From Raillietiella orientalis (Eukaryota): a stretch of 64,000 nucleotides of DNA. The position numbers were made by a program, and so were the translations under genes. The DNA is taken from NCBI GenBank assembly GCA_036172245.1, contig JAYWIR010000004.1:4464001-4528000 (forward strand), read 5' to 3'. Shown here piece after piece: positions 1-64,000 of the stretch. The notes below the pieces were generated by a model that searched no databases, was not told the origin of the DNA, and worked only from the letters and a program-made list of their open reading frames with translations. Numbering within the stretch: the stretch's first letter is position 1; each line of letters begins with the position of its first letter.

Positions 1-70
1 TTTGCATCAAAAAACTTACGGCTTCTTGCTGCTGAATGAACAGATGCTGTATCGTGCAGAAGAGGAAAGT
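1..70 (-). pseudogene. Mariner transposase pseudogene, 3' part (continues past window start)
   Basis: Minus strand reads ..LL-HDTASVHSAARSRKFF, matching the mariner W(F)LLHDNAPAH second-Asp motif. It joins the part at 1489+ once the insert 71-1488 is removed. Confidence 0.75.
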
Positions 71-1488
71 TTCTTACCCGGTCACGCCGGGACGTTTATT
101 TCCATAAACCAGCTGGAAACAGTTGTTTCCAACCGACAGTTACAAAAAAACAACGGAAATACACCACTGGCACGCAGGCTAGGAAAATGGTAGGTCCGGA
201 ACGGGGGGGAGGGGACTATAAACAAAAAAAGAACAGTCTAAATGGGAGGAAAAGGCCAGGGATCTTTGGTGACGCCCCGTAGTCACCGGGAAAGAAAAAG
301 AATCAAGGTACCAAAGACACTACAGAGCGAATGGGAGGTGGGGCGCGAAAACAAAAATAAAATCAAGAAGGAATGGACGTGGATCACCGGGATCGTCGTT
401 CGCAAACCGTAGGTAATCCGGCTGTAGATGCCGGTGAGCTCCTCCGTTGAGATTTCGGTTAACTGATGCCACCTAGTAGCCGCACTGATAAAGTCGGCCG
501 CCTTCCTGGTGACAGCATCGCTGCCCAGTGTTCTCCAGCACGTCTCGGACCGTGACGATGGCGCGGATGCAACCAACAGTCGAGATGATCTCTGCCGTCG
601 AAAGTCCTTGTGGTTGGAAGAACCGTCGCAGCACTTCATAATCGGTGCCCTCCGGTTGCAGGAGTGCTTCTGATAGCCTCCGCCAGAGTTCCTGGAGGGC
701 ACCGCAGTCCAAAACGACTGCGTCGCCCCGCACCGGACACAGTAGGGGGAAGCTACCCCACCGGAAACTCGGTGCCGCTGCTCATTGTAGCGCAAACCCC
801 AGTGCAAGGAGAGCAAAACGTGTTGCTTCCAGGCTAAGGGAAACACCGAAACGTCCAAACAGCACGGAGGGACTGTCAGTTCCTCGGGAACAGCACCAAG
901 AGCTTCTCCCCACCGAAGAAGTCCCTTTGCCGTAAACCGAAGAGTGGCAGCATCCGCCAGCTCGCTCGTATCCCATTCGCCGCGGAGTTTTCTTCTTCCT
1001 GAGATGGAGAACTCCCACCTAACCGGTTGGCTACTGTCTTCTCTAGCTCCGAGGGCAGACAGCGCTTCGGCAAGGGGCGTGGAGGCCAGGGTGGAGAGCT
1101 TCACCTCGTCCTGCATCACCTCTTGAAGTGACCGAGGTAGGAATTGACGCAGGGGGAGAAGATCTTAGGGACTCATTCCCTGAAATGCAGCCCAAGACTC
1201 AACAGATTCCTGCCGCCAAGCATTATAGTTTATTGAGCGTCAGGAAATCCACGATTGGGCTTCCAGCAGTGAGGCGAGTTGCCTCAAAGGATAGCCGAAC
1301 CCCTGCTTTCTGTGGCACCTGCCAGGCACCAACGAAAGAAGTCCTTCACTGCCGGCACACCTCCGTAGGAGGATGCGCGCAGGCGCACAGAGCGGGGTAG
1401 TCCAAAGTTTGGAACACATCGGGAACTGCACTTGCAGTCCGATCCGCTCCATCCTCAGGATGTCCAGGCCGGCATCCCGATGTGGAGT
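71..1488 (-). mobile_element. 5'-truncated L1/Tx1-like retrotransposon, copy A (ORF2 C-terminus, zf-RVT, 3'UTR)
   Basis: ORFs 1240..1452 and 283..1119 align by eye with the C-terminus of ORF 34257..36989 (LWTTPLCAPARILLRRC, ELADAAT, GLLRW, HWGL, CVRCG). Exact 14-bp TSD cagaagaggaaagt at 57-70 and 1489-1502. Confidence 0.9.
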
Positions 1489-2040
1489 CAGAAGAGGAAA
1501 GTCGCAAGTGTGGAAAAGAGCGGGACGAACGCTTCGAATGCGTGAAATTAATTGGTACGGAACGCTTCCATACTATCCTGCGTTAACTACACAGCACTCT
1601 CTCTTCATGCATGCCTCCCTGGCTATCGGGAAAAACGATCCCCATTGTCTCGACTCTCGAATTCTGGAATCGCAGTTTTGTTTTGGTCGTGGAGAATCTT
1701 CATTGGGGTGTTCCGAACTTTGGCGCTTCGTTTTTCCGGATCGCATGCGAAACACCAACTCTCACCACTGCTGAGAGTCTTGTCAAGAAAGTTTTTGTCT
1801 CTTTTGATCCCGTCCAGCAACGGTGTTCTCCCTTCACGTCCATGTCGAACTTTTGACAGAGGTCCAAAACACACAAGTTGCTTGGAATGCCTTTCCCTAA
1901 ACACACAGTCACGCTGCCTTGTATGCTATTTACGGAAGGTGCATGGCATGACCAATGCGTCCGTAAAAAAATCAGTCCTCAAACTTATGGACCTCACTGT
2001 CTGTGTTTCTTCCAGCTGTTCTGTTCCATTCGAAAGATCC
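1489..2040 (-). pseudogene. Mariner (Tc1/mariner) transposase pseudogene, central part
   Basis: Frameshifted motifs DKNFLDKTLSSGESWCFACDPE (GDESW), TKRQSSE..SPRPK, VVNAG and RIRSVRP. Upstream boundary is approximate. Confidence 0.8.
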
Positions 2041-2749
2041 TTCTAACAAGTTTACTTCTGAAATACGCTTTAATTCACCCCACCATCGAGGAAGACTTTG
2101 CCTTGATAGGTGCTCGTCAATCCTACCACCTTTTTATCACAGCGGAACATACACATCAGAACAGACACGTCACGCTAGTAGCCGGTAAACGAAGCGACCA
2201 CTGACTGAAGAGAAAAGGAAGAGATTCACCTAAGAATACACCTCCTTTCTCGTGGCTTGAGTTGCTGAGCAACAGTCCCCCACTCGAGTTTGCACCCTCA
2301 TTTCCCGTGGTAGGTTCCGGGCGTGGATTAGAGGTTCCGAGAAACAGAGAAACTCGTGTCCTGCCCCGAGTAGAAATACCAGAATTGACCCGAAAATAGA
2401 CGATCGGTAACTGGAACAAGCAGGCGAATTAATGAACGCTGAGCACAACACTAAAGTACGAGAAATACAGCACAGATCTCTGGAGTACAAAGCCTGCATA
2501 TAGAAAAATAGGCGGAGGATGGAACACAGATGGTCCCTTAAAAGAGGAGGTTGCTGAACAAATGACACCTATTTTTCTTCCCTGCAGGATAACCTTCAAG
2601 GAGTCAAGCCCTCGACTATGAAGGGATAAAAAACTTGAGGAATGGAAGGAAGGATCACTCCATCGCTGTAGGGACTCTAGAGAATTTTTCCTTGGGAGTT
2701 GTTCCGGGACCATCATTCCAGAATGTGAGGTACGCATGCATTCCATGCG

Positions 2750-4470
2750 TAGTTACACATACGGGTTATAAGGAGAGCTCTTTCGCTCTATGTTCCACAA
2801 CGCGAAGGACGAGACAAGAATGGGAGGAAGAGAGGAAGACTACAGAGTTCCCTCGACTGTGCAACGTACCCGAGAATCAGTGCTCTGGGATAAAAGCATG
2901 AGGATTGCAATGCCTCCCACATTTGCCCTATTTTTGAAGCTTCTCCCCGAGCGAGGCGACGTAATGCCGCTGCCTCTCAGACCAAGCATCACACGAGATA
3001 CGTCTTGGTGGAAGACGTGGCCAATGCTATGAACAGCCACTTCACCGGATTACTGGGGAAACCTGTCAAGCGGTCGTTCTGTAAGTGTCCCGCCGAGCCT
3101 CCACTTGCCCCTGGAGCGGGGTGGCACCAAGAGGGCGCGGTTGCTTGATTGCAAGAGAGTGCCCGATGTGCCTCGCCGAAGTGTGCAATGTGTACCAGAT
3201 GGAGGTGCTTCCGGCATGTGTATCGGGAGGGGAGGGAATCCGAGTTGAAAGGATGGAGGTGGAAGGGAGGACACATAGGGATTGCTCCTCCCAGAGTTTC
3301 ATTCCCGAAGAGCGATAATGTCCGAATGTTGATGCTTCCCTCTCCGCAGTGCACGAGCCAGCGGTCTGTCGCGGTCGCGCTTGCGGGAATCCGCATGTAG
3401 CGTTCAGGTTCCTTTCTCGGAGGAGGGCGCCAATAGAGAGCGGAAAAGGAGCAGTGTTCGTCCTCTTTGTTTTGCACCCTCCGTCCAGGAGCGACGCCAG
3501 GAGTTTTTCCGGTGTCTACTGGCTGAGGTATCTCAGGTGAACTGAGGGGCCCCGCGGGAGAAGTCAAGCAGCTACTGCCTGCGACCTGCCTCCAGAATGA
3601 AGTGAAATGCCCATTTCATAGGTGATTTCTGGAGGTCTCTGAGATGCTTTTCCGAGGGAGTTTCCAGCATTCCTGATTGCAGGGAACGATCAATGGAAGC
3701 TTCTCCACGATGTCTCACACGATCTGGGCTTCAGTCGTGTCAACGCCTCGACACGAGAGGACCCAAACCCTCTGCAGGGAAGGGGTAGCAAGGTCTCTCG
3801 ATTTAGAGGTGCCCTAGGGAGTTTTTCGCATTAGTTCGTCGACCTGCTTACGTACTTCTCTAGCGAAGAAGGGGCGCGGTCCTGCAGAGCTCTCTGCTGA
3901 TACCATGATGCCGGAATTCTCCGACACCTCCGCTTTGGCGGACAAGTCCGAAGACAGCTGCGGGCGGGTCGTCTCTTGAGTGCGCTGCTGCAGTGAGCGT
4001 GGGTGTGGAGGAGATCGTTTGGAGGTGGAACAATAGTGCTCTGGTGCGTTCAGAGTTGACACGAAGTGTGAAAATCTGTCTGCCTTCCTGCTGTGCTCTT
4101 CGCCTCACGAATTGCGGGTCTGCTGCTTCCAAAAAACCGGAGTCAGTGGTACCATCTGAATAGGGGGCAGTGTTGATTCAAAGGTTAGGAGGGCGTAGCC
4201 TGAAGCTACCCACGAGATCTTCAGAAGATGCTCCCAATTAGCGCAGTCGCAAGTGTAAAGGCAGTAAGTTTTTTTTTTCTTTTTGCTTTTAGGATTTGTT
4301 TTTTTTTGGGGGGGGGTTCGCCAAGTGCTGAAGAACCGTTCGCCTGCTTGGGGAAGGAGGAGGAGGAAGATGGACTCACAAGGCTCTTTATAAGCATTGC
4401 CCACTCCACTCAAGGGCGCGTGTAGCTTTAGTTGGTCCATCAACCATAAATACATGGTTTGTATCACAGC
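2750..4470 (-). mobile_element. Heavily decayed L1/Tx1-like ORF2 remnant (RT C-terminal half to zinc-binding end)
   Basis: Residual motifs across frames: VEWAMLIKSL (cf. DRVEW), WVASGYALLTFESTLPPI (cf. ASGLxVNxSKS), SRDLATP (cf. KDLAAP in copy 34-37 kb), HRALSCNQA. Confidence 0.45.
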
Positions 4471-4474
4471 TTCA

Positions 4475-5870
4475 GTTAGTGGGCAACCCCCGTAGGGACT
4501 GTCCCATGGATCCAGGAAGGCTCTGGAGGAAGGATTTTGCCTCTTTTAACGCTTGTCAGGGAATCCTTAGAAAATTTCTTCCTTATTCTCTCTAAAGGGA
4601 CCCCCGGAGGGGGAGGCCACTCCTCATTTCTTCGGAGAAGCAATGATGAGTGGAACCTAGAAAAGACCCGCTGAATTTCTCCTCCGGAGGGAACTCTCAA
4701 GGGAACTTCTCCATATTTACTCCCCTGAAGAGAACCCAGAAATTCCCAGTTTCTCTGAAGGGAGCTCCCCGAAGCGAGCAGCGCACTTCTGACTCTCTGA
4801 AGAGACAACCCCCGCGAGGAAAGAGGGGTGGGGACAACGGCTTCATTTTAACAACCGATGGAGGAACTCCGCAGGGAGCCGGGTCCTTGATTCCGGGAAG
4901 GACCTCTGAAGGACAACTTCTGATCTCTCCAGTCAACGTGGACATCCGGTTTCCGGATTTCACCAGTGCAGTCGGCATTGATACTGCTGCACTGGGGTCT
5001 CCCGTGCAACGCCCGCCAGCACCTGTGGACATGGGAGGGAGGGGTGAACCCAAACTGTGCAAGGTGAAGGAGCGGGAGTCCTTCTCGCACATCCTAGTGG
5101 ACTGTGTTGCTTTCCGTACCCTTTGGGGACTCTTTGCCGCGACACATGGAACCCCCGGCGCCAACGCCAGAGACGTTGTAAAGCTCCTCTTACCTGTGCA
5201 ATGCCCTCACGCCGGCCGCATCCCTTGCAGCGCTGTGCTGCCCACGGGGAGGGATCGTGGCTACATGGGGCTGCAGTGCCAGAGGAGGCCAGAAAGACAG
5301 GGGCACCATCTATTTTGCTGTCCACTTCATGAGGACAGCGTCAAGATGGTCCCATCTGGGAATCTTGAAACAGGAACTTGCCGGCATCATTACAGGGATG
5401 CAGAGGACGCCCTCCAGCACACAGTGATCCCTTACTGATCCCCCCTCCCCATTTTTTCGACTGTATGTTTTTTGTTTTATTTTTTTTCTCTTTGTTTGTC
5501 TCCCCTTCCCCTGTTTTCGTATGCATAAGTAAGGTGGCAGGATCAATCCTCCTGTCACAGACGTGTATGCTTATTCTATAAATGAACTCCCCGGAGTGAC
5601 CGGGTGTCAGCCAGTGCCGTACCCGAAGCTTACAGGCCATCCTACGAGAGGGACTCGAAACCCATGACGCACCCATTTCTCGACATCAATCTTTCCCAGG
5701 GAGGCATTTGAACTGCAACGTTTGGTACGACCCGCGGAGGCCGCAGCCGTGCGGTCGCCAGGGAGGCAGTAAGTTGGGAGGGATCAATTCCGAGTTCCAC
5801 ATTGTAATAAAAACAGCTCTTGCGTGGGTTCAGAGGGATTCGAGCGGTCGTAAGGCAGGAGTGGCTTGTT
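4475..5870 (+). mobile_element. LTR-like repeat family X, copy 1 (diverged), split by an L1/Tx1 fragment
   Basis: 4480-4810 and 5640-5760 resemble the reverse complement of 23437-24221 and 55480-56232 (shared ttccctccgga.gagaaattc and gggtttcgagt). Interrupted by 4970-5610. Confidence 0.6.
4970..5610 (+). mobile_element. 5'-truncated L1/Tx1-like copy B (zf-RVT + 3'UTR)
   Basis: SALILLHWGLPCNARQH and RESFSHILVDCVAFRTLW motifs, T-rich 3'UTR, terminal hairpin module at 5581-5610. Candidate TSD ccagtgc at 4963-4969 and 5611-5617. Confidence 0.8.
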
Positions 5871-5873
5871 TTT

Positions 5874-6280
5874 GGTGCCAATTACATGGCCGAAAGGACA
5901 CAATCCCTAAGGAACAAAATTCCGAATGTCTGATAAATCAGATAGGTCACAGTTCCGGAAGATTAAAATCCTGAAAACAGAATCAAGGGATAGATTGTGG
6001 GCAGCTGAAGGGAGGTGGTTACCCAAAGCTGGGCCAATTCTGAATTCCTTTTCGTTTTTCCTTATGTTCTTCTTTTTTATTTTCATTTTAATTTCCTTCA
6101 GTACTTTAAACCGTCAGCAATTGTTTTTTTTTTAATATAATTCATCGCTTCATTGTCGCATTGTTTCCAATGATCACTAAAGGAAACTCCCTCAACAAAT
6201 GACGAATTCTGTTTTCGAGATTGTAATCTTTCGGGATTTTAGCATTCGGGATTGTGTCCTTCGGGCTTATGAACTAAGCC
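5874..6280. mobile_element. MITE with terminal inverted repeats and subterminal TTCGGGATT-type repeats (Mutator-like)
   Basis: gccgaaaggacacaatccc (~5889-5907) is near the reverse complement of gggattgtgtccttcgggc (~6248-6266). Repeated ttcgggatt units at 6210-6265; non-coding interior. Confidence 0.65.
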
Positions 6281-9200
6281 CGGATGTTTTCCTTGGTGGA
6301 GGCAAAAGTAGAGTTCGAGACTTCGAAGACGGGGCTGACTGTTCTTCCGTTCAGTAGTCAGCCACTTCTATATTAAGGCACCTTTTCCTCCCTTTGTTTC
6401 TTCTCAATGTCTTCGAAGACCGGAAAACAAGCTTTCTGTAATGAGAATTTACAACGTTCCGGCGAAACAAATTTTGTGGAGCCCGAAAATCAATATCCGC
6501 GTGTTTTTATGGAAACGCTGCAACCAGTTCCCTCGGCTGCAACACTCGTGAAATGCTTTCGTATTCTGCGGAGGCTTTGTCTCCAGTTTCCGGGTTCTTT
6601 TCGTTTCCTGGAGAAAAGCACTGTATCTTTGTCCCTTGTGTGCCATTGAGAGATTCTGTTCAGACTTTCCACAAGAAGGAAAGTGGGAATTGGAGCCCAT
6701 GTGGTCGCGAAAAAGAGATGATTTTATGATTTTTCTCCACACCTTTGCTCATTGATCTTCCCTATGATCCGGAAACTGGATGTTTTCGAAGCACAGTTCA
6801 GGACACATCTAGAGCAGGCAGGGCATCGCAAGAACTTGACCTGCTTCTGGTAAAGAGCGCGTCAGCTGTAAATTTTGCGAGTCCTTTAACAAGCTGCTCA
6901 TGTGGTACGCAGAAGTGCTCATCTTTTTCGGATACAGTCACATGTAGCCTAAGCAAAAGCAGAAAACTCAACAGTTGTTCAGGCTGTTTGCTCCGCCGCA
7001 GAACGTAACTGAGATATTTATTCAAAAGTCCAGAATATTCCATGATTTTTCTCCTTCTTTTGAGAATAAGATCACTACGATTTTTCTCTTGCAATCTGAC
7101 TACAAGCCATGACGTGCCTGTAGCTCTTAAGTGTGTCGTGATAAGAAGCATTTAGTTACCCTCTTGGTTGTCTACAGAAGCTCCATGCTGAAGTTCAAGT
7201 CAAAGAGTAGTCTTTCCAAAATTTATCCATTGCATGAAATATCCGTCAGTTTATCGAGCCAATTTAAGGGAGCGTTCCTTGAATTTCCCCTCCCTGCCTC
7301 TTCCCTTCATTAGGATGGAAGGGAAGGGAGGGACAAACAGGGTTCCTTGCTGCAGAGACTGTTTTTGGAACCAGTAGCCATTTTTTGACCACAAGGTTTT
7401 TCTGGACCGCCAAGAGTCGGAGGAAACCAGTGAAGATGGTCCGCGAAGAGTACGGGCAAGCGTTGCTAACCTCGATGGTGAACCGAATAGTCTCAATGGA
7501 GTAGACCGAGGGAAGAAAATGGAAATGTTCGGGAGACGCGATTTGAAAGCGAATGAGAGCTAGATCTCAAGATTCGATGGCACAGAGACTCTCCAGGAAA
7601 CATCTCATGCTTGCGTGCATGTTTCATAACAGGCACTGATTTTCACCCATCGGATGGTGGAGGGACGGGCGGAAGGGGAGGGAAGATGTGAGCAGGCCGC
7701 ATGAAATCTGATTTCGTTCCATACATTCCTTCATGGAGGCTGCACTTGCAAGCGTATTAGAAACCATACAATAAACTGCAGAAGAAAGCGAATCATTCCA
7801 GGAAAACATCAAGTGGCTTCCTGCTTCTAAGGCTATTTTATCCCTGCCTACTGAGGAAGCCAGAGGGAGCTGAACGGCCATAGTCCGTCGACGCTCCAAT
7901 CTTCAATGAACACATTTTAAAACAAGATTCTGTGTTTTTGCTTTCACTGAGAATTTCATTCGGTTTTAATACTGAGTCTCGAAGTCCCCACGTTTTGTTC
8001 CCGAGTGATGGAGCTGAGTGGCATTCTCGGCTGAGAACACTGAAATCCGATTTTCGATGGAATAGCTGCTATGCCTTGTATTCCGACTTTGCCTCGGATG
8101 TGCCTCGTATTCCCGTTTTGCTCACAAAAGCTGCTATAAGCGCCAAGAGGACGCTTCTTGGTGAATATAGGATCCGAAACATCCACGGTGATCCCGTATG
8201 GCAACCTTGAGCTACTTCATGACGGAATAGGGCGCGAAGATAAACTGCAACTCGTCTTTTCACTGAAATGGTTGAAGATGTTCGCCTTCGTCCGTTAGGC
8301 GATGTTTGGGATCAGAATTTTCTGCAATGAATAAGCGCGAAGTCAAGCAAAAGTAGTCCAGTAGTAATCATGGGAGAAATACAATGAATTTTGGTACAGA
8401 AAACCTGCAAATATTTCCTGTTGGAATTGTGAAGGATGGAAACGAAATGATGCGAGATCATTGCTATGGAATCTTAATTGTCAGACATGCGAGACTTAAC
8501 GGTTAAGCAGTTAGAGCATCGTGTTTCGGATGATACTTTGCTCTCTGGATTGCATGTGAAACGTGAGCACAAAGCTCAAGGTTCAAGAACTTCGGAGGAA
8601 CGATTCCCCCCAGCCGATGGCCTTAGGGCCTTAGGAACTTTTAATATGAAACTCAATAAATAAGAATCGATAAATAACATTGATAAATCGATAAATGAAC
8701 TTGGTAAATAAGAACATATAGATCCGAGTTAAATGAAGAAGAATAAGTTGATTTGCTAAAAGACAATTAGTGGTCCACTGAGCTAGAGTAGTGTAAAGTG
8801 AAGGAAAAAATGTTGTCCGATATCTGTTCTTTTCAAGACCTCACTTGTAAAATGTGTCGGTCCATCAGCAGATTTCGGCAGATTCCTACAAGATAAAATG
8901 CATTTTGTTTCAGCTGGCCAGGTACTTTTTGAGAACTTAATATCTTGCGCTTTCCCCAAGGGGAACATCAGCATCAGGCATCTCCTAATGTCCGAACTCT
9001 TTCTACTTCATCCAAAAGAAAGGTCGAAAGACGGTTTTCGTTGCTTCATAAACTTTTCGTGAATATATTTCCAGAGGGTCATGCATGTACTAGCCCAGAA
9101 AGTCAGTTGGTTGGTTTCGAGGAATAGGACTGTGGTGCCGCTGCTTCTTTCAGCTGCTGACAAGTCCCCAAGCTGGCCGGTGGTCTTTTCTTTTCTATGA

Positions 9201-12200
9201 ACGCCTTGTCATCCAGAGTTAGCATCTTTGGCATGAGAAAGATAAAAAATCAAGGAAAAACACTCTTGAAACTCACTCTTGAAATTTGTATTTTCTGAAT
9301 CGAGCGCCAGGAGTATGTATTTTTCTGTCTGCAAACTATGCTGCCCACCAATCTATTCTGCGCATTAGGTACTCGTCCACTCTACTTCTCCTAAGCTCTG
9401 CAGGAACCTTTCACTCTACATGAACTTGTAAATCAGCAGCCACAGTTTCCGTACATTGCAAATTGAATGAACACTTGTAAAAAAACGGAAACACATGGAA
9501 TAGCAATAGTAAGTTCTTACAGCAGAAATGCACCTCGAAGCGCATGAAGCCAGAAAAAAAAAAAAGAAAAGCAGAAGAGATTCGCTACTATGCTTACAAA
9601 ATAAATGCTTTAACTGAAGACTTGCTTGTTAGTGGATGACCATGGGCGTGATCATGTGAAACGCGCCATGCTGGCACCGGATGGAAAATCAAAGCGTAAC
9701 AACGAACCAGCACATTCAGCGGCACCAGAACCATGGAACACTTTTGATCTCCCCACAATATGAAAGTATCGCCATCAGGAAGGGCAACTTGTGAATTCCC
9801 ACCTATATGTTGATTCTCTCCAAATAAATTTATGTAACTTAATGTAAGCGTTGCCCACATCTCCTCGCTGTTTGCTACATTAGGTGGGCTACTCGCATTC
9901 CGTTATGCCACAGCATTTGATACTTACAGTTTGAGGTTTATCAGGATCCAATGTATCACGCATAGGACTAAATTCAGCAGCATTTCGACAGTATGCATTA
10001 ACGAAATCAGGAGAATTACTATTGGAAAGTAAATCGGTCGTAAAGTTGAAGTCTTGGGAAGCTGGAAGATTCGAGATTCCCTCAGGCTGAAATTCAAAGT
10101 TTAAAGGTTCCAGTTCCGTGATAGAGTCCAAGAGTTACCTTGGATCCTTCAAATCCTCGAAAGAAGGAGATGCCTCCAGGCATAATTTTCCTTCTAGAAC
10201 GCTTGATTGAAAAATTAGTCACAAGCAATCGAATCAGTTAAATGCCAATAATTGAAAATTAAGATATCATTGATAAAAGGAAAGTGTCATGACTTTCGCT
10301 TTAGTCAATTTTATAAATTTCTTTTGCAAATGAGAAACATTTTTCAGAGATGATGAGGATTGATGGTCAATGTTTTTATTTCTCCTTTTATACATAGCAA
10401 TCAGATCAACGTGGATGTAAGTTTAGAATGCACACCTTTTTTTTTTTTTTATAATCTCTTTCAATAAGTTCACATATATTCTAATGATACCTTACCGCAA
10501 CTGATGCACCCAAATAGTATGAAGAGACAAAATGTGATCATGATGTAACAAAACCTTTTTAGTGCTCAGTGTCAAGAGCAAACTTTTATCATGTTTATCA
10601 TATTTTACTTCAAGAAAGCAATCCCTGCAGTCTGCAGCACACCAGGTGTTTTACAACTGGGGAGGTACGTCTTTTAGGATCATGAAGAAAGAATAAGATG
10701 CAAATCCATCTGCAGGCCATTAGACGCAGAAGAAACTTTTGTGAATGTTTTTTTTTTTTTTTTTCGAGTTCCATGCTGGTGGTAAAAGAACACACACACA
10801 AAAATACACTTCCCTGTTTGTCGTTTCCGTAAATCAGCTTAGAAGATTATCTTTCGCGGAGTGGATTTTGTGATTAATTTTTCTCAGCAGTATTGCACGG
10901 AGTCTTGGTTTTCGATTTAGAGTTCACATCCAAACCATGGTGTCTCCCGCCGCTAACATGAGATGAAAGCGAAATTCTCTTTAGAAATTTCAGAAGCCTC
11001 GAAAATGAAAGATCAAATTAATGGAGGCAATGAGAGTGGAAAATACTTTTTAAATAGATTTCCATGCAGGCGCATTTTTTAAAAAATCACCGTCGCTCTC
11101 ACTATCTTCCTTTTCTATTGTGAATTGCTTCAGTAAAAAAGCAAGCAGTACCTGCTTAAATTCTTAATTAACCACTTTCAATGCCATTACATAAATATTC
11201 GATAAAGACCCCGCTTTCGATGTGCAGAAAACCTGAAATCGGCACTCTAAATTCATTAAGCAAATGGAAATCCCTACGAACGAGAAGTGTTTTTAATAAA
11301 AGATTAAGGCCTCATGAGCAAGAAGGAATAAGAATAAGGAGCGTTCCTTAACGAGTTGACTGTCTCCTGAAATGCTCCCTGATATTATGCGGTAGGAAAA
11401 GATAAAATTGCATCCTTTGAGATATTTTCATGCGAGACGTACATCAACAGGGAAAACACGACGAAAGGAAGCATAGATGACGCAAAAGATAACTGACAAA
11501 CTGACGGAGTAATAACTACTCTCGTGGAAGGAGAAAATGATTTCCAAGTTATTGCTAATTAACAGGGGGAAAACACCCACAGCAAGCCCCCGTATAGCGC
11601 GGGAGACAAGTCCCTCGTTGCAAGAAACCGCGCCATACGAGCTCTATGGGTCATACTTGGATAATCCGATAATGCCTACAAAAGATAAAAAGTGCATCTT
11701 AAAAGTTATATCAGTAAAATGTTTAGTATTTCACTTTAAAGCGAGAAGAAGAAAATTCAAAGTTTGAATTTATTATTAAAGCTTTTTTGTTCATCACTAT
11801 TGGAGTTATCCAAAAATGAGTACCAATGGTTTTTTAATACTGGCTGTGTGACTTCATCGCTTGAGGGCTCTGTAGCATTTTTAAAACTTCTTTGCAAGAG
11901 GGTATTACCGTTTTATAATCCTCGTTGATGAAATCTTGCGCTTTTTTTATTTGCGAAAATTCAGCTATCAGAGATTTCTTGCTATTCCTTTCCAACTCTT
12001 TTTGAATTTTAAATCGTAGAGCCATACAGTATTGAGATTTTTTTCATAGATTCAACAGAGAGCTCTATCGAAGGGTCGTCATTCGTAAAATGCTTCTAAA
12101 TTTTTGGCCAGTTCTAATTTCTTCATTTAGAATCTGTAAGAGTTTTCTCCATCGTTGTACAGAATGCTGGACTCACAGTTCTCCGCTAGCTGTGGGGCTA

Positions 12201-14316
12201 GTTCTTCTTCGTCTAATCTTGGCCACTCTTTGCTAATGTTCTCCTTGTTTATATAGCCGGATTCCTCTACCCAAAGATTCGACAACATTTATTATACGAT
12301 TTACCTCTTTGTCTCTTCTGTTCACCTTAATTTCTTTAGCATGGCAGGAAAAAAAAGTATTTTTTTTTCGTTCATAAAGTGAGAATAGCAAAAAAATATA
12401 ATCTATTTAACTCATTTGTTCGTGTTCTTTTTAAAAACAGCTTAAATTACATTATACCACAAAGTGTAAACTTATCCACAGAGTCGAGAGCGACTGATTT
12501 ACCGCGTTATACGAAAACTGTCGCCATCTTTTTTTGGTCGCGTTATATGAATCCACGTTATATGGTGATCAACAAGTTAGGTTTTCGGAGAAAGAAGAAC
12601 ATTCTACAGTAAAAGAGGATTGGAAAATATTGAAATGAATAGAGACATTCTGAAAGCGCTGAAGAATGGGGGAGGGGGAAATGATCCCACCCATGGAAAT
12701 GCACTCGATGTGAAGAAATGCACCAAGAGGATATCCGGTTGGTTAATTGATGGATGCTTTCTGTTTTGTGAGTAATTCAAGTGTGATCTGCCACCCAGAT
12801 CGATTGTAACAGATACATTCTCGATTTAGAGATTATCCAAAACAGGATGGTCTTCATCTTCGTCAACCTCTGCACAAAACCCTCGAAAGACTGGAACAAA
12901 TGGAAAATGGAAAGTTTTCCTAATCTCTCAGATGCAAGTCTTCAGCGATAAGCGACATAGGAAGGATGAATCCGTTCGATCAGTGTCCGAGGTAACTCAG
13001 GGGATTCCAAAGAGTGCGTTTTCGGAAGACAAGTTTCCAATGCGGCCGATGGACTCCCTACGATCAAGTGGATCAGAAGGATTGCATCTGGTTTAGGTAT
13101 GCGATTGCTTTAGAACCTGGCTCCTTAACAACGGATCCGAGTACCAAACCCTCACTACGCTTCCTTGTATGAGGAGTCAGGCAAGGCAGAAAGAGCATTC
13201 GTTGTAATTTTGAGCTGCGACCAAAAGGAAAGAGGCCGAGACGAATGAAAGTTTGATGAGAAACAACATTTGTAAAGTGATGGTCTGTTGCCGGGACACA
13301 AAATCCCTGCTTTCTAGATTTGCACGCTTGTCTTGAAGAATTAAAGCTGTTCCTATAAAAACAGGCGCGGCCTATTGGAACTTTGTTGTTTCGTGATCGT
13401 AGAATCCCAATCCTTCTGTTGACGAGTGTGACATCCCTTTCTTCGAGAGCTTTCATGTCCAGAATTTTGCATTCTAAAATACAATGCTTTTGATTTTGTT
13501 TCTTCTTTGCTTGGATGTCACTTGAAAGTTATAGCGTGAACCTTCGATGGTGCTGTTGTTAAATTAATGTTAGAAATGTGATCATCCACCTATGTGATTC
13601 GATACCGACTTAAACAGCTGCTCACGGTGAAACTTGTTCTGATGAAACCTGATGAGAACGGGTTAATTTCTCCACCGTTTAGCTTCTCAGTTAAACTGAG
13701 ACAGCAGACCATTTATTCATTGAGGCAGTTTGTAGAAAAAAAAAAAAAAAATTGAAGCTCATGGATAATTTGAAGAGTGGGGGGAGCAGCAAACAAATCT
13801 AGCTTCGTAAAAGAACATTTCTCTTACTGGGAGGTTCATAATGCAAGTCAACAGTTCCTATCGTGAAGTTTATTGGTCCTCCGTTTTGCTACAAGTGACT
13901 GAGAAAATCTGCGAAATGCTTGGGGTAGAGTGCATTAGACAAATGGCCATGTCTTTTGCATGCAGCCATTTGTGCTCTCGGAAGTAAACTCGGAAGTAAA
14001 ACAAGGAACTACAAAAAACTATCTTTGATAACTAAGAGAGTTATAAGTGGTAGACTTCGTAACCGATGTTTCAAATGACTTCAAGAATGCATCATAAATC
14101 CTTCGAAGTTAGGAGATTCACTAACTGTGACACTAAAGGTTCATTATGTGACGCACATTCACACATTCGAATAGAAATGTGCATTTCCTATTTCCTAGTA
14201 GATAATTTACTTTTAAACTGGTCAAGAGTACAGTTCAACAGCCATTATAGCAAGAAGATTTACTTGAATTTAACAATTGCTTTTTTCCATCTAGGAGTCG
14301 AAACTCTTTAAGTGCC

Positions 14317-14424
14317 TATGCATATGTATATACATATATATAGGTATGCGTACATATGTGTGTATGCATGTATGTATCTATCTATCTATCTGTATAGGCA
14401 GATATTATATATATATATATATAA
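14317..14424. repeat. Compound microsatellite (TA / TATG / TCTA)
   Basis: Directly visible TA, TATG and TCTA runs. Confidence 0.9.
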
Positions 14425-14439
14425 TATCTGCCTGTATGC

Positions 14440-14605
14440 CCTTCACCCACTGAAGTGGCGGAAGTCGGCGCTGATGCTGCTGAACTGGGGCCTCCCGTGC
14501 AACACCCGCCGGCATCACTGGACACGGGTATGTGGACCCAAACTGTGACAAGTGCAGGAACCCTTTCCCACCTGCTTGTGGATTGTGTCGTCCTCTCGGT
14601 GTGTC
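14440..14605 (+). mobile_element. L1/Tx1-like ORF2 zf-RVT fragment
   Basis: HPLKWRKSALMLLNWGLPCNTRRHHW..NCDKC..HLLVDCVVL, homologous to 4970-5120 and 62900-63060. Confidence 0.8.
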
Positions 14606-17600
14606 GTGTCCCCCTAAAAGACAACAGCACTATAATTGTGGGGATCTTGCAGCCGATTTGAAAATACGGCAGCCACTCCCGGACGCGCACCAGAGGGAAA
14701 GGAGGGCTCATACCGAGAGCGTAACCGTCTCTTATCCGTTTCTGGAGCTCTAGCTTCTGTCTGTGTCCTTGCAGTTGATCCATTACGCTCCTTGGACTTT
14801 AACAGCAGAAAAATCCTGACAGAACTGGAGATCCCCCGGCTGAGTAAGCTCATGGTCTCAACAACCATACAACTTTATAGGGATGTCTACTAGAACTCAC
14901 CAGCTTTCTCGTGATCCTGGCGAGGTGCTCGAACTTTCCCTGGTATTGACGTTCCCCAAAGTGCAGGATGTGCAACAAACTGAGCTGGAAAGACTTGCGA
15001 TGAAGCTAGTTTCGAATTCTTGACTCTGAAGAGTTGAATGTTTGGAGGAGCGTCGACAAAGCCACTTCAGTGGGAGGGGGGAGCATACAATGAGTGTATA
15101 AAGTGTTTCCGCATACTGTCAAGATGCAAATTTTTTTATGAGCCAGTAGCGGAACGTGCAGAAGAACAAGAAAGGAAATCTGAGTTACACACCAATTGCT
15201 TTTTGTGAACTCAATGCTTTCCGGGTGTCTCGATTCAACTATTGCTTGACTATCTGCCGCGGTCTAGAAACTGACCCTCGGGCATCGGATCTTCTTGCTA
15301 ATGTCTTGCAACCAATAGAAACGCTCTTTTTTGGTGTTGTGATCTCTTCTTCACCACCACGCGGATGAACTCTGCGCAATGTTCTTTTTATACTTGCGTT
15401 TGAGCTATAAAAACAAACATAGAGCCTGAATACACTGTTTCGGAAATGGACCTCAAATCTTTCCAGTGATTTGCCTTTCACCATACTCAAAAGGGGAGAA
15501 GAAATTCTACTCTATCCACACTCCACATCCGATTCTGTGAGCTTTTAATGTTCTTGCGGAGGTTGTTAATCTAGAGGGTAGAGAGTGGTTTCGTGCAGGC
15601 GCCGAATCCTTCTCAAACTACCTAAAGATAACTTGAAAGTGGCAGATTTCAACACAATTGCTGTGGAGGTCTCCCATACAACTGAGGAATCAAACGCAAT
15701 GTGAGCTCTTTGTGCACAAACTGTTCCGGAAAGCACACGTGACACTGTTTACAGAGACTTGCAGCAAATTACTATTATGTCTCTGAAGACAAATCAACAA
15801 ATCAGGCTCCTCAGTGTCAACTGAAATCAAAAAATCAGAGATCAGAGAACTTCCTTTATTGGATTCCAATAAACAGATGAATGCCCAAATCCTGGTAATC
15901 TTGGACGAGATCTCTTCGTTTTTGTGTTCAAAGTAACTGAAGTGGATTTCTCCATACAATCGCAAAACTGTAAATACATTGCAACAGACTTATTTATTTA
16001 CATACTATTCTATTTCATCATCTATTTCTACTATTTTTTTTATTTGAAGAGAATATTTTTAAAAATATCTAAGCAATTTCGACAGAATCACTGCTATAGT
16101 TTAGATTTCACAAATTCCAGTAGTCTTTTTAAAATGCATCTCAGCAAACTATAGATGAAGTAAAGAACTCTTAGCAGCAGAATCAAAAGAATTTGGATAG
16201 GGAAGAAAAGTCCCTTGAGAAACGACGGCGCTCTAAATTTCGAAAAAAATTCCTTGATCCGGCACCAGATACAAAAATATCTAAACCGGAAAATTTCGGA
16301 GTGACGTCGTGACTCGGATTGCCTGGGTTCTATGTCTTTCGGGAAGTCTGGTTCCTCAGCTGCCACTGTTCTTCCTAAAAAAATAAGATCGGCAGCGAAG
16401 TCAACGAAACGTGAAAACATAGAACGATGGAGTGAACAATCATTTGCTACTCCTTCCTCCAAATAGTCCAATGATATGTGAACAATGATTGTCCGTTTCT
16501 AAAAATCGTCATGCATTCTCTTCTCAGGTTTCCGATGAGCTTATTCCAGACGGCAAAAATCAGCAGTCGATTAGCGAACCCAAAAAGACTTTGCTGAACA
16601 GAAACAAGAAAAAAAAAAAAGCACTGCTACTGCACAGATGAAGAACAAGGCTGCACATATCAGTGCCCTGAACGCTTTAGAACTCATTCCACTTCACTGG
16701 TAACTCCGTAGCATTTCCACATGCATATGAAATTCGTGGAAGAAAATGTTTTTCTTTCAACAGATGTCAATGCACAACGAGTATAACTTGTGCAGCAGAT
16801 GCATGGAAGCATTCTCCCCATGAAGAAATCACTCATCCAAACAGTAACACTTTTGCACTTTCGACAGTGAAATGTTCAATTATCAGATTCCTTCGTCTAA
16901 AATCTTCCTTTACTTTCTTAGGGTGTCAAATTTAGCATGCAGTTCCTTATTGTGTGCTGCCGGCCGTCATACGCAACTTTTCGAGTGTTCACCGAAATCA
17001 CATAAGGGCTCCAATTAATTGTGAAACATGCACGTTGCATGTGTGCTGCTTCAAGTGAACGAGGTCCTTTAACTTAGACTTGGGCTTTATTTGCATGGGT
17101 CGCTTCTTGGTCTGCGGGTGACCGTATTTTTTAACTTTTCATTGGGGAAGGGTCTTTCCTCAGTGGGGTTCAAGGAAGTAGAACCGAAAGCTGATTCCTC
17201 CAGGAAATGCATCCCATCGACTTTGGATGGTTTAGAGAAAAACCGCCAGGAACCAGAAAATTCAGATGGAACGAGGAAGCATCATGTTGAAAGCGGGTGA
17301 TGCTCATCTCCTGCGTTCTGTGCTTGAAATTTTACAGAACAACGGAACGAAACAATGTTGATCAACAGCAAACAACACACCGTTCGCTGAAATTTTCAAA
17401 CTGCCCAATGCTCAGCGAGAGAGAGAGAGGGGGAGGGGGGACATCAGGCTATGAAATCTCGAGGCAGGAGGAATGACTGAGTTAAAAGAAAATGATCAAA
17501 TGATCAAATGATCATGTACGGGACTCTCCTCTTGTCAATACATATTTCTGAGGTTTAAACCTATGTCATTAAACATGACTTCCAATATGTTGATTTGGGA

Positions 17601-20600
17601 CATAAGATCTGTGATTCAGGTTGGGTAGTTACTCGCTATCCGTTTCTGAAGAACTAATTCGAGATGAGAATGTGGCTTAAGAGTGGTATGATAGTATTCC
17701 AGCATGCAGAAAGGCGGATATCTGAAACACTCATGTATTTCGGGACTACTCATCGCATCTTGCATACTCAATAATCACGAATCTCTCGAGATATTCATAT
17801 CTCAACGAAATCAATTCGGAGAACAGAAAGTAATGAGCTGTGACACAAACTCATGTTCTGTTCGTAATTTCCGATGTCCTTCCCGAAGTCACGAGTCTGG
17901 ACTCAAATGCTCTGCTCCTAGGTAGGGAGACATATTTGCTCCTACCCATTCTCCCCATGAGTCAGTTTCTCGACAAGCATAAACGGAATTCTCATCCACC
18001 CAGCTGTTCCCTGAGCATGAAGATCTGAAACGTCCCCACAAACGATCTTTTTGCTTGAAAATTTAACCAACCCCGCAAATGAAGCTAGATGTGGCTCTTG
18101 CCGAGGAATATCAAGTTATGCTACTACAACGTTATCACAGTACTTACTCTGGACAGGCTCTTAGGACACGTTCCTCGAGTGAAAATGCTACAGTAGTGCT
18201 GAGTGCTGCTGGTAATTTATTAAAGCATGTAACAAAAAGATCGTGAACCTTTTGTGAATGCATTTTCAATAAATGTCAATGAAACAAAATTTTGCACTGG
18301 ACAATCCGCATAAAAGAAAGTCTCCAAGCTTAGAATTAATTCCAAGTAAAGGAAACTCTTGTTCGATCAGATGGACAGATTCTCTCATTTCTGAAATTAA
18401 GCCTCGTTGAAATTCGATTTCGTTTACATTTCTTCTTACTTTTTCCAAATTCCAATTCAGTAGTTTTTTAAACGTTCCCATTCTTCTTTCGATTTTACGA
18501 AAATCCTGAAATTGCAAAGCAGTGTAAGTACGAAGAATCTGTCAAGTCTGGGAGTCTAGAGAAAGGCATCACAAGAGCATCTACTCAGAGTGCCTTGTTT
18601 TCACACATCGCATCCAAGGAATACACAAACTTAAGAGCTCATCATTGCTTCAATATTCTAGGAGACTCACTATATGGGACAATTCACCACAGCCAGCAGA
18701 AGGCAGGTAAGCAATTCCAATATCAGTGCAAGAATATTGACTATTAAGACTAATAATAGATTGGGCATGAAAAGAAGCGCAGGTTTCCAAGATCTTGACT
18801 CCAGTTCCACTGTACCATTCTTATGCGGATCAACGTAACCTATGAAGATACTGGAAAAACAAGAAAAGCGGTCAAACCAAAGCATAAAATCAAATAGCTT
18901 TTGAGTTATGCGAAGAGTACGCAAACTGTACACACTTTTCTTCATATGCACTTTTCATCTCAAACCAGTCAGATACCAAAAGGGAACAACCTGAAGTAGA
19001 AAATCGATTAATTTGCCTTGTAGCAACCGATTTGTCTATTCATTACTTATTCACTTACATCAAGAAACTAAAGAAATGAAGACAAGCGCCGATCAGCAAG
19101 GATAGGATTTGGGGGGGATTTCTTTCTGGGTTAAAATGAAGTCACCAGATGATTTCATTCAACTGGCTGAAATCGGATAGATTTGGGGATGCGAAAGAGA
19201 TGCAACTCTAAATGTTCACAGGGTTCCAGATAAGCACAGAGATCAAGAGAAAAAACAGTAGGAACCAATATGCGTCGTGGAATCTGCAAAAAAACATGCT
19301 TTTATATACCCTGAACTTTGGAAGAATAATGTTCTATCTTACTCACAGAGAAAGAAACGTTCTCTTACAATTCACTGAAATACATTACCCAGTTGCAGGG
19401 AAAGGACTAAAGGCAAGCACCAGAAAATACTCATTTTCTAACTTTTTTTTTGAAAAAACTCTGATGAAATGAGACAGATTTGGTTGACCCGGGAAGGCAC
19501 TACTGTCTCGCAACTCGAGTGCTTGGCGTAAACGAAGAAGCAGAAGGCAGCAGAGACTGAGCAATTGTGACTCGCATCCGCGTGCGCCAGTCTCAGGGAG
19601 AACTATTTCTCATCTTGCTAGCCGCAGCCGTGCCTACGAGACACGCGTAAGTGCATGCACAGAGAAACGAAATGAGTGGATGCAGTTCCCGCACAGAGAT
19701 GCGTTTGAAATTCGCCACAGAATTTGTTTTCCCCTGTTTCCAGCTACCTCAGGCCGGTCAATCTGCCGTTCGGAATCAAGTGGCTTGCATCCACAATTCC
19801 TCCTTCAAAATCCCACGTCTTTGAGCAATTTCCTTGCGATCACTGCAAGTGGATGAGGCTACTTGCTGACTTACAAACTCCTTAAAACACGATGGCACGC
19901 TGAACTAGACTTTCCAGTGTCAACGGTATGTCGAAATTCCAGATAGGATGAAGAAGTCTGCGCTTCCTCGCCAATCACCCCCCTTTCAATGAAGAGTTGC
20001 ACTCTCATCGTTTTTGAATCAAAGTAAATCAAAGTATCTTATCTAATATGGGCAAAGGTTCTTCTGAGTTACCATCTAGATGATTTTCTTTTCGTAGCAT
20101 GAGAGCTACTTCGCAGAGTTGTCGCTTATACCATCTTCTGAATCTGCCAATCCGAATATCTGCCAATTCACGAGAGAAGGTTCTATGCAACAAAGAATCA
20201 CTAGAGAGGAAGCATTGCGTTCTGTTAATCTAAAAACGCTTTCTTAGGCGACGGAGATCTGGTAAGCTTCCAAGAAGCTATTCTTCAAAATTACCAGCTG
20301 CTCTTCGACAGGTGTTCTTGCTGGTCAGTATACACTTGTGTCCTGGAAGAGGAAGAATACACGAAGAATATCGTGCCAATTCTCTCGCTGTACCACGACC
20401 ACCTCGAAGCAGCGGTGTATCAAGCAGCATATCTGGTGCCCTCTTCCTTGAAGCACTAATTCCCTCAGTGATCGGCACATCCCAGCATATCTGCTATTTC
20501 ATGCTTTCCTTGAAAGGACCTGCTTAATCCTTCTATTCTCTCCTCGTTTCCCCCACCATTGAAGTAAACAGTTGGAACCACCAAGCACAACCCTCAGAAC

Positions 20601-21589
20601 CAGGGACCGTTTCTCTTCTGGTGACTGGTATGCAACTTGCACGGAGATGAGTAGTTTTAGAATCCTCCAGTCTACCACCCAGTAAGTCACCTTCGCACTA
20701 TGGCAATAGGAATTTAGAAGGCGAACCTTCCATGTCATACGCAAACAGAGACCAGGAATCCTTTCCCCAGAAAGTGTCTGTTTCCACGGTATCTCGGGGG
20801 CCTCCTTGCAGGCTCATCTTTGCCATCCTAGGTGGTTTCCGTGCTCTCTCGCTTTTAAATGGTTGAAATCACGGCAACATTGCAGGTGGCTGGCAAAGGG
20901 AACTCAAACGATGACGAGAAAGCTAGCGGCTTTTCTTCCTCAAAAGAAATGCGTTATGAGTATCTGAAGACTTACAACTCGGTTCAAATGAGGCTCTGAT
21001 GAGAGGTGAGGCATCTGAGCCTCATTCGAAGAAGAGGGAAGTTTGTTCCGTGTAGTAGGGACACGTCACATGATGCTTTGGGGTAACTGTCCAGTGAGCT
21101 TTATGAGGTAGAAGATTCAAATGGGACAGGCATCCTTCAGGTATCCATACGAGTTTCGGGGACGAGGAGACCTTTTAGAAATGGGTGTTTTTTGAATTCT
21201 AGAAGGGTGGAGTTAAAATGAGATTTTAGGAAGATGCTGCCTAGGGGAATAATGAAGAATGGATCTTCATAGTTACGAGATTAGTTGGAAAGCGGTAATG
21301 ATCTTAAAATAAAGAAAAAGGGATAGTAGCGCAGTTCTCACGAAGAGTTCTGAATGATGTGAGAGTTTGAAATCTCAATGTTGAATTAGGTATCCATAAG
21401 CCGTGGAAGATTTATGGCAGCAATGAAAATCGGTTCGACTGAAAATCCTAAATCATTTGAGTTCAGGTCGGGGTATGTCAGATTGGTTTGCCATCTTTAA
21501 ATGGTGAGAAACTTTTTTAGTACAAAGGGATCGGAAAACCGAAAGATTTTTCCCTCGAGGTAAACTGGAAACTGTTGTTAATGATCATG

Positions 21590-22640
21590 CAAGGAGTTTT
21601 CGAGGTGGTGACAGTGTTGTTGAGTATGGCTTATGTAACTGTGGTTGAGCGCAGTATCCTGAGGGGAGTACAATGGCGAAAGGTGCCAACAAGCTAGGAA
21701 TAAGGAGTGGCGAGGAAAGTTGGGAATGAGTCAGAGTTGTTGGAAATAAAGGTATCATGTTTGGTTATAAATTGGGTGCTGTAATTAGGTTGAGGGACAT
21801 GATAGGATGTGCTTAATTTATCCTAGAGGCTGGTGAATGATGACAAGAGTGATGGGATTGATACTGGTTGAATGTCATTTGAGCGGGAGGATATATGGGA
21901 TGTAAGAGGTGTTAATGAGTCAATGGGTGAGGAATAGCAAGTATAGATATATAGGTATAGTACGTTCTGTAGCTCTGATAATTTCTTATGAAGTGTGTAT
22001 CATTATTGTATTGATGGGAGTGCTGATACATATGTAGTTATGTATCGATTGGGAGTAAGGGTGAGGTGGTGGTTTTACCACCTCACCCTCAGCCTAACAT
22101 GTTCTGCATGTTAGGCTGAGAAGCTATGTGGATTTTTGTGCTCTTAGGGTGCCTTAGGATTTTTCGGAGGATAGTCTCAGAATTGGTTTCGGGACAAAAT
22201 GCAAAGCAGTGGTAGGGAACGGTTTTTACGTGTGCATGCCAAAAATTTACAAATAATATTTATCAATGTGCTCATGTTCCAGGGTTGCTGTTTTTTTAAT
22301 AAGAAAGAAATAACAGAAAATTGATCATTGCATAATTTTAATGAAATAATTTAAAAGGTAAAGTAATCCATAAGGAACATAAGGAATTTCATAAAGATTC
22401 GGGAACCTGGCATACATATTTTAATAATTCATGGAATTTTTGTTGTATTTTCGATGCCAACTGATCGAATAAAAATTGTTTTTGTCATTAACTTTCTTTT
22501 TACTTATTGACGACGTACCCGCAAAATTTTTGTACATGCCGTAGGTTCGCCACCACCGATGTAAAGTATGATTGTGGGCTGCCTTTGTTTTTGTCGGAGT
22601 ATTGATGCATTATCTGTTGGAGATTGATGACAAGATGATT
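21590..22640 (+). pseudogene. ND1: NUMT: ND1 pseudogene, interrupted by a hAT MITE
   Basis: Invertebrate mito code gives AYVTVVERSILSGVQWRK, VRSVALMISYEV, and SELVSGQNV|KY..LFLSEY across the MITE. Confidence 0.85.
22207..22558. mobile_element. hAT-type MITE (352 bp)
   Basis: Ends cagtggtagggaac... and ...gccgtaggttcgccaccaccg resemble CAGTGATGGCGAACC-type hAT TIRs. 8-bp TSD atgcaaag (22199-22206) / atgtaaag (22559-22566). Confidence 0.8.
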
Positions 22641-22930
22641 TGTTTACGGGGAGGGGAATAGGGGGGTGGGGGGGTGAAGAGTGAAATTGTATTGTATTTA
22701 TTTGTAGGATGGAGAAGGGTGGTGCCTTGATATCGGTATGATGGGTTGGTGTATGCGTTGAGGGACTTAGTTTATTGCAGATTTTATTGAGGCAGGGAGG
22801 TAGGAAGAGGATGAATAGGAGGTAGTCAAGGATTGGTTTATGAGAATGTCGGTTTTGATTATTTCGTGATATAGGGAGGGGAGCTACCTTGTTGTTCCTC
22901 AAATTACAAAACCGATGCTTTGAATAAAAT
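22640..22930 (-). pseudogene. NUMT: ND2-like fragment
   Basis: Same strand skew as the adjacent CYTB. Weak motifs NKVAPL and IKAPPFSIL (cf. ND2 KxGxAPF, QKxAP). Confidence 0.35.
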
Positions 22931-22949
22931 ATTAAGGCTGGTAATGTGG

Positions 22950-24870
22950 CAGTACAGTGGAAATAATACGAGAAATAGAAAATATGAGAGGGATAAAATT
23001 TGTCTGAGAGGTAGGAGGGATAACATGATAGTTTGGGTACACGTGAGATTGAGAAGGATCTGATTAATAATGAGAAAAGCTTTTTTAGAGGACAGTAGTG
23101 TGATGATGGGAGCGGAAGAAGTTTGTAGAGTGGATGGATAACTAAAATTAGAATTCTGAATAGAGAAGCAGTGACTCCAAGTTTGTGCAGGTACTGAATA
23201 TAGCGCAATGGAAGCGAGAGAAATATCAGAGGGAAATATCGTTCGGGATGGATGGGTAGCAATGACGAGTAGATTGGAGAGCAAAAAATTTGTCAGATAT
23301 GAATATGTATGGGAAAAAGATTGAAGCGAAGTGGATGAAACAGTTTGTTAGATCTTTAATGATAAAGGATGGGCGAAAGGGTAATATATCTGGATTTCTT
23401 TTGGTTCCAAATAAATTGGTGAAGAGATTTATTAAGCGTCGGAGGCTTTGTAGTTACGGCTTCCGGGCGTGGCACCATGCGTCGCGGGTTCGAATACGCC
23501 GGCAGAAACTGACGCCACTGCGCCGTTGGGTTTCGAGTTTCTCCAATGGCGCTGGTTCGCCGAGACATTCGGGCGTGGCGCCAGTGGTCGTTTAAGTCGG
23601 AGGCCCCCGATGAAAGCCGAAACAATGGGATTCGATCTTTGGGTCCTTCTAGGAATAAAGGAGTGGGGAGTTCCCCTTCCTGTCGTGCAACGGAGAGCGG
23701 ACTCCTCTCACCGGGAGACCTCTCCGGTTTCAAGATGGAGCAGGAACCCTCATGGGCACTTCTCCAGTTGCTCAAAGGAGCGGACCCCCTCTGTTGCGGG
23801 GGGACCCTCCGAGTCGTCGCTTCTTCACAAGAGTGCAAGGAAGCAAGCGAGAGCGATTCCCTGCGGGAAGCTGCAGCGCCTCTTCTGAGTTTCGGAAGCA
23901 TCCCCTCGGGGTTCTCTTCAGAGGAGTGAACAGGAGCGGTTCCCTTGCGGGTTCCCTCCGGAGAAGAAATTCCTACTAGCGGATCCTTTCCGGGTTCCCT
24001 TCGGAGAAGTTGAAATGGAGAGGACAGCCCCTCCCCATTAGGGGTGTGTGTCCCTCCGGAGGGAATGAGGAAGGAGATTCCCTTCTGGATTCCCCTTCGG
24101 AGACAACCAGGGTGGAGCTGATCTACATGCGTGAGAGCGTGAGAGGAACGGACTCCGAGCCCTTCCTGGATTCATAGGGCGCATCCCCATCTCGGGGTGC
24201 CCCCTATCCTGAAGAATTACACTCCCCCTGCGGGTTGCCGCAGGCGGAGAGGCGTGTCAAACACAAAAAAAAAGAGACTTATGTAGAGGTAATAAAGGCA
24301 TAATATGCTAATTACAGTTATGAAAATGGGGAAGATAAAATATAGGGAATGGAATCGATTAGTTGTAGGGCTGGAAACGGAAACGTTTCATCATGAGTAG
24401 GAAATGATTAGGGTGATGGAAAATGGGTTGGTGATGACTGTTGTAGCTCTATAGAAAGATATTGTTCTGAAGAGAGGATGTATCCTAGGATTGATGTTAT
24501 TATTAGGAGGATAAGGCTCCTTATGTTCAGACTATGCAGGAGCAGTAATACAGTACACGGAAGATGTAGATGTACATTGTAAAGAAAAATAGGGAGTCAG
24601 TGTTGGCATGAATATGACGTAGTAGTCAGCCACTGTTCGTATTGTGTAAATGGGGGATAGTGGATATGAAGACTTATCTGGTGATGGTGGGATATTGAGT
24701 GTAGAAATAATGATTCCTGTGTTTAATTGGTCAATGTAGAGAATTGCTAAAAGCGATCCTAGTTCTCAGAAGTATGAAATGTTTGATGGTATGTGTATGT
24801 TCCGTGATGTGCGTTATTTATGGAAGAAACAGAGGGATGTTTTGAATTGAAGCATTAGTGCTATTTTGAG
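22950..24870 (-). pseudogene. CYTB: NUMT: cytochrome b pseudogene, interrupted at ~23437-24278
   Basis: ISYFWELGSLL, NSGWLLRHIHAN, PTTNRFHSLYF, PDMLPFRPSFIIKDL, IHPERYF..LHKLGV match CYTB heme and PEWY motifs. Confidence 0.9.
23437..24278 (-). mobile_element. LTR family X copy 2: short internal piece + polypurine tract + 3'-truncated LTR
   Basis: Minus strand AGGGGGAG (24222-24229) is immediately followed by TGTAAT (24221). High similarity to 55480-56232, which starts at the same TGTAAT with a different upstream flank. Confidence 0.7.
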
Positions 24871-24879
24871 GTATGAAAT

Positions 24880-25250
24880 AAAAAATCAGATGATGGGGAT
24901 ATTAGCTATCGAAAGGAGAATTTTGAGGAGAAAGATGAGAGGAAGTGGATGGAGTAATGGGTATAAGGAAAGTTTAAATAGGGGGGTAATGAATAGGCGT
25001 TTAGGATGGAATGTAAACACTTCGTTATGTGTTAGAGATGTTATGTGGGGAAAGATGATGAAGGTGCCTCTATTGTGAATGAGGTAGAGAATGATGGCAT
25101 ATGTGGAAAAGGAGTTAATGAGAGTGATGATGGATAGCGAGGTAAAAGCGAGTAGGAAAGCTGCGATTATGAGATTATAGGAGCATAATATCATAGAAGC
25201 AAAATAGGAAAGATATTATTATGATTATGGTTATGCAAGGGGATGCATTG
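24880..25250 (-). pseudogene. ND6: NUMT: ND6 pseudogene
   Basis: YAIILYLIHNSGTFIIFPHMTSLTHNE (cf. ILFLIFLGGMLVLFIYMTSLASNE); lies directly upstream of CYTB. Confidence 0.7.
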
Positions 25251-25319
25251 GTGTGGATTTAAGTTGATAGGTGTTTGATGGGACTAGTATCAGTCAGTAT
25301 TGGTGTTGATTTGAAACTG

Positions 25320-25600
25320 GAAATGGTACAAATGGTTATAGACTTAGGAATAATAACCGTGGAGATTCGTTTCAATCGAGGGTGTTTTTTCAGAAGTTTG
25401 TTGAGATTGGAAATAGTGATGTTGGGGAGGTTAGAATGTTTTTTTGGGAGAAGTGAATGTAAGCGTAAATAAATATGCAAGCACGAGATTTTGATTTTGA
25501 TGATGATACTTTATGAGGAGGTGATGAGTGGTTGATCTTGATTTTGGAGGTGTTAGGGAAAAGAAAAGGGATGAAATCATTTAAAGCAGTGTGAATGTAA
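25320..25600 (+). pseudogene. ND4L: NUMT: ND4L-like copy 1 of a diverged tandem duplication
   Basis: FFSSLLSLEMVML motif. Upstream attatggttatgcaagg..tttaagtt is repeated ~480 bp later. Confidence 0.6.
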
Positions 25601-25809
25601 TGTAATGAGGATGGTGATGGTATTATGGGATAATAGTGAACAAGAGAGCTATGATTATGGGGATTATGGGATTAGTATAGGAGAGGAATAAGGAGGGTGT
25701 TATAATTATGGCTATGCAAGAGGATTTGTTGACATAGGTTTAAGTTAAGGTAATAGGTATCTGCAGGGGTTAATTATTGTAAGTGCTAAATTCAGAACTA
25801 ACCAATAAT

Positions 25810-26090
25810 GAAAATAGGAATGATGGTTGTGCTTGGTTAGGATCGCGAAGATTTTATACAAATAAGGGGAATCTTCTGAGAAGTTTATTAAGATCAGAAA
25901 TGATAATGCTCCGGAGGTTAGGGTGTTTGTTTTTTGATGGGGGCAAGTGCATGGGGAATGAATGGGGGATTTTGATTTTGGGGGGATTCCGTCCGATTTT
26001 GTGAGTCAGGCGAGATTATGGTAATGATTATTTCGGTCTGTTAGTGTTATTCGATGTTAAGATTGATGGCTCTTTTTACTGTTAATGATG
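25810..26090 (+). pseudogene. ND4L: NUMT: ND4L-like copy 2
   Basis: KGNLLSSLLSSEMMML (cf. KHLLxxLLSLE), directly before ND4. Confidence 0.65.
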
Positions 26091-27210
26091 GTGAGTGTAT
26101 GGATATGATGAGGAGTGGTGTGTTGGAGTGTATTATTTTTGTGAATGATGAGGCGATTGAATAGAGAGCAATATTTGGGGAGGGTGGAATGGTCGATGGG
26201 GCAAGATATTGTTTGTTAGTGACGATTGTAGTATCATCATTTGTAAGGTAGGATGGGTTGTGGTTGTGAGAGTGGTATTCAGTGTTATAGAGCTGTATAG
26301 ATTAATGAGGGATGATATTTTTATGCTTTACGTATTCGTTGGAAGTGGAATGGTTCCTATGGTAGTGATTGTGGCGTGATGGGGTTAAGGGGAAAGTGCG
26401 AAAAACTATATGCTTGTGTATATAGTTTTTCGTAGCGATGGTGGAAAGGAAGTTTGGGAGCAGAGGGGTGATGTTAGTTCTGTATTTTTTGTGAAATTAC
26501 CAGTATGTGGGGTGCATTTGTGGCATCCTGAGGTTCATGTGGAGTCGGTTTCTTATGGTTCAACGATTCTTACAGGATTTATGATGAAGTTGAAGGGTTA
26601 TGAGTTGGTATGGTTATTTAGAACATGTAAGGGACTATAGGGATTTACTTGTTAAGAATTAGGATGGTAGCTGGTGTAATGAGGGGTTTAATGTGGTTTT
26701 GAAAGGTAGATTCTAAGGTAATTATAACTTATTCCTTAATTTGTTATATAAGGGTAATTATAGTTAGAAGATTGGAGGGCAAAGAAATGAGGGTGATAGG
26801 GTATGTCTTGTTAACAGCGACTCATTATGTTTCATGTGGTTTTTCTTGCTTAGAGGGTTGAGTGACTGGGGAGGCATTCAATAAATTTTAGAGGTGATCT
26901 AAAGACAGGATTTGATAGTGTGGAAAGTGGATTATAGTTTTGTGTTTGTTTAATATTCATGTTCATTGAGATTGAGGTGAATTGGGGAAGATTGTTATTT
27001 ATATGGGAATGGTAGGTGTAGTAGTTTATGTAGTGTTATGTTTAGACATAGTTATGTTAGTGGAGAGGACTGGCATGCGTGTATTATGATTAATGACTCA
27101 TGGAAGGATAGTTGTAAAGGGAGGATATAGGGTGATGATAAAGGATTTATATGTTATTGTTATTTACATAATGACAAGAGTGACTAGAATGATAATAATT
27201 ATGTGCTGAT
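26090..27210 (+). pseudogene. ND4: NUMT: ND4 pseudogene
   Basis: VKLPVCGVHLWHPEVHVES..GSTILTG..KLKGY (cf. HLWLPKAHVEAP..LKLGGYG) and VDSKVIMTYS (cf. DLKSLIAYSS). Confidence 0.85.
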
Positions 27211-27269
27211 GTCAAAATGGTTTAATGAGAATAACAGTTTGTGGTATCATGGGTAGTTTTGGCTTTGAT

Positions 27270-27560
27270 TTATATAGTAAGGTTAGTTGGAATAATGATT
27301 GTGAATTGAGCTTATGAGTTGTGTGATGGAATAGTGTTGTAGTATTGGAGTGGATTGTTATGCGTGGGAGGATTAGGTATGGGTGCATTGTTTATTTTGG
27401 ATTATAAATGTTTGTTTGTGGGAGGATTAGAATGGCGTATGTTCTAGTAGTATCTTTGTTAGTAGTACCATTCATGGATCTGTGGCCGAGCATATGTAGT
27501 GTGAAGAAAGCATTTTGTATTGTTGATGTTCTGATTTATAGGAAGGAGTGTATTATTAAT
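27270..27560 (+). pseudogene. NUMT: probable ND5 5' end
   Basis: The G/T-skewed tract continues after ND4. Inferred from position and hydrophobic codons; motifs are weak. Confidence 0.4.
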
Positions 27561-28320
27561 TGAAAGAATGCCGAGCAATATGTGTCCAATTCTCCATACT
27601 CATTTAGTTTTCCACATTGATTCTCCCTAATCATTTTGCTTTCCTACACTTTTCATGCCAAACATGCTAGTGGACCTTCATTAGAGGAAAGCATGTTGGA
27701 ATTCTTTTATGTATTTGATAAAAATGAATGGCCTGTCCTATCTGAAATTAAGAATGAAACTATTGACTTCAATCATCAGTTGCATCTCTGAATTTCTGAA
27801 TCTCAGAACCAATCATAAGAAATGCTGCTAGTGCTGCACATTCTCTGAAATATCATTCTTTGATCATTTCTATTCATCTTGCAGTGTTTGTCTCCCACAT
27901 GTTGCCCCTAAATTCACTATGGATTACGAAAATGGAAACGAACACTTCTATCTCTTTTTATAACCCTATCACTATCTTGAAAAAAAACCCGCAGTTGTTA
28001 ACATGTTAGAGCTAAAATTTCAACCCTTGCATTAATATTTGGATGCTCATATGGAACCCTCAAATGGAGTGAGACTCACTAATGGCGTGTTTCGTCTGTT
28101 CAAAAAAACCCTGTGCCTTTTATGTATTAAGACCCAACAGTGAGCTGCTTTTGTATACAATTAGGTGATATGCCTATTTATTCAAACGGCTTGCTCATGC
28201 TGAGCTTTCGAAAGAACTTTTAGAAAAGCACACTCAGCGCCTCCCTGCTTTTAGGGATGGATAGAACGGAGATCACATTCCAGCATGATTAATCATGCTG
28301 ATTAATCACATTCCAGCATG

Positions 28321-28822
28321 CTACCTTTCCTGAAATTCGCAGTGATCCTATTTATTTTTCAAAAATCTTTTTGTCTTCTGATCATTGTTCCATGTCAGAT
28401 TAAGAGTCAATTCACAATTCAATTTATCTTGACTTTTTCTCATATTTCTAAACCATTCTCTATATAAGTACCACTTCTTAACACTATCCTCCTAAGATCA
28501 GGCATGTCAGTCATATGACAATATCATTCCCTCTTAAAATCTTTTTTCTCTCTCATACTAATTTCCTATTTGTTACCATTACTATCGGCTTTTCATTTAT
28601 CACTCAAATTATGGAATATCGTATATTTAGATAATTCATTACGGGTTCCATCTTTGGTTTCACATTTTTCATTGCTACAGGATTGCATGGTCTTCACATC
28701 ATTGCTGGTCTCCCTCTCATCACCACGGACCTCTCTCTTATAAACATCATCTTTGAAATTCCTCTATGACATTGACATTTGGTTTGAGTCGTATTTGTCT
28801 TCCTGTTCCTATATCTATGATC
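28321..28822 (+). pseudogene. COX3: NUMT: COX3 pseudogene (3' two-thirds)
   Basis: LKFAVILFIF, NTILLSSG, GSIFGFTFFIATGLHGLHI and W.WH motifs. Confidence 0.9.
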
Positions 28823-29195
28823 TCTTTTAGTATGCATGCTACAAATAACCTCCAATTATTAAGAAATAGAATAGTTTTCCTTGTGTGATATAACACATTA
28901 TTCCTTCAAAGCAAAAATCTTACGAGTTAAGCTTATGCATACCACTGTTGATCTTATTTTCCCAACTCAAATGACCATATCAATACTAAATTGTCCAGTA
29001 TTTTCCTAAGAATTTTAAATGCTTCGTTCTATTTATAAGCTGAAATGACATTAAAATTACAGTTAAAGTGACACATTTGTTTTGCAGAAACAAAAATTCC
29101 TAATTTTACTTAAAAAAAGAATTATGGCACTTAGTAATTTGTTAATCATTCACTTACTTAAGGGGATAACTTCAAGGACTCATAATCTTTAACTA
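28823..29195. pseudogene. NUMT: cluster of degenerate mitochondrial tRNA-like sequences between COX3 and ND3
   Basis: Anticodon-loop-like motifs (ataacctccaattat Gly-like, tttgttttgcagaaacaaa, aaggactcataatcttt Met-like). Individual identities are uncertain. Confidence 0.45.
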
Positions 29196-29525
29196 GTGGT
29201 TTTACCATTTTGTCTCTTCAACCTTTTACCTTCCCTCTTAACTATTCTTATCATCACTTATATTCATTAAACCCACTCTACCATTTAACTGCAATACTTC
29301 ATCTCCTTTCGAATGTGGATTCAATCTCTAAACCATTGCACGTCTCCCATTCTCCATACAATTCCTTCTAATCGCTACTATTTTCTTAGTCTCTGACACT
29401 TCGATCATACTCCCTTCACCTCTTTTTCCGTTTCTCATTTTCATAGGCATTTCATGATTATCATGAATTCTTCTTATCTTAGTCTTAGAATATAAATTAC
29501 CGACTCGATCTATTTCATGAGTATT
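29195..29525 (+). pseudogene. ND3: NUMT: ND3 pseudogene
   Basis: SPFECGFNL*TIARLPFSMQFLLIATIFLVSD. Confidence 0.9.
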
Positions 29526-29779
29526 CTAAGACATAAATTCGACCTAATCTTTAACTCTTGTCTTTTCAAACCACTAATCATTTAGAAGTTGGTAACTATA
29601 AAAAATAACTGAGCCTTCAATTCCAAATCAATTTCCTAGAGATATTCCTCAACATAAAGTTAAAATTTTACTTCTTCCGGATTCTAAGACGAACCCATTG
29701 CTACCCTAATTCAAACTACTATTCATTAACCTACAGTAAGAATGTCAACACATTCGATCCAAAAATCTTAAACCTTATT

Positions 29780-30720
29780 AGACTAAAGCGATTCATCTTA
29801 AATAACAAACAATAAAGTATAATATAAAATATTTCATCCATAACATATAAACAATATTTCCCCTTATAATCTTGTTACTACCCTAACATATCCCACCCTC
29901 ACTCCATTCATCCCTTATGAACTAATTCGCTTATCCTACTAATCTGCATTAAACAATTCCTCCCTATTAAGTCTCATTAACTGTAACCCTATAATTACTA
30001 TTACTTCTCCAGCCTTTCACCATTAACCTCATCATCCTGACCAACACCCAACCAAAAGTCATACAATCGCTATATATTTTTCTATAATAGACAACCAGCA
30101 TCTCCTCCATAATTATTCCACCTCCCTTTACCACTAAAAAGCTCAAAATTATTAAAGAAAGCACTATACCCAATTCTCATCTCAATGTTCCCTTCCACTC
30201 CCTAGCGTTTCCTTTAAATAATAACCACTTTCACATTCGATACCCGTAAATAATCCTAAATATAAACCACTCTTAAAAATGTAAATCTATCCCTTATACC
30301 CCGCAAATGTTGTTTTCCATCACATCCATGAATTACTAATCTCCCACACAAAAACATCAAAGACTTAAATACCGGATGAGTCAAAAAAAGATAAAACTGC
30401 CCTTATACTGAATCCCAGCCCTATAAATATCGTACCAATTGCCTCAATGTTGAATACAGGATAAATTTTTTTACATCAGCTTTTACCTTTCCCCGTACTT
30501 CCCGAATATACCTTCGACACTAACCAACATACACTATTATAACATCATCCATTACCCCAACACCCTTAAACCAGATCATCAACTACATTCCTTCAGTAAC
30601 TAAAGTAGATGAATGGACCAAAGCTGATACCAGTACAGGTGCCGTCATAGCTTCTGGTAGTCGAGCACTTTATGACAATTGCTTTCTCTTAGTGATTAAT
30701 TAATGCAACTACTCAAAACA
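29780..30720 (-). pseudogene. ND5: NUMT: ND5 pseudogene (central and 3' part)
   Basis: ITKSKQLS*SARLPEAMTAPVLVSALVHSSTLVTEG and IHGCDGKQHLRG. Confidence 0.9.
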
Positions 30721-30729
30721 CAACCATCA

Positions 30730-31450
30730 ACCGCTAAAAACATATAATTTCAACAGTCTTTCAGTACCATTTGTCCAACATCCGTCAACAAAATTCTACT
30801 CCCAAGACGATTACTGAAAAACTTGATGGTGCCACTACAGCCGGAATCACGACCCATATAAAAAATCCCTAATCAATAAAAAAAGGATCCCCAATCCATC
30901 GTCACCCTAGAATAATGCTCTCCATCTTCCCACTCACAGTTAGCAGCGCTATCCTCCCTACAAACCAAAATACCAAAAGCACATAGCACTTTATGAATTA
31001 CCCATATTATCAACGATAAGACATAACCAACCATACCTCTGAAACATACTCCGCAAATAATAAATATTTATAATCTAAAATAAATATTGTACCCCATTCG
31101 AAACTTCTACTTTCATTATCGCTCAATTTAACATTATAACTATTCCAACCTGCAAACCCACATTTACCATTATCCCAAACAAACCCATTATATACATTAA
31201 CGCCTAAACTACCTACGATACCACAAATCGTCAATCTCATTAAACTACTATGGCACCAGTTCAGCCCTCTAAGGAAAAATAAACAGACGGGTCCCACCAT
31301 TAACATCACACACCCTATCATTTGTATTTCCACCCTTCCCCCTGTTCTCCCACCTACGATCACTTTGATTAAAGAAATTAAAGAATACGTCAGAGCCACA
31401 TTATGATATCCACTAAACTCAAGAAACCATTAGCCGGAAGATTTTATGCA
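30730..31450 (-). pseudogene. NUMT: highly diverged ND1-like sequence between ND5 and ND4 pieces
   Basis: LLFAEYVS (cf. FFLAEY) and GYHNVALTYS (cf. GLRAVAQTIS); same strand skew as neighbours. Confidence 0.4.
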
Positions 31451-31459
31451 ATAATTACA

Positions 31460-32360
31460 CTAACTCAGCTCCCATAACTTCACCACAATCCTTGCAAGAA
31501 TCATTGAACCATAAGAAACCGACTCCACATGAACCTCAGGATGCCACAAATGCACCTCACATACTGGTACTTTCACAAAAAATACTCCAACTAACGTCAC
31601 CCCTCTCCTTTCAAACTTCCTTTCCACCATCGCTTCGATCAATCTCACAAAATTCATCACTCCAGGCAAAAAAGAAACAGCAGAGGTCTAAAAACTGTAT
31701 ACACAATATATAGTTTTTCGCGCTTTCCCCTTAACCCCATCACGCCACAATCACTACCATAGGAACCATTCCACTTCCAACGAATACGTAAAGCATAAAA
31801 ATATCATCCCTCATTAATCTATACAGCTCTATAACACTGAATACCACTCTCACAACCACAACCCATCCTACCTTACAAATGATGATACTACAATCGTCAC
31901 TAACAAACAATATCTTGCCCCATCGACCATTCCACCCTCCCCAAATATTGCTCTCTATTCAATCGCCTCATCATTCACAAAAATAATACACTCCAACACA
32001 CCACTCCTCATCATATCCATACACTCACCATCATTAACAGTAAAAAGGGCCATCAATCTTAACATCGAATAACACTAACAGACCGAAATAATCATTACCA
32101 TAATCTCGCCTGACTCACAAAATCGGACGGAATCCCCCCAAAATCAAAATCCCCCATTCATTCCCCATGCACTTGCCCCCATCAAAAAACAAACACCCTA
32201 ACCTCCGGAGCATTATCATTTCTGATCTTAATAAACTTCTCAGAAGATTCCCCTTATTTGTATAAAATCTTCGCGATCCTAACCAAAGCACAACCATCAT
32301 TCCTATTTTCATTATTGGTTAGTTCTGAATTTAGCACTTACAATAATTAACCCCTGCAGA
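31460..32360 (-). pseudogene. ND4: NUMT: inverted second copy of ND4L + ND4 5' half
   Basis: Reverse complement of ~25760-26610; VKVPVCEVHLWHPEVHVES. Confidence 0.9.
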
Positions 32361-34289
32361 CCTTCAATCATCTACTTAATTCAAAGATATTTGAATGGAA
32401 CAACGCCTATTCAAAGCACCTTGCTTGATCCAACAACATTAGACAGAAGCCGAAGAATTGAGAAAACGTAGTACGTGAGAGAGGTCGAAGGAAGGCCATC
32501 GTTGAGCCGTGTAGTTTACCCAAAACATCTTTAAGGACTTTTTGATTTCTCTTGCAGATGAAAGCACTTCGTCGCACTTCATATGCCAATGCAATAGAAA
32601 GCTCGAAGGAACCCCAGACTTTGTATGAGCAATACGAAGATTGCTCTGGCGTTACTAGAGATGGTCAACATCGGTTCCTTAGTTCCTGAATGACTTATGA
32701 GTGACTAACCAGCAATTAGGCAAGAGGCAAGAAGCCTTTTTCTTCCTCATTTCTTCTGTGGATTTGGCGTTCACAATTCAACCCATTTGCATTCCTGTAA
32801 TCCGACTTAGCTTGAGTTTGCCAACTCGTCTATTGATATCAACACCAAGGAAGATCGTTGAGACCAGAGCATAATGGAAAGTCTGGCTGAAAAATGGATT
32901 TCATTGGTCTTCTGGAAACTAATTTTTAATTGTTTTGTGCCCTCTTTTAGTGTGATCAGCGATGGCAGCATGTGGTGCAGGCATTCAAGTAACAGGAAGA
33001 GTCTATGATAAGGACAGAAAGTGAGGAGTAAAACTGGACAATGAGGGTGAGGATGGAAACTATCTCTTATAGGTTGGGGCATCCATCGGAATTCCCTTGG
33101 TTGGACACCTTCAGGCATCTTCATAGTTCTGGGAGGAGCTTCACCTTTAGCATCGGATTGCCCTCCGAGTTCTGAATCCATCAACATCTGGGACCGATTC
33201 CACGCTCTCCAGGTTCCTCAGTTTTGAGCTAAGGTGGGGGGAGGGTGGGGGGAGGAATCCTCACCGTCCTGTGGTCTGTACACGAGGATTCAGGGTCTTG
33301 TTCCCTCTAAAAAACGCGGTTCGCTCTAAAGATGACTCTTTGGAGTCGGTCTTGGAGCTTTTAAAGCACAGCGATCAAATCTCGTAGTCTCGCACATCCT
33401 CCACTGGCGCAAGACGCACGGAGACACGCGTCATTCCAGAAGAATCCTCCGAACTTCTTCGAGTTTCCTGCGGATCCTGTCTGGACGGCTATTCTTCTCG
33501 GTTCATCCTTACGGGATTCTCCTTCGCTTCCAGGAAACGATGCTCGAAATCCCATTAGGAGGCTGTGCTTCCCTCGCTCGAGTGGATTCTGTCAGCACCG
33601 GGAAAGGGTGTGCCTTTCAAAGTTCCAGGAAGAAACCGGGGGCCTGTGGCACTTCTCTTCCTGACTGGTTTACAGTGCAAAGTGCAAGAATCATGTTTGG
33701 AACTTTCTATCGTAAAGCCCACGATTTTTGGGGAGGGAGAGGGGAATGAGGTGCTTCCATTTTTCAGGAGTCGCCGGCAGAGGATTTAAAAAAAAAAAAA
33801 TGCCTGAGTCTTCCATTATCTTGTCATTTCCGGTCTGTCAGATCTGATGTCATCTAGAAAGGGCCATCAGCTCCCTCCTCCCTTCTTTGCTATGTCTCCG
33901 ATTTCTTTCAGCATGCGACCAGCGCGATGGTGAAAACCAGCAAAGTAAAAATGAAGAGGGCAGGCAAAACGCCGACCTTCTGGAGCACACAGAAGCTCGT
34001 TTTTCATCAGCAGTCTCTCTGATCAACCCCAAGATAACTGAGGGATACGATTTGAGAATTAAGCAGAGGAGTGCTATCAGGAGGAGGATGGCCATCTGTT
34101 CAAGATGTCTGGGAGGTCGATGAGACCAAGTTGTACGTGCTTGTAACTAAGCCCATGACGTCTTGAAGAAGATGGAAAGGGGGTGATGCAAGAAGCTACT
34201 CAATCGAAGGAAGCACGAAGTAAAGATTTGGCAGCAAGGGGGGAAGATGCTAGCTATTAAATCCTCAGCTGCAGGGATGCAGGGCATTC

Positions 34290-37200
34290 GATGGTAAATG
34301 TGAAAGTGGGAAAAGTGGTATCATTTCCTGGAATTTTGCAGAAGAACGCAAGTGATCGTAACCGTAAAAAAAGGAAGTGCGGGCCCACTCGGCAGCCGAC
34401 GACATGCTTGCGCTGGCTAATCCGGTGGGCTGACGAAGGATGGCCAGCTTCTCCAACTCTCGGTGGGCCTTGTCGATGGCGCGGGTGCAACACACGGTTG
34501 CAACGAGAGCACTTAGGTGCTCTCTTTGTCTTTAGAGACAGGCCGCCTGGCGTGAAGAAGCGGCGCATCAAGTCCCTCGCGGTGTCCCCCTGGTGCAGGA
34601 GAGCTGAGGCCAGCCTCCGCCAAAGTCCTAGGAGGGCACCGCAGTCCAGGAGCAGGTGCGGGAGCGTTTCCACTTCCCCGCACCGCTTGCAGTTTGGGGA
34701 GACAACTCCCCCGGAAACAAGGTTCGTGCGCTGGTTGGAGTGAAAACCCCAATGCCCCAGCATGATCACGTCCTGTTTCCACGAAAGGGGGAACACAGAA
34801 GTGTTCAAACAGGAGGGAGGGACCACAAGTTCTTCGGGGGCCACACTCAAGTGTTCACTCCATCGAAGAAGTCCCTTCGGGATGTGGCGAGGCGTGGCGG
34901 CGTCTGCCAGCTCGCAAGTCCTCCTGCCGCCAATGGGTCGTGTTGTTCCTGCGATGGTGCAGGCGACCTCCCATCTCGCCGGTTCGCAGCTGTCATCTCT
35001 TGCCCTGAGGGCTGACAGCGCGTCGGTGAGGGGCGTGACGGCCAGGCGAGTCCACTTCTCCTGGCTGTTGCACACCTCATCCACCGTGCAGTACGGGGAG
35101 AGGTGAGCGCAACGGAGTTCCAGGAGGGAAACATCCTGGTGCTTTGCCCAGCCATGCAACGGTTCCTGCCGCCAGGATTCAAAGTTCGTTGGGCGGCAGG
35201 AGATCCATTCCTGGTCTGCCAGGAGCCGGTGGAGCGGTTTCAACGGGAAACCGAAGCTATTCGTGGAGCGCTCCGTGTGCGGCCGGAGCGACAGAAGTCC
35301 ATCGCTGCCGGTGCAGCGCCGCAGGAGCAGGCGCGCGGGAGCGCACCACGGAGTGGACCAAAGGTTGGCGCACAGGGCCGACATCCGAAGCTGCACCTGC
35401 AGCTCGATTTTCTCCAGCGTCAGGATGCCTAAGCCAGCATCCCGACGCGGAGCCGCCAAGTCTTTGAGGCGGATCCTGGACCTCGCAGGTCCCCACAGAG
35501 CGTTCCTCAACAGGCTGTGCGCCTGGAGCTTGGCCGAGTAGGGGGGCGGGCAAACAAAAAGCAAGGGGCGCAAGAGGGGGGCAATGAAGGTGTTCCATAT
35601 CGTGGCCCGCTCCGGCAGGACGAACCTGCCATGGTGGAACGGGCTCAGAGCACTCGTAGCCTTCCGAAGGCAGTCCGACCACACTTCCACTGGGCTGATG
35701 TTCCCCAGCGGAACGCCCAGGTATTGGATGGACGAAGCGGTCAGGATCCCCAGGCGGATCCAGTCGGACTGCCCCTCCCACGCCGCACCAATAGGTACGA
35801 CCACGCTCTTGCTCCGGTTTACGCTCATGCCGGCTCCCCGGCGAATCAGCTCGAAGGAATCCTCGAGACTGGACGCCGGGGTGGTCATGGGTAAAAGGAG
35901 AAGCAGGTCGTCAGCATAGGCCGCCACGGACGGCGTTCCTGGACAAGAGCTCGGCAGGTTGGCCAGCGTCAGCCTGTACGCCTTGCGCTTCTTGAGGCCC
36001 GCTATGGCGGAAGACACTTCTTCCGCCGTGAAGGGCAAGTCAAGAGTGGCGCGTTCCTCCTCGTCGACCGCAGGGGAATCCGCCGGCAGAAGCAGCTCCG
36101 AGAGACTGCGTTCCGTCGGCTCCCTAGCATACAACGAGGAGTAGTAGCGCTTTAGGAGGCGGCGAACACCGGCCGCGCCCGAGCACTCCAGGTCCTGGTC
36201 GTCGAGCAGACAAGCCGCTCCTGACTGCCAGACCTGGCGCTCGGCCTTGGCCTTGTACTCCTCAAGGTACCGGACGTCCGGGCATCGGGAGAATTGGCGG
36301 GCCTGCAGAAACTCTCTGCTGTTGGCCACACCTTCTCCGAAGCCACGGGGAAGCAGGCGCAAGGGGAACCGGCTGCAGAACTCGCAGACCGATCTTTTCA
36401 GATCGTCCCAGTCCACGAGCTCCCGAACGGTCAAGCTCCGGAGATGCTGGCGGAGGTGCTCCGCAGCCACCGGATTTCTTAGCCAGTCGACCGGCAACCT
36501 CCAGACGTGCGTCGGAGGACCCTTGCCAGGCGGGAGTAGCTCCAACTCCAGCCTGTGGTGGTCGGAAAGCTCAGACGGCACGGGACCTCTTCGACCCACC
36601 CGACAATGCAGGTGATCGTCGAGGAACACATGGTCCGGCAAAGCACTCATCCCGGGATCGTCGGCCAGCAAATTCGAAGCGTGCACTGACGCGCACACCT
36701 CGTTCACCAGCCGCTCCTCCCGCCGAAGGTGTCTCCTCCGATAGCGCGTGGAGGTTAAAGTCCCTGGCAACAAGGTGAGCCACGTCGGGGCCGGAGTTGC
36801 TGAGCCAGCGGTCGCACAGTCTCTCGAAAAACTCCAGTTTCTCGGTGTGACGCGCGGAGCCGCACGGCGCGTACACGTTCGTGACGACAAGGTCGATCGA
36901 TTCGAACCACTTGAGAACAAGTTGGCCCACACGACCTTCCTCGTCGAAACAAACGTTCCGCACTGCCCCCACCACCCTGCTCCGGACAAGGAATGCTACT
37001 CCGCAAGTATTCTGGGAGCCTGACCTCCAATGGAGCGTCCCGCCAGCGCGAACTTCCAGATCGGCCGCTTGCTGCTCGGAGAGTGCGTGAATCTCCTGCA
37101 GCAAGGCCAGGTCGAAGTCGCGCAAGACGTTGGCAACCAATCGACTCTTCTCGTTGTCCTGCAGCCCGTTGACGTTCCAACAGGCCACTCGGACGCGACG

Positions 37201-37640
37201 AGAAGATGCGAGTCCGCGCATTGCTGCTATGGACATGGAGGTGCGTTCCTCGCCCTGTCCGGCGAGGCATCAGCCGGGAGCACGGCGGATGGGGGAGCGC
37301 AAGCGCTTCCTGTCTCCGCCGCGCCGCTCGCGGCTGGCTCGGTGGAGTCGAGGACCATTGCCTCGGGCTCCGAGGAGCATCGGGAACCGTTCCCGGCATC
37401 AGGCTCTTGCCTGGCAAGTTTCGGCTTGCGCGCAGCCCTGGCGTTGACCGGGGCTTGGCGAGCCTTTGCGCTGCCTTCGGACTCCACCTCGGAGTCCGAA
37501 TTCCGCGCGCGCGGCGGGCGTTGTGGGCGTTTCATACTCTTGTTGTGGGTACTGTCGTAGAACACGTGCACGCTGTTTGTCGTAAAACGGTACCCACAAC
37601 GCGAATGTGTCGCTTGCTCCCAAAGGCACCGAAGATGGCT
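34290..37640 (-). mobile_element. L1/Tx1-like retrotransposon: ORF1 C-terminus + frameshifted ORF2 (APE, RT with internal deletion, zf-RVT)
   Basis: APE motifs CWNVNGL, LLQEIH, CGVAFL, NVYAP, RDFN, SDH; then LPFTAEEV, AYADD, GMSVNRSKS, YLGV, CKRCGEVETLPHLLLDC. ORF1 stop (37227) overlaps the ORF2 start (37236). Confidence 0.92.
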
Positions 37641-40600
37641 CCTGAACCACCTGAATCACCTGTACATGTACTCAAAAACAGGTTTTTGAATTCACATTTC
37701 TTCCGCGGTGTTGGTAAACCTACATCTTTCCAGGGCGCTCCGGTCTCCTCCCATTGTGAACTCTGGAACATCGGTTCATGGCAGATTTTCCTTTGGCACG
37801 GCGTTGTACATATCAGATTGAAATCTGCCGACTGAAGATGAGGTACTGAATTCTCAAATCACAAGACACTCGCTTATTCCAGATCTCCCAAGAACTCTTT
37901 TCGAGTCGTAGATCTCTTTCCTGAGAGAGTTACGGTTGTCTTGGCATGGGTTCAAAATACTTGCTTACAGGCTTCCAATGCTGTTTCCATGGCAGTGTCC
38001 ATCGTTTCTGACGCTTACCACTGTTTTGACAAAAAGTGAATAAAGTAGTAATTTTTCTTGCGTCCAGATCACTTTAGTTTGCCTGCGATCGGACTTCACA
38101 GGCTGCTCAATGGTTAGGTTCTGGTACATGATCGGATTTTAAGTCTGAGATTCAAATAATTCCAAGTGGAAGCTCTGATAAATTATAAATGGGATGCTGT
38201 AATCATGTTAGGAATTCATATTCGTAAGAGTGAATGTATTCGAAAATCAAGTTAGGTCTGGATGCCACTGGGGGTATTCCTGATGCAAACCTTTTCTTGA
38301 TGCTTTGTGAATAAATAATTGAAGAGCGGTTTTATTAAAATTCGCCATATGCTGTTGAGATCTCGATCGAATTACTCAATTCTAGGAATTAAATAAAGTT
38401 CCTGTTTGTTGAGAGTTATAAAATCATGCGGAATTAATGGAATGTTACCATGTAAGATAACGGAAAGTAGTTCTCAGGTCTTTTTTAGAATGTAACTTCA
38501 ACGTACAAAAGGCTTCTTCTGTGTGCGTCCAGAAAACAAATTGGGTACATCAGACGCTGGAAACATCGAACCAAAATTTCAATTTCTGTGCATTCTCTTT
38601 CCAGTAGCCATTTAATGCTCTGATAAATTTAGAGATAATGCTGAAAGATTCGCTTCATGGAATTCGTATTCACTTCCGTGATCTAATAACAGTTCTTGTT
38701 TTTCTAAAGAAAACATAACTTATACTAAAATTCTTATATCCATAATTTTTTTTTTTACTCACACATTAAATGAAATTCCAGATACCAGCTCCGTTATCAA
38801 GTTGCATTTTTTTGATAATACTTGAGCTTCAATGCCATATCATGTCTAACTATACAACAGATGAAGTTGTATTTTGTCTCAAGTTTTCGTGATACGAGAT
38901 TTTTCTCATTAAGGTTTCACAAACCATTTCGGTAGGCTGAGGTTTTTTTAAAAATCCCTTTCGTCAGAGATCAGCTTCCAAAGTCATTTTCGGATTGCGA
39001 TTAGATGAGCTTATGCAGATTTGGGGGAAAATTTGATAGAACTTGTATCGGTCGAAAATATTCCAGAGCCCTTCACGAACAGCTCCCAGACCCAGTTCCT
39101 ATTGCCGATTTACCATAGTTGTTCAGCCAGTCCCGAAGAAAACATATCACCATCGCGCCTGCAGAATAGTGTTATTCACATGATGTTCTTTAATCAAATT
39201 TAATTTCAAGTAACCAAACATTAAGATCGTTATGCTGAAGTTCACACCTTTAAGGCACCCATGAGATCCCCCAAGATAGCTGAGATTTCACGTTGCAATT
39301 GCTCTACAACTTGTGACATCAATGCATCGGAAGCAAGGATGCCAAATATTTTGGTTTAATCAGCATGAATTTACTTAGACCAATGTGCTCCATTTGAGTT
39401 TTTATCTCAAATTATGGCCCGATTAATCCATATGTATTTTCAAATTCGTTCTTAAGCAAATACTTTCTCTTCTGACTTTGGTTTTGGTTCACTTTGAAAT
39501 AACTCTAACCAAGGATTTTTGCTTCTAATTCGTTCTGTTTTTTTTTTCCCGACATTAAAAAAATGTCCTCAATTTCTTTTCATTTTTCTCTTCAGCTGCT
39601 GCTTTAAACAGCAATTTATCTACTAACAAGTTTAGCGGGTTCCGAATACCTCTTTATTTCAAACATTCTTTTCGATTGCATTGCTGACTTGATAACTCTT
39701 AGGACTTCACTATTCGAATGGAATACTGAACGTCTGTATTATTAAAATTTTCACCTTCAAGGGCGTTGGTAATATCTTGACCCATTTAAGTGTCTTTAGC
39801 AAACTGCTACTACCTAGTGTCGGTAGGTATTGAGGCTTCATCGGAGCAGCACTTTCCATAAGAACCCGGCCTGAGAAAGATACTTGGAGGAGGATTCAAA
39901 GATAGAGAGTATTACAGAGTATTTCATCAGGATGCCGTTGATCAGAGAGCTTGTGATTCAGATGATGAGCTTGTGCTGTTTGAACGAAATACCCTCCCAG
40001 ACTACCGTACTTATTCATGACCACTTATTTCCCATTAATACCACAGCAGGGTTGTGTAATTAATGGAATAAGCTGTAGGAAAATTTGCGATTGACAGTTT
40101 TATATTATCACGCACATTTCAAGGGTGCAAACACATATGCCACCATAGCTAATGTGAGCTGTTTTTCTTCTTGTATTAGTGGCTCGCATCCCCTTTTCAC
40201 CATGCAGTACTAAACATCTTCGTGTTGTTCAGGAGCAGATCTAAGAAAAAAAAAATTCCAAAATATTCTCTTCTGTGATGAATTTATTACAGAGACAAAG
40301 GTATCCCAAGAATCCAAGATCGATAATCACACTATTCCATATGACAAATGGATTTAAAAAACGGATTCGAACTGAATGAAATGGTTGATAATACTCAGAG
40401 AAGGTACAATCTTTTCTTAGGTACCAAGAAATATCGTGTTTCGCTTCAATATCTTTTTCTGGAAATGGAAATAAACAAGAATTATTGTACGAGTAGTGTC
40501 AGTAGATATTGCGAAATTTTGAATGACTGTCATACACATTATGCATGGTACACTTGGGACAAAAGAATTCCATATCATGTACTACTAAATCAAAAAAAAT

Positions 40601-43600
40601 CCTACTGAAGAGGGGCTAACGACAGAGTAAGAAGCACATGAGAAGAGAATGCAGGAAAACTCTGATGGTCTCGGTCGAAGCATCATTGTGCACGTAAAGC
40701 TTTCTGAATGTTTCAATGGAATCATCGGTGTTTCGTTACTATATCAAGAATTTTAATCGAATAATCGCCTAACGATTCATACTAGTGACGAGTGCACCTC
40801 CTACTAGTAACATTCGCGCTACCATTCACTGATTTGAACGAACAATCTACAGCTGCAAAGTTCCAGATGTTTGGAAAATCGGTTAAAAATGCTGAATTAT
40901 ACTAAAAGCCGAGCAATGCTTATAAAAAAAATACATACAAAAATTGCAATTAAAAATTAAAAACATATTCGAAATGCGTGAGAAACAAGACTGGAACACT
41001 TCATGAGTTGCACGAAGTGTGAAAGAACAGAAACGTTAGTGCCAAGATGCTGTCCTCAGTCTACCAATGCAATATGATGCTGTGTTCAAAAATGCCGATT
41101 AATCTCGAGAAGATATGGAGAATGTTTATCTTGATTTGCGTATCTTTCCAAACTATGAGAGACGCAATGTCTGTTATCAAAATACCACAGTTGGTATTTT
41201 TCACACTTAAGAGAAAAACTTCCTTGTTGCCTTCCTGATTCCAGCTACTTCCATTGACGATATTTCATTCGATCTTGCTAGGAATCAGTAATCATGCGTG
41301 AAAAGTAAGACTTCTGAAAATATACACATAGCATCTTGGATTCTGGAACCGATGCATTCGTGCAAGCCACTTTCCACTTCTTCCCGCATACTACTATCTG
41401 AGCTACAAAGATAGTCAAAGAGAGTACATGACGTATGGTTAAATAAGGAGCGTCCGTGAATTTCAGGTACCGCATCTCCGCAGCGCTGATGAAATTATTG
41501 TTTATAAAATTATAGAAATGTTATTTAACTGAATCGCATAGCACGATGGAGATGTTCTCTACAGTTAAAATGACCCTCTTTTAAGCTACTGGGTTAGCAT
41601 GAAGGAACAGGGAGAAGAAATCAAAGATACCTACCACATTGCTTATGAACGCAACTGTTCGATTCTACAACGAAAATGGAGGATGGAACGCGTATCCATT
41701 TCAGTTCGGGTATTTCACTGATTGCCTTGTCAAAGGAATGAATGCGAGAGCAAAGCTTTCATGAAGTCGAACCAACGACTGCATGGGAGGCTTCGCACAG
41801 ACTACGAGACAGCGTAGGAGTGACCACGCAGAAGCCGTTTGCCAGCGTATCACGAACGTCAAACTGTCGTGACAAAACCATGTGTTGATGACGCAATCGG
41901 GATCAAGATGAACGCTCTAGTTAACAGAATGATCGTGTGTGGGAGAACCGAGGTCTCAAACCGCATTTCATGGAATACTGACAAGGCATCAGAGCGTGCT
42001 TGCTGATGCAGTGAATGACTGTGCAAGGGACATCGAGAGATCAGATAAACTATTTGCAGTGAGTTCTTTACCTGGAAAATTCGTCTTTCATCGAGAACAA
42101 AGGTTGCATTCCAGAATGCCTTCTTCCCAACGAAGACCAATGAGTTCCTGGGATGCGAAGGAAAACATGACGAGGAACCCTCCACCCAACTATCCAACCA
42201 ATCATCATGTATGAAATCTAAAGAATAATGATTATCTTAATAGATTAGTCTCAATGAAATGAATTTCTCGTAATGCATAATTAGATGTTTGATATTTGGA
42301 GGGAGGACTGTTTTATTCATGAAAATCGCTTGTGGCATTGCGCGAAAATAAACGTGCGAAGAAAGTTCGGCTTTCGTAAGGAATTCGTGATTGATTTTCG
42401 AAGGAGGTGGCATCAGAGAATCGAATTAAAACGGCTGCTCCTCATTCACCTGTTCCGAAAATGGAATAGAGGTTGTTATGTACAGATAAATAGCAGCTAC
42501 ATGATAACTATGGATCGTTCAGATAGCGTGAGTTGTTTCTTTTAGGAAAAAGAATACAAACGAACACAACAAAGAGATCAAGTGCTGAAGAGCGAATAAG
42601 AACAGCAGCTGTTTAGCATCAAATTCCAGATAACTGCTTTTCTTACAATATTTCCTTTTGTTTAAAGCACGCAGTCTTTCACATCCTTCAAATGACTGCG
42701 CGCTTCATTGCCAGGAAACAGTTGGCATGCAGTCACCCTCCTCCTTCCATGCAGCTTTCAGTTAAGTAACACGTCCTTGTATACACCGTACGCTGAGCCA
42801 GACTTCCTTGCTTTGCTTAATTTTGCTAACTGGAAAACTTTGTAATTGCAGACACAAATGCACAGCATCCCAGAGTCAGGTTTGCACCACACCCAGTGAT
42901 GAGCCCATGTCTCACAAACGCAGGTTCGTGGTGTAAATGCAACATGTTGGATATCGTATTTAATCCACATTGGTGATTCGCATTCGTTGCCTAGTAAACA
43001 CCTGCCACCTCAATACGCATTCAGTGTTTTTATTTTATACCAGTGTATGTCTAAAGTTCCAAAGGTATACTGAATCGTCACTACTGTACTCTATCTAACC
43101 CAGACAGATAGACGCCACTTTGCAAAGAAAGCAGATTCAAAATCTAAGAGATTCTAGAAAGATTGTAGATTTCAGAATGCGGTTCTTCCATTGAAATAAT
43201 TCTTTTTCGTTTTTCTTTTCTGCCGAGGTTCAGCACAACGCCACCGACCTACTACCTAGGATGGAAGTCAAGTATTCATTCGCTTTTGGTCATTATTCGA
43301 ATGAGTACCGTGATGACTGGCGTTTGCTTTTGATTGCAGAAATGAAAAACATGTGGGTAGATCATCGATTCGCTCCGCCTGGAGGTGGAAAGATCCTTAT
43401 GGAAGCTAAGCATGTTCTTGTTTTTAAAGTGCTAAACGTTAAATGCAAGTTTCTGAAAGAATTTGTGTGCGTATCAAGTAAGTTTGAATTTGAATGGAGC
43501 TCCACGGTTAAAAGCAATGAATACTAAAGATGGCCATAACCAAGGTCCATGGGAGCAATGGCTGGGGGGCATTTTTGGTCGCTGTGCGGACTTCACAATG

Positions 43601-45639
43601 CAGAACGAGTGTAAATAGAGCTCGGAGGTTTGGTGCACTTGTCGAACGAAAGACTCTGCAATTTCCTCGAAATGTTCTCTTGGAACGATAGGACAAATCG
43701 AAAATAAACCAATTCAGCCTACTTTTTGAATTAGGTGCTTTGAGGATTTTCTTTATTTATTTTGCAGAGTTACCAATAAGATCAAAACACACAAGAAAAG
43801 GAATTCTTCATTGGACACTTTTTCAAGAAGCTATTAAGCGAATACAAACAGCATCATCTTTGGAGGAGAATAAACGCTGCCGCATCTGGATATCTAAAAA
43901 CAAGTAAGCATTCTATTTGCAAGAGCACATTACTTCCAAGCAATCCCCGAATTGAAAAGGGATCAGGCCATGCAGTAAGGATAGTATGCAGTTGCTTAGT
44001 GAGGCAGTTTTAGTTTCCAAGATCGTCGAAGATTTGACTCCCTGCACACTTGTGCCTGCTGCTTTAAGTAAATAATTAGCGTTTCCCAGAATTATAAAGA
44101 CTTGAATTTCATCCATCATAAAAGCAAGACACCCTCTGATTAGAAAAGTCTGTTAATGAAGACACCTTTGAAAGTTCCATCCCGCAGATCATACCTAGAG
44201 TAGAATCGTTTTCCGGATTCCCTCCTGTATCTATCAATTAGAGCAACGTAATGTACCAAGGTGTACAAAGTACTTACCAGGGTAGATCAGTGATCTTTAT
44301 GATCTCTGATTTCAATAAAGCTGAAGCCGATTGGCATGATTTCGCCGCAGGAGAGTGCCTGGAGTCCTTAATGAACCACATGCAATTCCAAAGTGGAAAC
44401 AAATAATCCTAGTTTATTTGGATTTGATCTTCGATGCATAGATTCTGACGGATTGTGAAAGGAGTACTGTTTTTGTTGCCTGGATGTCCGTGTCTGAATA
44501 TTAGCAACTTTTGCCTCATATCACTGGCTCCCTTAGGGGAAAAAGGCATCGCAGCTTTATTCCATGTGAACGAAATTTTGCAAAAGGCACCACCCAAATA
44601 TCTTCAAAGAAAGCTCTGCAGAGTTTGCCAAGCACCTAGCCTACGCATTAACCACCATTTTCATTAATCGTCCGGTCGTGTTTTGGATCAGTCCTCCATG
44701 GCTAGATTCAGACTGTTCAAGAATCGTATGAAACTGTGATTTGCAAACATAAAAGTCCCTAAAGGTGGAAAGCTTTGCCTGGCAAATTCCTTCATCGTCA
44801 TGGAAAACATTCATTTACTGAGTTACCGACTTTGAGGTCACTGAGCTGATAGTTTCGAATATTTCCAAATTTTGCATGTAGTCCACGGTCAAAAATAAGA
44901 ATGTTTTAGTACTTTCAAGTTTTGCATCGAACTCCACATGAAAATTCTTCTATGGCACCCCATAACCAATGTTCGGCAGAAACGTTTGCCACGAAGCAGA
45001 AACCTGAGAACCTCGAATCTTAAAAGGAAACAAGAGATAACAAAAGTAGTGAGAAGAAATTTTTCAATGAAGAAAGAACCTGCATTTCTAATGCAATAAT
45101 TTTCTTCAAAAGTTCGACGCACTCGGCTACTAGGAAATCATTCCACATATGGTTGGAATGGGAATTCGTACGATCGCAGTATCAACTCAACGAAAGCATG
45201 AAATGCGTCTTCTGAATGATGGCAGAAATCATTGTCCACTTACTGGATCAGCTGTGAACTTGAAATCGTGGAATGTTGAACGTTTACATGGAAGTGGAAG
45301 CAGTAACTACATTTAAAGCGTTACCATCCTATGATGAATGCTCGAAGAATATAGAAGAAGCACTCAAGGATTTACAACCGAGGGCCCACTTACTAAGGGC
45401 TTTGCACGAAGGGGTATGGTTTGTATTATCGCGTATTTCATCCTTGCTTTCTTTCAAGCCGTCATTCTGCTTCCATTGGCAAATAATGTCTTGAAAAAAT
45501 TCTTCTACTTTAAACCTTGATAACTGGAAAGCACTCCGTTGTGCCTTTTCAAAGCCGAAGACGGTTGTTCCTGACTCCAGCACATGGGGCGAAAATCTTT
45601 GTTCATTGGTAACTTTCCAGTAAAAATAACAAACGTACT

Positions 45640-45915
45640 TGAATTTGCAATAATTTTATTCATTCTATCAGAAATCCTTTAATTTTTCGCCTTATTTTGA
45701 TCATTCTTCCATGTCAGATTGAGAGCCGGTCCACAATTCAGTGGACCTTCCTCTAACACCTCCATACCCCTTATCACTACCTACCAGTCCATAAAATCCT
45801 ATACCCAACAACTTTAACCCATCACTTACAGGCTGTACTACCATTATTCCCATGTTATTTGTCCCTTCCCACCATTTCAATCTTCTTAAAATGCTACGCA
45901 CAAAGCTACGCAAGT
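45640..45915. pseudogene. Small chimeric NUMT: COX3 fragment (+) joined to an ND1 fragment (-)
   Basis: Plus strand EFAMILFILSEIL*FFALFWSFFH; minus strand RSIL..VVQPVSDGLKLL. Confidence 0.8.
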
Positions 45916-45929
45916 CTCACTGGAGACAG

Positions 45930-46560
45930 AACTAAAAAGGGGGTGGAGGAACGGGAGGGAAGGTCAAAAATAAAACAAATACAAATAGGGTGTGCAAGCT
46001 CATGGTACTCAACACGATTTCTGAGGTCTTGAATCGTAAAAGGAACGGAACGGGGGTGGGAATGGTAGATGGAATATGTCCACTGGTTGCGAGTTAGCCA
46101 TTTCTCTTGAACTTGGAGTCCCTGGTCGAGCCCATTTCAGCGCTCTTCGTGTACAGGCAATAGCTGCTGCGAACGGCTCTCCGAGATGAAGGCCACACCC
46201 CATCTCTCACGAGGCAGTGGATCTTCAGAGTTGAGGTGAACTCAAGCGAGAAACCAACCTCAAGCTCAGTATTAGGGTACTGAAGTGACCCTGAGATGTG
46301 TTTCGACCCTGCTGCCACAGTTTAGCGCCTTCCAGCGGCACCTGCGAAAGACTCGCTTTTCCTCAATGGACACATTCCTTGGGAATCCTCCCTGCTAAGG
46401 GGTGATGGCGTTTTCATTTCGGAAGAGAACCCTCAGCATGATGGCAGTGTGACGGCAGCGAAAGAAGAAGACCGAAGCGTCTATTAGAAAAGCTTGAGAT
46501 CCCAAGAAGGATTTTCCCAAGGAAATCAGCAGTGAGGTCAGCACTTTAGAAGCGTTCCTT
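45930..46560 (-). mobile_element. Decayed L1/Tx1-like 3' fragment
   Basis: AAAIACTRRALKWAR resembles VATVCCTRAIDKAHR of the 34-kb copy; followed by a T/C-rich 3'UTR-like tract. Confidence 0.45.
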
Positions 46561-49500
46561 CGGGGAAATAAAAGTGCCTTCGAATGAGATCGACGAGATT
46601 ACTTCCAAGAATGCCTCTTCATCTGCTTCGTTTATCGGCGGAAGAAGCAACACGAATGGGTTCCAAGGTGGATCCGTACAGCTCTTTCCTCGTGGTTACA
46701 TTGAAACTGCGGCGGGAACAAACCGTCTGAAGTTCGAATCCTGCAAGTTCGGAGGAGGAATTGTCTACAAGGATCGATTGTTCCAAAGACCTGTGTGCGG
46801 GTAGACGTTTGCAAAATTTGAGTAGTTTGGTCGGCTGGACACCGCGGACTTGGTCTTCAGCTGCTCCAGTGTGATTTCCGAGAAAAGGAAGTAAAGAAAG
46901 AAAGAAAAAGACACATGCAAGAGAGAGACATGCAAACGTAATGAGGAGGTGAATTTCAGGAAAGGAGAAGACAAGCAGAATCCAGAACGGAAGTGCAAAA
47001 ACAAAACGAACAGCCAAGAACGCTTCTCAGCATCGGATCAGTGAATGTGTAAGCTTACTGTTTGGCATTCAAAGTCTTCTTAAAATACAGTAGAAAACAA
47101 CCATATAGGACTGCTTCCATCGAGAGAAGTTGCTTCCCCTGTCTGGCATCCGGAGTCTCAAACAAACGGGTTTTCCAAGCAGGCTTCTATCATCCTTCAT
47201 TTCACATCAGTTTTTCGGAAAATGACCATGGAACTTTCAATGGATGTGGAAGTCCACAGGAACGATCTGAAATCGCTTTCATGGGAGAAGGAAATCGCTT
47301 TTTGATGTTGGCATGATAGCTTTGTCCCTCTTCTCCAGAATTACAATTACTATATCCTTGTTTTACTGCTGTTTTTAAATTGGTTTTATTAATTTTCCTC
47401 AATTTCTGGATGAAAAGATGAGCAGTTGATTTGTAAAGCTTCTTTGTGAAGAAATCCCTTCATAGTTAGTCAAGATGAGAAGACAACTACAAGCTGGAGA
47501 CAAGTTGATGTTTTTGATCAAGCTGGTGTTTGTACTCGTTGATTTACTTCCCCCGTCACAAAAAGAATTCATTCAGTGAAGCAGAGTTCACCAATACACG
47601 AGGTGGTCGTACCTCAAGTCTGAATGGTCATCTGGTTGACATTCGAAGCTAGATAATGTTTCTCAATGTTCACCTTAATTGCTACGTACAGACTGTCAAC
47701 ATGAGTACGATTGGAACATGTTAAAAACTTCAAACTAGATACTTATGATGAACAAATCATTCAAGTTATCAATCAGTGCTTATGCAACTTCTAAGTGTTC
47801 CTTGACCCTCTTGTGCTAATGCTGGCGCATCTACTTTTTGATTTATCCTTGCCATCTTTCCCAGTATAGAGTGATCCATATCATTAATATCTGAAACGCT
47901 GATTCGAGTGCACTGTGAAAGATCTTTTATTCATTTCATTGGTTCACCATGAAGCAATCGTTTTCTGGACTGGAATTTTCTACTTTTTACAAAGCCTTTT
48001 AAGGACTCCTTTTTCAAGCCTTCAATCTTATTTGCTTCTCCTGTTCCCTTATTTACTCCACCTGAAGCTTTATCCATCATGCAAATACATGAAAAATCCT
48101 TCAGTTCTTCCTCTCCAGATTATCGCTATTAAAGAAACCTTTAATAACCAATCGCTGTCATGCATGCCCAACGATGGACTGATACTTGCCAGCCTCAGGT
48201 GTAATTGCAGATAATTTTTCCGAGTGGAAATTGGTGGGTTCAGGAGAGAAGGGTCATGCTTACATTTAAGTTTTGTCTGATGTCTGATTGATACCTTCGC
48301 CGAGGCTTGGCGATTTCCGACATAATGGCTATGACTCAACTTTTTAAAAATCTGTTACAACGAGGGAACCTCTTGAATTTGAGCATTTGTCACTTGCATT
48401 CTTATTTGCACACTTAAGAAACTGGTGAATTCATTTCTAAAGAATCTGAAGTGTCATCAGTTACATCCCAGAACTTTTTTAAATACCTTAACAGGAGCAG
48501 TACATCATTCTTCCACTCAAGTTCGATATGCATGATGCTGTTTCCAGTATGGGTACGAACTATGCGAAGAGGCGTTTTTGTAAATTCAATACTGTCAATT
48601 CAAGATTTGATTTCATCAATTCTCATTCTTCCATATCATTCTAAAACACTATCTATACTGTCGTGTCCTGATGGAGCATGTTTTATGCCTTCATCATGTT
48701 TCGTGCTGTGTGAGACACTCAAATCTCAGGGTCGTCCAAGAAGCTCGAGAATGTCTCCTCAGACATAAGTAAACACGTTGGAAAATTTAATGACACTCCG
48801 TCGTTGAACTCGTTTGCACATCTTGATAATATCCCGCATTCCAAAAATGGTAATTGCATTCCTGTTTTTCCATAGAAAGAACTTTCTTCGCTATCAAGAA
48901 CAAACCACTTTATTCTTGCCTTAAACATCGCAAAGATCATTTCTCCAATGATTCTGCAGTTATGGTTTCAGCAGATTCAATCAGCTAGTTGTTTAATTCT
49001 TGCATTTTTACATCCAAAATGGTCTGTCTATCCTCCCCATTACTGACTGATGCATGTCAAAGAATTGCCTTTTAAGTGAGCGATTATCGGATTTTACTGC
49101 CTTTCAATAGCTTTGCTGAGAGTCAATGCCTTCCTCAAAAGATCTCATTACTCAATCATCATTACTTAATCGATGATTGATTTAGAGAAACACAAGAAGC
49201 ATTTTACTTCACTCCACATGTTAATCCGTACGATATACTAAATTTCCAATATTTTGTTTTGTAAAGAATGAATTTTTAGAGTTCAAGTTTCAAAGCTAAG
49301 GAAAGCTGAAGCTTCTGAGCGGCATTCTGTTCTATATTTATTCGATTTGTGCCCCTTGTGTGTGAGTTTTTAAATGAAAAAGCAGCCAAAATACAACCCT
49401 GAAAATCACTTAAAGAAGTTGCTAAAAGAAGTGTTTTATTGTACACGATTGTACACTTAGCAGTCTGGACTTATGAACAACGAAATCCGCAACTTGATCA

Positions 49501-50551
49501 TGTGTTCACCCCTGGCATGCTCACTATGGAAAATACTGCAAACACCATTTCCAGAACTAATTTCGAAACTCATATGTCTATGAAACCTAGGGAAACTACA
49601 CATCTTTTATGACTTATGAATTATAAGTCTAGAACGAGGCAGCATTATATGCATCTGTGTGTAACTGCGAACCAATGGCACAGCAGATGCCACTGGTGGC
49701 TGATGTTATTCTCGAAGTCATCATTGCTTCTGTATGTACTCTATTCGGGAATTTTCATGGTATTCATATTAAAGTTGAGAATAGCTGAGAATCCCATCAT
49801 TATTCCAAACAGGAAACTGAATCTCAACTCAAGGGAAATTTGAGTGGGAATGTGAATACTCCCTTCGTTGCAGGCTTTGAATTTTATCAGTTTTGGTAAG
49901 GAAACAGTAAGCAATTGAAAGTAATGATGAAATATTCTGAAAGAACCAATCCATACCCATTCAAAGAAGCTTCTGAGTGGCATTTGCACATCGGGATCGG
50001 CAGTTCAAAGGTAAATTATAGTATAGCTTGCATTAGCATGGATGATCTAGATGGGCAATAGATTATATCTGCAACACAGATACATCATCATGAAATTCGA
50101 GTGACCACATGAAAGAAACATTCTACAAAGTATCTCGATTCTAAAAGCATTTAAAAGTAAAAATGCTTCTGTTTACCCATGAATTCTACTTTATTCGGAA
50201 TCTAAGTAGCTGTTCCTGCTTTCTAAGTTCGATTTTAACTCATTTTCATAGTCGAATCTCGAGCTGTTCGTTCCATGGTCATTTTTCGATAAACAGTTAC
50301 TACGAAGTTACTCTGCTAGTGCTCCCAAAGAACATTTCTACAAGATGCTTATTAGAATCTCTTCTGATTCATATGAAACTTCAAGTTTGGGAACGGATGA
50401 TGAATTAGAAAAATGGTATTATCTCGGTATCTTGCATTTTTTTTAAATCGGTTGTTCTGTCACTACTATTCAGTGTTCAATAATTTTTGTTTTTCCTTTC
50501 TTCCCCCTTTCGTCCTCCCTTCCTCCTCCTTTCCTCCCTCCTTCTCCTCCT

Positions 50552-50653
50552 TTCCTCCTCGTCATGGAAGAAGTTGTTTACTACCAAAGACTGAGGCGAG
50601 AAGTTGACGTTTGCCTTCAGACCTTCCTCCTTTTGTAGCAGCAAACAGCTGTG
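50552..50653. repeat. ~100-bp direct repeat, left copy
   Basis: Matches 56241-56341 with 5 substitutions and 1 indel by manual alignment. Confidence 0.9.
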
Positions 50654-53600
50654 CTTATAAACCCAGTGCTCTCTGACCACGGTATTCTACCGTTTTTATT
50701 TTTATCAAAATTATCCACCATTTTGGATTAATACAAAAACCGCTGCTGGAATGGCTCTGGAGAATCTTTCACGACTGATGTTTCCTCCGTGTTCTTTACA
50801 GTTCCTCGGTGCTCTCTTCCGGGTTGAGAACATGGTGCATTTTTTCTTCTTACATGTGTTGCATAGATGCTACTTGAGAAGAGGATGCACCATCCGCTGT
50901 CGTAGCCTGATCAGCTTCTTTTTCGGAATTCCTAGGTATTGCAGAACGTTGTCGTTTTCAGGATCCCATGCTCCAAGTAAGCCGACGATGATCACCTGCA
51001 CTTTGGTTATTTTCCCAGTGTTTCCGAGTTGCATGGCGACATCATGGTATCTGGCCTCCTTTATTTTCCTAGATGTGGTGAACGCCCCCTTTTTGTTTTC
51101 AAATTTGCAGGAGATGTGCAGTACACCTATTCGATCGCTTTTCTCTAAAAGCAGGTCTGGTTTTAGGGTGGAGGTGGTTCCTGGGACTCTGCGATTACTT
51201 GATACCAGAGTCCACTTGGCTTCATCGATTGCGGCGTTCTCGACAATTTCCAGGATAGCATCATGGCGTTGCACGAGCTTTTTACATCTGTTGAGCACGT
51301 GTGATAAAGTCTCGTCCTCGGTTCTGCAGAGCCGACATATTCTTTCATGAACCCTCTTTGTTGGTCCCGCGTTTAGTGGCAGAAGGTTCAGTCTTGCCGC
51401 ATGGATGAACCTGTAGTCTTGGTATCTTAGATGGATTCCGTTTGTCTGGAAGAATCTTGAAGAGTGATGCATGACCTTCCACACACTGCATGGCCTTCCT
51501 TTGAATAACGTGGTTTTCAATAAGGGATTGCCATGCGTGTTCTCGCTGCAATGCTCTTACTCCGGAGGCTCTTGCACTGCTGGTGAAGAGTATTCCGTCC
51601 ACCGTGATACTGGGTTCTTGTTGCCGAAACTCCCAGCGGACTTTTATTCGTCCAGAGGCCTTCCTTCCTTCCAACCAGAGGCTCTCTATATCCCTGCTGG
51701 GCTTTGCGATCTTCTTGCCCGACATGAATTCCCTGAGATTTTCATCTGTCGTGGCTTCTTGGATCCGTGTTTGGACAATTTCATCCAGGGTTGTTATTGC
51801 AATTTTGCTTACTGCTTTGTCTGCCGACATAAGCGGTTTGAAGCAGCTGTCCACGATGGAGATATCGGACTCTTCAGCTAGCTTCATTAGTCCTAGGTAG
51901 CCTTTCGTTCTCTCTCCGTACAGATACTCGTTAGCTGCCCAGGATGGTAGGTGAAGGGCCTTCTTTAACTTCCTTACTTGCTCGTCGACATACTGCCATT
52001 CCTCTTTCCGATGAGTTCCCAGCCTCTCGAAATGAACTAGGCTGAGATAGAAGAAGGTTTTCATTGCGTCCATTTTCTGCCATCCTGAGCGTTCACTCTC
52101 AAGTATGGCACTCGCTTTCTGGCAGATGTCTTCCTTAGTCGGCTGTATGTTGAAGACCCTCATACCGAAGGGTTTTCCCAAGTATTTGTATGCCTGTGAT
52201 AAGTCAATACAAGCTATTTTCTCTTCCTCAATCCAGATGTCCACATCCTTTATGCCTTTGGGGGTTCGGCCGCTGTAGCATATCGAGACGCATTTTGCCG
52301 GGTTGATGGATAGGCCGGCTTGGTCGACTAACCTCTGGAAATGCGCCATTATTTACTGGACTTTCTTTTCGTCCTTCTCCAGTATGAAGATGTCGTTGGC
52401 ATACGCTAATTTGCCTCGTCCCTGTAGTTTTGCCTCATCGAGCGCAGAATCGGCCCAATCGATATGATAAAAAGGAGTGAGCTTAAGGGACATCCCTGCT
52501 TCACTCCGCGCCGCACGGAGAAGGTCCTGGTTTCGGTGTTTTCCAGTTGAATGAAGGTGGAACTTCCTGTATATATCTCTTGAACGATATTTATTATTTG
52601 TTTCTCAGCTCCTACTTCTTTCAGTGTTCCATGATAGTGTAATGGGAGGCTGTGCCGAAGGCATTCGCGAAGTCGATAAATACCACGCAGAAGTCCTTCG
52701 ACAAAAGACGTGCAGCATCCAGTATTGTTTGTAGGATGAAGTTTTGTTCAAGCACTCCATCAAAGGACAGGAGGCCCTTCTGTTAAGTGCCGATAACTTC
52801 ATTCTCCAGAATCTATGTTCTGAATCGGGAGGCCAAGCATTTGGCATACAGCCTGTAGGCACTGTTGCCAATGGATATTGGCCTCCAGCTGGAGATGTCA
52901 TCTGCTGCTGTGCGTACCGTTCTGGTACACTTCCACTCTTCTGGAATCCGATGAAACCTTTTTAAAATATTGAAAATTATTGTGAGCATTACGGCTTCTG
53001 GATCAATGCTCTTCCACCCGGCGTACGTGATTCCATGTTCTCCGGGGGATGAGTTCTCCTCATTGCGCAGTATCGCCTCTACCTCCTCTTGGGTGAATGG
53101 AGATAGGTCTACAGAGGATGCTGCTTGGGTTCTTCCCAGCGGTATCTTCTTAGGAAACTCTTTATCAGATTCCTGTTACATTTCAATTTCATTTCGAAAA
53201 TGCCTTTCAACTTTCTCAACTTCTAGCTTACAGGTCGCGTCCTGCTGGCCTAAAATTGCTCTAACTGCTCTTCTTCTATTGACGTTATAAAGCTTTCAGA
53301 TTAACGATCGGTTGTTTGGGTCAATCCTTGGTTTCTTCCTGCCTCTCCTCTCTGTTTTTACTTTAAGTATCTCCTGGACTTTGAGTTTCAAGACCTTTTG
53401 ATATATCAGAAGGAAGTCCTTTCAGCGAGGACTTTCTTATTCCAGGATCCTCTGGAGATAGCTTCGCTCCTCTACGAACTGGAGGCGTAGTTCGCCCTCC
53501 GTGTCCACTTTCCTTTTCTGCCTTTCGGTTTCCATATCTTCCATATGGCTTGCGTTTTACTCGTTCCTTCTGTAGGTTTTTCATGAGCAACTGTGGCTGA

Positions 53601-54340
53601 AGGAGGATGGTCTAGGAGGAGAGAAGAATCACACCATACTTTGTAATCAATATGAGCGGGTTGCAATTGCTCCTTTTCGGTGTTTTCATCCATCTGATCT
53701 TTAATCAGAGGGCCTATAAATGCTTCCAAGCTGCCAAACAGTCCCCCCTCATCTCCTTATTTCAAAAGGGGCATCTCGGGTAATCTCACCGAGGTATCAT
53801 CCTCTTGTTTCTTTGCTTCGTCAGCAATCTTTTTCTGGTTTTGTTCTCCAAGTGTATCAGAGGCAGAAGCTTCCATCTGCACCATGTTTATTTCTGCTAA
53901 CAGGTTGCTGCCTCCCAGCTCGTTCATGCCAGATCCAATGGCTTAGCAGGCCCTTTCTCGTTGAAAAGACCATGCCGCACTCCGGTCTGGCACAGACAAA
54001 CCTCGTGGGCACTCGTACCGTTACCACGGGGGCAGGCGAGCAGAGTTCTCTATCGCAAACATGGTGCGAAGGTCTTGTTAAAAGTATCTCAGCACTACAT
54101 CTCCTACATTGTATTTCACTGATACATATTCCACTCTATGCGAGCTCAAAATATGCTTCTTCATTTTTTGTACCTGGAGTCTAACCAGTGCTGCCCTGGA
54201 TATGTAGTCACAACCTGCGACGCCACAGGCTATTGTAGGAACCCATGAATAAAGGAAGGTGACCGCGAGTGTTTGCGGATCTCAGTCTACTTTTTCCACG
54301 ATTTCCACGTCCTCTTCTCTTTCTTCCATTTACTTCAGGT
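50654..54340 (-). mobile_element. NeSL/Utopia-like (R2 superfamily, RLE) non-LTR retrotransposon, near full length, inactivated
   Basis: N-terminal Zn fingers (CARPECGMVFSTRKGLLSHWIWH). RT motifs SSPGEHGITY, WRPISI, GVKQGCPLS, LAYAND (D>N), YKYLG. Then CRLC..ETLSHVLNRC, RHD, KPDL, KEARY, IIVGLLGAW. Frameshifts and stops present. Confidence 0.9.
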
Positions 54341-54343
54341 GGT

Positions 54344-54696
54344 TGTGGTAACCCTGGGAAACTTATTCAGATGAATGGTAACTTCGGGATGGACAGAGGG
54401 GCACGTTGCCAACCTGCCCGGATATATTGCTTCTACAACTTTGGCAGTGTCCTAGCAATATCTTCCAGATTCTTCTTTCTAGCAGTATAAATAGGCACCT
54501 TGAAGAACCGACTGTATGCACTCCCCTGCCGCGGCTTGGAGAGCGAATACAGTGCATACGAGACGCGATCACGGCGCTTGAGTGCTTTGTGCCTATTTAT
54601 ATTTTATAATCCATTTGTTTATTTAATAAATCCTATCCACTAAGAAGTGACAGTGCAGTGCAACTGAGGACAATCACCAGCAGCAGCGACACCACA
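54344..54696 (+). mobile_element. Candidate short LTR (353 bp)
   Basis: TGTGGT...ACCACA termini, TATAAAT at ~54487, AATAAA at ~54625, followed by (G)TGG. No partner LTR or TSD seen. Confidence 0.35.
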
Positions 54697-54699
54697 GTG

Positions 54700-55331
54700 G
54701 AGGACTTGCATCCGACAATTTACCCGTCTGCCGCAAGGATGCAAGGGGAGTTGGAGGACAGGCCGAGGTCACCCCAGCCGATGGAGGTTGCGTCCTGAGA
54801 ATGTGAGGGGTCGCCGCGTGTCGCCTACGCCACGGCGCTGACATCGCAGCCTACAACCTCCCAAGTAGCAAGGAGCTCGAAGGCCGCGACGCCATCTTGT
54901 TCGGCTGCAATGACGCGGCCATTTTCTTACGCGGCGGTGGCAGCCGGAGATTCCAACGCTCCACCACGAACATTTGGAAAGCTGGAAGTCGGCAAAATAG
55001 AGAAGTGGATGAGCCGATCGTGCGGATCAGTCTGAATGTGAAGCCGATCACATTCAAAACAGGACTCATCAGGATAAATAATATCAAAGAGGTGTATTTG
55101 GCCTCTATAAAGAGAATGTAGACTTTGACCACGTACAAGCGATCATACTGAGCACAACGGGGTTCACAGTCTACACGGACAGTGAACTTCTCATCGAGGT
55201 CCTGATCGAAAAGGGCATAAATATCCAAGGGCTTATCCAGAAGGAGATCGGCATAAGAAACTGTGGAAGAGTACAGACCTGAGAAGGATTGAGGACAACG
55301 TCTAGACATAAACGACGCCCAGTTCCCCAAA
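54700..55331 (+). mobile_element. L1/Tx1-like ORF1 N-terminal fragment
   Basis: IKENVDFDHVQAIILSTTGFTVYTDSELLIEVLIEKGINIQG is homologous to KKNVDLEKHHVTVPYASGFIIHTDCEQPADVLMKQELNLN at 59666+. Confidence 0.55.
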
Positions 55332-56232
55332 TGTAGTGAACCTCAGTGATAATGCCAGGAGACATAAGTGAAATAATTGGAGAAAACGAATGCATGAATA
55401 CCTAGAGTAAATGATCAAAGAAAATAAATTCACCCACCCCTTGCGAGACCTGGGGAAACGAGTGCATACGCCCGCGTCAGAGGCTTTGTGGTTAAGGCTT
55501 CCGCGCGTGGCACCATGCGTCGCGGGTTCGAATACTCCGGCAGAAACTGACGCCACTGCGCCGTTGGGTGCCGAGTTTCTTCTGCAATGGTGCTGGTTGG
55601 CCTAATCATTCGGGCGGTGGATTAAGCTGGAGATCCCCGATGAAGGCCGGAACAATGCGAGTTGACCTTCGGATCTTTCCAGGAATAAAGGAGTGGGGAG
55701 TTCCCCCTCCTGTCGTGCAACAGAGAGCAGATCCCCCAGCCGGGGGACCCCTAAGGTTTCAAGATGGAGCAGGAGCCCTCATGGGCACCTCTCCAGTTGT
55801 TCAAAGAAGCGGACCTCCCTCCCTGTTGTAGAGGGGACCCTCCGAGTCGTCGCTTCTCCACAAGAGTGCAAGGAAGCAAGCGAGAGCGATTCCCTGCGGG
55901 AAGCTGCAGCGCCCCTTCTGAGTTTCGGAAGCGTCCCCTCGGGGTTCTCCTCAGAGGAGGGAACCTTGAGGGTTCCCTCCGGAGAAGAAATTCCTACTAG
56001 TGGATCCTTTCCGGGTTCCCTTTGGAGAAGTTGAAATGGAGAGGACAGATCCCTCTCCATTAGGGGGGTCTCCCTCCGGAGAGAATGAGGAAGGAGATTC
56101 CCTCCAGGGTTCCCCTTCGGAGACAACCAGGTATTCTTCCCTCCCAAGCGTGAGAGGAACCGACTCCGAGCCTTTTCTGGATTCATAGGGCGGACTCCCG
56201 TCCCGGGGTGCCCCCTGTCCTGAAGAATTACA
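55332..56232 (-). mobile_element. LTR family X copy 3 (probable complete ~900-bp LTR)
   Basis: Minus strand begins TGTAAT (56232) and ends ACTACA (55332); colinear with 23437-24221. No matching TSD. Confidence 0.65.
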
Positions 56233-56240
56233 CTGAAGAA

Positions 56241-56341
56241 TTCCACCTCGTCATGGAAGAAGTTTTCACTACCAAAGACTGAGGTGAGAAGTTGACGTTT
56301 GCCTTCAGGCCTTCCTCCTTTTGTAGCAGTAAACAGCTGTG
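56241..56341. repeat. ~100-bp direct repeat, right copy
   Basis: Matches 50552-50653. Confidence 0.9.
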
Positions 56342-56899
56342 TAGGTATAGATAATTTCTGAGACCCACCGCCACGTTTCTCAACAGGAAACCATATATTT
56401 CCGAGTCTCAGAGCACAACATGAATTCAAGTTCATTCCAGCCATTTCGACGTCTCCAAGAAGGTATACAGATTCAGTGCCATGGATCCTGATTTTGCTTT
56501 CAGTGCTTCGAATTCCAGTTCGGTTCCTCACTTAGCTTTGCACCCTTTTCGGCCAGAGCACTGATTTACAAAGAAAATGAGCATACAGTACAGAGGAGTT
56601 TCCAGCAAAAAATCTTCGAAGTCTTTCCCATGGAGAGAGAGGTCCTTGTGCAGTCTGAACATGAGTAAGGGTAAAGAAAACGAAGAGGAGGAGGAACGGC
56701 AAAATAAATGAAAATAGACAAATAAACAAAGAGAGAATGCCGAAGAACTGAAAGCATTCTAAGATCATCCTAATCCCCAAATCGGCTTTAGAGTTGGAAA
56801 GGAGCTACCAAGTGGAAACCAGCGCCAGTTAATGATTGAATTTATCGCCTCTATGCAAAATGATTCTTTAGAAGACTTAGAGAATGGCTCACTGGCAGC

Positions 56900-58330
56900 T
56901 CACTCGTCTAGATCATAGTGGGAGGGATTCCTACAGCATTCCCCTCCAAATGAGGCCTGGAACATAATTTCATTCTGAGAAGCTTGCTCTTCGTCTTTAG
57001 AAGATCCTCACAGGGCCTATATGCATTGCATTCATAGATCTAGAAAATGCATCTGGAACGTCTCGCATGAACCGTTGCACCGACTCCGAAGGAAAGTGGA
57101 GTGGTAGACATTTCCGAAAAACATCTCCAAGGACCTATATAAAGATGCATCCACGTTTGTGCGAGCGGATTCGCAAGCCCACTAGGGACATTCAGATTCG
57201 TCGAAGGATAAAGCAGGTGTGTTCAGCCTTACGCTATTCAAGATGGCAATACGGAGTTAACTCTATTCTGGCAAGTGCAGATGATCTGGTGTTGGTTTTT
57301 CACCCGGATAAGCCGGAGCTTTTATTATTAAAATTTTACAATAAACTACATAATAAAGTCTGGTCTTTTTTGTAGTGTTTTCAGTCAGAACATGGTTCTG
57401 ACTGTCTTGTTGCACTTGTGCTTACCGACCCGCAGGCCGGTGAGGTCCTCTACACGGACGAAGGGGACGGGAAAACCAGAAAAAAAGAACAAAAAACAAA
57501 AACACAGGAGGGGATAAAGTTTTATGGGGAGAAGAGGGAAGAGAAGGGATCATGGTACGCCACTAGAGGACCTCTGCATCCGCTTTTGGATGCAGACAAG
57601 TGTCGGCAAATGTTTTCTCAGACGTCGCCATCGGCAAGCCCTCTCCATGGAGATGACTGCCTAATGAATCGCATCCCGGCTTTGGTGTCCTCTCCTCGAA
57701 TTAGTCCAATTCTCCAGGATTCCGCGTATGCAGCAAAGAACTTCAACAGACGAGGCTGCTGGCAGGGCGTCCCGCATCAGGAGACGATGGAAAATGTCTT
57801 TTGGATCGCCCACCGGAATGTTCAGAATCGACGAGAGTCGATCCTACATTGGGCGGAGGGCGACACACTCGATTAGGAAGTGGGGGAAGGTTTCCCATTC
57901 CACGCACCTAGCACAATTGGCATCTACACTCCCTGATGTCCAGTGAGAGAGGTGTGCTCTGCAAAGGAGTTCCCAATGCAGCACTAGCAACGCCGTCTCT
58001 GGTGTTGGTAGCAGAGTCCGAGGAAGGATTTCGCAGGTGCCTTCATCTGCTCGTGCTTTCTGTCAAGAAGCGGAGCTTTTTTCGGTCAATCGCCGCCAAT
58101 GCGCACCCATGCACTTCGGAGCCATGAAACCAAGAGGGATGAGGAAACCTACATTCCAGGTCGAACATACCGGCATCGGGAGCTGGAGAGGTCTACGCAT
58201 ACTTGGGCAAGCCATTCGTCTCGGGAATATTCACAAAGCGGACGCGACAGTGGATTGTGGGTTCCCTCCATTCCCTTATTCCAAAGCACCCGGGTCAAAA
58301 GAAGACCAGGGCCAGCGTCAAACTTCGAAA
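56900..58330 (+). mobile_element. Second NeSL/R2-type RT remnant, split by L1/Tx1 copy C
   Basis: ICIAFIDLENASG, IRRRIKQVCS, ILASADDLVLV|AESEEG, KPRGM..LGKPF (cf. TPKGI..YLGKPF in the 51-kb element). Confidence 0.7.
57297..57997 (-). mobile_element. 5'-truncated L1/Tx1-like copy C
   Basis: ANCARCVEWETFPHFLIECVALRP; terminal hairpin module at 57297-57326. Exact 12-bp TSD tctggtgttggt at 57285-57296 and 57998-58009. Confidence 0.88.
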
Positions 58331-59349
58331 TACCTGCTCTTCAAGGACCAACAACTTTTCTTTGCAGCTTTCTCCACGTGGTGTCTCTATCTTTTACCTG
58401 TACAATGGTTCGTTGCTCACCGTGGAAGGCACCGATCCATTGTGCAGGTGAGGAGAATAAAAACAATCTCTGGGGCACATCCTCAAAGAATGCATCTATA
58501 ACCAGAACAGGATCTCGGAGAGGTATAACGGGTAGGTGACCCAACCACGAGGGCTACCCTGAAACAGTGGGGGCTGGTTGACGGGAAGGCATTCGAATCT
58601 GGAGTCAGTTGCAGTGCTCCAGGCAAAGGGTCACACAAGGCGCTGGACGAGGAAATACAGAAGGATTAAGTATCGATGACTGGATCGACACTTGACCTCT
58701 AAAATAGACTCTCATTGTAAGGATCCGAGAAATGGTAAGAATTGGGACAATGAAAACTTCTCAGCCAGCAGGAGGAGCACAGAAGAAAGGCAATGGTGTT
58801 TCAGGTTGGCCCTCGAAAGGAGACGTCCATTAAAAACATTGGGTGGCCATCCGTAAAGGAAGTTCCACAAATCGAATCTTTCGAATCCGTTGTCCGGTAG
58901 GAACGCATTCGAAGTTGAAGACAGATGCAGTGCTCCAGGAATAAGGACCACACTGGATGCCAAGCAGGGAATCTGTGATTTTTCTTATTATGCGCCTATC
59001 CAAAGCTAGATGATCGCTGCATGTTGTGTTGTGTCCAAGATTTAAGTTTTCTTTATTCGGCTAGAGATTTCTACTGTTTCTTTCTACCTATTTTTTCCCA
59101 AGACTACTCATCCACTGTTCCCTCCCTTTTGTTCCTGTCCACGGTCATGGTCGACTTTCTCTAATGAACTTGTAGCTAACAGGAACCAAGTTACTGCTAT
59201 GTATGTTTATTGTGAATAGAGCTTCGGGGTGAAAGGGTTGTTTTTTTTAGGTTGGGAGACTTAGTTCGCGTGGACTATTGCAGTGCTACTAACTTCAACG
59301 TTCTCTGCGAGTATGTAAAAATCTTCTCTTTACCTTCCCATTATCTCAG

Positions 59350-61350
59350 CACATCCGGTTGACAGTGTCCGCGAGTGAGGAGGCCTCTGGAAGCAGTGGA
59401 CAATGGTGCACTGAGACAGGGACACCCCAGTGCCTCAATGGAGGTATTCTCAGTGGATTGCCAAGGTAATCGCATGCGTAACAGCAGCGACAGGAGGAGA
59501 TGCCTATACGGCGGTGGAATCATCATAAAGGGTCGTATGAGGCGGTAGCAGCCGATGATCAACCTCACAATTTGGCAAACAGAAAGCATGGGCGAGCCAA
59601 TTTTGAACATGGACCCGGATAGCAACATTTAATACGGATGCAACGTCAAAGATATCCAGATCGAGTTGTTGAAAAAGAATGTGGATCTCGAAAAACACCA
59701 TGTCACTGTGCCATATGCGAGCGGATTCATAATCCACACAGATTGCGAGCAGCCGGCGGACGTGTTGATGAAACAAGAACTCAACCTAAACAGGCATGTG
59801 CTGCGCGCAGTTGAAGAAACTTCCACCACAACGGTATTCCTGAATGGAATAAGCTGCCATGCCCGTTGTATGGGAATTTTCCTCGTGGTACCGGGGAATC
59901 GAGCGTATGGAATTCCGAAACCACACGGGAACGATCATCCCTTGCAAGGGAATTGAGAAAATAAAGCTAAATGAAGAAGCGTAGATTCCTGGAGTGGCTG
60001 ACATCGATGCCCACTTCCAGGAGGTACTAATACAATGCGCATAGCAGCTTATGTTCTGTATCGGCCACAGGTTCGGAGCCTGTCTCAGGACGAGGTGCTA
60101 CCGATGTGATCAGTGTGCCCGCAACTGCAGCGGTGTTGCTTCTGCAGGTTGTCCACTCACACGGAAAGGGAAGGGAGGAAGTATGTCAAGTGGCCTGCTC
60201 CACAGAAAATGCCTTCCCGCCCCTCAAAGGAGTGTGTATCGGAAGAGGGAAGGGGAAGGGAAGGGGCCGACGCTCCATGTGTGCTATTGAAAAACTTTTG
60301 TCGCTTGGGGAAGGAAGGTGGAGTGGAGATGAAGCTGATGGAATAGGCAATAGAGCTCATGGGACGTTAGGTAGCTATGAGATGCCACGGGAAAATGGAA
60401 CGAGTGGTCATATGTTTCTCACAGAGATATGCCAATTTGATACATGGCTCCAGAGGCATGATGGCGGTCTTCGTGGCAAAGAGATGCCAGTATACAAACA
60501 TCGATGCTACGTCGCCAGTGGAGCTGATCAACATCAATCGGCCAACAGTCGTTTCCAGGAGCGAGGGTCTCTGAGATATAGAACTGGATCTAATGATTCC
60601 CTCTTTCCTGTTCCTTCCGTGAACAATAGAACAGTGGATTCTGTGAAGACCAGAATTAAGGATTCGTGACTGCGACCAGTTCTTCACGAGTGGATGCTAC
60701 CACGAAATTCGGCTGCTCCAATGCATTGGTACCTTAAGAGAAAAGTGGCCCACGAAACCAAAGAAAGACAGAGGAAATGGAAGGCTCCAGGTTTGGGAAG
60801 TTAACTGGAAGGACTGCATCCGGAGACAAGGAATGGAGAAAGCAGCTATTCTTAGAGTAAGTAAGTCTTCAGGACAAAGTAAGCGGGCTTCAGAGAGATT
60901 GGCAAGGTGATCTAGAAGATAGACTTGGTACTAAGAACAAAAGATAACCTCCTGCTGCTTTAACATGGGGGTCTCTCTTGAGGTACCAAACTCTAACGGG
61001 GTGCGAAGCGTGCAGAGATCAAGAAATCCAACTCTAGATCTTCACCTGTCACACCTTGATTCACGACTGGATGTGATGCGACAATGACAGACCTGCAGGA
61101 CAAGATGCAGGGGAAACCTAAGAGGTATCTTAAAGAATATCTCTTCCGAGAAGATGGAGTAGTTCCTGTTAGCCTTATGGTAGGAACGACCCGAGACTCT
61201 TCCATCATAAGCATCGTGATAAGAAGGTGGAACTGCTCCATGGAAAGGATGTGGTAGCAGCTGAAACCTTATAAGAATTGCTGAAAAAAGAAATTGGATT
61301 TTGCAGGTGTGTAAAGACACTGAGTACATCCTGGAGAGATCGCAAGAGGT
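59350..61350 (+). mobile_element. Old L1/Tx1-like element: ORF1 with CCHC knuckles and decayed APE / RT N-terminus
   Basis: TTVFLNGI and C.IGHRFGAC..RCYRC knuckles; then remnants MFLTE, HGSRG.MAVFV, LINI, a G.WKLN-like motif at ~60790 and an APGxDG-like motif at ~61230. Confidence 0.55.
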
Positions 61351-61944
61351 CAGAGGAATGCATGATTCTGCTGCCTTGCCTGCCTGAGTGAAGCGATCGA
61401 GAAGTGACCAGTGTCGGACCGGTGAACTGGGGTGTAACCTACCGTGTGCCGAGGAAACAAGGAAAATGCACTGAGGTTGGTGTTGCTTTGTAAACCCATT
61501 TTCTTTAAACAAATTCATACCAGCAATTCACAGAAAGTGAGCTCGCTCTGTTTGCATTACCCCTTAGCCCAGAAAAAATGTTCCGGGAGCAGCTCATTGT
61601 AACCCTGAAAAGACTCCTCCAGTTCCGAAGAATCGCTCTTATGGCCTGGATCCCTCCAACCTTGATTCCCCTCGTACTCAACCTGAGAACGGTTTCTTTA
61701 CAGAACTTCTCGTGAGGAAGTATTAAAGGAGGATCCTGAGGGCATCCTTCGAGCGCATAATGCCATCTCTATACGTGTCCTCAATATGGAAGGAACATCA
61801 CATTCCCCTAACAAGTGCGGAAAAGATCCAACCACTGAACTTGGCATAGTTCGAGGGACACTCCCCTTCTTCCAGTAGCTCTGTAGAGCTAAAACAAAAA
61901 AGAGCGATAAGGAGAGCAGAGAAAGCTCCAGCACCACCACGACG

Positions 61945-62390
61945 TTACCACCCGGATACGCCGGGATGTTTATTCAAACTCTTCATATGGTCATGACAAT
62001 ACGTAGTGTAAGGCCCCACTAATGGCTAACATTTAGCAGGACCTGCTGGAACGACAGTACACAGACCAGCGTGTCTCCTCGGCAGTGGAGGGAGATGGGA
62101 AAAAAAAAAAAAGAGTCTGAAGGGCCAGGAAGGGATCACTGACCACTGAAAGGAGGGTCATCAGCGGCCAGACGCCGAAGTGGCAAGTCTCCTGTCGGAT
62201 CGCAGGCAGGGAGAAGAAGATAAGAGGTTGGACTATGAAAGAACTGGCGGATGCCACGACCCCGTGTGTCCTTCTGCGAGGAATTTTAAGATGGGGCGAG
62301 CTGCTGGGCATCCAGACGGATGACCTGAAGTGGTCCCCAGTGCTAAACGGATCCAGGATTCTCCCCCAGGGGATCCAGGACGAGGGGGAG
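61945..62390 (-). mobile_element. L1/Tx1-like copy D with inverted 5' segment
   Basis: 61945-62160 is a minus-strand 3'UTR with the hairpin module, homologous to 62391-62630. 62165-62390 is a plus-strand ORF2 piece (KWQVSCRIAG..WTMKELADATT..GILRWGELLG). Confidence 0.8.
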
Positions 62391-64000
62391 TTTTCACCCG
62401 GTCACGCCGGGGCGTTTATTGATAAACACTTTACATTTGCGGTACTAGGCCCCGCTACGGCCAATATTTCATGGGACCAGCCAGGAAGCCGGTTCTGAGG
62501 CCGGCTTGTCTCTCCTCGGCAGCGGAGGGGATGGAGGGTAAAACAAAAAGAAAAATAAATGAAATAAACAAAAAGAAACTATTTGGAGGGCCGGGAAGGG
62601 ATCACAGCCTGCTGGAGGAGGGGACCATCCTTTCCAGGATGCCCTCGAGGTCCATCGTCATAGCTCCCAGATGGGACCAGCCGATCGCGATTCGCAGGTA
62701 GCGACCCGCGTGTACGATGGGTCCCTATCGCTGCTTCCTCTGTTGGCTGCTCTCCACGCAGCCACAATCCTTCGGAGGCAGCAGAGCGCTGCCAGGGCTG
62801 AGGCTGGTTGCAGGGCGTCTCGCACGAAGAGGAGGCGCACAGCGTCTCTGGGGGGGTTGCCGACCGGCATCCGGAGGGTCGTAGCAAAACGTTCCCACAA
62901 GGGCCGGAGGGCAGCGCAGTCCACTAACAGATGGGGGAGGGATTCCTTCTCCCCGCACACTGCACAGTTCTGTCCCACGTTCCCCAACGTCCAGTGGTGG
63001 CGGCGCGCATTGCAGGGAAGACCCCAGTGCAACAACAGCAGCGCCGTTTCCTGCAACTTGAGGGGAGAGTGGATGAGTCTCTGAACAACGGGGGCCACTC
63101 TAGGTCATCCGCCGGGTTGCCAAGCAGCTCGCTCCATCTCTGTATTCCACGCGGGTGAACGCTTGAGGTCGCGGCGTCTGCCAGTTCCTTCATGGTCCAC
63201 CCACTTAGATCCTTCTCCTTGCCCGCTATCTGGCAGGAGACTTGCCATCTCGGCTTCCGGCTGTTTTGAAGCGCCCTTCGTAGGAAGGGCAGCACCGTGG
63301 CCAGTGGGGTCGTCTCCGCCCAAGTGCTTCTGGCGGGACACACGATCATGTTCCGCAGCGTGCAGCGGGTGTAGATGCCGGGACGCAGGCGGCTGCAGGA
63401 TTCTCCACTGATGTCGTTTAACTTTGCCCACGTTCCAACTGTTTCTTCCAGCCATGCGCTGGAGTTGGCGGGGCTGCATACCATCCAGCCGTTCTCCTTA
63501 ACCAGTGTGGCCATGTGTCCGAGGAGAAGGCCGCATCTTCCGGTCTTCCGGCCGGGGCACCGCCAACCACCGGCGGACGTCCCGGAAATCGAGGTGCCAA
63601 CCGTGTTCCCTTCGTTCGCTCTTCTCCGCTGGAATTTGAACCAGGTGTTCGCGAAAAGCAGGTTGGCGTCCATGCTCCGCCTGGGAACAGCGTAAGTCTG
63701 TTCCGGGCTGATGTTTTTCTCTACCCTTCCTAATCGCTCCGACCAAAGTTTCGCCAGCTACTTGGCGTCTTGGCCGTAGTAAGGCCTGGTACCACGAATT
63801 GTGGAGAATTTATAATAAACCCCCCGGTGTGACCGGGTGACAACCAGCTACTTGGCGTCCGCGTTCAACACGGTGATCGGACGCCAGTTGCTGAGGTTCC
63901 GTAAGTCCCTCCCTTCGGGAGGAGACGCATCCGTGCCGATCGGAAGGAGACGGGAACGTCGCCTGTCTTTCAAATCAGCAGCGTTAAGCGCTGCACCAGG
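62391..64000 (-). mobile_element. L1/Tx1-like copy E (RT start, large internal deletion, ORF2 C-terminus, 3'UTR); extends past window end
   Basis: LSNWRPITVLNADAK*LAKL..ISPEQTYAVPRRSMDAN, then a jump to the post-RT region; HWGLPCN, NCAVCGEKESLPHLLVDC; hairpin module at 62391-62420. Confidence 0.88.
63770..63843 (+). mobile_element. 74-bp extreme 3' end of an L1/Tx1-like element (copy F), inserted antisense into copy E
   Basis: Exact 16-bp TSD ccagctacttggcgtc at 63754-63769 and 63844-63859. The insert is homologous to the last ~75 nt of copy E. Confidence 0.9.

Follow-up and report, generated by a model that had tools for sequence, protein, structure and literature searches.

A 30-nt AATAAA and inverted-repeat module, probably a functional tail, at the 3' ends of tail-less LINEs of the L1 group

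Six copies of a 30-nt module, in which AATAAA is followed at a fixed distance by the inverted repeat CCCGG/CCGGG and six last bases, are present in the window, by which we mean the whole 64-kb stretch of DNA that was analysed. Each of the six forms the 3' end of a fragment of a non-LTR retrotransposon. We conclude that the module is real, non-random and probably a functional LINE tail. Our preferred reading, which we hold with moderate confidence, is that it represents the conserved 3' tail of diverged, deep-branching L1-type LINEs and would act as a 'stringent-type' template-recognition element, fixing the start of reverse transcription (RT) 6 nt past the hairpin. The basis of these statements is six copies in one 64-kb window, with both ends known for three only.

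Template choice by LINEs is understood in mammalian L1, which depends on poly(A), and in a few elements of the L2, R1 and R2 types that depend on a hairpin. An evolutionary question is whether the L1 group was originally 'stringent' (PMC3472496; PMC4176376, the latter available in part). Tail-less L1-type lineages with a 30-nt terminal signal and a fixed end would make a 'stringent' L1 origin testable, and the target of such a test would be very small, namely the stem with its loop, the UG that follows the stem, and the spacer of 6 nt. Moreover, elements that carry the module have no A-tails and hence cannot be delimited in annotation by searching for A-tails.

The module and the ends of the elements

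The window was scanned with the module pattern AATRAANNNYCCGGNNNNNCCGGG (AATRAA-N3-YCCGG-N5-CCGGG), allowing up to one mismatch, and 100 dinucleotide-preserving shuffles served as control. The pattern matched six times in the window and not once in any of the 100 shuffles. A shorter pattern, CCGGNNNNNCCGGGTR (CCGG-N5-CCGGGTR), found only those six modules in the window, with a mean of 0.04 and a maximum of 1 match in the shuffles. All six lie at the coordinates and on the strands given by the earlier note (Table 1). They can be aligned without a gap, which fixes the 6+3+5+5+5+6 spacing and bears out the layout described there. Seventeen of the 30 columns are invariant: A1, A2, T3, A5 and A6, the 5' stem arm except for one of its five bases, T17 in the loop, the complete 3' stem arm, T25 and A29. 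The loop reads NGTGA in four modules and CKTAT in two, with an invariant T at its third position. After the stem, the T is invariant and the following G is present in 5/6 modules. AATAAA, which ends 24 nt upstream of the last base of the element, is exact in five modules and carries one mismatch in module B (AATGAA), and the final two bases are AA in 5/6. Spacer, loop and the last four bases vary among the modules.

A covariance model, as the earlier note had proposed, was built from the six modules and scored over the whole window without filters. The six training copies reached 40-48 bits and the next best match 10.9 bits (E 4.8), so that no further, weaker copy came to light in the window. 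As an outside rate control, a stricter pattern (AATAAA-N3-YCCGG-N5-CCGGGTG), which by inspection is fitted by four of the six window modules (C, D, E and F), was run over 596 Gb of prokaryote genomes. It gave 42 matches in 41 loci, which were terminator-like, and tblastn found no LINE relatives among these 41 loci. A search of viral contigs with the module pattern returned 0 matches. Chance resemblance, or an artefact of assembly or annotation, is thus ruled out by the shuffles, the prokaryote rate control and the target-site duplications (TSDs). With six matches against none in the shuffles, only 42 matches of the stricter pattern in 596 Gb, every copy at the 3' end of LINE-homologous sequence and three exact TSDs of 12-16 bp, we assign this explanation a negligible probability.

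Comparison with Rfam gave no family at gathering score anywhere in the window. A permissive search (E up to 10) of positions 61800-64000, which comprise modules D, E and F, placed nothing on the modules, the histone 3' stem-loop included. A histone-type 3' stem-loop was rejected because its Rfam model matched neither at gathering score in the window nor in the permissive search on D, E and F.

Table 1. Positions of the modules, of the elements that carry them, of their TSDs and of related LINE sequences in the window
Feature	Positions	Strand	Description
Module A	71..100	-	AATAAA-CGT-CCCGG-CGTGA-CCGGG-TAAGAA; 3' terminus of element A
Element A	71..1488	-	5'-truncated LINE copy, 1418 nt; ORF2 C-terminus 53% identical to G
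TSD of A	57-70 and 1489-1502		exact 14 bp, ACTTTCCTCTTCTG
Module B	5581..5610	+	AATGAA variant, ends TGTCAG
Element B	4650..5580	+	ORF2 C-terminal remnant and 3' UTR; 4650 not an established 5' boundary
Element G	34260..37531	-	longest relative in the window; AP-endonuclease and 912-aa ORF, RT partly deleted
TSD of C	57285-57296 and 57998-58009		exact 12 bp, ACCAACACCAGA
Module C	57297..57326	-	sole copy with a stem change (U-G at stem base); loop CTTAT
Element C	57297..57997	-	5'-truncated copy, 701 nt
Module D	61945..61974	-	
Element D	61945..62204	-	3' UTR only, aligning with those of E and F; 5' limit about 62165-62204
Fragment H	62163..62366	+	ORF2 C-terminal piece, LINE group of the module-bearing elements
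Module E	62391..62420	-	identical to the consensus of the six
Element E	62391..64000	-	internally deleted LINE copy; runs past the window end
Element F	63770..63843	+	74 nt, extreme 5' truncation; nested in E; module 63814-63843
TSD of F	63754-63769 and 63844-63859		exact 16 bp, CCAGCTACTTGGCGTC

When the ORF of element G was used as a tblastn query, matches were obtained immediately upstream of modules A, C and E as well as in fragment H. The TSDs of A, C and F begin at offset 0 after the module, with nothing between them and the six bases that follow the stem; shifting the boundary by -1 to -8 into the element gave no longer TSD match for any of the three. A poly(A) tail is found in 0/6 copies; no A-run follows the six bases after the stem, neither in the TSD-bounded copies (3/3) nor in the others. 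Exact TSDs together with truncated 5' ends identify A, C and F as classic 5'-truncated insertions made by target-primed reverse transcription (TPRT) without an A-tail. The three duplications of 14, 12 and 16 bp, their start 6 nt after the stem and the missing poly(A), all of which the earlier note had reported, were confirmed. The TSD that it thought probable for B was not found with one mismatch allowed, nor was one found within the window for D or E. Element E, in which F is nested, extends past the edge of the window and adjoins or sits inside fragment H, and element D adjoins H, which lies in the opposite orientation; the junctions at their 5' ends accordingly are disrupted or fall beyond the window, and for D and B we consider the 5' end probably to be so. 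With F inside E and E in or beside H, two of the six copies occupy LINEs of their own group. In element G neither a 3' UTR nor a module can be recognised, and past about 34440 it has nothing homologous to the other UTRs; without a recognisable 3' end it neither supports nor contradicts the reading of the module.

The target that allows annealing to poly(A) in L1 is TT/AAAA. The target sites of A, C and F read ttgcg/AC, ctgct/AC and tttcg/CC (the slash marks the insertion point), each of them containing G or C. All three TSDs and their flanks differ, but two of the six copies lie in or beside LINEs of their own group, as described above, and three sites are too small a sample for judging whether insertion is specific. 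As they stand, these sites resemble neither the L1-like TT/AAAA nor one Tx1-like specific site.

Diverged lineages and their placement among LINEs

Identity of the ORF2 C-terminus to that of element G amounts to 53% in A, 35-44% in E, 32% in C and 29% in B, where it was measured over the knuckle. The earlier note had described one family. Judged by ORF2 C-termini that share 29-53% identity and by UTR identity at random level, the copies instead stem from at least four diverged lineages. Identity of the module is 0.79 over all 15 pairs. Three blocks of the upstream UTR show an identity of about 0.55, 0.49 and 0.55 (range 0.48-0.55) over 15, 10 and 10 pairs, F being left out wherever it has no sequence, and random sequences treated with the same aligner give 0.51-0.55. 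Upstream UTR identity is therefore at random level right up to the module, and the module is conserved far more highly than the neighbouring UTR, a comparison that the earlier note had named among the checks of its proposal. Such a contrast would be expected of a signal that defines the 3' end or sets the RT start. The 3' UTRs are built alike: a GTGATCCCTTCC-like box close to the stop is followed by a tract rich in T, one rich in C and a variable part that leads up to the module, with a T-rich, TTTAT-like box just upstream of AATAAA.

Inserted copies decay neutrally, so that the contrast between module and UTR reflects constraint on, or exchange between, active source elements. From a module that was kept while UTRs and proteins diverged we infer constraint on the active sources. 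We regard this contrast, which is drawn from the sequences of the copies, as the strongest argument for a functional module.

Several features bear on the clade of these elements. Element G encodes an AP-endonuclease (PF03372, E 2.5e-10, 36574-37269 on the minus strand) directly upstream of the RT-bearing ORF, and this ORF of 912 aa contains a YADD box and, at its C-terminus, a CX2CX7HX4C knuckle. The knuckle is visible in G, E and C. Matches to zf-RVT (PF13966) lie upstream of modules E, B and C with E-values of 1.2e-4, 0.036 and 0.049, all below the gathering score. None of the window copies has an intact RT, and the protein P0003 was therefore taken as proxy. P0003 has 619 aa, carries RVT_1 and is the sole close relative among 5.8 billion proteins; it is 53-55% identical to G and 40-84% identical to the RT and C-terminal pieces of E. 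Comparison of P0003 with human L1 ORF2p gives an E-value of about 1e-39 across the whole RT, against 7e-17 or worse with R2 proteins. Its best database matches are only 28-30% identical, and many of them combine Exo_endo_phos, RVT_1 and zf-RVT. Protein-guided locus searches of metagenome contigs and viral contigs revealed no relative.

In a tree of all 85 rows that the database search with P0003 had yielded, P0003 falls on a side of 42 rows (SH-aLRT 99) together with 13/13 zf-RVT rows, and the opposite side holds 5/5 PF14529 rows and 2/2 PF13894 (zf-C2H2) rows. This tree comes from a quick search with midpoint rooting, P0003 forms a long basal branch in it, and named CR1, RTE, I or Tx1 references are not among its rows. 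The assignment of the elements to the APE-type LINEs of the L1 group, as a deep branch, is supported by these sequences; L1 and Tx1 are left unseparated because of the long unresolved basal branch, the quick search and the lack of named clade references. The label L1/Tx1-like given beforehand is supported by the AP-endonuclease, the L1-like RT and the position of P0003 among zf-RVT rows in the RT tree, and the knuckle is putatively of the zf-RVT type. A feature search returned one row, 'Transposon TX1 ...', at a score of 0.88, and this was the sole Tx1 lead.

The inverted repeat and possible roles of the module

The inverted repeat CCCGG/CCGGG offers a potential stem of 5 bp with a loop of 5 nt in 6/6 copies, and 30/30 stem cells pair. 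Four of the five stem pairs never vary. The fifth varies on one side, from C-G to U-G in copy C, and this change of C to U leaves the sense RNA with a G-U pair at that position. Compensatory changes in the stem number 0 among the six copies; with four of the five pairs invariant, this is evidence neither for nor against pairing. The hairpin is part of the predicted minimum-energy fold in 6/6 ends of 48 nt (in a shifted register in F and with 4 + 2 pairs in C) and in 4/6 ends of 100 nt. Folding energies are mostly no better than those of shuffles (z -0.4 to -2.1 for 48 nt, +0.3 to -2.5 for 100 nt). On these predictions, an RNA hairpin structure is plausible but unproven. The proposal in the earlier note of a structure-defined RT start or 3' processing site thus keeps its fixed end and its conserved module, but 'structure-defined' was an overstatement, given the absence of compensatory changes and folds that are mostly comparable to shuffles. 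In the folds predicted for 5/6 ends of 48 nt, AAUAAA also pairs with the U-rich box upstream of it to give a second hairpin, in differing registers and with weak z-scores.

A near-invariant stem beside a variable loop and variable spacers fits a reading of the sequence better than a pure structure. The block might accordingly be kept as primary sequence and not as RNA structure, for instance as a binding site on DNA or RNA, whether single- or double-stranded, or as a site for second-strand synthesis; or else the tail might have been exchanged between lineages by template switching or recombination, in line with the same tail being present on lineages whose UTR identity is at random level up to the module. 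We regard this pair of explanations as rather improbable. Against primary sequence stands the sole stem change, a single case, which keeps the pairing in sense RNA. As to exchange, spacer, loop and the last four bases differ, so that the tails are not recent identical transfers, and exchange would itself imply that the tail is needed.

According to our preferred reading of a stringent-type template signal, the repeat would fold in the RNA into a hairpin of 5 bp whose loop has 5 nt. The ORF2 protein might then bind the hairpin together with the invariant U and the near-invariant G 3' of the stem. Such binding could position the template so that the cDNA starts a set number of bases further downstream, and the nicked target would not have to anneal to poly(A). 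At poly(A) sites of animals, AAUAAA is located 10-30 nt before the site of cleavage. In the modules it is exact in 5/6 and lies 24 nt from the terminus, so that it is probably the signal for cutting the transcript at, or close to, the last base of the element, and any poly(A) tail added there would be skipped by the reverse transcriptase. A stringent-type signal would explain the exact ends, the absent tails, the targets that are not A/T and the conservation of the module.

The same position of AATAAA within the range of 10-30 nt would also suit a module that is mainly a signal for the formation of RNA 3' ends. Here AAUAAA, the U-rich box and a hairpin that only fixes the spacing would cause the host to cut 6 nt after the stem; reverse transcription would start at whatever end results, with no tail or a very short one, and the hairpin would not be read by ORF2. 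The T-rich, TTTAT-like box before AATAAA and the AA ending of 5/6 copies are in agreement with this, and AATAAA also terminates vertebrate L1s (PMC5381506, available in part). We nevertheless consider a pure 3'-end signal unlikely. Cutting at a poly(A) site normally brings a tail that L1-type copies inherit, and 0/6 copies have one. The downstream GU-rich element cannot travel beyond the mobile element's own end. Moreover, a mere spacer would not call for the degree of conservation seen in the stem, the invariant U of the loop and the UG that follows the stem, and neither the histone 3' stem-loop nor another Rfam family matches (E-value search on D, E and F only). As for the distinction between a site of RT start and one of 3' processing, the DNA alone fits both.

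A more far-reaching version of the stringent-type reading is possible, and we put it forward tentatively: a deep-branching lineage of the L1 group may have given up poly(A)-primed reverse transcription altogether, with an ORF2 protein that reads the invariant CCCGG/CCGGG hairpin, starts the cDNA exactly 6 nt downstream and skips the tail arising from the element's own AAUAAA. If true, the 'stringent ancestral L1' state put forward by Ohshima and Okada would survive in these elements, outside green plants. They would also provide an L1-type enzyme with a compact, experimentally tractable template signal of 30 nt.

Comparison with known systems

In R2 elements the 3' UTR defines the start of target-primed reverse transcription, and poly(A) is not involved. 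The elements of the window are similar in the precise position at which the template would start without a poly(A) tail. R2 differs from them by its restriction-like endonuclease, by a 3' UTR that is large and structured and by its use of rDNA as the one target, and P0003 is far closer to L1 ORF2p. R2Bm and R2Dm are classed as stringent, and it is well established that L2, CR1, R1 and R2 elements direct reverse transcription by means of 3' hairpins (both in the available part of PMC4176376). In the L2 clade, UnaL2 of the eel and ZfL2-1 and ZfL2-2 of the zebrafish have a 3' stem-loop that is bound by the cognate ORF2 protein and needed for retrotransposition (PMC4176376, same part). A potential stem-loop near the 3' terminus is the likeness to these elements, which serve as a precedent for the binding proposed here. 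Stringent LINEs of L2 belong to another clade and end in (TGTAA)n, which is thought to permit template slippage (PMC3747384, available in part), whereas the window elements have a fixed, non-repeated end of 6 nt.

Vertebrate L1s share with the window elements the terminal AATAAA as well as poly-T and C-rich pyrimidine tracts in the 3' UTR (PMC5381506, available in part). In all vertebrate L1s studied, AATAAA is followed by poly-A; in the window elements it is followed by the hairpin and 6 nt, with no tail (PMC5381506). Mutsu, a member of the Tx1 clade, is recognised by a 3' stretch of poly(A) (PMC5340908, available in part).

The closest precedents come from plants and algae. Stringent LINEs of the L1 clade are known from the monocot '1a' lineage, with LINE1-1_ZM and its partners ZmSINE2/3, and from Chlamydomonas, with L1-1_CR (Ohshima 2012, PMC3472496). 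Conservation in their last ~45-80 nt is much higher than elsewhere, which is taken as a specific requirement of the template for RT start (PMC3472496). Membership in the L1 group, a conserved terminus and a potential hairpin near the 3' end are common to these elements and to those of the window. Plant and algal stringent L1s, however, end in poly(A), whereas the window elements are tail-less (PMC3472496). In the stringent L1s of plants the stem co-varies and the loop and 3' flank are conserved; the window module presents the opposite, an invariant stem and a varying loop (PMC3472496). Unlike the stringent L1s of plants and algae, the module has AAUAAA 3 nt before the stem (PMC3472496). Partner SINEs share the tail of the plant elements (PMC3472496), and none was seen in this 64-kb window. 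Families of L1 without a 3' repeat account for 9/233 in flowering plants and 5/15 in green algae (PMC3472496).

A literature search yielded no description of the module or of a tail-less, hairpin-ended L1/Tx1 element; Repbase was outside its scope, so that a matching family may exist there. As both hairpin-dependent LINEs and tail-less families of the L1 clade are on record (PMC3472496), the idea is unusual for L1, as the earlier note had stated for L1/Tx1, but it is not new. The window elements join known ingredients in an unusual way, combining L1-type proteins, AAUAAA, an invariant candidate hairpin and a fixed 6-nt end with the absence of a tail.

Internal deletions and nesting of LINE copies

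Element G, the longest LINE relative in the window, and element E, a copy ending in the 30-nt module of AATAAA, hairpin and 6 nt, are internal-deletion derivatives. As compared to P0003, a 619-aa RVT_1 protein and the one close database relative of G, approximately 230 residues of the reverse transcriptase (RT) fingers and palm are missing from G, while in E an early RT motif is followed directly by the C-terminal domain. E is part of a LINE nest: it hosts the module copy F and lies beside or within the oppositely oriented H, an ORF2 C-terminal fragment, which in turn adjoins the module copy D. D together with the inverted H could be a 5' inversion of the twin-priming type, or else two separate insertions. 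In the window, LINEs of the same group host two of the six module copies, perhaps a sign of a target preference.

A U-rich box preceding the module

A TTTAT-like U-rich box lies 5' of AATAAA, 2-10 nt before every module. Folding predictions for the 48-nt ends show the box paired to a part of the hexamer in all copies except B (5/6), in differing registers. It may serve as the upstream element of a poly(A) site, or it may form a second small hairpin masking the hexamer.

Features of the window discussed in this part
Feature	Position	Strand
G+C-rich stretch	1-6000	
U-rich box, examples	101-112; 62421-62432	-; -
Interspersed repeat, copy pair	23436-24223 vs 55474-56234	
Interspersed repeat, copy pair	50577-50653 vs 56265-56341	
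Mitochondrial-DNA insertion	24200-32400	
Cytochrome b fragment	24217-24813	-
Perfect inverted arms	25833-26411 and 31708-32286	
Further inverted arms	25760-25834/32286-32360	
Further inverted arms	26482-26591/31476-31585	
Proton_antipo_M piece	26389-26640 (mirror copy 31463-31687)	+ (first copy)
cox3 fragment	28468-28743	+
Element G	34260-37531	-
Second RT fragment	52433-53103	-
LINE nest	61945-64000	
H	62163-62366	+
Element E, stretch with the internal deletion	62927-63757	-

Other repeats and probable repeat DNA

Around elements A and B, G+C content is 52-53%, as compared to 36-44% in most of the window. This stretch carries long ORFs on both strands, and a Pfam search of it gave no matches. 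Since element A is inserted into it, the stretch is probably older, unclassified repeat DNA. Both strands of an unrelated interspersed repeat, with 84-96% identity between copies, contain long ORFs, and Pfam returned no match. A second, distinct L1-like RT fragment (RVT_1, E 1.6e-5) is matched in tblastn by the proteins P0004, P0010, P0014 and P0022; neither the module nor a recognisable 3' end was found close by.

A mitochondrial-DNA insertion

The window also contains a decayed mitochondrial-DNA insertion laid out as an inverted duplication, across which GC skew is about +0.5 and then flips to -0.5. The G-rich strand carries the Proton_antipo_M piece (nad4-like by eye) and the C-rich strand the cytochrome b and cox3 fragments. 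Such a split suggests that the source mitochondrial genome carried genes on both strands, like the mitochondrial genomes of many protostomes.
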